Assembly: GCF_032191835.1 (NCBI RefSeq)
Contig: NC_083224.1
Location: 62,434,001 to 62,498,000 of the forward strand
Direction of reading: 5' to 3'
From: Heteronotia binoei
Taxonomy: Eukaryota
DNA: 64,000 bases
Shown piece by piece: positions 1 to 64,000 of the stretch (positions within the stretch are counted from its first letter, which is position 1; each line of letters begins with the position of its first letter). The position numbers and the translations under genes were made by a program. The notes beneath the pieces are model-generated. The model was not told the DNA's origin and made no database searches. It saw only the letters and a program-made list of their open reading frames with translations.

Positions 1-860
1 TGGAGGCCGTGTCGTCGGCATGGACGTTGAAGTCACCCAGGACCATAAGCCTCGGGTACTCCAACGCCCAGCCCGCCACTGCCTCCAATAGTGATGGTAA
101 GGTGTTAGCTGGTGCGTTGGGCGGACGGTACACCAGCCAAACTGCCAACCCCTCTCCAACATCCCACGCCAGACCGGTGCATTCAATCCCATCAATCTTT
201 GGATCCGGGAGAGCCCGAAAGGAGTAATCCTCCCATATGAGTAATACTACCCCTCCCCCCCGCCCGCTCATCCGTGATTGGTGAAAGACCGAGTATCCCG
301 GGGGGGACATCTGGGAGAGAGCTACTGTCTCCCCGTCCCTCACCCAGGTCTCGGTCACGCAAGCCAGGTCCATGTTCTGCCATAGCAGAAACTCCCTAAG
401 GGTTGCAGTCTTATTATTTATGGACCTGGCGTTACATAACACCAATGACAGAGGCGAGCATTTCCTCTTGGTCCCACTACCTGCTACCATTGGGATGGGA
501 AGTAGACTGGAAGGTGGCCGAGCACCATTTTGTCTCTGTCTCCTTCCCTTATATTTTTGTCTATTCCCACCATCATATCTTCCCCTCCCCAGGAGCACTG
601 GGATCCCCTGGCCGAACATCTGCACCAACCCAAGATAAACCCACCGGTGTCACTCCCCCAATTTGTTTGCACCTGCCATTTCAATTTACCCTCCTCACCA
701 TAACCCCTCCGGTTCCCGGCTAATAGACCCACTACTTATGTCTTAAATTAATTAATTTAGTTAGCCCTCCCAATCCGCCTTACAACCAATTAGTTTAAAT
801 TCATATAAATTCATTAGTTCCTAAGCTTATTAATAAATAAATAAATAAAAAATTATGTTT
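1..860 (-). mobile_element. 5' part of an L2-clade LINE running off the left edge
   Basis: Open APE endonuclease frame (2-619) preceded by about 240 nt of leader. Left boundary is outside the window; right boundary approximate (AT-rich tract 830-860). Confidence 0.75.
2..619 (-). CDS. LINE ORF2 N-terminus: basic leader plus APE-type endonuclease (partial, no stop in window)
   Basis: Manual translation: MFGQGIPVLLGRGRY...LVLCNARSINNK...CVTETW...GRGGGV...VYRPP...VLGDFNVH. 206 uninterrupted codons. Absent from the ORF track because it runs off the edge. Confidence 0.85.
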   Translation of the reverse strand, partial: MFGQGIPVLLGRGRYDGGNRQKYKGRRQRQNGARPPSSLLPIPMVAGSGTKRKCSPLSLVLCNARSINNKTATLREFLLWQNMDLACVTETWVRDGETVALSQMSPPGYSVFHQSRMSGRGGGVVLLIWEDYSFRALPDPKIDGIECTGLAWDVGEGLAVWLVYRPPNAPANTLPSLLEAVAGWALEYPRLMVLGDFNVHADDTAS

Positions 861-1664
861 AAATAGATGAGTGGACGCTCACGGCTATGCAATATCATGC
901 ACAGTTTTTTCAATGTGCTAAATAACTCCCTTTAAAAATTAATTTTGGTGCCTCCAGGTTTTTATTAATGCAAGGGAAGTATAGCCTATACCATCTTTAA
1001 AGCATTCCAACAAAAATAGTTGCTATGTAGAGGTTTTAATGTGTTTGAATATAAGCTTTAAAACACAAAAGATTACTTTTTCCCAGTTGAATATTTCAGT
1101 TCAAGTATTGCTGCTGAGATATAAAATTAATATGGCAGGACTTCTTAAACTTTGTTTCTGAAATAGAATAAACATGGTAAATCAGATCCCACTGTATTAA
1201 AGATGTTGGATAAATTACCTATTCAGATTTTTTTCAGAAGACCCTCATCAATGGTAGAAGGGGGCAGAGTTTTGGACAAGTTCACTATTACTAGGCTTCT
1301 CATTGAAGAATCCCTGATAAGATTCTGGGGAACTTGAGCATTCCTGGCAAGTTTGAAAACCACTACCATAGTATCCTGTGGGTTCATCTCAGTGCTTTAA
1401 TATTAACCCAAGCCCATAAATGACTACTTCTTTTCTAGGTGTTTCGACACTGTTACAGTTGATTGTGCAGATTGCTTAGCTTGTACTGATACAACAGTTT
1501 ACTAGGTAAAACCATGAATTATGAATGACTAAGCACAATATGAATACCATAGCCCATGTTTGCTGAGGGAGTTGGATGCATAGAGATTCAGGAAACAGGC
1601 TTCTCAAAATATTAATCTGGGTAGTTTTTAGTTTTTCAAAATGATTTTCTCAAAGCAGAATAGT

Positions 1665-2520
1665 TCATAGAAGCATAGAGTTGGAAGGGATCTCCAGGGT
1701 CATCTAGTCCAATCCCCTGCGTGATGCAGAAACTTCACAAATACCTCCCCTCCCCTCCACACACATACATACCCAGTGATCAGTGTTCCCTCTAAGATGA
1801 GTTAGCGTGAGCAAGCTCAGTTTTTTGGCATCTGGCTCACAGATTTTTATTTTAGGAAGGATGGCCCCAAAGCAGACTGTGTAGCAGCCAGATTCACAAC
1901 TTCAAAGCCAGTAGCTCACAAAGTAGAATTCTTGCTCAGAAGACTCTACAATTTAGAGGGAGTATTGCCAGTGTCCTCTGTTCCATGACCAGAAATGGCA
2001 AAAGCCTCCAGGATCCCTTGCCAAACTGCTCTTGAGAAAAATTTCTGATTGACCCCAAACTGGCAATCAGCATTTCACTGGGCATGTATGAAAAGGTCAC
2101 AAGAACTAAGTTCCGATTCAACCCTTCCTGCCTCCTTATGATCTGCCTAATTCACAGAATCAGCATTGCTGTCACATAGCTATCTAGTCTCTGTTTAAAA
2201 ACCTCCAAGGAAGGAGAGCCCACCACCTCCCGAGGAAGCCTGTTCCACTGAGGAATCGCTCTGGCAGGAAGTTCTTCCTAATGTTTATCCAGAAACTCTT
2301 GATTTAATTTCAGCCTGTTGGTTCTGGTCCGACCTTTTGGGTCAACAGAACTCATTTTGAAAAAATTCTGCACCATTTTCTATATGACAGTCCTTCAAGT
2401 ACTTAAAGATGGTGATCATATCACCTATCAGCCGTCTCCTCTCCAACTAAACATACCCAGCTCCTTCAACCTTTTCTTATAGGGCTTGGTCTCCAGATCT
2501 CTCACCATTTTCATTTCCCT
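1665..2520 (-). mobile_element. CR1 LINE 3' fragment
   Basis: CATAGAAGCATAGAGTTGGAAGGG-type tail and RT C-terminal sequence, similar to the copy at 27938-28500. Confidence 0.7.
1781..1967. mobile_element. hAT-type MITE nested in the CR1 fragment
   Basis: Imperfect TIRs CAGTGTTCCCTCTAA / TTAGAGGGAGTATTG; 8-bp TSD CCAGTGAT / CCAGTGTC. Confidence 0.75.
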
Positions 2521-3789
2521 CCCCTTTATTAAAGTATCTTCCTCAGCCATTTTCTGTTTTACTAAATTTAATGATAGTTGGTAGGGCACTAAAGAAGCAA
2601 AGGTGAAAGAACTGCAATCTGTAAGTATCTTTCTTGTCTGTGTGCCCCCTTCATTCTGAACTCAACATGTTTTCCAGGCATTACTTCCCTCCTGAAAGTC
2701 AAGTAGAAGGTATTGAATAGCAACACAGAGGCTGATATGGTAGCTTTGCTTGTTTCACATTTACACTCTTCTAAGCCGTGTTAGTATTTCTTTAATGAAC
2801 TGTGAAGCGAGTGTGATATACAATGCAGGCTTGTTCCTTATCCTTATAGCTGAGGTCTTTGCAGATGATAACTGTTTAGAACCTTCACTGTCACGCTGTT
2901 ATTTTCACAATAGACCATGTGCATTTATTAGCTGTGAAAGGAGCTCAGCACTTGCCTTTGGAGACTTGTTTGCAATCATCTGTTATCCATAATGGGCTAT
3001 GCAAACTCTGTTCTTGCAACTGACCTCCATGGTCAATTGTCTGCTACTGAAGTAGGCTGTGGGCCAAATGCTGTGAACAATTGCAATGCATTCTCTGCAA
3101 ATGAAGGCAAGGCTTAGCCCTGCCAGCCCATCTGTTCCTACTGCTGCCAGTCCATCTGCTGCCATAGTGTTCAGCCTGGTTGCCTTTGTGACTAGGCTGG
3201 TGAACTTCCCTGTCCTGTTCAGGGCTAGGCTAAACTGTTTACTCAACTTGCAGTACATTCCTAAGCAAAGTTACACCCTTCTTAAGCCCACTGACTTCAA
3301 TATGAAAGGGTATAACTGCTTAGATGATAGATGGCCTGGAGAAAGGGTTGTACCGCCTGTCATCTAACTGCTTTACTAGATATTTTTGTGGAGGGAGTGT
3401 TCTGAATTTTTCTACTGTTGAGGTTGATATATGAATCTATTATTTCAGCATTCCCCCACATAAACCCCCTCAGCAGCCCATGCAGAGAATGTTTAATGCT
3501 TTGCACATAGACAGGTTTTAGCCAGTGGTAGAACTGACCATGTTAACATCTGAGTCATCTACTGGTAGGTGCTAGTAATCATAGCTATGTATGGATGTTG
3601 TGACAGGAGGTCCTAGAGAGAATTCCTTTCTCTGAAGTGCTTTTTGGTGGTAGAAGACTGCACCCAACTTCTGTTTCATGTGTCCAGAGAGAGGACATAT
3701 ATTCTTAACCTGATAACTCTGAAATAAAGGGACATGCTTTTTTGTGTTCCACTGTTCTGTATCCACAGACACTGGTGTGCAAGCCAGTG

Positions 3790-4960
3790 CTATTAAGGTT
3801 GCTCAGAAAGAATCTGGAATAAGGGGTGAACAGCATAGCGGCCAAGTTTGCAGATGATGCCAAGTTATCCAGGATGATGAAAACCAAGGCAGATTGTGAA
3901 GAGCTCCAAGAGTGAACAATACATGTGGGAAATGATGTTCAATGCAGGTAAAGGCCAGATAACACAAAAAAAAAAGAGATCCTAACTTTAAATATATTCT
4001 GATGGGGTTTAAAGGGGCAGTGGCTGAGAGGGAAAAGGATCTTGGTGTTCCAGTGGACCATAATGAAAATTTCAACTCTCAGTATGGGGCTGAGGTGAAA
4101 AGAGCAAACTTCATGCTGGATATTATTAGGAAAGGGATTGCAAATAAAATGCCCAATGTAACCATGTCTGCTGTATAGTTGTAAGGTGAGGCCTCATTTG
4201 GAATACTGTGTACAGTTCTGGGACAAATGCAGAAGAGGGCAACTGGGTTGATTGAGCACTCTTCCTAGAAGGAAACATTCAAGGGTCTGGAGATTTGCAG
4301 TGTAAAAAGCCATGAGGGGGAGGACATGATTGAAGGTTGTAAAATTAAACATGGGAGTGGAGAAAGCAGACAGGGAGCTATTTTTGCATACTAGGACTTG
4401 AATGCACCTAATTTAGTTGACAATAGATTAAGGCCAGCTAGTAGAAGTTCTTATTCATTTAATTAGTTAGTACTTTTTAATTTAATCTATGTATCCCGCT
4501 TTTCTTCCCAGTGGGGACCAAAATCAACTTATGATATTGTTCTCTCCTCTGATTATTTCTCACAGCAATCCTATGAGGTAGGATAGCCTGAGAGAGAATG
4601 ATAGCACAAAATCACCCAAGACGTTTCTGTAGTGGAACAGAGATTCAAACCTGGTGCCCCAGGCCCTATCACTCGCTGAACTGACAGTATCTACTGGAAT
4701 TCACTGCCAGTAGATGCACTGATGGCCAGTAGCACAGGTGACTTTAAAAGGGCATTAGATCAATGGAGGGTAGGTCCATAAATGGCTACTAGCCAAGAAG
4801 ACTAAAGGGAAGCTGTGTGCAGAGGCAGTAAACATTTGAACACCAGTGCTAGGAGGTAACTTCAGGGGAAGGCCACAGTCCTCATGCTTTATCCGTTGGC
4901 TCTCTAGGACTAATGGTTGGACACTCTGAAACTGGGATGCCAGACCAGCAGTGTCATCCT
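3790..4960 (+). mobile_element. Old degraded CR1 RT/3' fragment, interrupted by a SINE
   Basis: GCCAAGTTTGCAGATGATGCCAAG (KFADD), GAGGCCTCATTTGGAATACTGTGTACAGTTCTGG and TGGAATTCACTGCCAG motifs shared with younger CR1 copies. Confidence 0.6.
4470..4690 (-). mobile_element. tRNA-derived SINE (Squam3-like), degraded
   Basis: Reverse-strand similarity to 14552-14792 and 58568-58832; B-box-like GGTTTGAATCTC on minus. Confidence 0.55.
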
Positions 4961-7804
4961 AAACAAGGTTACAACCCATTGACTTCAACAGATTTAGAAG
5001 GGAGTTGGTAACGACTTGGTGCTTCCATTCCATCTTTACCTTTAATTCTGTTGGACAGGAATTGGTTTGATCCACCAGGACACCTCCTAAATTAGGAACC
5101 ATATCTTCTTCCTCTTGTATAGCTCTGGAGGTTGAAGGAAAGTCAACATTTTCTGGACTTGAGTGTCATGTAGCCTGATTATTTAACTGAATCAAAGTGT
5201 GTCCTACTGAGTTCAACTGGACTTAGCCCTACTTTCGTTTCTAAAGTAGAAGAACAAATGGCTGAAGTCTTCACAGAGAACTGTGGTGCTGGTATGATCA
5301 AAAGGGGTGTCAGACACAAACAGTTCTGTGGACCAGACTCCTCTTCAGCTATTTTCTGGTTTTCTTGCTTCCTTAACTATTCAGTTGAAAAACTTACATC
5401 AGAGTGACACCTGAACTGTAGTGGTATTGCTCTGATTTGAATTTCTGGACAAACCAATTTTGCTGGCAACTGATTTCTTAAAAAAAAATAATCCTGGATT
5501 GCTCTCTGAATTGGTTGTCTTAATTTTTACCATTAAAGTCACCTTGTCTTACTGCTGTGTTATGCTGGAAATGTGGTGTCTCTCTTTTAAAAAATAAAAA
5601 ATCATGCTGTAAGATAAGCTATCTTTTGTTTATAGGGATGTGATATTCTGGAATGGTTGGACACAAGGGGTGGCTGGTAGCTTTATGGGGACATTACACT
5701 TCTTTGTTTCAAAGAATTCATTCGTTGTTTTTCAGCTTTGGAAAACTTTGCTCTAAGTGAACACTGAGATTCCACTTGAACTTGGATTTAATAATCACTT
5801 TAAGACTGAGGCTTGTGTTACTGAGTGGAACAGAGATTCAAACCTGGTGCCCCAGTCCCTATCACTCGCTGCACTGACTCAGTATCTACTGGAATTCACT
5901 GCCAGTAGATGCACTGATGGCCAGTAGCACAGGTGGCTTTAATTTTGAGAATGAAGGACTATTTTCTTCAGTACTCTTGTCATTGAAGGTGTAATAGAGA
6001 TGTATGCCAGCAGAGGGTGCTCCAGGCATTATATTTGACTGCAGTCTGCAGCTTTCCAGAGAAACCTTGTTTTGCCAGTATCTGAGCACTTTTCAAGGGT
6101 GTTTGTTTTAGCGGGGTACAAGTTGCTATACAGAGCTACTAAATTTCTCTACAAGTCTACAAAAAATTTAAGTTCTGGACCACTAACCATTTTGTTCTTC
6201 CAGTGTACCTGCCTCTTCTTACAGGTAGAAAAGCCAACAACCTGGAGGAAAGAAAAAGTCCTGATCTTTATCAGAAGTTATATGGGTGTTATTTATCAGA
6301 TGATAACCCTTTATCTCCATGCCATAAAAAGCTTCAATTACCCATTTCCACATGTTAAGCCTTTGTTATAGGGGCAAGACATTTGTTTTCCAGGTTCTTG
6401 GTACAATGGGGGTGAGTACATGTGTTTCTGTTTACAACTTCGTGGGAATGGAAGAACATTTTAGCAAAAAGTCAACAAATACTGAAACTTAGGGTGTGGT
6501 CAGATTGCTGTGTCAGTATTTTGGCTTTAAATGAACCATGTGAGTTTGGGGCAGTTTATGTCAATCAGACAGCGCCCCCTGAGCCAGAATCAGTGCTGTG
6601 GGCTCATGGTTGGCTACTGCAACCACGGACCCATGGCTGGGTTGGGTGTTCCTTCCCCCAACTTCCTGTTGTGCATGCACAGAAGCCAAGAAGTGCACAT
6701 GTGCTTCTAGCTGGTTCTAGTGGGGTGCTGAAGCACATGTTGTAGTGGGGTTGGAAAGGGGGGGGGGGACAATCACACCGCTCATGCATTTCCATGGCAC
6801 ACCGCAGTGATCAGACAGCTGGAAACCCATCATGGAAGTGCTTTGCTGCGGAATCTACTGGAATTTGCTGGTGGCTATTTAATCCACATTTCAGCATGAG
6901 ACACTGGGGCCAGATGTGTGCATGTGATCACACCCATTTAATCCGGAATGGAGGAGTGGCTATGTTGGGCCAAACTGCTAGTGTGATTGCACTCATAGAA
7001 AGACCTCAGTGTTATACAGTTAAAAAAAAAAAAAAAGCCAGACTTCTGCTGAGGAAAAAGTTTGGTTAATGCCTATTAATGAATGCCTTCCTTCTAATGC
7101 AATGCTACTTTCCTATGGTCTCAGAAGAACATGAGTTGATGCCTCATCCTAGTAAGCTGAGTGTGGAGAATGCATCACTGCCATAAACATGCAGAGAAGG
7201 GTATGCTTTCAGATGAAGATGTTACCAACACAAGATATTTTTTGTACAGTGTAGCATAAGGGAAGGCCTTCTTTTCAACAGTGGTGTTCAAATGGCAGTA
7301 AGACATCACAGTGTTCTGGAGAGTATCTGATTCTATCATGAGAATACATGATAAAACTGTGCATCTTGTTCAGCATACCAAAGGAAGCTTTGGGTCCAGG
7401 TTTTTCAAACTGTACCCCTCTGTGGTACATGGCAAGCTACTTTGGGAACCAGGTTCAAAACCATTTGCAGCACAAGGATCAGCTGTGTGTTTATGAGCCT
7501 CTGAAGCCTGACCTTTTAAACTGAGGTAGGATCTTTATGAAGGACTTAATCTTGGTGAAATTGATATTCACTGATGGTACATCTGGCCTGAACTGTTGAT
7601 GCATGTAAGCTGTCGATTTATGCAGCGATGACTGTTAAATGTATTAAGAATCTTACACCATATGTGAAATACGAGTTGGGCCTGCCTCATGTTTCACTTT
7701 GTTATGAGACCCTTAAATAATTGTGCAACATTAGGGTGCTTCTGGACTAGAAAGACCACCAAGATTTCCATGGTAGAAGCTGTGGAGAATCAAAGTTCCC
7801 TTCA

Positions 7805-7925
7805 AGATATCTGACAAAGAGAGCTTAGATGGTTGAAAGTTTATACCCTGGAAAACTTGCTGGTTTTTAAGGTGTTAATGGACTCAAGTCTTGCTCTTCT
7901 ACTGAGGACCAACATGGCTACCTAC
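7805..7925 (+). mobile_element. Penelope-like pseudo-LTR fragment
   Basis: CTGGTTTTTAAGGTG...GGACTC...GACCAACATGGCTACC terminus, similar to 27690-27825 in reverse. Confidence 0.5.
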
Positions 7926-7927
7926 CC

Positions 7928-8190
7928 AGGGCAAGCCCTAGCCCTTCTGGCGCCCTAGGCAGCACAGCTCCGTCCCAGCCCCAAGTCACTGGGCCTGCTG
8001 CCTACTCGCAAGTAGCCCTGTGCCTGCCACCTACTTTCGAGTAGCCCCATGCCTGCCACCTACTCATGAGTAGCCCAGGAGTTGGCGGCAGGTGCGGGGC
8101 TACTTGCAGGAAGAAGGCGGCAGTGCGGGGGGGGGAGAGGCAGGCAGACAAACCAGCGCCCCCTCTCAGACTCAGCCCGGCCCTACTGGC
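7928..8190. mobile_element. GC-rich hAT-like MITE with internal ~30-bp repeats
   Basis: Starts CAGGGCAAGCCCTAG...GGCGCCCTAGGC, ends CCGGCCCT; repeated GCCTGCCACCTACT...GAGTAGCCC units. Confidence 0.4.
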
Positions 8191-9663
8191 TTCAATGAGG
8201 CCAGCTTCTTATCCTTCTTTGAAGAACTCACTGGAGGAGGCTTCTCCGCCCTCCTTTCCGGAACTGGAAGGGAGGAGGAGTGAAGCTTCCTCCAGCCCCA
8301 TAACAGTTTTCATGACTGTGATGTGAAACCTTTCCTGCTAAGAGAGAAGTGTCTGCGGTTCTTTCTGCTTCAGGATCTGTTCTCTTCCTGGCCTTTTGTA
8401 ATCCCACACCCTATTCCCTCCCCACACAGCTCATGGTTCTAGAAGCCCTGACACACTACATGAATCAACTCTGTTTATTAAAGATTTTAGTGTGTTTCTC
8501 ATGAAAAGAGGCACGTGAATCTTTCTTCCATTGCTGCTGTAATGTACTTCAGCTGTTATGGCACTATGGGCTGTTTCTTTGTGCCGTTGCAGGATCAAAG
8601 AGAACTTGTTACAACCACTTTGGGGTGGAAAGTTGACATTGCATAAATATGAGTGTATTTCCATCAAAAGGCACCCTGATAAATTTGCTGGGAATTGGGG
8701 AAAAATCTCACTTATCAGTAGAAAAAGTTAAGTGAATTTGCTCCAAACGCAGGTAAGGTATGTTAAATGCAGTGAAAGAGCTTTCCCCAAACTGACTTGT
8801 ATTGCAGTTGGGAGCAGTGAGAATGACTGCAATCTACTATCAGTACAGAACTGTAATTATAACAGTATTTGGATGGTACTGTGGGCTTGAGGAGGATGGT
8901 TTGGAACGCAATGTATGGACCCAGCCTAATGACTAATCCTTTTTACTTTGCTAATAAGCAATGCTGGAAGTTTAATTATAGTATTGGCAAGTTAAAATAT
9001 TTAAAATTTGCATTGCAAGTGTGTCTCTCCTTTTTTTAAAAAAAGGTCATTTTTAATCTGATGGTTTTTCTGTTTGCTTTCTTGAAGGCCTTGTCTGAAA
9101 AAATATTTGCTTCCAAAGGAGTGTGTTGCTTGTATCTACTGGCTGCACATTTGCAAAGCATTACAACCATCCATCCATCTGGGATTCTCAGAACAAGTCT
9201 GCAGAGAAGCCATTGGGGATTTACTAGTTTACTCTTTTGCAATTGCCTGAAAATTAAAGATGGACAAAATAAGAGTTGGATTTAGGTCATTTATCATTTT
9301 AAAACCTTGTATTGTTTCTTTAATGCCAAATTAAAGTTAGTTGTTTCTATCTGATGTCAGTTTCATGATTCTGTTAGTCTTAATGGATCTCTCCTCAGGA
9401 CAGAGTGGAGGGTAAAGTACTGAGTGTCAGTACTCAGTACTGAGAGGAAGGAAGGGGCAAAATTACCCTCATACTTCTTGTGTCAGTAGAGCTGGGACTT
9501 GTGGTGGAAAAAACATTTTTGCTCTCTTTCTCCATGTGTCTGTTAGTTCACAGGCGTTCTCTGACCTTTGGAATCAACCCAGAAAGGAGCATGAGGAAGC
9601 GTGGCTAGTGTTGACACCTTCTGGTGACTGACAATCATGGGATCTATCCACATCTTTCAGGAT

Positions 9664-9812
9664 TAGGGTTGCTAGCTCAGGGGTGGGGATCCTGGGGTAG
9701 AACCTGGGTGGGGTTTGGGGATGGATGGGACCTCCACAGGGTATAATGCTATAGGATCTGTGCTTCAAAGCAGCCATTTTCTCCAGGTACCACCTAGAGC
9801 TTGGCAACCCTA
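9664..9812. mobile_element. MITE with TAGGGTTGC termini
   Basis: TIRs TAGGGTTGC / GCAACCCTA; related copies at ~14340-14553, ~49530-49700 and 57247-57615. Confidence 0.65.
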
Positions 9813-10954
9813 TTTGAGATGTTGGTCAGTGCCTTTTTAAGTTTCTGCTGTTTGAGCCACAATCATTCACTTAAGAGGAATTGGCCATTTTGGAGCAAAA
9901 TCTCTAATAGAATTGCAGTGCTTAAGACTTGAGCGCACACTTTTCCCGCTACTGTTTAGCCAATCACATGCCTTAGGCATGTTTATGTTACTAAATCAGA
10001 GCATCTCAGAATCCCAATTTATTTCCTACAGCAAGGTCTGACTGATGAAAGTAGACCTCTAAAATTCTAGAAAAGAAAAAAAAAACCCTTTCATAATCTG
10101 GTGTATGGTTTACTCTGAGTGCTGGTGAGAGATTTTGGGCCTGGATCAATGCAGGCCTGAGAGGTTTGTTAACACTACATTGATTCTCTTTACAGTGAGT
10201 TGTTTGGCTCAAAGGGGTTTTTTACCTGCCTGCCAGTCCTGCTTTATTATCCATGAAATGGTTTTCTTTTCATCCATTATTGAAGGGTCCCAGTTTATAA
10301 AGCATAGAGTTTTAAAGGATCACAAATGTGTGTTTACTTTTTTGATACAACAAGAAGAATGTTGCCTTTTTGAAAACAGAGATGGGGTGGAGGATTGCTG
10401 AGATACAATCAGAAGTCACAGTTCCTGTGGGGACTGCTTTGAGTCTCTAGAGGGGTGAGCAAGATGCTGCATTCCTTGGAATGTTGGCCATTTGGTCTCT
10501 CTTCAGAGGTATGTGCATGCATGTCATCAAGTTGCAATGGATTAATGGCAGTTCAGCAAGAGGCTTTAAAAAAAAAATGAAATATAAAATTTATTTAGAA
10601 TCTGTCACAAACATTTCACTCCACAAAAAAAAGGGAAAGAGAGAAAAGTCAAAATATTCCAGGAAGTGGAGTACATTTTAACAGTAAAATTCAGAAAAAC
10701 AAAAGCTTTTACAGTCAAGGACAATATCAACAATGAATCAAGATAGAGAGGGTCAACATTACAACTTAAGTTTGATCAATGTTCCCCCTACAGAATATTT
10801 TGGAATTTACTCCATATCGCAAGAGAAAGACCTCTACTACTCCCTCTTTTTCTGATGTGTCAACAAGAAAGAGAAAAGAACTCCAGGTTCAGATACAGAC
10901 TAAGGGAGGAAAGGAAGGGGCCAGAACAAATTCATACACATATTTCATAAAAGC

Positions 10955-11052
10955 AAGCGAGAGGCAGAGGTGGTTTGCCATTGCCTTCCTTTGCAGAGCT
11001 GTCATTTGTGGTCTTTCTTCCAAGTACTGACCTTGCTTAGTTTCTGAGATCA
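10955..11052 (-). mobile_element. 5S rRNA-derived SINE fragment with BovB-type tail
   Basis: AGAGGTGGTTTGCCATTGCCTTCC plus CCTTGCTTAGTTTCTGAGATC (5S box A, reversed). Confidence 0.55.
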
Positions 11053-13246
11053 ACTATACTCTGCAGTCTCTCCTCCCCTCCTCATAGGTACTAAAATCAT
11101 AACCCATGATGGGGCTGGGTACTCCATGTTCAGGTGCTGGAGTTTGTGCGTTTCTGTCTCAAATGATAGGTATTCTTGAATGTCTTCTCATTCTCAGTGT
11201 CACTACCTTCCATGTTTTCCCTCTGTCTTATTATCTGAGCTGTATAAAATAAACTGAATACTTTGTCAATTTGAGTCTTAGGGCTGATTCGCTTTATTCC
11301 GTTCATGATGGAATGTATGTAATCAAGCTTCTCTGTGCCTGTAGTGGCTCTCTTCTCTTGTAGAAAGTAGAAGAAATGTTCATTAGAGTTCCCAACCTGG
11401 CCTTGGAGAATTTTCACTCCCCACTGGTCAAGAAAAAGCTGCTTCATGATATTCTTGCTCATTGCCTTGATTTTCCTTCTGACTAATAGTCTCTAATCTA
11501 TATAATTTAGCATAGTAAAGTTTCTTGCCTAAAAGATGTACTGTGTGAATCTGGGAGCTGTATAAAAATAAATTGAATGATTCCAATCTTGCCCTAGTGC
11601 TTTGTGCTCTCTGTATATGCATGGGGAGCATTTTGATGTGACAGGCTCAGCATAGGGACTGATCTGGGTAACATTACCTGTACCAGCTACTGGGGAAGGA
11701 ATGCTCCTGTATTAATAAAGCAACATGCAAACTCACTGTGAGAAGTAAAATGTAAACAAACTTGAGTAATATCTGTGATGTTCGCTTTGTTGCAAGACTT
11801 ATGACAGCTAACAATCTGCATTGAGCAAATATTAAAGAGGCAATATACTGTTCCATTAGGATTGGCAGTTGCTTACCTAGGAAACAGCACCTGCTTGTTA
11901 AAAAATCCCAGGGAAGCAAGCTTGTATTCCTCACTGCCTTTTCCATGTGCTTCAGTCTGTGCATCATCTGATTGCATGTCTGATTTGCCATGAAGGAAAA
12001 TCCACATCCCACTTACTACAGCCAACAAGGTGAACTGAAGAATTCACCACTGGGGTAGGAGCAGCTGCAGCCTCAGAGCTGTTAGAGCAACAGGTGCTAT
12101 CTCAGGGTCAGCATCTGGCAGCCCTCTTTCCCATCCCTGATAGCTCTAATCTGAAGATTGCCTGTTAAGTAATTACAGTACAAGCCAAATAGGTAACTAG
12201 TGACAGTTTATGGGATAATTATTCCAAGAGGCAGGCAATTGAATTGCTGATGTGTAATACAGTTCTGCATTTCCACAATTTGCAATGGAAGGAAAGTAGT
12301 TTAGAAGTCCTTGTATTACTAGTATCACTAACACTTTGGAGTGCCAGCTTCTTGGGGAAAATGTGCTCTTGTAGAACTAAATGAAATAAGAAGCTCTTCT
12401 AACTAATGGTCCCTGATTCAAGCACACTTGGCTCCTAAGTGCCATGAATATATATATCAGCAACATTCCCAGGAAACAGGAGGACCAGCCTTACTTAACT
12501 CTGCATATTTTCTTAAACACGGAGAAAACCAAGGTTCTCTGTGCTAGCTTGGTTGCATTCTTATGTGTCAAGTAAAGATGCTGGTTTCTACAGGCATGTG
12601 GTAAAGACATGTGGTAAACTATTCTCTGTACCTGTAGTCTAGCATGCCCAGTATCTGAAAGAATTTAAAATAGATGCTATATACAGTCCTTCCCTGAACG
12701 CCTCAGTTGTTCAGGAAGGAAGGAGGGAGGGAATGTGCAATCCCCAAGAGTTGTTGAGAGACTACTAAAGCTGGAAAGTGTGTGTGTGTCAAAATCTGCT
12801 TTACTAAATCAGCCATGACTGCCACTGTCATTAGATGAAAGAATGGTCTATGATGGGAAACTCCTGCTTGTCACCAGCGGCCCACTCCAGTAATTGGGAA
12901 TGGTTGTGCCCATATCATTTATATAATTTCACAGGTTTGTAATTATGGAGTTGGTCGTTGTGGGAGAAAGGAAGGGGATCTATCAAAATCTTGCCTTTTA
13001 ACCATAGGCAGTGAATTTAACATGGCAACAGAAATGCTTGTTGCTGGTAAAAAAAAATCAAGCAGCCTTATGGTTTTCAGACTCCAGGAAAAAATGTCTA
13101 GTTTCAACCAATATTTTTGGTGATGCAAGTATCATTAAAAGTCAGAGTTCTTCTGCAGCAAAGTGTGTGTGTGTGTTTGCGGGGGGGGGGGGGATTCTTT
13201 GCCCCATCAAATGGTGACTATTTGAATTTGTTTGAAAATCTAATGA

Positions 13247-13436
13247 GCAGTGACTTATGGTGACCCATGGGGTTTTCAAGACAAGAGACATTCAGAGGTA
13301 GTTTGCTATTATCTCTCTTGGCATAGTAACCATGGTATTCCTCAGTAGTTTCCCTGCCAAATACTGACCAGGGCTGACCCTGCTTAGCTTCCAAGATCTG
13401 ATGAGATTCAGGTAGCCTGAGCTATCCAGGTCAGGA
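13247..13436 (-). mobile_element. 5S rRNA-derived SINE (5S-Sauria-like)
   Basis: Minus strand reads GATCTTGGAAGCTAAGCAGGGTCAGCCCTGGTCAGTATTTGG (5S internal control region) followed by an RTE-type tail. Confidence 0.7.
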
Positions 13437-14339
13437 CTGAAATGAACACTAATCCTTTGTTTAGGGAAGGAAAATGCTTAGGGTTCTATATGTGCTTTGA
13501 AAAAGAGGATAGTTGGTATGTGGAAGATACAACAGTGACAGGAACACTGTCCAACCTGCAGTGCTTATTGATGTCATTAATAGGATTATATCAGTAGGTT
13601 TCTATTTGTAGTATTTTTGCCAGTCATTGGTAGGGAGTGCTTTTTGGACCTTAATAAAGATAGAGCAGAAATGCAATCTTCCTGCCTGTGCTGAGTATTT
13701 CCTTTGTGTGCACAAGTACTCTATCACTTATTTTGTTTAGCTATTGCTTTGCAGTTACTAAACTGTGTATAGGACTTGGTGTCTGCCTTCTTGGGGTGCC
13801 AAATGCAGTGTCTGTACTCGCTCTATGACTTTGCCTGCCATTTTTTGGGGGGTCAAATTCTTACCTCTTTGTATTCTGCTATGTCTATGGTGATGCATTT
13901 TTTCTTCTGCCTGAATCTTGGCATGGAGAGTTTCTTTGAAGAAAGTTACAATCCCTGAAAATTCCAAACTGATTGCATGGGGATATTACAAAATTAGAAC
14001 TGGAAATGTGTTTTGTTTTTAATTGTCACTTTATCTTGTTTGCCTGAAATTTGGCAGGCATGAGAAGTACAGTCTCAAAAATATTCCTTCAAGGAGGAAC
14101 CAGAAAAAATTACAGCTGAAAATCTGTTTCCCATAGAAATCAATGGAAATAAAGAAAGTGAATATACACAGTAAGTAATGAAAAACATAAATTCTTACAG
14201 GGCAAAATGAACCACATATGAATAAAATTTTGATAGTAGTGTCAAGGAGGATTGGACCTCTGTTGACTTTACCTTGAAAGCCTTCTGTTAGTTGTGACCT
14301 ATTTATCTTTTATATTAGAGGTTCATCACATACCCTTCT

Positions 14340-14553
14340 GGGATGGCAGCTCCAGGTTGAGAAATTCCTGGAGATTTGTGGGGGATGGAGTCAGGGGTGG
14401 AGGGTTGGGGAGGGGGGACTTTAATAGGGTATGATGTCATAGACTCTACCTTCCAAAGTGACCATTTTCTACGGGGGAACTGAACTCTGTTGCATGGGGA
14501 TCAGCTGCAATCACAGGAGATTTTCAACCACTACTCGGAAGTTGACAACCCTG
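14340..14553. mobile_element. MITE (TAGGGTTGC family), partial
   Basis: Ends GTTGACAACCCTG; internal CCATTTTCT..GGGGAACTGA shared with 49530-49700. Confidence 0.45.
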
Positions 14554-14792
14554 TTTGGTATAGTGGTTAAGTGTGCAGACACTTATCTGGGAGAACCGGG
14601 TTTGATTCCCCACTCCTCCACCTGCAGCTGCTGGAATGGCCTTGGGTCAGTCATAGCTCTCTGAGTTGTCCTTGAAAGGGCAGTGTCTGTGAAAGCTCTC
14701 TCAGCCTCACCTTACCTCACAGTGTGTCCGTTGTGGGGGAAGAAGATAAAGGAGATTGTAAACCACTCTGATTCAGAGAGAAGGGCAGGGTA
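14552..14792 (+). mobile_element. tRNA-derived SINE (Squam3-like)
   Basis: A box TGGTATAGTGG, B box GGTTTGATTCCCC; body nearly collinear with 58568-58832. Confidence 0.75.
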
Positions 14793-16714
14793 GATTCAGA
14801 GAGAAGGGCTGCTGCCACTGCTGATACTCTTAGGTACATTATCCCAAAGGGAGTACTTCCAGGGTATGCTATTACATTCATGTTTAAGATTGCTTTGAAG
14901 AGTATTTATTGTGGAGATTTTTGGCCTTGACTATTGATTATATGTATGCTACATATGTATGCTACATATCTTCTAATCAAGATAAGATGCAATATTGTCT
15001 TGCATACAGTTGTGAAAGATCTCTGTGTCCCCCTTTCAGACTCTGGAATAATATATTATTGAACTCATAATGGAAATTAAGAGGAATTGATTTCAATCAG
15101 CCTTTAATCCTAGAGTTTGGTTACCACTACTGATCTCTCATTACTTTGGTTGACCAGAGGTAGATTGGGATTAATTGTTCCTGGATTAGTAATCTGTACC
15201 TCCCTTGTTGTTTGAACCCTGAACCATTTTGTGGTCTTTTATTTATCCCTTTATTTTCTCAAAGTGTCTTTCTTGCTGTGCAATCTCAGTGTAGGAGCAA
15301 CAGCCTTGCAAATTTTTGTTCAAAAAAGAGCAATCAACTTCAGGGCCCCTTTGTTTCTGACCCGCAGGTGGGATATCACACTGCTGTCATGGGAAAGTTA
15401 CCTGCAGGTATGTCACATGGGTCAAGAGCTGCTTGTAGGTTGTTTTAAACAATTATGCTTCAAGGCACAGACACGCCTGGCTTGACAGTACATATTGTGA
15501 CACAAGAAAAATCAGATGCCCCTGCCACTCCCTTGAGCAATCAGTAGCTGGAAGAAATATTGCACTGTGGTTTGAGCACATATACAATTCAATAGCCGTA
15601 GAGCTGCCTTAAAGGGAAGTATGCAGAGTGTGTGTGACAAATGTCAAATTCGTGTGCGTGTGGCGTAGAAAGGCCTGGACATTTTCAGAGGCATTATCCC
15701 CTGTATAATACTTGCTGGAGAGGTTATCAACATCTTCTGTATGCATTTGCTTAAAATGAATTGCGGCTAATAGCCTTGTATTGTAGACAACACAAGGAAA
15801 TTAATGGGATGCCAAAAGTAATCAGTAAGTTTCAGTCCCTGTTCCTCTTCAGTGAGAGCAGTTTCATAATGGAAAGTTTAAGCCTATTGAATCTGGAGAC
15901 TATGAGAAATGGAAAACAACACTGGCCAGAATAGTCAGTCATAGGTTTGTATTCATATCCTTTTCTTCCCCATTAACAACATTTGCACATGGCACAAATT
16001 GTAGGCTAGCAGCTCAGACTTTTAAAAATACCATGTGGGGAAACTATTGTCCTCACTTATTTTTTGATAGCTGAACTAAATATTTTTTTTGCCACTTCAT
16101 TAAGGTTTTTGAGTCCCAGTGCTTGATGCTCAACAGCCATGCATTTCTCTCCCCCCACAGTATTCTACTTATTCAGTGATTACTAAATATGAAAACCTGT
16201 ACTATCCATGAGCTTTGTTTTCCCATTGATCCACAGATTTCAAAGGCATTAGCAAATACAAAATGTAGCACTGAGGGAATGAGTGACATGGGAAGCATGA
16301 GAGGATTGTGTGGGACTTTGCAACATAAACACTGTTTTGCTGGTGGTTTAGTGCACTGCTGCTGCATCTGTGCCCCTTCAAACCCAGCAGCCATTTTCCT
16401 TCAGCATGCTATACAAACAAAATGAATCAAGTGGTACTCACAGCTAATTAAAGATGTTTCTTTGCAAAATAAATGAATGCAAGGCAGAAGTGCCATTAAA
16501 AAACAGGACTTTTACTTGGTGTCCTGTCAGTAATTAGCAGCTTGAGAGATGCAGAGCACAAATGTTATTTAAAACAAGTGTTTACCAATTTTTTTTAAAA
16601 AAGAGGCTAATCCTCCAGATTTATTGCCTTAGTCAAAGAAGAAAACAGAAACAAGAATCCCAGAATAGCAGACTCAAAGTGAGGTTAGGGTTTTGTCATT
16701 TTTCCTGGCCTTTT

Positions 16715-16780
16715 GATTGCCCCCCCCAAGTCGGAATGAAGAGTCGGACACAATGCATTGGTATAATAATTGGGCCACTT
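16715..16780 (-). repeat. Split direct repeat B2 (segment still shared with B1)
   Basis: GATTGCCCC..AAGT(C/T)GGAATGAAGAGTCGGACACAATGCATTGGTATAATAATTGGGCCACTT matches 17501-17565; AATAAA on minus at 16779-16784. Confidence 0.9.
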
Positions 16781-17333
16781 TATTAATCATCTTAATAAAA
16801 ACGGCAAGGGCACCCAAACTGCAGCCTGGCCAGGGCTAGGGGTCTCAATAGACCACTCCCCTGCCATTTGCGGGTGAGAGACCCAGCACCCAGCCAGAGC
16901 TGAGTGACATAGCTCCCTCCAGGCCGGCCCGGCAGGGAGGCACGCCCCAGAGGGCCCAAGCACCAGACGCATGTCTCAATGGAAGGCGCCCTCTAGTCGA
17001 GCCTCCGGGACAGTCTGCGTTCTCCCCACATCGGGTCATCATAACCCGGGTGATCATGCCAGACCCCTAAAACCCCAAAAGGGGGATGCTTCATGGTCCT
17101 CTCCTAGCCGCATAGTGCCCTACCCCAGAAAACCTGCCAAACTAAAGTGACCAACCTATTTAACAGCACCTCCCAATAGCCAAATCCACAATCCACTGTT
17201 TCGCTATGTAGGGTAGGCGAAAAAACACCCCAGCAACTGCCAATCAGCTGGGGAGCAAAAAATTCCTACCCGGCCGCACAACAAGTAACGACCAGCAAAC
17301 GCCTACATAACAAACAGGGTGGGTGGGAGGGCC

Positions 17334-17504
17334 GATTGTCGATGGGGACTGAGGCAGGGAGCGGAGGTCTGGCCATTACAATGGCCTGGCCCCGCCCCCT
17401 CAAAAATGCGCCCTAATGGGCCGTCAGTCCTCCCTTCCCTCCAAGGGAGGCAAACAAGGCAAAAACAGCCTAGCAGTGTTGCTGCAGGCTGCAAGCCTCA
17501 GATT
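17334..17504 (-). repeat. Split direct repeat A2
   Basis: 171-nt ungapped match to 23803-23973, 15 mismatches by manual count. Confidence 0.92.
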
Positions 17505-17565
17505 GCCCCACCAAGTTGGAATGAAGAGTCGGACACAATGCATTGGTATAATAATTGGGCCACTT
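17501..17565 (-). repeat. Split direct repeat B1 (remnant, cut by CR1)
   Basis: Matches 16715-16780 up to the CR1 5' junction. Confidence 0.9.
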
Positions 17566-18745
17566 CCTCATCAAAGGCTCCTTAGAAAGCTCGAGAGTCA
17601 TGGAGTAAAAGGACAGGTCCTCTTGTGGATCAAAAACTGGCTAATTAATAGGAAGTAGAGAGTGAGTATAAATGGGCAGTCTTCTCAGTGGAGGGCAGTA
17701 AGCAGAGGGGTGCCGCAGGGCTCAGTACTGGGTCCCATGCTCTTTAACTTGTTCATTAATGATTTGGAGATAGGAGTGAGCAGTGAAGGGGCCAAGTTTG
17801 CGGATGACGCTAAATTGTTCAGGGTGGTGAGAAGCAGAGAGGATTGTGAGGCACTCCAAAGGGATCTGTTGAGGCTGGGTGAGAGGGCATCAACGTGGCA
17901 GATGAGGTTCAATATGGCCAAGTGCAAAGTAATGCACATTGGGGCCAAGAATCCCAGCTTCAAATACAAGTTGATGGGGTGTGAACTGGCAGAGAATGAC
18001 CAAGAGAGAGATCTTGGGGTCGTGGTAGATAACTCACTGAAAATATCAAGACAGTGTGCGACTGCAATAAAAAAGGCCAACACCATGCTGGGAATAATTA
18101 GGAAGGGAATTGAAAACAAATCAGTCAGTATACAGTATGCCCCTGTATAAATCAATGGTGTGGTCTCATTTGGAATACTGTGTGCAATTCTGGTCACTGC
18201 ACCTCAAAAATGATATTATAGCATTGGAAAAAGTACAGAAAAGGGCAACTAGAATGATTAAAGGTTTAGAACACTTTCCCTATGAAGAAAGGTTAAAACG
18301 CTTGGGACTCTTTAGCTTGGAGAAACGTCGACTGCGGGGTGACATGATAGAGGTTTACAAGATTATGCAGGGGATGGAGAAAGTAGAGAAAGAAGAACTT
18401 TTCTCTTTTTCTCACAATACAAGAACTCGTGGGCATTCGATGAAATTGCTGAGCAGTCAGGTTAAAACGGATAAAAGGAAGTACTTCTTCACGCAAAGGG
18501 TGATTAACATGTGGAATTCACTGCCACAGGAGGTGGTGGCAGCTACAAGCATAGCCAACTTCAAGAGGGGGTTAGATAAAAAATATGGAGCAGAAGTCCA
18601 TCAGTGGCTATTAGCCACAGTGTGTATATGTCTGTGTCTGTCTGTCTATCTATCTATGTAATTTTTTTGGCCACTGTGTGACACAGAGTGTTGGAATGGA
18701 TAGGCCATTGGCCTGATCCAACATGGCTTCTCTTATGTTCTTATG
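17564..18745 (+). mobile_element. 5'-truncated CR1 LINE inserted in Ngaro copy 1
   Basis: RT motifs PQGSVLGP and KFADD, C-terminal NMWNSLP; 3' UTR with microsatellite; TCTTATGTTCTTATG tail. Confidence 0.95.
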
Positions 18746-19235
18746 AGGTCAGGAAATTTTGTAGAAATATCTGGATGGGGCAGATAGTGGCCCAACCCCC
18801 CTTCCAATGCCTTCCTAATTTCCTTATTAGCTTTGTAGAGTGCTCTCTCAATAGCTGCAGGGTCCAATGCACTGCGCCAAACAAGGCGGGGCAGCATGGC
18901 TGACCAAATTATATTGGTCCCAGGCCATCGCTCCCTAATGTACTGAAGATCCTCACGGGCCTGCCAGACTAACGCTTTGCCTTTTACTAGTCCGAGATCA
19001 TTCCCTCCCAGGTGAATAATTAAAACCTGAGGAGGAAGGTCCATACTCCCTTGGAATAAAAAAGGCAGCAGGCCTGGCCACTGAAGGCCCCGGCGCCCCT
19101 GCCACTCGATACAAACATATTGGCTGAGTCCCAGCTGAGAGCTGACCGAAGTTTTCCACGCCTGATGAGCAGCCCAAAACGCATGGCTATGGCCGCAAAC
19201 GAGAACTCGGCTCCTCTGGCTAGGAACAACAGCAT
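18746..19235 (-). pseudogene. Ngaro SGNH hydrolase, copy 1 (block V lost at the CR1 junction)
   Basis: Frame open from the acceptor at 19235: (D)AVVPSQRSRVLVCGHSHAFW...QGRRGLQW...HLGGNDLG...; truncated at FPDL. Confidence 0.85.
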
Positions 19236-19380
19236 CTAAAAAAAGAGAAAACAGTCAAACAAGAACATAACCCGCAACATTTCAGCCAAACAATTAAAGA
19301 TAGGGACTGAGCAAAGGTCGAACATTGTACTTGTAAGCTGACTTGTAAGCTGAAGAGCACCAACGCCCCAAGCGTATAGG

Positions 19381-19905
19381 TTTGATTAAAGGTTTGGAAC
19401 ACTTTCCCAATGAAGAAAGGTTAAAATGCTTGGGGCTCTTTAGCTTGGAGAAACGCCGACTGCGGGGTGACATGATAGAGGTTTACAAGATTATGCATGG
19501 GATGGAGAAGGTAGAGAAGTACTTTTCTCCCTTTCTCGCAATACAAGAACTCGTGGGCATTCAATGAAATTGCTGAGCAGACAGGTTAGAATGGATAAAA
19601 GAAAGTACTTCTTCACGCAAAGGGTGATTAACATGTGGAATTCACTGCCACAGGAGGTGGTGGCGGCTACAAGCATAGCCAACTTCAAGAGGGGGCTAGA
19701 TAAAAATATGGAGCAGAGGTCCATCANNNNNNNNNNNNNNNNNNNNNNNNNNNNNNNNNNNNNNNNNNNNNNNNNNNNNNNNNNNNNNNNNNNNNNNNNN
19801 NNNNNNNNNNNNNNNNNNNNNNNNNNNNNNNNNNNNNNNNNNNNNNNNNNNNNNNNNNNNNNAGAGTATTGGACTGGATGGGCCACTGGCTTCTCTTATG
19901 TTCTT
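19381..19905 (+). mobile_element. Short 5'-truncated CR1 inside the YR gene
   Basis: CR1 ORF2 C-terminus and TTATGTTCTTA tail; AAGC flanks both sides (19370-19373, 19906-19909). Confidence 0.9.
19727..19862. other. Assembly gap (136 N)
   Basis: N run at the position where this CR1 subfamily carries a 3' UTR microsatellite. Confidence 1.
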
Positions 19906-20728
19906 AAGCACTGAATTGAGGAGGAAGGATATCCCAAGGCAGCAGCTGTCGAAGCTGCCCCAATTCTAAAAGAGTGGTTCCCAAACCTCACCCCTGAAAA
20001 ACCCCAGCTCACCTAAAGCCCGCGCCATCACAGCCCAAAACTGATGCTTTGTCAGCGGGCTACCATTATTGTGACAGAACAAAAACCCTTCCTTAGACCC
20101 CCAAGCAGCCAAATAAGTCGTCAAAGCATAAACTGGGCACAGCTCCAGCTCGGAGCAGGTGCCAAGCTCAAGCATGGTACCTGTTTGACCCTGGTCCGTC
20201 TTAGAACCATGTACAGTAATGACCACTTTGTCCTCAGATAACCTCAGGTCCCGTAGCAACAAAGCATTGTCAGAAACATTGTTTCTGGACCAAGCCACCA
20301 GCTTGCTAACTCTAAGAACCCCCAAAAAGGCTACCAAGGATGCAGCATGAAACAAAGAAGCCTCAAAATGTAAAGCACACATCATGCCCGAAATCCCCTT
20401 TAGACCCCTAAGAATCTGAGGGGATATAGGTTTTCGTGCATCCTGCCTAGGTCCAGCCTCTCTGGCCCACCCCTCCAGCATTTTTCGGAGACGAAAATCA
20501 GCTGTTTTCTCCCTATAACCCAGCGCCTTACTGGCAAAAGCCAATGTAGACAATCGCCCCTAATGGATCACACGGCCAGTCCCTTACCTCATAAATAAAC
20601 ACTTTAGTGGAGCAACTGCTCCACCTGGAGGGGCCAAACACTGCGATACCCTACCTCAGCCCTAAAGTCCTCAAACTGCCGCACAGCATGTTCGTAAGAC
20701 TTCCTGGTGCTGGGCGCAATGGCTAGGC

Positions 20729-22046
20729 CTATCGCTCTACAGGCCTCAGCTCTCCAATCAGGCATAGCTCCTGGGGCATTGACATTGCCTCTTGATCGGC
20801 ATCTGGGGCCAGCTGACGAAACCTCTCCATCTGTTTATGAGAGAGAGCATCAGGCACCCCGTTATTCACCCGAGGAACATGCTTGGCTAAAAACAATATG
20901 TTAACCCGCAGACAACGCAGCGTGAAGGCCTGCACCAACCTCATAACCCACTGGGATTTGGATGAAAGGGAATTAATGACATGGACTACCGCCATATTAT
21001 CGCACCAAAAATGAACTGTGCGATTGGCCATATCCTTCCCCCACAGCCAAACTGCAACTAGAATGGGAAAAAACTTGCAGAATGTAAGATCTCAGTTCAT
21101 TCCCGCCTGCCTCCAGGAGTCTGGCCAACCGTCCGCATACCAATGTCTGCAGAAGTAGACTCCAAAACCCAGAGATCCAGCAGCATCAGACATGACCTGG
21201 AGCTCAGCTTCAAGCCTCATGTCTTCTCTCCAAAAGGAGATCCCATTAAAGGACTCAAAAAATTCTTGCCAAACCCCCAAATCTTCCCTCATGCTGCTGG
21301 TAACCCGCGTCCTATGCTGCGGCAAGCGTAGACCTGCCATTGCGTCACAAAGCCTATGGAGAAAGGCTTGCCCCGGAGCAACCACAGTGTCATACCACGG
21401 CCACAGCCTGATCAAAGCTGGTATACCTAACAGAGCATAAATGCTCAGGAATCCCATCATTAATAGACTTCCCTTTGGGGAAGGAAAGATGGTGAATCAA
21501 GTGAAATTCCCCAGGCGCCTTTTTAGGCACCATGCCCAATGGGGAAACCCTAAGGTTATGCACAGGGGGATGGAAAAATGGGCCCAACACCCTGCCTTTA
21601 GCCAACTCCTTGGCAATCTTATCTTTAACTACCTGCTCTAAACCCTTAACAGAACTAAGGTTCCCAGACAAAAACGGAACCCGGGGACCCTGAAAAGGGA
21701 TCCTAAAACCGAACTTGAAACCATTTAACAGGTAAATGTGGTCAGCTCTCCATGGATACCTGGACAGCCAGCGCTCAAGAGGACCCACCTTTATCGGAGT
21801 GGGCCCCTTTTCCAGCCTGATAACTTCCCCCTCCTCCTTCTGGCTTCTTTTGATTCTTACGCACCCGGTCTTTGGGGCAGTTATTGAAGGAGTGAGGCCC
21901 GCCACACATGGGGCATTCGTGCTTAAACTGACAAGCCTTTCTACTACACACTCCCTGAGAACCAAACTCCCAACAAAGCAGGGGGGGTTGAACCCCCTGC
22001 CCCGCAGAACTGCGGGAAGAGGCTGCCAAAGCCGAGGAGGTAGCAC
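20729..22046 (-). pseudogene. RT/RNase H of Ngaro copy 1, RT catalytic core deleted
   Basis: GFKFGFRIP, VSPLGMVPKK, LIHHLSFP, YTSFDQAV joined directly to VVAPG.AFL; RNase H motifs SDAAGSLGFG, CDNMAVV, N.VPDALS. No YxDD motif. Confidence 0.88.
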
Positions 22047-23171
22047 TCAACCTGGCCACCAAATGACCGCTATCAGAGCGGTCACCTAAATTTGGCTGGG
22101 CAGGAGACATGACCTGCAGCCACAGCTGCTGGTGCATACAGTCCCACTGAAGGGAAGGGTACAATGCGGCCCTCATCCTGAATTCCTCGTCATATTGAAT
22201 CCAGGCAGGTCCACTAAACATAGTGTATCCTTTATAAATTATATCCAAATACTGGATGAGTGCAGCCGCGCTCCAAGGCTGGACACGTGCAATCACTCCA
22301 GCATAGATAAAAAACCCTGGTAGCCAATTGGCCCATGTCCGATCCACCTTGCGCTTCTTCAATTTTTCCTTCTCTTTGTTGTTCAGATCCACCTTATCCT
22401 TCTTTTCCAACTCCCGAAACAGAAGGGAGAAGATATTGAAATACTCCCCCTTTAAGATCTTATCTTTTGTTGCAGGCAACAAATGATCCCCTAAAGGCAA
22501 AGCAACCTCCCCAAAAGGTAAGGCGGTAAAAGGAAGCATCCCATAAGGAGAAGGGGTGCCCCAATTCTTGATGAAAAAGCCTGCACTACCTTGCTGTCCC
22601 ACACCCAGCCAAACTACACTGGGGCCACATTGCCCAGTAGGCCAAGCCGAATTTGATAATGGCCCCACCCCTGCAGGGGAAGCAAACCCTGTACTCACAG
22701 CAGGGATGCCCTGCCCCGCAGGTGAAGCTGGACCCCAAGGCCCCCAAGGCCAAGCCAGCCCTGCATACGCTTGTGAGATGTCCCCAGCCTTACCGACAGA
22801 TCCAGCTGGCACCACCAGCTGGCTCCCGCAGCTCCAGATCATGACACCAATCCCGTGTCTGGATGGCCAAGGCCCATGGCACTGCCAGTGAAGAATGCAC
22901 CAGATCTGCCCTCAAGAATAGAAAACCTGGTTAGTACATTCGCTTGGAGCTCCCTTTTTGAAGCCCTTTCCCTTCCTGCCCCTTCAGAAGGAGAAATTCC
23001 CGACGCCTGTTCCAGCACCCGCAGCCTTTGCATAATGTTCGCATTAACAGCCTCATCACCCTCCTCGTCAGAAGACGACAGCTGGGGTGGAGGCCTCTTA
23101 GCAGGGGCCTTAGGGGCCTTTGGCGCCAGCTGTTTCCCTTTTGGCTTCCCCGACCCCTTTCCTCCAGGCAT
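21775..23171 (-). pseudogene. ORF1 (gag-like) of Ngaro copy 1, one frame break near 22840
   Basis: Basic N-terminus MPGGKGSGKPKGK; C-terminal C-x8-C-x4-C-x3-H then C-x2-C-x3-H-x4-C, also present in copy 2. Confidence 0.8.
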
Positions 23172-23479
23172 CTCTCAAAATGGCTTCCGCACAATGCCAA
23201 CTAAAATGGCCACCCTCCCTTAACTAAGAAGAAGGGGACCCAATATGGCCAACCTACAAAACATCAGGGAAGAAAATTGGCGACGCAGCTAAAACAGTAA
23301 TCCTCCCCCTGCCTGCCTGAAGTAAAACTCCCAACCAAACCACTTCCCTGTCAAAGGAGGGAGGAGGCTGGGCACCCCAACAATAAGAAGAGAAAAAAGA
23401 CTGCCCTGCGTGATCCTGGCTCCAACCGACGACCCTCAAAATTTGTCCTCACTGCCCCAAAATGACAAGAGAGTGCACA

Positions 23480-23705
23480 GCTCACAGGAAAGGCCCTTTG
23501 CCCGTCAAGACGGCCACCACCGCCAAAGATGCAGCCTCCAAGCCTGGGGAGCATCTAGCTCCCAAGAGACTTTCCTCGCCTGCAAAGACGGCCGCTGCCG
23601 CCACAGACCCAGCCTCTGAGCCTGGGGAGCGCCCAGCTCCCAAGAGACTTTCCTTGCCTGCAAAGGCGGTCACCGCAGCCACAGGCGCAGCCTCTGAGCT
23701 TCAGG
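23480..23705. repeat. 78-bp tandem repeat (~3 units) in the Ngaro 5' leader
   Basis: CCCAAGAGACTTTCC at 23561 and 23639; flanking partial units. Confidence 0.85.
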
Positions 23706-23802
23706 CTCCTGAATCCCTGCAAGACCGCGCTAACCCCGACGAAGAGGCAAGGCCTCCTCCCCGTCAGCACTCCAAGCCTACAAAGATCAACCCTTCAAAG
23801 CT

Positions 23803-23973
23803 GATTGTCGACGGGGACTGAGGCAGGGAGTGGAGGTCTGGCCGTTACAATGGCCTGGCTCCGCCCCCTCAAAAACGCGCCGGAACGGTCTGTCAGTCCT
23901 CCCTTCCCTCCCAGGTAGGCAAACAAGGCAAAAGCAGCCTAGCAGCATTGCTGCAGGCTGCAAGCCTCAGATT
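23803..23973 (-). repeat. Split direct repeat A1 (5' terminus)
   Basis: Matches 17334-17504; GC box GGGGGCGGAGCC on minus at ~23857-23868. Confidence 0.92.
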
Positions 23974-24469
23974 CTGATCAAAGAATATACATGAATATAT
24001 ATTTAGTGTTTCTTTGTGTCAGAGTTAAACTTAGCAATCGTTACAGGCTTTATTAGTTTGTTAATATATCTGTGGACCATTTCAATGCTCTCTCTTTAGT
24101 AATTAATTACCCTTTAGAATTACTGCCTACCCCAGTGCTGCTCTGAGAAGCTTTAAAACATGACTTGTTGGATAAAAGTAATGTGTCTCAGATAAAAACA
24201 CTTAATTGCTGCCCCCAGAATAGTTTGAAAAAGTTGTAGGAATATAAAAGTTATCTGCTTGAGTATTTTACAAGGATATGCTTTTAATACATGGATTACT
24301 GCTTATGTTTTGCAGCCAGTAATCTCTGCCTTCTCCAGATGTATTTGCTCCATCTATAACATTGCCCTGCACTGATTTAAAAGCATCAAAGGGTGTTGAT
24401 AATTGTAGGAGAAATGTGATTTTCTTTAACAAGTTTTAAATGTATGTCTGTAGCTGCAGCTTGCCTCTG

Positions 24470-24978
24470 ACTGAGATAGCCCAGTCTAGCTCGATCTGCT
24501 CAGATCGTGAAAACTAGGCAGAGTGTCAGCCCTGGTTATAATAATAATAATAAGTTTTTATTTATATCCCACCCTCCCCACCGAAGCAGGCTCAGGGCGG
24601 CTTACAAGGCATGATATAAAATATCATGGTATAACAATAAAACAAGTAATACAATCAATAAACAAAGCAATATAAATTATACAATATATAAGTTAACATC
24701 AAAATCATTAGTCTAAAAACAGTATAAAGGTGCTATAGTCACAGTATATACAAGATGGCTTGATGATAATTCCAGGTTCATCTTAAAAGGCTAGTTGGAA
24801 GAGGGCGGTTTTGCAAGCCCTACGGAACTGATTAAGGTTAGTATTTGGATGAGAGACCACCAAGAAATCCCAGGGTTGCTAATGCAGAGGCAGGCAATGG
24901 CAAACCATCTCGGAATGTAACTAGCCTTGGAAACCCTATGGGATTGGCATAAGTCAACTGTGACTTTACAGGGGGGAA
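24470..24978 (+). mobile_element. 5S-derived SINE split by an L2 insertion
   Basis: ...CAGCCCTGGTTA | insert | GGTTAGTATTTGGATGAGAGACCACC...GGCAATGGCAAACC. Confidence 0.75.
24539..24835 (-). mobile_element. L2 3' end
   Basis: (TAA)n tail and GCAGGCTCAGGGCGGCT, shared with 39940-40020; GGTTA at both flanks. Confidence 0.75.
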
Positions 24979-25544
24979 AAGCTACAGCATATGAAAAGGT
25001 ACACTGCATGGTGTGTTGGCTATGGCCCAGAGACAAAATGCATCCATTATCATCTGCTCAGAAATTTAACATTTAGACCTTCTAGAGAAGGTGTTGATGT
25101 TGAACCTGATGGTCAGTGGCAACAGTTCTTACTAGCACAGGACAAACAGAAGGACAGCAATTTAAAGCAGGAAGAGTTGCAGAATATGTGAGGTGCTCCT
25201 GCTGAAGATAGTTCAATGTTCATTGGCAAATTTGAAATTCTACAGCTCAAAGAACCTGGTACAAAACATTCTGCTTTGGAAAAATTGTAGTTGCAAGCTG
25301 TTAGCCAGTTCTTTCTCTGGAATACATCCCCCATCCAGATTTCATGTCAGGCTGCTACTTATTTTTTAAAAAACCACAATGATGGGGGGATCTGATCTTA
25401 GATCTCTCATGTCCTATGGACTATCCCTCCATCTATACCCTAGGCAGCCAATGGCCATCAGAAGGTTCTCAATTTCATCATCTGCCTGGCAACCCACTAT
25501 ACTGTCTTTGTTCATCTTCCTCAAAAGTATTGAGGAAGGGGCCC

Positions 25545-25730
25545 CAGAGTATCTGCTCAGCATGCAGAAGGTCCCAGTTTCAATCTCCAGTTAAAAGGAC
25601 TAAGTAGGATGTGAGGTGAAAGACTTCATCCTGAGACCCTGGAGAGTCACTGTCAGTCTAAACAGACTATACTGACTTTGATGGACCAAGGGTCCAATTC
25701 AGTATAAGGCAGCTTCTTGTTGTAAAGGCT
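25545..25730 (+). mobile_element. tRNA-derived SINE with CR1-type tail
   Basis: AGAGTATCTGCTCAGCATGCAGAAGGTCCCAGTTTCAATC head; reverse copy at ~56040-56200. Confidence 0.6.
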
Positions 25731-25885
25731 TTCTCTTCAAAACAACAAAGGTGGGGGGGATTTGCCCAGTTCTCCTGTAAGAGTAGATTGCCCTGTCTTT
25801 TCAACTTTATTCCATCTATACACTCTGAATTAGTTTTGTTCAGTGCCTTATAAATTGAACAACTTAGTCCCTCCCTATTAACCAT

Positions 25886-26056
25886 CAGGCCTCAGATTCA
25901 GTGGGAGCTCACAGGAGCGCAGCTCCTGAACCTTTCTGAGAGTTCCACCTCCTCCTTCTAGGAGTTCCACCTCCTTGTCCATTGAACAGTATGTGCAGCT
26001 GCATAACAAGCCCTGGATGAGCTCCACCACCTATTTTTCTACAAAATGAGCCCTGG
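25886..26056. mobile_element. hAT-like MITE
   Basis: CAGGCCTC start; TTTTTCTACAAAATGAGCCCTG end, resembling the 35292 and 48890 family. Confidence 0.5.
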
Positions 26057-27689
26057 TAGCCATGGAATGCAAAGCAGATATGATGTTCAAGAGAGGCATT
26101 GGGTTTCAGCCCTTTTTCTGTTGTAGGCCAGCTGTTCATTTGGTTCCTCTCCAGGCAGCAATGAAAAGCAGGACAGAAGGTACACAGTGAATTAAATAAT
26201 ATTAAATCTGAGTTTACATACCAATCAAGTCTATTAATAATGTAAATATACCAATACCATTAAATAGATGTCTCAACAACTACAGAATATATCCAACAAA
26301 TTTTGACAAAGCTTAAGCAGTAGAAAATAAAGGTTCAAACAGCAAACATCTATTAAATATACTCCAGTCCTACTAGGCATATGCATTTTTACTTCATTGG
26401 TGATGGGCTGTTCTTGTACTTGACAATTTTTCTAGGTGCATTAATTCACTTCTGTTGGTCCCTGTGGGAAAAGCTTGAAGAAAGAGTTGGTGGAGCTGAT
26501 CTTTTTGCCCTAATCTCTCCAGTAGACCTCTGTGCACTCTGAAAAAAAATGTCAAAGGTTGGGGACCCTCATAAAAATCAGGGCAACATGGGAGAAACTG
26601 CAGCGAGGAGAGGAAATCTGGCAAAGTTGTAGCCCATGTTACCTTAACATGTATAACCACCTTAACTTCTCATCAGAATCTTAGGACATGCCAGGTTGTC
26701 TTCCTCTTCAATAAAAGCAATTATGAGAGGACGAAATCTAAGGAGGCAGAAATTAAATAGGCAAACATTTACTTCTAGTTATTTTGCTCCCTTTCAGTGG
26801 TCTGGGGCAGTCTGGGGTACCAAGGAAATGGCAGTAGGCAGTTAGCATGAGACATTAACAAGTAGCTTTAATAATTCCCCCTTCCCTATCTGTTTTTGAG
26901 AGCATAAGGCAGGACAAATGTCTTACTCTCTATTGTCTAAGCAGGCCTAAATAATAGGCTTCCAATCACATACTTTTGTTGTTGCTGGAGATATTGTACC
27001 TGTTGTTATTCTGCTTATATAATGAACAGTCCAAGTGGAATAGGGCCCCTGGGGAGGTACAATAGTTTGCACACAGCTTTTCTGGCAGTCAGCTTAATTG
27101 TGCTATTTGTTGATGCTGTCTCACTCATGCTTGCGCTCTACAAACCTATTGCTTGAGGCTTCAGAAGCTGTGGGTTGCTGTGGATCACTGTTGTTCATTC
27201 ATGTTGCAATAAGTTGGCTTTGATTTTTCAACCCAAACCAAGTTCAGTTGGGGGGATCAATACTGTGCTTGGTTGTGGCAGTTGCAGCCCTTCTGCCACA
27301 GCAGTGTGCGTTGTTTCCAAACATTCCACAGTTAAATATGTCACCCTGTGACTCTTCTGGCACCAAAACAGTCAGCTGCTTTGGGTTCCATCCCATCTTA
27401 CTCATGCTTCCTGCAGTGTCCATCATCCCAGCAGCTGGAGCCCGCTGATCTGTTCCCCAGTCAGGGGAACTGCAGTTAGACAGATGGTGGACACAAAGGA
27501 AAAAGCTGCCAACCTCAGCTCCAGGTGCTAGAAGTCTTATATTGCACTAGAACATAAGATCTCAAAACAAGTGTACAAGACAACCTCTGCCAATTAAGAA
27601 ATAACAAGCATGCGTCAACCCCCCTTGAGAAAACGTTAAAAGGATGGTATTTCATAGCTACTTGGATAGCATTGCTTACTCATCACGTG

Positions 27690-27825
27690 TGATTCAGGTG
27701 GGTAACCGTGTTTGTCTGAAGTAGCAAAACAAAGTTTGAGTCCAGTGGCACCTTTAAGACCAACAAAGTTTTATCCAAGGTATAAGCTTTCAAGTAGAAG
27801 CACATTTCCTCAGATACAGTGAAGC
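27690..27825 (-). mobile_element. Penelope-like pseudo-LTR fragment with hammerhead core
   Basis: Minus strand: GTATCTGAGGA...GAAAGCTTATAC...TTGGTCTTAAAGGTGCCACTGGACTC. Confidence 0.6.
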
Positions 27826-27937
27826 AGAATTTCCTTACCCATTACATATAGAAAGAGAGCGGGTGAAGGAGTAGTCTAGTTGCTAGGAAGGGCAAATTAG
27901 AGTAAATTCAGACAGAAAATTGGAAATTACCTGTCCA

Positions 27938-30175
27938 TACATAGAATCATAGAGCTGGAAGGAACCTCCATGGTCATCTAGTCTAACGCCTGCATAATAC
28001 AGGAAATTCACAAGTACCTCCCCTCTACACACACCTGAAGTGACCCCTGTTCCAAGCCCAGAATAATGGCAAAAAAGAAAAGAAAACTCTCCAGGACCCC
28101 TGGTAAAACTGGCTTGGAGAAAAAGTGCTGCCTGATCTCAAAGTGGTGAACAGCATTTCCCTGGGCATGTAAGAAGGGGCCACAAGAACTAAGCGCTGAT
28201 GCAACCTCATGAGGAAGCCTGTTCCACTGTGGAACTGCTCTGTCAGGAAGTTCTTAATGTTTAGTTGAAAAAGCTTCTGATTTAATTTCAACCCATTGGT
28301 TCTGGTCCAACTTTCTGGGCCAACAGAAAACAATTCTGCACCATCCTCTACATGACGGCCCTTCAAGTACTTGAAGATGGTGATCATATCACCTCTCAGT
28401 CATCCCCTCTCCAGGCTAAACAAACTCAGCTCCTTTAACCTTTCCTCATAGGACTTTGTCTCCATACCCTTCTCCATCTTTGTTGCCCTCCTCTGGACAT
28501 GTTGTCTATATCCTTTGAAAACTGTGGTGCCTCAAACTGAACACAATACTCTAGGTCAGGTCTAACCAGAGCAAAGTGATACTATCATTTTGCTTGATCT
28601 GGATATTATTCTTCTGTTGATACAGCCCAAATTACATTTGCCTTTTTAGCTACCACATCACACTGCCGACTCATGTTCAGTGTATGGTCCACTAAGACAC
28701 CTTTTCACACAAGCTACTGTCAAGACAAGTCTTCCCCATCCTATAATTATGCATTTGGTTTTTCCTACCCAAATGCAGAACTTGACATTTATCCCCATTA
28801 AAATTTGTTTTGTTTGTTTTAGCCCAGTTTTCCAGCCTGTCAAGATCATCCTGTATTCTGACTCTGTCTTCTACTGTACTTGCTACCCCTCCCGATTAGT
28901 ATCATCTACAACTTTAATAAGCATACCCTCTATTTCTTCATCCAAATAATTTATAAAGATGTTAAAACAGGTCCCAGGACAGATCCTTGTGGCACTCCAC
29001 TTGTCACTCCTCTCCAAGAGGATGGGAAACCATTCACAAGCACTCTTTAGGTGTGATCTGTCAACCAGTTACAGATCCACTTAACAGTAATAGGATCCAA
29101 ACAATGAATATTATGTGGAACCTTATGAAAAGCCTTACTGAAATTAAGAAATTATGTTGACAGCATTCTCCTGATCCAGCAAGGTAGTAACTTTCTCAAA
29201 AAAAGAGATAAGGTTAGTTTGACATGACTTGTTCTTGAGAAACCCATGCTGGCTTTTAGTAATCATGGCCATCTTTTCTAAATGCCCAAGGACTGACTGA
29301 CTATTTGTTCTAAAACTTTTCCAGGTATAGACATCAAGCTGACAGGATGGTAAGTTACCTGAATCCTCCTCCCCCCCCCCCTTCTTGAAAATGGGGACCA
29401 CATTTGCCCTTCTCCAATCTTCTGGCACCTTACCTATTCTCCAAGAATTCTCAAAAATAATGGCCAGAGGCTCATAAATAATATCCACAAGCTCTTTTAG
29501 TACCCTTGGATGCAGTTCATCTGGCCCCAAGGACTTAGTTTCATTTAAAGAAACTAAATATTTGTGTACTACCTCTCTGCCAATCCTAGGCTGCAACTCC
29601 CTTCCCTCATCATGTGTTCTGTTTTTGCCATGTTTTCCCTCACAAGAGAAGACTAAGAAAAAGTAGAAATTTAGCAGTTCTGCCTTCTCTTCATCACCTG
29701 TCACAATTTCATTTTCCTATCATCTTGTTCTTTTTCTCACTTTGATATAAGAAAAAAGCCCTCTTTTGTTGTTTTTAGCATCTCTGGCTAGCCTAAGCTC
29801 ATACTGAGCTTTAGGTTTCCTAACCATCTCTCTACAAGCACTGGTGATTTGTTTATATTCATCCTTGGTTATGAGACCCTCCTTCCATTTCCTAAATGAG
29901 TCCTTGGAAAGCTGTTTATGGAGCCACCTTGGCTTCTTCAGGCTCCTCCCATTTTTCATCCTCATAAAAATGTTTTGTGATCATGCCTTCAATATTTTGT
30001 TTTTAAGTACTTTCTACCCTTCTTGAACTCCCTTCTCCTTAAGTGTTTCTGGCCATGGGATTCTCCCAGCATAACTTTAAGTTTGTAAAAATTTGCTTTC
30101 CTGAAGTCCAACCTGTATGTCTGACTACATATAGCTTTTCCCTTCCCCAAGACTGTAAATTACAAAATTATGTCT
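27938..30175 (-). mobile_element. CR1 LINE, ~2.2-kb decayed 3' portion (second family)
   Basis: GPDELHPRVLKEL, WRRANVVPIFKKG, SQHGFLKNKSCQTNLISF; ATAGAATCATAGA tail. Confidence 0.92.
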
Positions 30176-32362
30176 GCCTGGCTGATTCTGCAAGGCAGCA
30201 GGGGGAATCTCAAACCAAGGGCTCCTCTGACAGGAGCCAGGTGCAACTCTAAACAGATTTACACTGTTCTGAACCTATTGACTTTGCTTAGGATTGAACT
30301 GTTACTCTCCTTGCTGCCATGTCAAGGCAGCTGACTGGGGGAGGGCAACTGCTGCCTTGTACTTTACTGTGCTCCAGTGCCATCACTGCAGATGGCCGGA
30401 AGCTGGTATTGATGCTGAGGCTGTAGTGTGCGGAAATGGATTAATATAACATGGGTTTATTTAAACCCTCAGCATTTGAGATAACTGCAGACTTTTGTGG
30501 AAGAAGCCTCAGTGGTTTAGCATGATCAACTGTTACCAAAAGATAGCTCTGAGTGGAGATGAAAATCTGTTCCTTCCAATGCATTATGGACTGGAAACTA
30601 TTTTGTATGTTTCAGTTCTTTTTGCTCTGAGAGCATCTCTTTGCTAATAAAGCCCTTATCTGTGGGACCATTTGTCTTAGTTTGCTAACTCCTTGTCTGT
30701 CATTCTGCATGGGTACTGCCAGGAAACCTGAATGTCTTGGGTCAAAAATTTCTACCATGAAGGAAGCCTCCCCACCATAAGACACATCTCTATATTCTGC
30801 TGGGGTCAAGTGACTCAAAGAACCACTAGGTCTCCACCAGATAATATAAAATCGCTGCTTAATCACTCAAGCACAGGCTGCTTTCATCATCCATCTTGAC
30901 ACACAGCTGAGGTTTGCAGTTACTGGAGCAAGCAGACTGTCAACGAGTCCTGGTCTACCTGGGGCAAGGACTCTTTGGGGATAAGGGCTGCAGAACACAA
31001 AATTACAAAATCCTGGGGTATGACTCCACACACACCATTCTGGTAGTGTGCTGCCAGCCTTTTTGACAGTTCCCATAGTTAGAAACCAAAGGGAAGATTC
31101 CCAACTTATCTGGGATTAAACAAGAAAACTCTCCCTGCAAGGTAGGCTTGTAAAGTGAGTTTCTCACAAGAGCACTTTACTCTGGTAGGTAGCCAGCCAG
31201 TCTAGCCTCTGGACTCAGACTGAGGTGAGTTGAAGGCAAATAGCCACAAGAAAATAAAACTATATTTTTATTAAGATGCAAGAATATTTCCAAAAAAACC
31301 CCAGAAACTGTGAGGAAAAAAATAATAAAGCTAGAAATTCAAATGCTGACTAACACAGCAACACAGAGATCCCTTCCGGATATCAGATGTTACCATTCAA
31401 AGTTAAAGTTCCAGTAATCCGAGATGGCTCTCTACTGAGTCAGCATAGCTAGGAGCTGACTCTCGCAAGCAACATTCAAGATGGCCACAAAGACAGTGAC
31501 AGTATCTCTGGATCCCAGTCACCATCTTAAGCTAGAGAATAGATTAGAAACCTACATCTTACGGGTAAGGGGACCCTCGTGGTCTCAGGCCTAAAGACCA
31601 ATAGGATCACTAGGTGGTGATGTTCAGCCAATTTGTTAAGCCAAGGAGGAACCCGATGACCTATGCAGTGGTGTGACCAGGGAAAGAAGAATCAAAACTA
31701 TTTGCGGCTAGATTTGGCTTCTTTTCCACAGGTGCGTAATTGAATGGAATGTGGCTAACTGGGAGCTGGTACTGAGTTCCTTGACTCCCCTTTGCAGCTG
31801 GTATTATCAGCAATTACACAAGGTCAGTTTGCTTTAACAAGACTGTTTCTGAACTGTATTTATCCACAAGCAGGTTGCATTCAAAGGCTGAACCAAACTT
31901 TCAGAGAAGAAATTTTAGAGAAACATTTTTCTTCACAGATGAAATTTCCTTTGTACGCGTCACTGGTAAGAGTGGCAGATGCACCTGCATATATTCAGTG
32001 CTTCTCAGGGGAGTCTGCTGCCAACTGGGGCTTCCTGCCATGTGCACAAGTACCAAGACAAGACATCTGCACACCAGTCAGACGACAAGCTAGATTGATG
32101 CAGTTTCATGAAATGCATTTACTGTGAAGTAGTCAGTCCTTGATGGGTTTTCTGCAATTACTGAATGCAGTGATTGCTGCTCCCCCCACCCCCCGGGCTT
32201 CATCTTCTGAAGTTAGTTTTCTCCTAATAAAGTAATACTTTCCAAATATCCAAGCTTGTCAATTATTTCTGACCCCTTCTCATCACCCCAGCTGCATGAC
32301 ATGTTGTGTTTATATCTTTATACAAGTTTATCAATTCAATCAATACATGTTTGTGTGTATGA

Positions 32363-32552
32363 GATGCCATCAAATCACAACTGACTTAAGTTGACCCCAT
32401 GGGTTTTCAAGGTAAGAGATGTTACAGAGGTGGTTTGCCATTGCCTGGCTCTGCATAGCGATGCTGGACTTCCTTGGTGGTCTCCCATCCAAGCACAAAC
32501 CAGTGTCAACCCTACTTAGTTTCTGAGATGTTACAAGACTTGGGCTAGCTTA
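32363..32552 (-). mobile_element. 5S-derived SINE
   Basis: GGTGGTCTCCCATCCAAG (5S box C, reversed) and AGAGGTGGTTTGCCATTGCC. Confidence 0.7.
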
Positions 32553-33666
32553 GAACACAATGACCTTCTGACACCTGCTGGATAAGTCACAACTAGCTTG
32601 ATAACTCTGCCAGATGAAATACTGAAGGTCTGTGGATATGACTTTTAACATCTGCTCAAGGCAGGGGAGATCACACATGGCAGTAATATGTCTGGATTTG
32701 TAAACCTAGTGGAAGAAATGACCAATATATCAGGGTGATGAACTGTCCCTCGCTGAAAGCAGAGGATGTTATTTGCAGATCTGAAGGCAAACCCTCTACA
32801 TTTTGATGATTAGCAAATGTACATCAGCTATGGGATCTGATCTTCTGTGATTTCCGCTGAAATAATTTGCCTGATTCAGAATGTAGGGTAGAACATTAAA
32901 TATTCCTGTTTTTATTTAATTAAAATGGACTTCTATGCACATTTTCACAAAATAACTATGACTGTGAACTAGTCATCCTTTGTTCCTCCTTTCCCAAACT
33001 CCCATAAGTTTGGATCACCTGTTTTTACTTAACTCCAAATTATACGATTGTCTGGGGAGGATAGCCCCTGAAATGGCAGGTCCTCTTTTCTGTCCTGCTG
33101 TGTGTGCAACTCTTGAAATAATCTATAAATGTCTTTCATTTTGGAAAGCTATTAGACTGGGGCAGGATTTCAAACTTTTTGTTGATGTGCAGGCAAAAGC
33201 TGAGAAATACTTAACTTTGCTAGAAGAAACGTTTTCCTTCTTGTGATCTTTTAGTGTTTTACTGCCCTGTTCTACAGTAAAACAGATGATGTCTGTGCTA
33301 GTTTAGTATTTGGCACATTGATAAGTTAGTGACTCATGTTTTTTTCTAAGATTGTTTCTCTGACGCTATGTTTTATTTACTGGAGATCCAACCAAAGTGT
33401 TTATAGGGTGGGAATAAAGACATTGCTTCAAAACAATTTTCCATCTGCCACACAAGGCTCAGAATTGCACTCACCGGTTATACTTCCTCGAGGCAACAGA
33501 AGAGTATGGTAGTTATATTTGTATACAATTCATATAGCGACATGAACCGAAGTGTGTTTTTTTAAAAAATGAAAAGATAGACCAGTTTATTGACCAAAAG
33601 GGCATCTGAAAGATAAACAACTCAGGAAAATTATGTAAGAAAAAGCTCCCTACTTTTCATATACAT

Positions 33667-34812
33667 GGATATCGTGATCACTAGCTTGGTTGCCAGGGTG
33701 CCTGGAGTTTTGATTTGCACACATCTGCTCTAAGAATTGGACTTTACCCACAGTTTCTAAGGCTTATGTGGATACTGTAAGCCTCAGCTTTGCAGCAGCA
33801 TTCTACATCTCTGGATGGGTGTTAGCCGGAACTACAGATGAGCTTCCAGCCATTCTGTGCGTGCACCGCCTCAGTCATTGCAGTGGATGAAGCCGCGCGG
33901 CCATGAGCCGTCAAGGAGAGCACCTTCCAACATGGTTCTGGGAACCAAAGGCTAACACCACCAGAATCCATCTTGTTTTCTGGACTCCATTACAGCAAAG
34001 CAAGAGACTCACGTATCCAACAGCTGCTCCAACTTCTGCATAAGGCAATCAAGCTTATTTTAGGCATGGCTCCTGCCAGACTGCCTAAGCTTTTGTCCAA
34101 TGGAACCCAAGACAAAGGATAGTCACAGCAGAGGAGTAAAGAAGAGGAAGAACAGTTTTACCCAGATCCAGAGCTATTGTGTAGATCAGGTGTCACCTTA
34201 GTAATCAATTCGGCTATCTATTGTCACTTTTAGATAAGTTTGTATAGCTTGTTTTAATCTCTTCCACCCATGCCTTGCCCAAACTGTCACTTTGGAGCCT
34301 CCCATTTCTGTGAGGTAATGTACCAGGTGGTACAGCATCATGTACCATCATGTACCATACTTGTCATCAGCCCCTGGACCTCCTACCACCTAAGGGTTCA
34401 AGGTAGTCCTTATAACCTCTGACCCAACATCCCACACGTGTGCCTCTGACAGTACCCCAGTCCTGCTGTTTAGATACGCCTCTGATACCTGATCAGTTGA
34501 GGGTCCCTTCCCCCATCTCCCTCATTCGTCACCATTGGAGCCTTCCTCGAAGACTACGATCGGTAATTATCACCCTGTTTGTCCATCCTTGTGTTACCTC
34601 TGTATATTTCTCTCTATTTTTATTAGGTCTGTATGTGTGCTGTATGTATCCATTATCTTGTATGTGTGTTCTATAGTTTTCTGTAATAAAAGCATAACTG
34701 TTTTACTTAATTAGTGTCCTCTGTAAATTTAATAAGAATTTCTGGAAGTTGAATCCTGTACACATAGATTCTAGATCCTTTTGAGCCACAGTTGCCCACG
34801 TTAATTCCCCAA
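33667..34812 (+). mobile_element. LTR-like repeat (~1.1 kb), probable solo LTR
   Basis: Collinear homology with the reverse complement of 41597-42560; AATAAA at ~34685; no TSD found. Confidence 0.5.
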
Positions 34813-35291
34813 CCTCTTTTGAGGGCAATTTGGCTTACAATTAGGAACTGAAAAATAAGTGTGGCAATGCATGAAAAATATTACTGTCTAATAATCCATG
34901 AATTATTACTGTCTAATCCATAAATACCTGCCCATGCACTTGTGCACATGGATCAGTTACTGTGGGGATGCAATGGATTGCTGCCTGGAGGGCAGGAGTT
35001 TGCTCTCCTCTTGAGACAACAAAATATAGTGTCTGTAATCTCAGGCAATTTTAGTATGGATTTTGGCCTTGGAAAACAGACTGTGGCAGGTCCTACATGT
35101 GGATGATTCTCCATTGTGGATTCATTGCCACTGAGAGTGCAGAGGGCTTTGCAGTGGAAATGAAATATCCAAAGTAAGTGAGTCTCCATTCTTTTTTCCT
35201 TATTGCCTGATGCCCTCCATCTCCTTGTCCATTGACACCAGAAGTCTTTTCTGCCAGCTTAAAAAAAAGGTTGTAGATATATTGCTTTAGT

Positions 35292-35679
35292 CAGGGCTTT
35301 TTTGTAGCAGGAACTCCTTTGTATATTAGGTTACAACCAGGGCTTTGGGGGGGCAGGAATGCACAGGAACGCACTTCCAGCTGGCTTGGTGTCAGAGGGT
35401 GTGGCCTAATATGCAAATGATTTTTGCTGGGCTTTTTCAACCAAAAAGCCCTGTGTGAAACAATGGTGACATCAGGTGATGTGGCCTAATATGGAAATGA
35501 GTTCCTGCTGGGCTTTATTTTACAAAACAAGCCCAGGTTATAACCCCCTGATGTAGCCAATCCTTCAAGAGTTTACAGTAAGCCCTGTAAGAAGAGTCCT
35601 GTAAGCTCTTGGAGGATTGCCTACATCAGGGGAGTGTAGCCTAATATGCAAAGGAGTTCCTGCTACAAAAAAAGCCCTG
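35292..35679. mobile_element. hAT MITE containing a nested related MITE (35338-35536)
   Basis: Outer TIRs CAGGGCTTTTTTGTAGCAGGAACTCC / GGAGTTCCTGCTACAAAAAAAGCCCTG; inner element flanked by GTTACAAC / GTTATAAC. Confidence 0.8.
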
Positions 35680-35713
35680 GAGTAGTACAGTGATATGCCT
35701 ACTATGTATGTAA

Positions 35714-35890
35714 GTGCCATCAGGTTTCAACTGACTTATGGTGATTCCTGCAAGGGGTATGCAAGACAAGTAGAGGCAGAGGTGGTTTGCTAGTCCCTTC
35801 CTCTTCAGAGTCTTCCTTAGTGAGCTCCAAGTGCCAACCCTGCTTAGCTTCCAAAATTTGACAAGATTGGGCTATACCATGCCACCTTCC
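35714..35890 (-). mobile_element. 5S-derived SINE, partial
   Basis: CCCTGCTTAGCTTCCAA and GGCAGAGGTGGTTTGC. Confidence 0.6.
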
Positions 35891-35997
35891 CTCCCCATAG
35901 TAATATATTGAACTGTCATTTTTAAAAGGTAAGAATGCCTCCAGTGGTCAAGATTGGTGGGAGAAAAGAGGTCTAGAAGAGGAAATGATGCTGGATA

Positions 35998-36593
35998 TGA
36001 ACATAAGAACATAAGAGAAGCCATGTTGGATCAGGCCAATGGCCCATCCAGTCCAGCACTCTGTGTCACACAGTGACCAAAAAACCCAAGTGCCATCAAG
36101 AGATCCACCAGTGGGGCTAGAAGCCCTTCCACTGTGCCCCCCCAAGCACAAGAATACAGAGCATCACTGCCCCAGACAGAGAGTTCCAACAATACGCTGT
36201 GGCTAATAGCCACTGATGGGCCTCTGCTCCATATGCTTATCTAATCCCCTCTTGAAGCTGCCACCACCTCCTGTGGCAGTGAATTCCATGTGTTAATCAC
36301 CCTTTTGGTGAAGAAGGACTTTCTTTTATCCATTCTAACCCAACTGCTCAGCAATTTCATTGAATGTCCATGAGTTCTCATATTGTGAGAGAAGTACTTC
36401 TTTCTCTACCTTCTCTATCCCATGCATAATCTTGTAAACCTCTATCATGTCACCCCTCAGTCAACGTTTCTCCAAGCTAAAGAGCCCCAAGCGTTTTAAC
36501 CTTTCTTCATAGGGAAAGTGTTCCAACCCTTGAATCATTCTCGTTGTCCTTTTCTGCACTTTTTCCAATGCTATAATATCCTCTTTGAGGTGC

Positions 36594-36624
<31 letters not shown>

Positions 36625-37170
36625 AAGGCCGCACCATCGATGTATACAGGGGCATTGTAATACTGGCTGATTTGTTTTCAATTCCCTTCCTAATAATTCC
36701 CAGCATGGCATTGGCCTTTTTTATTGTAATCACACACTGTTCCGACATTTTCAGTGAGTTATCTACCACAACCCCAAGATCCCTCTTGGTCAGTCTCTGC
36801 CAGCTCACACCCCATCAACTTGTATTTATAGTTAGGATTTTGGCTCCAATGTGCATTACTTTGGACTTGGCCATGTTGAACCTCATTTGCCACGTTGACA
36901 CCCACTTGCCCAGCCTCGACAGATCCCTTTGGAGTGCCTCACAATCCTCTCTGATTCTAACCACTCCAAACAATTTATTGTCATCCGCAAGCTTAAACTC
37001 TCCACTGCTTATTTCCAACTCTAAATCATTAATGAACAAGTTAAAAAGCATTGGACCCAGTACTGAGCCCTGTGGCATCGCACTGCTTACCATCCTCCAC
37101 TGAGAAAATTGCCCATTTAGACTCACTCTCTGTTTCCTATTAATTAGCCAGTTTTTGATCCACAAGAGGA
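35998..37170 (-). mobile_element. 5'-truncated CR1 LINE (long 3' UTR subfamily)
   Basis: [20 protein letters not shown]; (ATAAGAAC)n tail. Confidence 0.93.
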
Positions 37171-37334
37171 CCGGTTTGGAGAGTGGAGGTGTAAATAAAT
37201 TGTATATAGTAGTTTTACCACTGCTGTGTGCAAGCCTTCATTCTTTGCGTCACCTAAGACCACCCTCGCTAAACACAGGCGCATCAACACCCCACTGCCT
37301 CCCTGGCTGGTTTCCTGCTTCTAACGTATTTGAA

Positions 37335-37905
37335 GAAATTTTTATTGTTGATCTCTATGTTTTTTGTAATATGCTCCTCATAGTCCCCTTTTGCCTGCCT
37401 GATCACAGACTTGCATTTGATTTGCTACCTTCCAGTCCTCAGGAACAGAGGCAGATTTCAGTGAAAGAATACATATTTTTGTCAAGAGATCCACAATTCA
37501 GGAGATCCACAGCCTGTGTTCCCTTTTATTAACATCACTTGGACTAGTTTTCCACCACCTAAAGGAATCCTTATGTTTTACAGCTTCTATTGCTTTGTTT
37601 GTTAACCTTTTTTTAAAAAACCTATTTGTGCCTTTCCCAACTTGTGGTATATATTTTATCTGAGCTACTAGAATTGTAGTTTTAAATAGCCTCCAAATTT
37701 CCCCAAGGGTTTTGACTGTATTTATCTTTCCTTTCAGTTTCCTCTTCACATGCCTCCTTATCTCAGAGAATGTACCCCTTTTAAAATTAAAAGTGGTTGT
37801 GTTGGTCTTTTGGGGCAAGTCCCTATTTATACAAATGGTGAAATCAATAACATTATGGTCACTGCTCCCAAGTGGTGGAAAGGTTTGAAAATCCACACCT
37901 TCATG
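37335..37905 (-). mobile_element. CR1 endonuclease-RT linker fragment with an ~80-bp insert
   Basis: PLGSSDHNVIDF, FNFKRG, KCKSVIRQAKGDYEEHI. Confidence 0.8.
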
Positions 37906-38789
37906 TCTACGCGTGGGTACACCTGCTTTGACTCTGATCTTCTACACAGATTTGGGAAACATCAGGTCAAACCTCTGGAAGCCACAAAATGTGATGAAAG
38001 GAGCACTGGTGGACAAATATGTTGTGTGGATACTTTGAAAAAACTTGTTCCAGTTTGAGAGCTGGGGTGGAGAAAATTCTTTGTGCGGAACCAGTCCATA
38101 TTCATTTTGAAACATGACTAGGGTGCTCATATCTCCTGGGAACACACAGTTAAGTAACATAACATATAGTTCTGAGAGAAATGGAGAATTAACCCAATCA
38201 CTTATTTTCTTAGTCCTTATTTGCCGTCTCCTTGCTTTTAATTAAAGTAAAAAAGTAGGTTTTTGGAACTTAGCAAATCTGTACCATGTTGAGGAAATTT
38301 TTGCTTCCCAATGTTCACAAGATATGCCTGAGGAAATTAGCTCAGCAAGTGTACAGGCAGCTACTGGGATTTAAAAAAGGGAAAGGTTTTTTTTTTGTTT
38401 AAAAAAATATGACAGCTATGGAATGTGCAGGCAAAAGCTGAGAAATACAGCTATGGAATGTTAAAGCCTAACAAAGTACAGTAATAAAATTCCATCACTG
38501 TGAGCAAAATTGAAAAATCTGCTTGTTTCAGTGAAAGCAGCATAAAAAGTCATCTCTTGAGAATAGATGATTTGGTTGCTAATGGACCAGGGGTGTAATG
38601 GTATACATTAGAGAATAGTTACTTTATGCAATCAAAAAAAATTCTGAGCTGCTTCCAGAATACACAACATTTTGCTGTAGAAATATTATTATACCCAACT
38701 TGGATCCCACAAGCATCTGTAAATATTTTTTCAAAACCTGTCCTTGCATACACATTTGTGGTTTGGTTCAGCCTCTCTTTCATTTTACA

Positions 38790-39005
38790 GGGAATATGGT
38801 AGGTTCAGACCCTGATGCTGAGAAAGACAGAAGGTAAAAAAAGAAGGGAATGGCAAAAGATGAGATGGCTGGACAGCATTACTGATGTAACTAACATGAA
38901 TTTGAGTGGACTTTGGAGGATGGTGAAAGACAGGAGGGTCTGGCATGACTTGGTCCATGGGACCGCAAAGAGTCAGACTCAGCTTTGCAACTGAATAACA
39001 ACAAC
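38790..39005 (+). mobile_element. RTE-BovB 3' end
   Basis: GATGAGATGGCTGGACAGCATTACTGA...GCAAAGAGTCAGAC...CAACTGAATAACAACAAC. Confidence 0.8.
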
Positions 39006-39494
39006 ATTGGAGGTTCATGCACACATGATCTCATTCTTGATACTGGGTTGATTCAGGGCCTACATGCACTGAGAGGAAAGAAAGCTTTTTGTTGCCTTAT
39101 GATGAACCATCCTACATCCATGGAATTGTCTGTTTCATGCTGACCATATGGATTCTGAAAAACAGTAAAAGAAAAATGGAATCCACACAGAACATGGTCA
39201 AGTTAAGACCTGCCTCACAAGCACTGTACCCTGCCTTCAGAAGTGAGGCAGCTGGCAATCAAAGACAGGGCTTTTTAGTAGTGGCACCTCACTTGTAGAA
39301 TGCCCTTCCCTCAAGGCTTGCATGGTACCTGTAATGCTTTCTGGAAATTCTGATTTTAAGCCACCAGTGGTCTGTTTTTTACAGGGCTGGGTTTTCAATG
39401 CCAGATTTTAATTAACAGCATTTAATGTTTTGGGTTTTTAAAATTATTTTTATTTCATAAGCTGCCTTGGGCAGGTTCCTGCAGAGGAAGCATT

Positions 39495-40021
39495 ACATGG
39501 CCGGGGACCTACCTACCTACCTAAGGGACCGTCTCTCCCCATATGAGCCCCAGAGGGCACTGAGGTCATCTGGGAAAAACCAGCTGAATATCCCTGGGCC
39601 AAGGGAGGCCAGACTGAAAGCCACCCGGGATCGGGCCTTCTCTATTACTGCTCCACTACTGTGGAACCAACTTCCTGAGGAGGTGAGGGCCATACGATGT
39701 TTAGAGGGATTCCGTAGGGCCTGTAAGACCCACCTTTTCAGGATGGCCTTCAACTAGCGAAAATTAGTGGAAAACTGTGACAAAACTAGATATGCTGCTA
39801 GAAATGCTTTTACTCTTGAAATGTTTTTACTGCTGAAATTTATTGAAATCTGTTATAACGCCATATTATTATGTGAATTTTAATATTTTGTAATTGTTTT
39901 AACCGTGTTTTATAATTGCAACTGTTGTAATGTGTGTTTTATGCTGTGAGCCGCCCTGAGCCTGCTTCGGCGGGGAGGGCGGGATAGAAATAAAAAATTA
40001 TTATTATTATTATTATTATTA
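39495..40021 (+). mobile_element. L2 LINE 3' end
   Basis: RAFSITAPLLWNQLP...KTHLF C-terminus; (TTA)n tail. An older L2 scrap lies at ~39205-39470. Confidence 0.88.
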
Positions 40022-40397
40022 CACTGTTCTAAATAAATAGATATTATTTTCCTGCTTGTCCTTATCATGATAGGGTTTTGACAGCATGCGTACAACAGTT
40101 CTGTGGCCACAGGGATGATTATATCCTGTTACAGTAACATGAATTTTAGAGTGGCTCAAGTGCATCCAGTGCTTCAGTTCTCCCCATGTTTCAGGGCTAC
40201 TCAGGGTCACACTAGATGAGAACTTTGAAAACTGAATTATAAAGCCATGAGACTCAGATTCAGCTCAAGGCTATATGTGGAGGGGAGAGGGGACAACCCC
40301 CACCCCTGCATGGTTTCACTTGTGCTGTATGAGTCTTAAAGGGGGGGGGGGAATAGACAGCAATCCTTTGCTCATTTTTTTGGCCTTAGAATCGGGG

Positions 40398-41596
40398 ATA
40401 AGAACATAAGAACATAAGAGAAGCCATGTTGGATCAGGCCAACGGCCCATCAAGTCCAACACTCTGTGTCACACAGTGGCAAAAAATTTTATATACACAC
40501 ATACACTGTGGCTAATAGCCACTGATGGACCTGTGCTCCATATTTTTATCTAAACCCCTCTTGAAGGTGGCTGTACTTGTGGCCGCCACCACCTCCTGTG
40601 GCAGTGAATTCCACATGTTAATCACCCTTTGGGTGAAGAAGTACTCCTTTTATCCGTTTTAACCTTTCTGCTCAGCAATTTCATCGAATGCCCACGAGTT
40701 CTTGTATTGTGAGAAAGGGAGAAAAGTACTTCTTTCTCTACTTTCTCCATCCCATGCATTATCTTGTAAACCTCTATCATGTCACCCTGCAGTCGATGTT
40801 TCTCCAAGCTAAAGAGTCCCAAGCGTTTCAACCTTTCTTCATTGGGAAAGTGCTCCAGCCCTTTAATCATTCTAGTTGCCCTTCTCTGGACTTTCTCCAA
40901 TGCTATAATATCCTTTTTGAGGTGTGGCGACCAGAACTGCACACAGTACTCCAAATGAGACCGCACCATCGATTTATACAGGGGCATTATGATACTGGCT
41001 GATTTGTTTTCAATCCCCTTCCTAATAATTCCCAGCATGGCGTTGGCCTTTTTTATTGCAGATGCACACTGTCTTGACATTTTCAGTGAGTTATCTACCA
41101 CGACCCCAAGATCTCTCTCTTGGTCAGTCTCTGCCAGTTCACACCCCATCAACTTGTATTTGTAGCTGGGATTCTTGGCCCCAATGTGCATTACTTTGCA
41201 CTTGGCCACATTGAACCGCATCTGCCACGTTGACGCCCACTCACCCAGCCTCAACAGATCCCTTTGGAGTTCCTCACAATCCTCTCTGGTTCTCACCACC
41301 CTGAACAATTTAGTGTCATCCGCAAACTTGGCCACTTCACTGCTCACTCCCAACTCTAAATCATTTATGAACAAGTTAAAGAGCATGGGACCCAGTACCG
41401 AGCCCTGCGGCACCCCACTGCTTACCGTCCTCCACTGCGAAGACTGCCCATTTATACTGACTCTCTGCTTCCTATTACTAAGCCAGTTTTTGATCCACAA
41501 GAGGACCTGTTTTTTTACTCCATGACTCTCAAGTTTTCTAAGGAGCCTTTGATGAGGAACTTTATCAAAAGCTTTCTGGAAGTCAAGGTAAACAAC
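40398..41596 (-). mobile_element. Young 5'-truncated CR1 LINE (microsatellite 3' UTR subfamily)
   Basis: 292-aa open RT frame (40622-41500) with KFADD; (ATAAGAAC)n tail. Confidence 0.95.
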
Positions 41597-42560
41597 TAGA
41601 TGGATCTAGACAGCGGAATTGGGATACTGCTAGAAGCACTCCTGTGGGTAGCTAGTCCACAGGTTATAAGGACTACCTTGAGCCCTTAGGGGATGGGAGG
41701 TATGAGGGAGGAGGAAGGTGGTCAGCTGATGTATGACCTCACAAAAAGGGGAGGCTTCACAGTGACCATAAGGGCTGGACTACTACGATAGCCAATAGAA
41801 AGTTCATTGGTATCACCTAATTGGGTGCCCATTCCTGACCAATGATCAGACTTGGATCCTGGATACCTGAGTGAACTTTCAGGTTGAAATGGACCAGGGT
41901 GGGGATGCTCCACGGGGATAACAAAGAGGAGAATAGGGGAAATCACTGGGTGGAGGTGTGCTTGAGTTTATCACACTTATCTAAAAGGGTGACAATAGAG
42001 GGCTAAATTGTTATCTAAGGTAACACCCGGAATACCCAAAGGAACTTGGCTCAGGCTGAAGATGGTCTTCCTCTTCTTCAGTCTTCTTCTTGGCACCAAT
42101 CTTTGTCTTGAGTTCCGTTAGACAAAGGCAGTGGCAGTTGGACGATTAGTCACTCCTGGGGTGGGTGTATTGCTTGCAATCAAAGGTGACATCTGGCGAG
42201 TATGTGAGCCATCCGCTTCGCTGGAATGGAGTCAGGCCTGGCAGGAAGATGGCTGCGTGTGGTGTTAGCCCTCCACAGTGGATTCCATGGTCAGTGCTTC
42301 AAAACCGTTTGCCTGGATAGCTCCTGGCGGCGTAACCTCCTCCACTCCACAGCTGAGATGGACGTCATACAGAATGACGCGAAGCCATCTGTTCTCCTGG
42401 TGGGCACTCTTGTACCGGTCTCGAGTGCCTCAGTAGCGTCGTGGCTGCTAGTACTGTATAAGTCCCTTTCGCTCCTGGGTAGGTTTGCTCACACTCTCTG
42501 GCCAGACATGTGTGAGCTACTTCTCCAGGTGGTCTGGCAACCAAGTTGGTGACTACGATG
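41597..42560 (-). mobile_element. LTR-like repeat, second diverged copy, 3'-truncated at the CR1
   Basis: Shares CTTGGTTGCCAG, GGCTAACACCAC, GACTCCATT.CAGC and CTATTGTCAC..TTTTAGATAAGT blocks with 33667-34812. Confidence 0.5.
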
Positions 42561-42911
42561 TTCTGTAAGGGGGTTTTTCCTCATAGGTCCCTCTCCTTCC
42601 CTAGCTCCATCCCTAAATTTCCCTACCCATACCCCAACATCCCCTACAGGTGACCAGGGGAACCTAGCAACCCTAAGAACAATTGATGTCCTTTGCTTTG
42701 AATATTTATAGAAATTGAACATCTCCAAATTAAAAAAAACCCAAAGCAAAACCTGAGTCAATCAGACTTCCTTTGGAAGGATTTTCTACAGTTCCACAGC
42801 AGCTTTATTCTGGGGTTAGATTTGTGTTTGGGTTCTATAGGACAATCCTTGCTAAGGGAGGTGAGTTTCTTTCCTGTCAATAGCAAGTATTCTAGTACAC
42901 TTAAAAAAAAT

Positions 42912-43110
42912 ACCTTCAAGTCACAGCTGACTTACGGTGACCCATAGGGTTTTCAAGGCAAAGAATGATCAGGTTTTCCATTGCCTACCTCTGTGTTGCA
43001 ACTTTGGACTTCCTTGGTGGTCTCACATTCAAACACTAACCAGGGCCGACCCTGCTTAGCTTTTCAAGATCTGACCCAATTGGGCTAGCCTGGCCTATCC
43101 AGGTCAGGCT
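42912..43110 (-). mobile_element. 5S-derived SINE
   Basis: CTAACCAGGGCCGACCCTGCTTAGCT (5S ICR, reversed) with RTE-type tail. Confidence 0.72.
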
Positions 43111-44982
43111 TTTAACTTACTAAAAGATTCTAGAGCTCTTGCCTGGCAATGCTACTAGTTTCTGTTATGCCTAAAATTTTCCAAACCCAGCCAGGCTATC
43201 TCAGGCTATTTCCTATAAAGGCTTTTATCTCAAAGCCCATTTGCCTCAACTCTTTTCCTCACAGGGCCCTTTTTGGTTAGATTTGATGAGGTGAGTCAAC
43301 TCTGTAAAACAGCAGGATGTGAGATAGTGATGCAGGGTTAAAACAGATGAAGCCCTAGGAGAGCTGTGATCAGGTCTAGCCTGCTTTTTTAAAAAAGTAA
43401 ATTTCAGGGCAGGGCTCTACAGGGCAGGGAAAGGTGGTTTAATTCTTCCAACCCTGTACAGTTTCATCTAATAAAATTGCACCCCCAATCAACCTTGAAA
43501 GAAAAAAGAAGCACAGTATGGAGGTGATACTGATTGGGAAAACTGGGGTCTTGAAGGACATTGTATCATATAGCCCTAAATTGGATACTGATCACCAGCT
43601 TTGACTGCTATCAGATTCAATCGCTTTCTACAGTTGGGTGAAATCGAAACTAAACTGTCAATTTCCTCTGATCTGTCCTTCTTTGCTTAAGCAAACTCCC
43701 TTCTGTGATTCCTGAGGGCTCCGTGTCCCCCAGAAACAGCATTTCACTGAGATCAATGGGCTGCCATGAGAGGAGGAAGACAGGAAATGTCTGTTCTGCC
43801 CATCAGATGTCTTTCTGGATGTTCCTGGTATTGTTTTATTTATTTTATTTCACAAAATTTGTACTCTACCTTTCTGCCTTCATAACAGCCACAAAGTCAG
43901 CTAACACTTGAAAAAAATACATAATAACCTTATGACTTAAAAACCATAACAAAACCATTTAATTGTGTTTATTGCTCCCCCTGTCATTTTGGTAGGTGTT
44001 AGTCTCCTAGGGCTTGGGGATGAAGCTCTGTAGCTTCTCTGTAGCCAGCCATGTGACTATGCTGTGAAGCTGCAGAGCAGCAAAGCCTCTCTCAACAATT
44101 CAGCTCAGTTGCTCATTAAGAGAATTGGTGGGGCTTAGAGCGACGCTGATGGCCAATTTGCTATAATTAGAGCATCTCCAAGCTCTGGGATCAGGGCACT
44201 GAAGTTTCTCTTGCTCCTGAAAATCATGGGGGTTAGACAGAAACTTGTACCGCATTTCTTGGCCCTGCTGCCCTTTTATTGCAATCTCTACAATTTGTGT
44301 TTCTCAAGGCTGCAACAGAGCCAACCCTTACCTGCCATTACTTTATGTCCTGAGGAGCTGAGTTACTGAGAAATTTTGGAAATAATGTCTGGCTATTCAA
44401 TTTTTGCTGATCATTCAGGCACTTGCTAGTAGCAGATATTAATTGCATGGGCATAATTTCCAAGTGTCTCAGCAGTTTTTTTTTTTTTTTGCAAGAATTA
44501 AACACCCAGAGGCCTCTCAGTAGTAGGATAATGGAGGGATTTCTATTGCCCATCCAGTCGGAATGAAGAGGCAGACACAGTATGTTGGGTATAAACCAGG
44601 ACGCTTTATTGAATAAACTTAACGAAACCTATAACTGGCAGGGATAAAGCCTAGAAGGACAAGCCCTGGGGTCACCCCCTGAACCTGCCTTGTCCTAGAG
44701 GGCGAGCTACCCTGCCCCCAGCACAAACCCACCGTATTTTGGGCTGCTGCTGAGCGGCCAGGCCCAAGCCATTCTCCACCTGAGCTAGCATCAATCCCCC
44801 ATGGAAAGATCTGCCCAGGTGAGGCTTTTCGTGATTGGCATTCCCCGCACTGAGCTGTGTAGCCCATCTGCGGTTCATACCGACCACCCGCACACCAGGT
44901 GCTAAGCCATAGGTGCTCCCCTGTAAACACTGTGGCCAATCCATCCTCCAGCCACTGCCAATGCCAAGCCTCTGCTTAGGCA

Positions 44983-45578
44983 TTAGCGCCCCACCGGACG
45001 GCCCAGAGCCGACCGCAATCCCTGCCAAATTTCCTCTAAAAAGGCCCGGTTGCCCAACTCTGACATATGGACCCCATCCAGCCGATACAAGTCCGCGTCG
45101 GCTACACGTATGGCTGGATATGGAAGAAAGAGCCCTAAGCCACTTTCCATAGCCTTCTGCAGGGCCCTGTTGACCTTGCACCTAGCGCGCTCAATGCCAC
45201 CAGGGGAAAGGGCAAACCTCCAAACCCTGTGCGGCAGAATAGCAGACCATACCAGGACCACACCTGGCCATCTACGCTTGATTTCTCGAAGGTCAGCCAA
45301 TGCTTGCAGCGAGAGGGCTCTGCCCTGCATCAATCCCAAGTCATTACCACCCAGGTGGATGACCAAGATGTGGGGAGGAGTTGCCGTCCTTTCTCTAAAC
45401 AGCAATGGCATGATCCCTGGCCAACGTAGGCCCCGGCGACCCAGCCACTCCACTATTGCCCACTCACTGAGGCCCAGTTGGGTGCCCGCTGGAGACCGCC
45501 TGGCATGATGGGCCGCCCAGAACACCATGCTGTGCCCGCAGATGAGGATACGACACCTCTCACTACAAGCCCCAGCAC
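44983..45578 (-). CDS. SGNH/GDSL-like hydrolase exon, open with all four catalytic blocks
   Basis: ILICGHS (I), GRRGLRW (II), HLGGNDLG (III), DGVH (V); 197 sense codons from the acceptor to the stop. Confidence 0.85.
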
Positions 45579-45689
45579 CTAAAGAAACAGAAAATTGTCA
45601 AACAAGTAATAGCCAACGGGCAATAAAACAGTCGCATGTCCATGCCAACCCTCCTAGGTGACCAATAGGGTGCCAAGCTACATAGGTCC

Positions 45690-46157
45690 CCACCGGCTTC
45701 TGCTTCCCAGATGCCAGGCCCTAACCTCCTGGCGCTCCTTGGCTATGTTAGCCCAAACCGCGTGCCCAAGGCCCGTCACTAAATGGAGATTAGCCGCAAA
45801 ACATGGGGCCGTAGGACCCTGGTAAGGGGTACAGAGCCCCTCAGCAAATCCCTTCCACAAATACTCCCCATCAGCCTTACGCGGATACTTGCTCAGTAAA
45901 CTACTGAGCGCCCTCAGATGAATGAGGCTGGGCCCCTTTTCCAGGGGGCTGCTGGTTGTCATCCCCCCCGGGGCGCTTGACCCCGGCCCTTGGCTTCGAT
46001 TGACTACAAGCCGAGAGGGCGTGAGACCCGCCACACAGTGGGCACTCATGCTTAAACTTGCAGGGTTCTCTAGAGCAGGCGCCCTTCGATGCAAGCTCCC
46101 AGCACGACAGCTGGGGCTGAACCTGCTGGCCCACTGTAACGCGGGCCCCTGAAACAA
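45690..46157 (-). pseudogene. RT N-terminal remnant of Ngaro copy 2
   Basis: LEKGPSLI..L..LLSKYP..ADGEYLWKGF.EG..TPYQGP...ANIAKE aligns with the copy-1 RT start, then stops. Confidence 0.7.
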
Positions 46158-47425
46158 GCTGCTGCTTGAGAACTAAATGTCCGCTATCGGACCTGTCACC
46201 TGGATTTGGCTTTGCCGGGGACATCAACTGCAGCCAAAGCTGCTGGTTAATCTGATCCCATGGCAATTCCGGGTTAACGGCGGCCCTCATACGAAAGGCC
46301 TCGTCGTACTGCAGCCAAGCTGCGCCGGCGAAAGCCCGGTACACGATATCACAATACTGAAAAAGCGCAGCAGCATGAGCCGGCTGCGCCCTTGCGATAA
46401 CTCCTGCATAGATCAGGAAACCTGGCAGCCAATTCGCCCAGGTCCTGTCAACCTTCCTACGTTTCAACTTCTCCTTTTCTTTATCGTCGAGTTCCTCCTT
46501 GTCCTTTTTCTCGACCTCTCTGAAAAGGAGGCTGAAAACATCTACTTTTCACCACGTAGTATCTTATCCTGCGTTGTCGCCATTAGATGGTCCCCCAACG
46601 GCAACGCAGTGTCGCCGTATGGGAGCATATGAAACGGGATGCTGGCATAGGGGTTAGGTGGGTAAAACCACATACCCCTCTGAAAAAACAGCCACGCCCC
46701 CTGCAACTGTGCGTATTGTTGCCCACCCTAGGATAAAACGCCAGGAGGGGGCTGCGCTGCAACGGCCGTCTGTGGCACTGGCGAAGTGGACGCCTGGCCG
46801 GAGGTCAGCAAACCTGGGCTACCTACAACGGACCCTTGGGGGGCTGCGCCCTGAACACCCCAGGCCCAAGATGACCCCGCACCCAACTGATTGGCAGACG
46901 GTCCGCTCTGCCCAAAACCCCACGGCGCTCCCGCTGCTGTGGTGGGGGGGGCGGTACTTGGGTAGGACCCCAAGGCCATGCCTGCTGCTGCTGACGGGGG
47001 GGGGGCTTACCAACATTCCCAGAGAATGGCACCGCGACCGCTGGGGGCTGCTGCACCCTCTCTGCTGCCGCGCGACCGACAGCTGGCTGTTCTGACAAAC
47101 CCTCACCCGGGTCTTCCTCTTGGTCCGGCTCTTGTTGGGGCTCACGCCCAGGTGCTCTGCCCTGCAAAGCAGACAAACGTACCAGCACCTCCTTTTCAAA
47201 GGTCAAACGTGCGGAGCACTCTGTAGCACGGCGACGCCCTTCCCATATGGGAGCGCCCATGGCCACTCTCTGCTGCTCCAGAGCCTCTAACTGGCCCATA
47301 ATGGGCTGTCTTACTTGGGCTTCTTGCCCTGGATCCTCAATGGGACCGGATTGCTGCCCCCGCCTCCTGGGGGGTCGGGCGGGCTGCTTGCCCTTAGATT
47401 TGCCCTGCCCTTTCTTTGGCGCCAT
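45901..47425 (-). pseudogene. ORF1 (gag-like) of Ngaro copy 2, frameshifted
   Basis: MAPKKGQGKSKGKQ start; KRRKVDRTWANWLPGF.IYAGVIAR and CCCH/zinc-knuckle shared with copy 1. Confidence 0.8.
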
Positions 47426-48019
47426 AGTGTCACACCACTAACACCTACAGGCACTCCCACTGCCAACCCACGTCAACACCCTCCCAATAGGCCCCGAAGT
47501 ACCACTGCCCTGCTTTCCACACCAACGTGGTGATTGGGGGGGGGGTGTAGCCTAGGGAGGCTGAAGCAACTCCTGCCAAAGGCAACAAGGGAGTGGGGGG
47601 GGGTAGCAGGCCAAAGCCAGGCACCCACAGCCGTTCAGCACCCAGCTGCCACAGCCCTCCCAGTTGATATGGGGGGGTGAGGGTCGTTGAGGAGGGCTGG
47701 CTAGCAAAACGTATCACCTGGTGGAGGGGGGGCTCCACCTAACACCACCTAAAGACCCCCAAAGAAATGCCTGTCAACCGCGGTCTACTGAGCCCCAATA
47801 ACACCCAGAAGCCAGAAACCCCCCCAAAAAATAGCCGCCGCTTGCGCCTGCCAGCTGTCGCCCACGCCTCAAGGCCGACGCTCGCGCCTAAACTATCACT
47901 GCGCCACGTCCCCCGCTGATCTGAGGCCTTCCTGGCTAAACCCTGCACACATGCAGCTCCTTTGCATGTGGCTCTCCCTCAGAGAGTCCGAAGGAAACTG
48001 CGCACCTCTGGGCGGGGTC

Positions 48020-48055
48020 GGGGCTTATATAGCCCCAACGCCACGCCCAGCTGAA
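48020..48055 (-). promoter_or_regulatory. Candidate Pol II promoter of Ngaro copy 2 (GC box + TATA)
   Basis: Minus strand: CTGGGCGTGGCGTTGGGGCTATATAAGCCCC, about 600 nt upstream of the ORF1 ATG. Confidence 0.45.
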
Positions 48056-48889
48056 GCACCCGGATGAGCCAAAGCCGTCAATCCTGCTGCTCCCTCCTTC
48101 CGAGCAGGCAAAGACGGCCCCCAGCCTAAACGCCGGCGATGCCGGCTTGGCTGGGAAGGGGCTGGACCTTTCAACTGGCTGAATAATAGTGAACTGTTCT
48201 GAATATGTGAATTAAATTCTGACAAGCAAATTATCAGTTGCTTTTTGTTCATACAGAGAGTGGATGCAGATGACCATTTACTTTCCCACTTATTTGCACA
48301 CAAATTATTTGCCAGTTTTTGCCCTTCTGTTTTTTTAAAAAAAGTTCCCCCAGGCCATGGTCAGACGTACCATATAATCCATCAGCAAGGTGCTCCTGTT
48401 TTGTCCGTCCTTATTTGAAACGTTGTTGCCCAATCAGACATCTTCAACATAATCCGCCTTGCAGACTGCCTGTCCCGTCATTGACTGATTAGATGGCCCA
48501 TGCACATGTGCATAAAAACTGCCGCTGATTGGTTCAACCTCGTAGGGACTATTTTCTAGAAGCATGGACTAAATAATGATTGTGTCACAAAATTCAACCC
48601 CCCAAAATTAAAAAGAAACATTTACAGTTGCTCAGAATGCAACTGTTGTGGTGCTTAAGGCACCCAAGAGCCCCTGCCACCTTTCGCTGATTCTGAGGTT
48701 ATGCGTGTATAGCTAAGATTTTTTAAAAATGGCACTGATCTGGGATGCATGTTGAGATGACTTGCTAACACTGGTGCGATCAGACAGGGAAAATCCATTT
48801 TTGGCTCGTCATCAAATATTTAAGACTGGCCTTTATCCACTATCAAAAAAGTCCGACAGTAAGTCGCAGCATGATGGGATACCCACAAC

Positions 48890-49088
48890 CGGGGCTTTCT
48901 TTGTAGAAAAAGCCCAGCAGGAACTCATTTGCATATTAGGCCGCACCCCCTGACATCACCATTGTTTCACATAGGGCTTTTTGTAGAAAAAGCTCAACAG
49001 GGCCTCATTTGCATATTAAGCCACACCCCTGGCACCAAGGCAGCCAGAACTGCGTTCCTGTGTGTTCCTGCTCAAAAAGAAGCCCTGC
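48890..49088. mobile_element. hAT MITE (same family as 35338-35536)
   Basis: GGGGCTTTCTTTGTAG / CTCAAAAAGAAGCCCTG ends; two CATTTGCATATTA units. Confidence 0.7.
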
Positions 49089-51414
49089 CCACAACTCACC
49101 GACTACTCCCAGATGTTGTCATATGGACGTGCACTTTAAATCCAAAGAGCATTTGCTGCTGTGTTGGATAAAAATGTACGTCCGACTGCAGCCCCAGTGT
49201 TTTTTCCAGATCACTCTGGTCTGGAAACCGCCCCCCCCCCCCGGAAAATCAATGAAAAATCAGGAGAACAATTACCAGCTGACAACACTGTGTGCAAGGG
49301 AGGTAGGAAAGTGATGAAGTTAAGAAGCCAAACTGCTGCAAAAACCTGGTGTAGAAAAGTCCCAAGGGGTAGCTAGGCTTGCTCTACCTGTGTTCCTGGA
49401 ATTCTGAGAACCGGAAAACCAGAACTGCTGATATATTGTTTATTCAGGGAAGGTGTTTGTGCTTGTGCATGGTAACTCTTCCCACTGGTGCTCCCTCTAA
49501 TTAATTTAAGTCTTTTTCGGGTGAAAGGCAGGTACTAGTATTGCTGACTCCAGAAATTCCTGGAGTTTGGGGGTTGCGTCTGGGGAGGGAGCTGATGCCT
49601 CCAAAGTTGCCATGTCCTTCAGGGGAACTGATCTCTGAGTCTGGAAATCAGTTGTAGTGCCAGAAGAACTTTAGTTCCTAACTAGAGGTTGGTGGTCCTA
49701 GCAGGCACCCAAATTATGCCTGTCTTGATGGGGGAAATAGTGAAGGGGTTACTGTTGCCCACTCTGGTTGCACTGAAGCCCAGTTCAATATTGCCAAATA
49801 AAATATCTAGAGTTCCAGTCATGGAATCAGTTTAATATGTAGTTTGGTCCTTGGTAAATATGGGTATATAACTTATTTGACATGATGCCCCTGTCCACTT
49901 CCCAATCTTGGAAGCAAGATTTCTCCTCCATTTTTCTTTCCCTTTTGTGACTAAACTACCCTAATTGTCTGTTTTCTTCTTTCCTGAAGAATTGGCTGTC
50001 TCACCCCATCACAAGATAATAATTTGGTTGTTTGGTCAGTCCAGGAACCTGAGGGAAGGAATAGGAGTTCCCTTTAACTTGTATAACTTGTCTTGGATTG
50101 CTGAATAAAAAAATTAAAATGATGGGGAGAATGTTTAAAAGGACTTCCATGAGGTTTATTTCCCTGCTGGTACTGACTTGAAAGGGGCGAATTGGAGAGG
50201 AGGCAAACAGTGCAAAAATAGAATGAAAAAGCTTTCAGTGCTGCATGTAAAAAAAATAAGAGGGGATTGTCAGTGTGGAATGAATTTAAATTGCATTCAA
50301 GTCATTTTTATATTCCAAATTAACAAAATATTTTATTCAACATAGGGGGAAGGGTCAGGTAAAATGAAGGGTAAAATTTCTGAGATAACCCTCCCCCCAT
50401 TTTTTTTTTCAATTTAGTAGCACAAGATTTAAAAAGCTCTCCAGAGCTTCTGCTAAAGGACTCTTTCCCTATACTTTTCAGCCCTGTGCAAAACGTGGTG
50501 GAGTTGCAGCTGATTTTGCATAGGCACATGTGTGCACATACACACACATTGCCAACAATCACAGTCTGCAATGCCAGTGGGTTCTGCCTTGCATTCTGTA
50601 TACTCATCATGTTTCCCCATATTAGATCATGTGACTCTTTCCCATTTTTCACAGTGGCCAATAACATAGCAGACAATCCCCTAGAGTTTAGCAATATGGA
50701 AAAGGGGGCTGTACAGCTGCTTGTGAGTTGTAGAAAAGTCTGGTCAGTTACAACAATGGGTTTTCCCCATTTGCCCAGTTCCTTTCTGAAACCTGAACCA
50801 CAAGGATTTTAATGGAAGGTGCTTGCTGGACACTACTGCACTGCTGTGATAGGACAATTGTATAAATTTTTAATGCACTCCCACATGCCACAAGTGATGT
50901 TCAACCCCAATTTAGTAAAGTGCATTTTAAAATCATAGCTGCAGAATAAATTCACTGGAGGAAATAGAATGGAGTGTAAGGTGAGCACAGGATCCGAAGT
51001 CAAGAGTAAAGGCTTACTGCTCTGAAAATCTGCAATACGAAGTGGCCATGGATAACTCTGAGGTAAAATCTGTACATCTATAGGCTTTAGTTTTTATGGT
51101 GCTAGTGGCTCCAAAGTGACATGACCCCTAAACAAATATACAAACAGAGAGAGCTGCACCCCAAAACAATCTATGGATCACCACAGATCATACAGCCACA
51201 CACTCTGGAGACTGTCCTCTACAAGGATCCATGCATTGATTCATAGTTCTGTCACCTAAAGCTCATATTAGAACCACCTAGATTCATAATTTCCACTGGT
51301 ATCCTTTGGTATCATAAGTCCAGCCTATCAATCATGAAAATATTAATGTCATTTATTATTGTATATGAAACCCTCTGCAATCTAGAGTTAGTTATTTTAT
51401 TTATTTACAAAACT

Positions 51415-51655
51415 GTATGCTGCCTGATGAGTTGGATTTATATCCCACCCTTCACTTGGAGTCTCAGAGCAGCTTACACATTCCTTCCCCTCCTTTCCCC
51501 ACAACAGATACCCTGTGAGGTAGGTGGGGCTGAGAGAGCTATGAGAGAACTGTGACTAGCCCAAGGTCACCCAGCTGACTGCATGTGGAGGAGTGGGGGA
51601 TCAAACTTGGTTCTCCAGATTAGCGTCTGCAGCCCTTAACCACTGGACCAAACTA
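51415..51655 (-). mobile_element. tRNA-derived SINE (Squam3-like)
   Basis: Reverse match to 14552-14792; AGTGGTTAAG and TTTGATCCCCC boxes on minus. Confidence 0.72.
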
Positions 51656-52205
51656 GTTCTCAGTGGGGTCACATATGCAACTAACAGTTAAAACAAAACA
51701 ATATAAAACATACAATGAAATCAATCCATAAAAAGTAATTCCAAACGTACATGTTAAAAGCATATACAACAGTCATTACAACGTAAGGCAAGAAGGAGTA
51801 ATCCTTGACAATACACTAGATAGAACAATTTATTTATTTATTTGATTTATATCCCACCCTCCCCGCCAAAGCAGGCTCAGGGTGGCTCACAATATAAAAT
51901 CACAACAAACAATTAAAATCAATACATATTATGAAATTACACATTCAGTAGTTAAAAACAGACAGAATTAATTTGGTGCTAATCTCTACGATATTATATG
52001 TTTTTCATTGGCGACAGTAGTTCTTCAGATTTCCTACAATATAGACTCCACTTCAGTTGAACGCCAACCAGAAGAGAGCGGTCTTACAGGCCTTGTGGAA
52101 CTGGACAAGGTTCTTCAAGGCCCTCACTTCTTCTGGCAGTTGATTCCACCAGTAGGGATCTGCGATCGGGAAGGCCCTCTCTCTAGTGATCTTTAATTTG
52201 GCCTC

Positions 52206-52470
52206 TGTAATGTACTGAGTCGCGAGACGAGTTGAAGGAAACATACTTTATTCGGTGGTACATTACAAGAGAGAGAGCACGCGGGCCGGGTCCCGCTTAT
52301 ATACATTACCCGGAACAGACCCCTCGACTGGCCAGACCAATCCCGGCCAGTCAAACTTCCCGCCATAGATCTTGATGGGCGGGACGTCTGGCGAGCCACA
52401 TCCGGGGTCCCGTAGGTCGCTGTTAGCAGCGATCGCCATGCGGTACACAGCTTATGTTCAATACATAACA
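52206..52470 (-). mobile_element. Solo LTR, 265 bp
   Basis: TG...CA termini; perfect 5-bp TSD GCCTC (52201-52205, 52471-52475); TATATAA then AATAAA on minus; removing it restores the L2 frame PGPKEA|KLKITRERAF. Confidence 0.92.
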
Positions 52471-52576
52471 GCCTCCTTCGGCCCAGGGATTACTAATAGA
52501 TGTTGATATCCAGATTGAAGTACCCTCTGGGGAATGTGTGGGGAGAGATGGTCCCTAACGTAGGCAGGTCCTAGGC

Positions 52577-52713
52577 CAGGGGTGGCCAACGGTTGCTCTC
52601 CAGATGTTTTTTGCCTACAACTCCCATCAGCCCCAGCCAGCATGGCCAATGGCTGGGGCTGATGGGAGTTGTAGGCAAAAAAACAACTGGAGAGCTACCG
52701 TTGGCCACCCCTG
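52577..52713. mobile_element. Palindromic hAT (Charlie-like) MITE, 137 bp
   Basis: Near-perfect hairpin CAGGGGTGGCCAACGGT...ACCGTTGGCCACCCCTG; TSD TCCTAGGC / GCCTAGGC. Confidence 0.9.
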
Positions 52714-53452
52714 GCCTAGGCCATATAGGGCTTTAAAGGTAATAACCAGCACCTTGTAACAAATCCAGTATACTATTGGTAGCCGGTGCAGTTCTCGCAG
52801 TCCCGGCTGTATGTGCTCCCACCTGGGAAGTCCCAATAACAGCCTGGCCACTGTGTTCTGCACTAGCTGTAGTTTCCAGGTTCGGCACAAGGGCAGCCTC
52901 ATGTAGAGGGCATTACAGTAGTCCAATCTCGAGGTGACCGTTGCATGGATCACTGTTGCTAGGTCGCCGTGCTCCAGGAAGGGAACAAACTGCCTTGCCC
53001 GCCTAAGATGGAAAAAAACGGATTTAGCAGTGGCTGCTATCTGGGCCTCCATTGTCAAGGCAGGCTCCAGCAGCACCCCCAAACTTCTGACTTTGTGCGC
53101 CATTGTCAGTGGTGCACCATCGAATGCTGGTAAGGGAATTTCCCTACCCAGACCACCGTGACTCAGGCAAAGGACCTCTGTCTTCAATGGATTCTGTGAT
53201 CACCCTCTGGCAGAAGACAGTGACAGAAGGCAGGGGCACTTGAAGCAGGGTCTTGGAAAATGACCTTCACGGTAGGGTAAGTTCACATGGGAGTAGATGA
53301 GCCCTGAAATGAATTGGTAGTCAGCATAGATCGGCCCAGGAGTGAAGCGATATGGTCCCTACCACCCACTACATTTACCATCCTGGCTGTAGCAGTCTGT
53401 AACAGTTGAATTTTCCAAGTAGCTATGATTCTGCATCCTTTTCTTAAAAATT

Positions 53453-54170
53453 TGTTATGCTGTCATCACAATTTTTGTGCACATTTGTGCAGTACTTTCA
53501 GATTACCCTTAATATTTCTGGCTGATTTGTGAATAAGGAAGCAAGAAATGCCAATAAGACACTGAGAACCAGGAACCGGCTTCATTTGCATCTTCTATGA
53601 CCAGAGAAGTGAGATTGCAGTAAGGAGAGGAAACTGGATAAAATTGCCCCCAAAGGAGTCCAACAGGTAGAAGCGGGAAGAATAGGGATTTTGACCAGTT
53701 CACCTGGGTCATTGCAGCATCTACCTATACCTGGCAGACCCCTTGTTCCGGCAGAACATACCTTGTTTATTGGAGGGGGAAGTGGGGGAATACATTTTGA
53801 GGGGTTCACAGGAGGGGGAAGTGGGGGAATAGCCATTCTTATTAACTCCTTGCAGTCTTAGTTTGTTAAAGCCAAGCCTGTATCCCACAGTTCTAGACAT
53901 GGGGAGAGATAACTTGGTCCTGCTCCCTTGTTCAGAAAGCACCTGCAACTTGTGGGAAATAGATGCTACTACAGAGTGAATGATGTTTTCAGATGAATCT
54001 CTGGTCCTGATGTAGATTAGTGATGGATGAGACTTAATCACCTTGGTCTGATATTATTTTCTCTCTGCCCATCACTGTTTGATGGATGGCATTGCAACTC
54101 TTTTTTCCTTAACAGTATCTGTATGTGAAGCAATTGACTTCAGGAGAGTTTGTGGCTTTAGGTTGTCACA
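53453..54170 (-). mobile_element. Possible solo LTR
   Basis: TGTGAC...ATAACA-like termini on minus, AATAAA at ~53766, internal 21-bp G-rich duplication. No TSD, so weak. Confidence 0.3.
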
Positions 54171-56039
54171 CAGGTATCACAGATAATAGTTTGAAACCTG
54201 CCACTTCCAACTCTAGGTAAAAGAGTCCTTCCTGAAACTTTGGCTGGATGGTGTTTTTCTCATTCCTGACAAATGATCTGATTAAGAGGTCTTCTGCTGG
54301 TTTTATTTAAAAGAGAGGTATTTCAGCAATTGGTTTGCTGCTACTACTGCCAACTCCTTTAAGTGGAGAGAAATGTTAATGTATGAAACCTGTTTCCTAA
54401 GAGGCCCATCTCTTGCAACCAAATAGCTAAAGGGAATGTCAGGTTTAGTGCTCCGTGATCAGTGCAAAATTTCCTGGAAGTAAGGCCCCTTTTTTCAGTG
54501 TAAGCAGTTTCAGCAAGTACACTTGCAATTCAAGTGTTAGGTGCTCAATTAAGGAGACTGTGTTGGGGTCAAGATATATATGTGTGAGGGGAATCTCCTT
54601 TTAAAATATTTTTTAATTGAAGAACTGAATTTACAGTATATAATTTTTTAATTAGAACAGCTCAGTTTCACATTTTTATATAAAATAATATCCCAAATAT
54701 ATTAAATGAAACTAAATATATTGAAGTACTGATTTAATGGGAATTTCTTATTTTTCTTTCTCTTCAGTTCTTCTTTCTCCTTACTAAGTATTCTTGATCA
54801 AAATTAACAACAAAATAAACAGGATTTAACAAATTACTCAAGATCCTTATTTATATCAAAACGTCTCCACATAGTATTGAGTTTAGCCCAAGGGAGGCTT
54901 AAAGCCAAAAAAGATATGGAATAGCTGTGAAAGGCTTGCAATGCCCTCCTAACTTCAGTGGTCTTAAAGAGTATGACTACTTAGGATTTCATTGTGAGAA
55001 ATTTGACACAAAAGGATAAGACCACTGACTTATGATGCCCAACCTCATTTTCTGCCTCTCAGTCATTTTGTCCCTTTTATGGCAAGTGTCTCATATTTTG
55101 GGAGGTTTAATAGCCATTTCCTTTCCATCTCTTGGAATTCCTTAACCTTCCTCACAAAAATGCAGCTCTAAAATACTCTGGCGAGAAGCAATGATTGTTA
55201 AACAATTTTGTAATATGAATATGAAATGAAATCACTGCAGCAGAAACCTTGAAAATACACACTTCAGTATGCATCCTTGTTATGTACTGAATTTACTGTT
55301 TTGCAGTAGCTTTTGCAGGCATCTGGGCTACTGTGGAAAACACTACAGACTCTGATAGATTTAAACTCGGAACAGCAACCAATGAGCAGTCTTGGCGCAA
55401 AACATGACTGCTGTGATTTTGTATGGGAATTGGGGTGTGTGTGTTTTGATTGCATGAATATAAGCAGGGTCTCAGCCCCGCCATGTTGCTTTGGAGTTGC
55501 TAATAAAGCATGTTCCTGGTTGAACTCCTTCGTGTTGAACCCAGTATTTAACAATCCTCATGAAAAATTGAGAGGTCCAGGCTGCTCGTGCTTCTTCTTT
55601 TAAAAAAATGATCTTGAGCCATACTTTTGATTTTATAGTGCTTTCAGGTTTGAGAGCTTAGACATACCAAATTCGCTTCCATTTAGACATCTGTACTGAA
55701 TACAATACAGTCTGTACTGCTGATGGTACACACCAGATGGTGCTATTTACTTGTATTTATTACTTGTATACATATGTATTTTTAATGTGACAATAATTAC
55801 TGGAATTTTCAGTCTGCATAAGACTGCTTCCCTGCTCCCCCCCCCCCCCCGCCCCGGCTCTTGGACAGCATGAAATTTTTGTGTGCTCTGCTTGGTTTCA
55901 CATCCTTTTGCTATTGCTTGATGCAGAAGATAAACCACTGCTGCTGCCTGCAAAAGTTACTTGTGGCATATAGCCTCTTCGCTCTGTCTCTGATTAGCAC
56001 ATACTTTCCAAAACCAAATGAGCACATGAAGCTACCTTA

Positions 56040-56200
56040 TACTGAAGCAGACCATTAATCTATCTAGTATTATCTGCTGTGATGGGCAGTGACTCTCCAG
56101 GATCACAGGCAGAGATCACATATTACCTGTTTCTTTAACAAGAGATTGGGGATTGAACTTGGGACCTTTTGTATGCAAAGTGTATGCTCTACCATTGAGC
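56040..56200 (-). mobile_element. tRNA-derived SINE with CR1-type tail
   Basis: Reverse match to 25545-25730 (GAAGCTACCTTATACTGAA; GGGATTGAACTTGGGACCTT). Confidence 0.55.
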
Positions 56201-57246
56201 CAATGGTGCAGTTCAGGAACACAGTTTCAAGTGTTTAGAAAGATCAGGGTTTCTAGAACCACATAGGGGGCAACAGCACCAAAGAGTAGATCTAGATTTA
56301 ATTGCTGATATTTTTTCTATGCTTACCTCTGTTCTTTGACAGTAAAAGTCAAAGAAGTTGCAAAATTCTTATCTTCAGGCTAGGCTATCAGGTGTCTCAG
56401 GATGATACTGTTGTAGTTTGTAATGCTTGGATACCTAATTTAGCCACAGTCTTCTGCTACAGTAGACTACCAACTGTCAGCAGCAAAGGGAAGGATGAAA
56501 ACACTAAACAGATGAAAACACTTGTCAATTAGCTAAGCTTCCATCCATTGGATGAAACTTATGTTTACAATGATTTTGTTCTGAATTTTAAGTTTTGTGT
56601 AATGGAGGCTACTTCCATTTCTCTCCTCATGAAGAAAAGCATGCCCCCGCAAGATGTTGAACTCTGCCTGAGCATGACTTGTGGTACTCCTGAGGCTTTC
56701 CTGATTTAAATGAGGCTGGCTGTGGCAAGACCTTCTCGGTGGAAGCTCTGCCTGTGGCCAATCTGGAGAGGGGGTAGAGCTAAACCCCATTTTTCCTCTC
56801 TCCTTTCAGTCCTTTAATTTTTTTCATAGCTGAGTCCATCGTGCTTTGAACTGTGAAGGAGAGGTTCAGCTATGAAGGGGGGAAAGGGGGTTGGCAGGTT
56901 GTGGGGTGGCCCAGTGGGAGATTGTTGTCACTGGTGCTTCTGTGCATGCTCATGTGACAAAGAGAAAGGGGGAGGGATGATGGCAGGGTTGGGGTGTGAG
57001 GATGCTGCTGTACTTAGTGCCATTCTACTTGCTTCTGCTTTCACAGTGGGGGCACTTTTCTTTGTCTCTTTGCAGAAGCAGCTGCTATGTTAGCTGCCTT
57101 GAGTATATTACTGGGAGGGTGGGCTGTAAATCTAACAGAAAAAAAATGCTTACCCAAGGAACTTTTTACTTCTACATGCTTGTGTGACTGCATTTCTCAA
57201 ACTTTTGTTACTGTTGCCCCCTTCTAGCTAGGCTTCCCAGTCTAGC

Positions 57247-57615
57247 TAGAGTTGCCAGGGCCCTCCTGGGAATAAGTGGGGGATGAGGGGGACTTACTGG
57301 GAGTGGGAGGGAGTTCCAGCTGATGTTGCAGTGATGCATTTATGTCACTTCAGGCATGTCCTGGAAGCGATGTCATCATGTAGTGATGTCAGGGCAGCAG
57401 TCGGGCATTTGGGCAAAAACTCTATGGTAAATTTGTCATTGTCAATGTGATGATGTAACTTCTGGGTCACATCGGAAGTGATGTAGTCCCATTGTTGCAA
57501 TATTTACTTGGCCTTGCTCATTTTTCAGGTAGGTCCTCCCCTGCCACCGAGCTGATTGGTGGTGGGGCCTGGCAGTGGGGTATCCCCACCTCCATCAGGG
57601 GGTCTGGCAACCCTA
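57247..57615. mobile_element. hAT MITE (TAGGGTTGC family)
   Basis: TIRs TAGAGTTGCCAG / CTGGCAACCCTA; 8-bp TSD AGTCTAGC / GGTCTAGC. Confidence 0.8.
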
Positions 57616-58567
57616 GGTCTAGCATGTATGACATACCTCTTTGTGTGCATGTAGTTGAGAACTGGAGGACTAATCCTAACAAAAGCTTTAGAAGAGAAAC
57701 AGAACAGAATCTCATAAAAGGAAACATAAGAACAAAACAGTAGCCTTATGAACCCACATATTCCTAAAAGACACTGGGATGCTTGAGCAGGCAGGGTAGA
57801 GACTCTCCCCCTGCCACAATCTTTCTTAAATTAGTAGGACTCCCCACTGGGATCATTTAATCCAACCAGACCCTGCTGATGAGTAATGCAGACAGTAGCT
57901 GCATGTGAGTGTGACAGGAAAAGCCAGGTCCTCAACTGAAGACTATAACTTGAAGCTATTGGACAGTAGGCTCATGGTTAAGATAGTCTCACCACTCAAA
58001 GTAGCATGTCTAAACTTTTTATTACTAAGCAAAGATAACGCAGGTAGTGGGACAAGTTTACGGGGATGGTGAAATAACAAAAAAAGCACAGGAAATAAAA
58101 TAAAACAGTTTCTAGCTGACTAAACACAATCAACAAGGATCTCTCTACCTGAGAGATGGATCAAGCATATTCCTTCCACAAGACATCTGGGACTGGGAAA
58201 AAGAAGGCAAAGGCTGAAGGTAAGGTGCAAGTTTGAAACTCTTATTGAAGAAGGATTTAGCCAATAAACTTACTTCATTGTGACCTTAGGATGTCCACTC
58301 ATCTCCTACAATGGTACAGGGTGTAGGGTGCAGTGAGAGAGGAAGAGATAAGTATGAGACTGGGGAGCACATCCATTGGGACCCCCCATGTTAAGAGGAA
58401 TCTAGGACAGATGGCTAAAGGGCTATATCCATATGTTGATTTCTCTCTCTTCCCCTCTTATTCAAAGGCTGAAGTGTCATTTTACATCTTGTGGAATGGT
58501 GTCTGGTGCTCTATTGCAAGCTCAAACAGGTCACTCCTGTCCCACTCATGCCTTGATGGGGCAATTG

Positions 58568-58832
58568 ACAGCCTGTTTGGTATAGTGGTTGTGTGCAGAC
58601 TCTTATCTAGGAGAACCAGGTTTGATTCCCCACTCCTCCACATACATTTGCTGATGTGACCTTGGGTCAGCCACAAGTTCTCTCAGAGCTGTTCTAATCA
58701 AGAGCAGTTTCTCTCAGAGCTCTCTCGAGATGTCTGTTGTGCGGAAGGGAAGGGAAAGGAGATTGTAAGCCACTCTGAGACTCCTTTGGATAGTGAAGGA
58801 TGGGGTATAAATCCAATCTTCTCTTCTTCAAT
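58568..58832 (+). mobile_element. tRNA-derived SINE (Squam3-like)
   Basis: A box TGGTATAGTGG, B box GGTTTGATTCCCC; CTTCTCTTCTT tail. Confidence 0.75.
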
Positions 58833-59529
58833 TGCAGGACCAGTGAAAGTGTAGACTCTGCATCCAAAAGTTGGTGATGTTAGGTGTCAAAAATGGCACA
58901 TCATTTGCATGGGTGTTTCCTAGATGTTATGTTGTCTGTAGAAGCTCTGAATCCTTGAAAAATACGGGAAGCTGTCCCATAGGTTCCTCTCAATAGAAGC
59001 CTAGACCCTTTGCCCTGCATCAGCTACTTACTAAATCTAGCTCAGTGAGCATGGTATTAGTATATGAGCTTCAGGATCTGTGCCATCTGCAAATATTCCA
59101 AAGTGTCTTTTTTATACACTGTCACAATTCAATGGAACCAGGAGAGAGTGCCTCTTGAGAATAGCTCATTTAGTTAACTGGCAATTTTTATTGCCACAGA
59201 TAGTGAGGTAATAATAAAATGTCATTTAGTCTAGATGCTAGACCTGCTTTCTAAGGAATTGGATGAAGAGGCAAACTAAACAAAATTCTAGACAAGAAGA
59301 ATGGTTCTTCTAAGCATTGTTGTTAATGCAGGAGTCTTATGGCCTTCTCCTTTGGATTGGGGCTACAATGCAGGAAGTCTAAGGAGGAAGAGCAGTAGGC
59401 CAGCCAGTTAAACTGGAGGAAGACTTTAGACTCTGCTGAGTGGAATGGTAGAATACATGCCCCTAATTCTGTAGTCTAAAGATCATCTGTAATTCTGGGG
59501 GGTTGGCAACCATTTCAAAGATGCTGTGA

Positions 59530-59826
59530 TGCAAAAGTGCAGGGTTTTGGCACCATGGTACCTGCCAAGACTTTTCCTGGTGCCCACAAAGTATTTTTAG
59601 AAAGGGGGGGGGCAGAGGGGCTTTTGCCCAGCAAGGCTTTTGGAGATTTGACTGGCCATGCAGATTTTAAAAATGTATTGCTTTGGCTGCAGCTGCCATC
59701 ACAGCACAAGGAACTTCATGGTGTGACTGAAAATAAGTCATTACAGCCATTTTATGGCTGTGCCCACAACCCCGTATCAGAATTTCAAAGGTGCCCACAG
59801 GTTCAAAAAGTTTGGGGACATCTGCA
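59530..59826. mobile_element. hAT-like MITE remnant
   Basis: GTGCCCACAGGTTCAAAAAGTTTGGGGACATCTG terminus; repeated GTGCCCAC. Confidence 0.4.
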
Positions 59827-60029
59827 GTAGTACATTGACTTCTAGTTAGGTATGCCAGGCCCATATGTGGTTATAGGTATAAGAAGGTTTACGGATCAAC
59901 AGGGCATGGGCACCTTGCCACCTCTGCATTCTTTGCATTGTTAAAGAAATAAGGATATTTCTTGAAGAACTGAAAGAAACTATTAGATTCGTAGCAGGAT
60001 CCAATCACTGTATATATTGGTAGCATACA

Positions 60030-60262
60030 GATCTTCACTCAAAATTGAAACTCCAGTTCATGCAGAACATTGCAGCTCAGCTATTATTGGGAGTTAGGTG
60101 GAGCATGCATGCTGTTCTCATTCTGTAGTCACTCAGGTGGCTGGCCACCGGTTACTGGGCTCAGTTTAAGCCTTGGCTATACATGGCTTTGGTCCATCAT
60201 ATCTGCAAGATCATCTCTCTCTCCCTATGCTTCAATGCAACAGCTTCCCTCATCTGAACAGG
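60030..60262 (+). mobile_element. Degraded L2 RT C-terminal fragment
   Basis: Resembles KLQLVQN.AA.LL...YL.DHLSPY of the 51830 copy. Confidence 0.5.
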
Positions 60263-60265
60263 GTG

Positions 60266-61102
60266 TGATGGGGTATGAACTGGCAGAGACTGATCAAGAG
60301 AGAGAGCTTGGGGTCGTGGTAGATAACTCACTGAAAATGTCAAGACAGTGTGCGATTGCAGTAAAAAAGGCAAACGCCATGCTGGGAATTATTAGGAAGG
60401 GAATTGAAAACAAATCAGCCAGTATCATAATGACCCTGTATAAATCGATGGTGTGGCCTCATTTGGAGTACTGTGTACAATTCTGGTAACCGCATCTCAA
60501 GAAAGATATTATAGCATTGGAAAAAGTGCAGAAAAGGACAACGAGAATGATTCAAGGGTTGGAACACTTTCCCTATGAAGAAAGGTTAAAACGCTTGGGG
60601 CTCTTTAGCTTGGAGAAACGTTGACTGAGGGGTGACATGATAGAGGTTTACAAGATTATGCATGGGATAGAGAAGGTAGAGAAAGAAGTACTTTTCTCCC
60701 TTTCTCACAATGCAAGAACTCATGGGCCTTCAATGAAATTGCTGAGCAGTCGTGTTAGAACGGATAAAAGGAAGTACTTCTTTACCCAAAGGGTGATTAA
60801 CATGTGGAATTCACTGCCACAGGAGGTGGTGGTGACTACAAGCATAGACAGCTTTAAGAGGGGAATGGATAAGCATATGGAGCAGAGGTCCATCAGTGGC
60901 TATTAGCCACAGTGTATTGTTGGAACTCTCTGTCTGGGGCAGTGATGCTCTGTATTCTTGTGCTTGGGGGGGCACAGTGGAAGGGCTTCTAGCCCCACTG
61001 GTGGACCTCTTGATGGCACTTAGGCTTTTTGGTCACTGTGTGACACAGAGTGTTGGACTGGATGGCCATTGGCCTGATCCAACATGGCTTCTCTTATGTT
61101 CT
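60266..61102 (+). mobile_element. 5'-truncated CR1 LINE (long 3' UTR subfamily)
   Basis: ERELGVVVDNSLKMS, LEYCVQFW, NMWNSLP; 3' UTR closely matching 35998-36250; TCTTATGTTCT tail. Confidence 0.93.
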
Positions 61103-63484
61103 GCAGGTGCCACCCTGGAGGTGGACAAAACCAGCAACTGCCAGTACACATGCATTCTCTGGCTCTCACCTTGTTAGAATAGCTTGCCTGATGAGATTCA
61201 AAAGGCTCCCATGTTCTGGGAGCAAAACTATGCAAAACTGAATTATTCAGGACGGTTCTTTTACACAAATAATAGGGCTGTACTATAATGAAATGGTTCA
61301 AAAGTTTGGGCAAATAGTACTGTCTGTTGCTACTATGTAATTTCTGCATTATTTAATGTGTCATTTAAATACAGCCTGTTTCTGATTTCTGCTTGTTCAG
61401 ATTTCTGCAATCCAAATACTGATGTCTGTATTTGACTTAAACGATGTAATCTACCCTCAGTCAGTGAGATAGGGGGATCAGACATTACATAAATAAACAA
61501 GTAAAGATAAATAAAAATACTAAAAATTCCCTATTTTATTTTTTTGTTTAGTCATATTCACTTAACACAGAAATGTCTGGATTCAATCAGGGCCTCTGGT
61601 TGACTCACTGTTGCTCAAAACTGTTTTAAAGCTGCCATTTCACATTGCCAGAAGGTGCACAAGGACATATACTTCCAGACACTAGTTCCCTGGGGATGGT
61701 ATTCACAAACTGTAACACTGGCTGCGTTTACATGGTGAAGATTCTCCGTGCAGCTTTAATCACTGCTGCAAATATAAGGCTGGCACAACTTCAACATGCA
61801 GGAGTTTTCTGTGTACTTTCTCCATCTTTTCCTCTTGACTTTCCCCTCCCTCATGGGACTACACCTTGGCTCTCAGGTGTTGGTGGCCACAGCTGCTGAT
61901 GTTTTAAAGAAGCCCCCCCCCTGGACCCTAGGGCATCATGATAGGGAAACAAATGGAGGGAAAATGTTGCCCACAACATCATGATAGGAAAATGCCATAG
62001 ATGTTAGGAGAAAATGTGCTCCATGCTTTCCAGGAGGCATGGTAATGCACTTGGATAATGTTTTTTTCAAAAAGATCAGAGAAATGTAGATTTGCTAATG
62101 AAGATGGGGAAAATCTGAAATCAGAATAATTACAGCACTGTGTTGTGTGGACACCCCCCACCCACCAGCACTCCCGTGCAAGGAAAAACCACAGTGTGAC
62201 AACAGCAGCAATGTATTTAATAGAAAACATACCTGTTCTTCACAGCTACTACTACTGGTTTCATGATGTGCTGCTATCCCTCTTCATCCTGTTCCTCTCA
62301 AAGCTAATCATGCCTAGTCCATTTGGACTAGCAGTAATAAGCATCTGACTAGAACAGCTGTTGAGCATGTTTGTAGAGTATATATTTTATTTATCTAATT
62401 TGAAATATAGCTTGCTGGTGCCTGACATGTTAGTCACCCACCAAAGCACCAGAGAAAGCATGGGACTGCTGAAGAAAGTCAATATCCGAAAGCACCTTAC
62501 GCATCTGGTTCTAGTTCTAATCCTCAGACGGTGGCAACAAGATTCCCTGAGCCAACATTTTTATTCATGCTGCAGCCTGTTCTCTACTTTGTCTATGGCT
62601 GTTCCCTGTTGAACCTGAACATCTTCATCATAGCCATAATGAGTTATTGAGAACATCTGGCTACCTGTGAAATTGCCTTACCCATTTACTCCCCTATCAG
62701 ACTCTGCAGCGGAGAAAGAGCTTCTCCTGCAAACTGTGCTCTTGAATTTCTGGATTAAGGATAGGCATGAATAATGGATTGGGAGAATGTGTGTGCTTGC
62801 CCATCACTAGCACATTAGCAGATGCTTGGCATTTACTTCATTTTGCTTTCCCTTCATTTCTTCAGAAATGAATATTTTACAAAAGTATTTGATCATTTGT
62901 TAAATTGGCTGTTTGCAGATTTGCTCATAACAAACTCCAGCTGGAGTCCAGCAGCAGAACAAGTTGTTCCTGCTGCAACCCTGCACCAATCTGCTCCCCT
63001 GTTCTAACCTAACAGCCAGAGACTAGTCAGCCCCTCTTCTGCCACCCCCCTCCCAGTTTTGGCCACTTTTCAATACGCAGATGTCTTGAAATAGAAGACT
63101 CTGATTGTATGCGTAGTATGAGTTGTTACTTGTTCCTGGAGGGACAATGGATGTGTCCACATTTGGATTAGAGGTTTGTAGCTAGGAACATCAATCTTCT
63201 TGACAAAAGCTCTTTGTCAAGAACAGATGCATGAAAGGCAGAAACTCAATAGGTGTAGTTTTCCTGAAATGGCCTTCTCAAACAATCAACAGAAAACTAC
63301 AGGCCAAGACAGCCCCTGCCACTTTTATATCCTTCTCCTCTCTGCTTTTAAAGAGTGATCAATGGTAATGCTAATAATTGCATTTGTGGTTGGTAATTAT
63401 GTTGATATTTACCACAAAGGCTACTAAACTCATTTATTTACATAACTATATAATAATAAAATTTATGTATTTATTAATATAATA

Positions 63485-63670
63485 TTTTTTGCAGGTGGGG
63501 ACCCAAAGCAGCTTACATTGTTCTCATCTCTGCTTTATCCTCACAACAGCCCTGTGAGGTATGTTAGGCTGAGAATGAGCGAATGACCCCAGGCTACCCA
63601 GCAAATTTCTGTAGTAGAGTGGGGACCTTGGTCTCTCATTCTAGTCTGCTTCTAACCACCACATCACACT
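63485..63670 (-). mobile_element. tRNA-derived SINE (Squam3-like), degraded
   Basis: CTCACAACAGCCCTGTGAGGTATGTTAGGCTGAGA body, reversed. Confidence 0.55.
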
Positions 63671-63829
63671 GATGCCAGTACATGTGACTCCTATGTCACC
63701 AAAAAGGGGCAGGCAGGGGGAGGCTCCCAGAGCTTGATAGGATTAGTGGATCTTGCTGGGCTTACCTATTGAAAAACTACCTTAAACAAAGAAAAGGAAT
63801 TGGTCAGTTTAGAGCCACTTATTGTAGTC

Positions 63830-63935
63830 TACTTTGAGCAGACTTTGGAGGATGGTGGAAGACGGGACGGGCCTTGTGTGACTAGGTCTATGGGGTCACA
63901 AAGAGTCGGACTCAACTGTGCAACTGAACAACAAA
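63830..63935 (+). mobile_element. RTE-BovB 3' end
   Basis: GGGGTCACAAAGAGTCGGAC...CAACTGAACAACAA. Confidence 0.75.
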
Positions 63936-63943
63936 TTGTTGTC

Positions 63944-64000
63944 TAGGGCTCTTTTTCTTGTAGGAGCTCCTATGCATATTAGGCCATGACCCCCTGATGT
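63944..64000. mobile_element. Start of a hAT MITE (35292 family), cut by the window edge
   Basis: TAGGGCTCTTTTTCTTGTAGGAGCTCCTATGCATATTAGGCC. Confidence 0.55.

What the first reader, a model, noticed from the sequence alone, without database searches (positions are those of the whole stretch)
19235..21789. Predicted intron joining Ngaro ORF1 (Gag/zinc finger) to the SGNH hydrolase and skipping RT, RNase H and YR
Seen (minus strand): (1) a donor GAT AAA G|GTGGGT at 21789/21788, phase 1, four codons before the ORF1 stop. (2) An acceptor GTTTGAC-TGTTTTCTCTTTTTTT-AG|AT at 19236/19235, also phase 1. (3) Joining them gives one open frame, ...AHSDK-D-AVVPSQRSRVLVCGHS...HLGGNDLG. (4) Unspliced, the hydrolase frame is closed by TGA at 19257-19255 and its first ATG (19044) is 48 codons after the catalytic Ser, so normal initiation cannot make the enzyme. 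Established: some vertebrate Ngaro elements encode an SGNH hydrolase, and some CR1/L2 LINE ORF1 proteins carry an SGNH esterase fused to their RNA-binding region. Inference: this lineage makes Gag alone from unspliced RNA and a Gag-esterase fusion from spliced RNA, reaching a LINE-ORF1p-like architecture by splicing. I know of no report of this but cannot check the literature. Caveats: the GT is also a Val codon in the overlapping RT frame, and this copy is decayed.
Basis: partly seen in the sequence, partly recalled or inferred. Interest (0 to 1): 0.9.

Follow-up and report, generated by a model that had tools for sequence, protein, structure and literature searches.

The report
Ngaro esterase splice uses another donor

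Summary
Every sequence statement in the finding is correct: GT at 21788, AG at 19236, phase 1 at both, an in-frame join, TGA at 19257-19255 and first ATG at 19044. The acceptor is well supported. Seven Ngaro elements only 50-80% alike all have a pyrimidine tract plus AG, in phase 1, 35 nt (once 41 nt) before the (V/I)CGHS codons. NCBI gene models in at least 9 squamate species start an exon there.

The proposed donor is not supported. It is one of 24 phase-1 GTs in that frame. It is kept only in the closest family, where it is a Val codon of the RT frame, and is absent from four other families. No protein in the databases joins the Gag core or zinc finger to the esterase. At least 30 proteins join only the first ~90-140 Gag residues to it, using an invariant G|GTA donor. 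That donor is at 22794|22793 in this copy and 47011|47010 in a second copy in the window.

Spliced that way, the second copy gives an uninterrupted 336-aa ORF. I saw no RNA reads. The same scan flagged the Gag-N/esterase idea on other pieces of this genome. I found no paper describing it. In passing: amniote TSG101 has an alternative last exon encoding a related esterase.

The parts
17331..23973 (-). Copy A: decayed Ngaro (DIRS-order) element, bounded by direct repeats 23973-23800 and 17504-17331
   Evidence: Self-BLAST gives 90.8% identity over 174 nt in the same orientation. Gag, RT/RH, YR and hydrolase are colinear with the Heteronotia element L003 at 59-81% aa identity.
22839..23171 (-). 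True Gag N-terminal ORF of copy A (MPGGKGSGKPKGK...SSSDEE...two helices). It ends in a stop at 22841-22839, and a frameshift follows before the donor.
   Evidence: ORF list. 54% identity to the N-terminus of P0024. (23171-22794+1) mod 3 = 0, not the 1 required.
22788..22796 (-). Conserved, annotated-type 5' splice site TCG|GTAAGG. Last exon base 22794, GT at 22793-22792, phase 1 (V-G|K).
   Evidence: G|GTA is invariant in 6 elements (alignment A3). The same site is the exon 1 end of NCBI models in L003, L004, L005 and L007.
21775..22842 (-). Intronic under the conserved donor.
   Evidence: Homologues are all Gag-only proteins.
21783..21791 (-). Phase 1, 8 of 9 consensus positions, and also the Val codon of the overlapping RT frame (..PIKVGPLERW..).
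   Evidence: Conserved only in the same-family L003; absent in B, L002, L001 and L007.
20732..21827 (-). RT/RNase H remnants. About 170 aa of the RT core are missing near 21385/21360, and there are several stops.
   Evidence: tblastn with L003 ORFs and ORF list.
19905..20553 (-). Tyrosine recombinase, main part, with a frameshift near 20000
   Evidence: tblastn with the L003 YR gives 68-82% identity. The L004 YR ORF hits Phage_integrase and Phage_int_SAM_1 just below cut-off.
19383..19910 (+). CR1-like LINE 3' fragment inserted antisense into the YR C-terminus. It contains the assembly gap 19727-19862.
   Evidence: 84-93% identity to four other copies in the window. The + strand ORF has CR1 RT C-terminal motifs.
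19294..19382 (-). YR C-terminal tail (..RLGRW.SSAYK.Y..) and YR stop
   Evidence: ORF 19294-19473 and the sequence read.
19236..19258 (-). 3' splice site: branch-point-like TTGAC at -23 (which contains the in-frame TGA 19257-19255), a tract of 89% pyrimidines, and AG at 19237-19236
   Evidence: It is conserved in position and phase in 7 elements and is the exon 2 start of the NCBI models.
18746..19235 (-). SGNH hydrolase exon of copy A. Blocks I (CGHS), II and III (HLGGND) are present. It is cut before block V by a CR1 insertion.
   Evidence: Pfam Lipase_GDSL_2 E=1.7e-5, 25.8 bits, below cut-off. Other copies continue past 18745 with the D-G-V-H block (loose ends).
17662..18745 (+). Second CR1-like LINE fragment (RT C-terminal ORFs on the + strand) that truncates the hydrolase
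47011..47425 (-). Copy B (a second Ngaro family, about 65% identical): Gag-N exon from ATG 47425 to donor TTG|GTAAGC (47011|47010), phase 1
45579..47010 (-). Copy B intron: Gag core and zinc finger (broken by a stop and a frameshift), about 240 nt of the RT start, then an internal deletion that removed RT/RH/YR, then the acceptor tttgac-aattttctgtttcttt-AG
44983..45578 (-). Copy B SGNH hydrolase exon, complete with all four blocks. Joined to 47425-47011 it gives an uninterrupted 336-aa Met-to-stop ORF.
   Evidence: Pfam Lipase_GDSL_2 36.8 bits, above the 32.9 cut-off.

Best explanation
The region is a decayed Ngaro tyrosine-recombinase retrotransposon. Its 3' esterase ORF is expressed, in intact relatives, from an env-like subgenomic spliced mRNA.

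The intron starts at a conserved G|GTA(A/G)G donor at Gag codon ~127-139 (22794|22793 in this copy). Both sites are phase 1. Splicing removes the Gag core, zinc finger, RT, RNase H and YR. The product is a ~320-420-aa protein with this layout:
- a basic/acidic N-terminus,
- two Gag-N helices,
- a disordered linker,
- an SGNH esterase.

Unspliced RNA would give Gag (and Pol/YR). The spliced RNA would give the fusion.

Inferred, not shown: because the fusion shares the Gag N-terminal helices, it would co-assemble with Gag and bring a lipid- or acyl-esterase into the particle or RNP. This parallels the coiled-coil/linker/esterase ORF1p of CR1/L2 LINEs.

Copy A itself can make neither product. It has a stop and frameshift before the donor, and its hydrolase is cut at 18745.
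For: Acceptor: in 7 elements of 50-80% identity, the AG lies 35 nt (41 nt in L003) before the (V/I)CGHS codons and is always phase 1. The preceding tract is 61-89% pyrimidine against 50% background. YTNAY occurs at -22/-23 in 4 of them, while the flanks are otherwise unalignable. Five of the 7 have no in-frame ATG upstream of the catalytic Ser.

Donor: G|GTA is invariant in 6 elements within a 47%-identity context, always phase 1.

Gene models: NCBI XP_ models fuse Gag-N to the esterase in Eublepharis, Heteronotia, Anolis sagrei, A. carolinensis, Elgaria, Hemicordylus, Pogona, Rhineura and Gekko kuhli. Mapped onto intact elements L003, L004, L005 and L007, exon 1 ends at that donor and exon 2 starts at that acceptor. 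In L003 and L004 I confirmed that the intron carries the Gag core, RT/RH and YR ORFs.

Other support:
- An intronless 1677-nt Logan contig (L008) encodes a contiguous 394-aa Gag-N/esterase ORF.
- Copy B in this window gives an uninterrupted 336-aa ORF when joined at these sites, although its Gag core is broken.
- Host chimeras (DUSP12, VGLL4, TSG101) enter the esterase at the same place.
- The catalytic S, G, N and D..H blocks are invariant or nearly so across 21 fusions.
- The AF2 model shows helices 33-52 and 74-93, a disordered 94-141, and an SGNH fold at pLDDT >90 with PAF-AH-like top matches.
Against: I saw no RNA reads. No RNA run was listed for this sequence. The only runs available were four small DNA skims, which show no joint at either candidate intron.

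I could not inspect the evidence behind the NCBI models, and some could have been propagated by protein similarity. The library type of the run behind L008 is unknown, so it could be a DNA copy.

L001 has no GGTAAG at the expected place. Two elements (L003, L007) have in-frame ATGs upstream of the Ser, so unspliced initiation is possible there. A newt model (P0117) joins part of the Gag core to the esterase, so donor position varies among lineages.
Confidence: 0.75

Rival explanations
1. One reading: the intron runs from 21788 to 19236, and the spliced RNA encodes full-length Gag (with zinc finger) fused to the esterase.
For: The GT has the best consensus match of the 24 phase-1 GTs (8 of 9), and the join is in frame. 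The GT is also present in the same-family element L003.
Against: The GT is absent at the homologous place in B, L002, L001 and L007, and where present it is the RT-frame Val codon. The NCBI model on L003 uses the upstream donor instead. No protein with Gag core plus SGNH was found in three large searches, against at least 30 Gag-N fusions.
Confidence: 0.05
2. Both donors are used in this one family: the upstream donor is the major one, and the ORF1-end GT is a minor alternative giving some full Gag-esterase.
For: Good consensus, correct phase, and presence in both family members seen. Donor position differs in a newt model, so donor choice is evolutionarily flexible.
Against: There is no annotated isoform or assembled contig of that form. 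Conservation of the GT is explained by RT coding.
Confidence: 0.1
3. There is no functional splicing. The esterase is translated from unspliced or separately initiated RNA (upstream ATG, non-AUG start, reinitiation after YR), and the gene models are annotation artefacts on repeats.
For: L003 and L007 have in-frame ATGs upstream of CGHS. Published descriptions treat the hydrolase as a separate, overlapping ORF4 (PMC9210276). I saw no RNA data.
Against: The ATGs are not conserved: 5 of 7 elements have none, and A and B have a TGA 6 codons before the AG. A pyrimidine tract, AG, fixed distance and fixed phase are conserved where nothing else is. Models agree across 9 species and many loci. An intronless contig exists (L008), and host genes splice into the same site.
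Confidence: 0.1

Closest known systems
Ngaro hydrolase ORF (Goodwin & Poulter 2004; Xenopus DIRS-53_XT/54_XT, PMC9210276; reviewed in PMC7192593)
   Same: The same element type and the same extra SGNH ORF after YR.
   Different: The literature describes it as a fourth, overlapping ORF 'with no proven function'. The papers I could search make no mention of an intron, an acceptor or a Gag fusion.
Subgenomic env mRNA of retroviruses and errantiviruses such as gypsy (my own knowledge, not checked here)
   Same: A donor near the 5' end (leader or early gag), an acceptor just before the 3' accessory ORF, and an intron carrying gag-pol. Full-length RNA serves as genome and gag-pol mRNA.
   Different: Here the donor lies inside the Gag coding sequence, so the product is a Gag-N fusion. 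It is an enzyme without a signal peptide or transmembrane segment, and the element is a tyrosine-recombinase retrotransposon.
Esterase-type ORF1p of CR1/L2/RTEX LINEs (ZfL2-1; PMC3905857)
   Same: N-terminal helical multimerisation region, a poorly conserved basic linker, then an SGNH esterase of about 170-190 aa. Total size is about 300-340 aa and there is no structural RNA-binding domain.
   Different: The LINE protein is encoded as one unspliced ORF1. Here the same layout is assembled by splicing, and the helices are shared with Gag. I did not test homology between the two esterases. The solved ZfL2-1 esterase was not found by sequence and was not among the 50 Foldseek matches listed.
GDSL esterase ORF3 of bdelloid Vesta LTR retrotransposons and Athena elements (PMC5408684)
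   Same: An SGNH/GDSL esterase captured as an extra 3' ORF of a retroelement, in the env position.
   Different: An independent capture in another class of element. No fusion to Gag and no splice were described in the passages I read.
Retroviral Gag-Pol principle (my own knowledge)
   Same: An enzyme shares the Gag N-terminus so that it is taken into Gag assemblies.
   Different: There it is achieved by frameshift or readthrough at the Gag end. Here it is by splicing after only ~130 residues. Co-assembly here is inference only.

Membership tests
Ngaro (DIRS-order YR retrotransposon) | Gag-like ORF1, RT/RNase H and a tyrosine recombinase in that order | tested here: met
   Copy A is colinear with L003 Gag, RT and YR. 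RVT_1 scores 39.9 bits; Phage_integrase (25.4 bits) and SAM-like domain hits are just below cut-off in the related L004. RVT_1 is also found in L002.
Ngaro (DIRS-order YR retrotransposon) | Split direct repeats (A1 ... B1 A2 B2) | tested here: inconclusive
   One pair of direct repeats, 23973-23800 and 17504-17331, at 90.8% identity. I did not resolve the B repeats, and the 3' end is disturbed by a CR1 insertion.
Ngaro (DIRS-order YR retrotransposon) | No methyltransferase domain; some have a hydrolase ORF after YR | tested here: met
   The SGNH ORF follows YR. No methyltransferase hit in the Pfam scans of the L004 ORFs.
SGNH/GDSL hydrolase | Blocks I (GxS), II (G), III (GxND) and V (DxxH) with the catalytic residues | tested here: met
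   Met for copy B and the 21 fusion proteins: G-H-S, G, H-L-G-x-N-D and D-G-x-H are invariant or nearly so. Pfam gives 36.8 bits for B. The fold matches PAF-AH-like SGNH structures. Copy A lacks block V because it is truncated at 18745, and scores below the Pfam cut-off.
Spliceosomal GT-AG intron | GT donor, AG acceptor, pyrimidine tract, branch-point-like motif, compatible phase | tested here: met
Spliceosomal GT-AG intron | Spliced RNA actually observed | not testable with these tools
   No RNA run was listed. The only evidence is indirect: NCBI models in 9 species and an intronless contig, L008, of unknown library type.
Esterase-type LINE ORF1p (ZfL2-1 class) | First ORF of a non-LTR retrotransposon of the CR1/L2/RTEX clades | tested here: not met
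   The host element is a YR retrotransposon and the protein is assembled by splicing. It works like this class but is not a member.
Esterase-type LINE ORF1p (ZfL2-1 class) | Coiled coil, then linker, then esterase, with no RRM or zinc knuckle | tested here: met
   The AF2 model and alignment show two N-terminal helices, a disordered linker and an SGNH domain. The zinc finger is intronic. I did not test self-association of the helices.

The most novel reading that the evidence does not exclude
Hydrolase-bearing Ngaro elements of squamates, and perhaps of vertebrates generally, use an env-like subgenomic splice. It is the first described for a tyrosine-recombinase retrotransposon. The product is a Gag-N/SGNH-esterase fusion that rebuilds the coiled-coil/linker/esterase layout of LINE ORF1p and rides into Gag assemblies through shared N-terminal helices. 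The esterase exon, with its own 3' splice site, was later captured by host genes. The most striking case is a conserved alternative last exon of amniote TSG101, the ESCRT-I protein that retroviral Gag late domains recruit.
Probability: 0.45. Interest if true: 0.75.

Novelty: new variant of a known kind. Interest (0 to 1): 0.6.

Why it matters
How DIRS/Ngaro elements express their extra enzyme has not been addressed in the papers I could find. A conserved subgenomic splice would explain an ORF that lacks a start codon. It would show that YR retrotransposons regulate expression in the way retroviruses do.

It would also give a second, independent route to the 'multimerisation helix + esterase' protein that CR1/L2 LINEs encode. 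That strengthens the idea that lipid or membrane chemistry matters for retrotransposition.

For annotation, it means hundreds of 'uncharacterized LOC' genes in lizard genomes are Ngaro esterase mRNAs. The TSG101 and DUSP12 chimeras show that this ready-made exon is easily captured by host genes.

Tried and rejected
- RNA evidence: the look-up of sequencing runs listed no RNA run, either for 19863-22842 (kind rna) or for 21700-22500 (kind any).
- DNA skims: the four small DNA runs that were listed show no joint at 22794>19235 or 21789>19235 at 85% likeness. This is uninformative given short contigs.
- The joints 21803>22488 and 18970>21448 in those runs occur in only one or two runs, each from a single contig, with unknown or inserted letters between. 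I did not pursue them.
- Full Gag-esterase fusions: searched with ORF1, with the hydrolase against 1.84 billion representatives, and with the Gag core region of P0003. None was found.
- Sequence search of the PDB with the hydrolase found nothing.
- P0187/L006 and P0224/L010 contigs are unspliced or do not span the junction. P0028 is not on record.
- The accession SRR6291285 appears in no paper, so the library type is unknown.
- Literature searches for Ngaro + splicing, intron or SGNH, and for TSG101 + SGNH or GDSL, gave no relevant report.
- I did not compute MaxEntScan scores because no tables were available. I used only a 9-position consensus count.
- I did not use complex prediction, because I make no claim of shown binding.
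Full report
WHAT IS IN THE SEQUENCE

The minus strand between about 23973 and 17331 is a decayed Ngaro-type tyrosine-recombinase retrotransposon, which I call copy A. All four sequence statements of the finding hold:
- The donor-like AAG|GTGGGT has its last exon base at 21789.
- The acceptor-like ...gtttgactgttttctcttttttt-AG|AT has its exon start at 19235.
- Both sites are phase 1, and the join is open (...AHSDK-D-AVVPSQRSRVLVCGHS...).
- The unspliced hydrolase frame is closed by TGA at 19257-19255, and its first ATG (19044) lies 48 codons after the catalytic Ser codon.

- The real Gag start is the ATG at 23171. That ORF (MPGGKGSGKPKGK...) runs into a stop at 22841-22839, and a frameshift follows. 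The '22842 ATG' is therefore an artefact of decay.
- About 170 residues of the RT core are missing.
- Two CR1-like LINE 3' fragments lie antisense in the element. One, at about 19383-19910, splits the YR C-terminus. The other runs from 18745 downward and cuts the hydrolase before its Asp/His block. Other genomic copies continue past 18745 with that block.

THE ASSEMBLY GAP

The Ns at 19727-19862 sit inside the first CR1 fragment. The stretch 19726-19383 is 84-93% identical to four other copies of that repeat in the window, and the other flank carries the same repeat's end. The gap is therefore intronic under any reading. It cannot change the phase of either exon or the join.

IS THE IN-FRAME GT-AG PAIR MORE THAN CHANCE?

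Not for the donor. The 356-codon frame holds 24 phase-1 GT dinucleotides, many of them Gly GGT codons.

The acceptor is another matter. I compared seven elements:
- copy A;
- copy B, a second and only ~65%-identical Ngaro family in this same window at about 47430-44980;
- two Logan contigs, L002 and L006;
- annotated loci in Heteronotia binoei (L003), Eublepharis macularius (L004) and Anolis carolinensis (L007).

In six of them an AG lies exactly 35 nt before the (V/I)CGHS codons. In L003 it lies 41 nt before. It is always phase 1. It is preceded by a tract of 61-89% pyrimidines (background 50%), and in four elements by a YTNAY motif at -22/-23. The sequence further upstream does not align. 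In A and B the branch-point-like TTGAC itself contains the in-frame TGA. Five of the seven elements have no in-frame ATG between the last stop and the catalytic Ser. L003 and L007 do have such ATGs, inside the hydrophobic stretch encoded by the pyrimidine tract.

WHERE THE INTRON REALLY STARTS

I searched with the hydrolase of copy B against 1.84 billion representative proteins. I then compared the hits with Gag sequences. At least 30 proteins carry the first ~90-140 residues of Gag fused directly to the esterase. That Gag-N part has a basic MPPKKG..KGK start, an acidic SSSDEE patch and two helices.

These are NCBI XP_ models, often with several isoforms and many loci per genome. They come from Eublepharis, Heteronotia, Anolis sagrei, A. 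carolinensis, Elgaria, Hemicordylus, Pogona and Rhineura, plus a GenBank model from Gekko kuhli.

I mapped three of them onto their genomic loci. Exon 1 ends at G|GTAGGT in L003, G|GTAAGC in L004 and L005, and G|GTAAAG in L007, at Gag codon 127-138 and in phase 1. Exon 2 starts at the acceptor described above. In L003 and L004 I listed the ORFs inside the intron: the rest of Gag with its zinc finger, RT/RNase H and YR (RVT_1 and Phage_integrase hits in L004).

The same GTN-G|GT-AAG (V-G-K) site is present in copy A (22794|22793), copy B (47011|47010) and L002 (1475|1476). G|GTA is invariant in an alignment whose mean identity is only 47%.

At the homologous place, the GT exists only in A and in the same-family L003 (AGG|GTGGGA), where it is the Val codon of ..PI(K/R)VGPLERW.. 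in the overlapping RT frame. B, L002, L001 and L007 have no GT there.

On L003, where both candidate donors are present, the NCBI model uses the upstream one.

No protein combining the Gag core or zinc finger with an SGNH domain turned up in any of these searches:
- ORF1 as query (13 hits, all Gag-only);
- the Gag core of P0003 as query (11 hits, Gag-only or Gag-C plus RT);
- the top 150 hydrolase representatives.

INDEPENDENT SUPPORT FOR THE CORRECTED SPLICE

(a) Copy B in this window has lost RT/RH/YR by an internal deletion, and its Gag core is broken. Yet joining 47425-47011 to 45578-44983 gives one uninterrupted 336-aa Met-to-stop ORF. That is the same size as the annotated fusions, with all SGNH blocks present and a Pfam score of 36.8 bits.

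(b) A 1677-nt Logan contig (L008, run SRR6291285) carries a contiguous 394-aa Gag-N/esterase ORF with no intron. That is what a spliced mRNA would look like. I could not learn whether that run is RNA.

(c) Host genes enter the esterase at the same point:
- DUSP12-esterase in Heteronotia and Gekko japonicus;
- VGLL4-esterase in a snake;
- an Anolis carolinensis LOC gene;
- TSG101.

(d) Across 21 fusions, the catalytic Ser, Gly, Asn and Asp..His blocks are invariant or nearly so.

WHAT THE PRODUCT LOOKS LIKE

AlphaFold2 on the 21-sequence alignment (first sequence P0016) gives two N-terminal helices (33-52 and 74-93), a disordered linker (94-141), and a confident SGNH fold (146-333, pLDDT mostly above 90). 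The nearest solved folds are PAF-acetylhydrolase-like and bacterial GDSL enzymes.

This is the layout reported for the esterase class of LINE ORF1p: an N-terminal dimerising coiled coil, a poorly conserved linker, an esterase, and no structural RNA-binding domain. That esterase binds acidic phospholipids (PMC3905857).

MECHANISM, WITH STATUS OF EACH STEP

Shown here:
- conserved donor, acceptor and phase;
- annotated models using them;
- an open spliced ORF in copy B;
- conserved catalytic residues and fold.

Inferred:
- Full-length RNA serves as template and as Gag/Pol/YR mRNA, while a fraction is spliced to give the fusion.
- The shared Gag-N helices take the esterase into Gag assemblies, on the Gag-Pol principle.
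- The esterase acts on lipids or membranes, as proposed for LINE and bdelloid elements (PMC3905857, PMC5408684).

None of this can happen from copy A itself, which is broken before the donor and inside the esterase.

LIMITS

I saw no RNA reads. No RNA run was listed, and the four DNA skims laid on 18740-23200 show no joint at either intron, which says little. I could not inspect the evidence behind the NCBI models. Donor position is not universal: L001 lacks the GGTAAG, and a newt model (P0117) joins part of the Gag core to the esterase. All comparisons are between natural copies.

LITERATURE AND NOVELTY

The Ngaro hydrolase ORF is known but described as a separate overlapping ORF of unproven function (PMC9210276, PMC7192593). 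My searches for Ngaro with intron, spliced or SGNH found no description of an intron or a Gag fusion. The first-stage reader of this scan has flagged the same idea, with a Gag-N donor, on other pieces of this genome. Those notes are unchecked and are not independent evidence. I rate the corrected feature a new variant of a known kind: env-like subgenomic splicing, here in a YR retrotransposon and giving a Gag-N/enzyme fusion.

Noticed in passing
L009:13437-14080 (Varanus komodoensis TSG101 locus); proteins P0199, P0201, P0202, P0216, P0203-P0214: 'TSG101 isoform X1/X2' models of 407-409 aa occur in manatee, tammar wallaby, turtles, lizards and snakes. They consist of the UEV domain plus Pro-rich region, followed by an SGNH esterase 39% identical over 144 aa to the Ngaro esterase (pairwise E 9e-34). 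In Varanus it is a single terminal exon inside the TSG101 gene. It is preceded by ...tgtttgttctcttaatag|cag| (a NAGNAG pair that explains X1 versus X2) and starts 11-12 codons before CGHS, about where the Ngaro acceptor lies. This may be an old capture of a Ngaro-type esterase exon by the ESCRT-I gene that retroviral Gag recruits. I found no paper with TSG101 + SGNH/GDSL.
   Followed up: partly
window 44983-47425 (minus strand): Copy B is a second Ngaro family, an internally deleted element lacking RT/RH/YR and with a broken Gag core. Its Gag-N exon and esterase exon are both intact and join into a 336-aa ORF. It is either a young non-autonomous derivative or a copy kept for the fusion protein.
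   Followed up: partly
window 18740-19037: In four small DNA runs of 'organism A', contigs at least 85% like the middle and 3' part of the esterase exon have summed word depths of 3,600-10,000. That is comparable to the CR1 fragments and 20-500 times the rest of the Ngaro element. Some very abundant repeat in that genome shares this stretch. Unexplained.
   Followed up: no
proteins P0018, P0184, P0038, P0032/P0171: Host-gene/esterase chimeric models: DUSP12 in Heteronotia and Gekko japonicus, VGLL4 in Erythrolamprus, and a large LOC103281487 gene in Anolis carolinensis. All enter the esterase just upstream of CGHS, which suggests frequent exonisation of intronic Ngaro copies through their own acceptor.
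   Followed up: no
window 17662-18745, 19383-19910, and about 36000-36790, 40400-41120, 60295-61100: At least five 5'-truncated copies of one CR1-like LINE 3' end (84-96% alike) lie in the 64-kb window. Two of them are inserted into the Ngaro copy.
   Followed up: no
protein P0117 and cluster (Lissotriton helveticus): Newt models join about 95 residues of the Gag core (LPLG.HL...F.LL.RE...), rather than Gag-N, to a related esterase. The fusion principle may be older than squamates, with a different donor.
   Followed up: no
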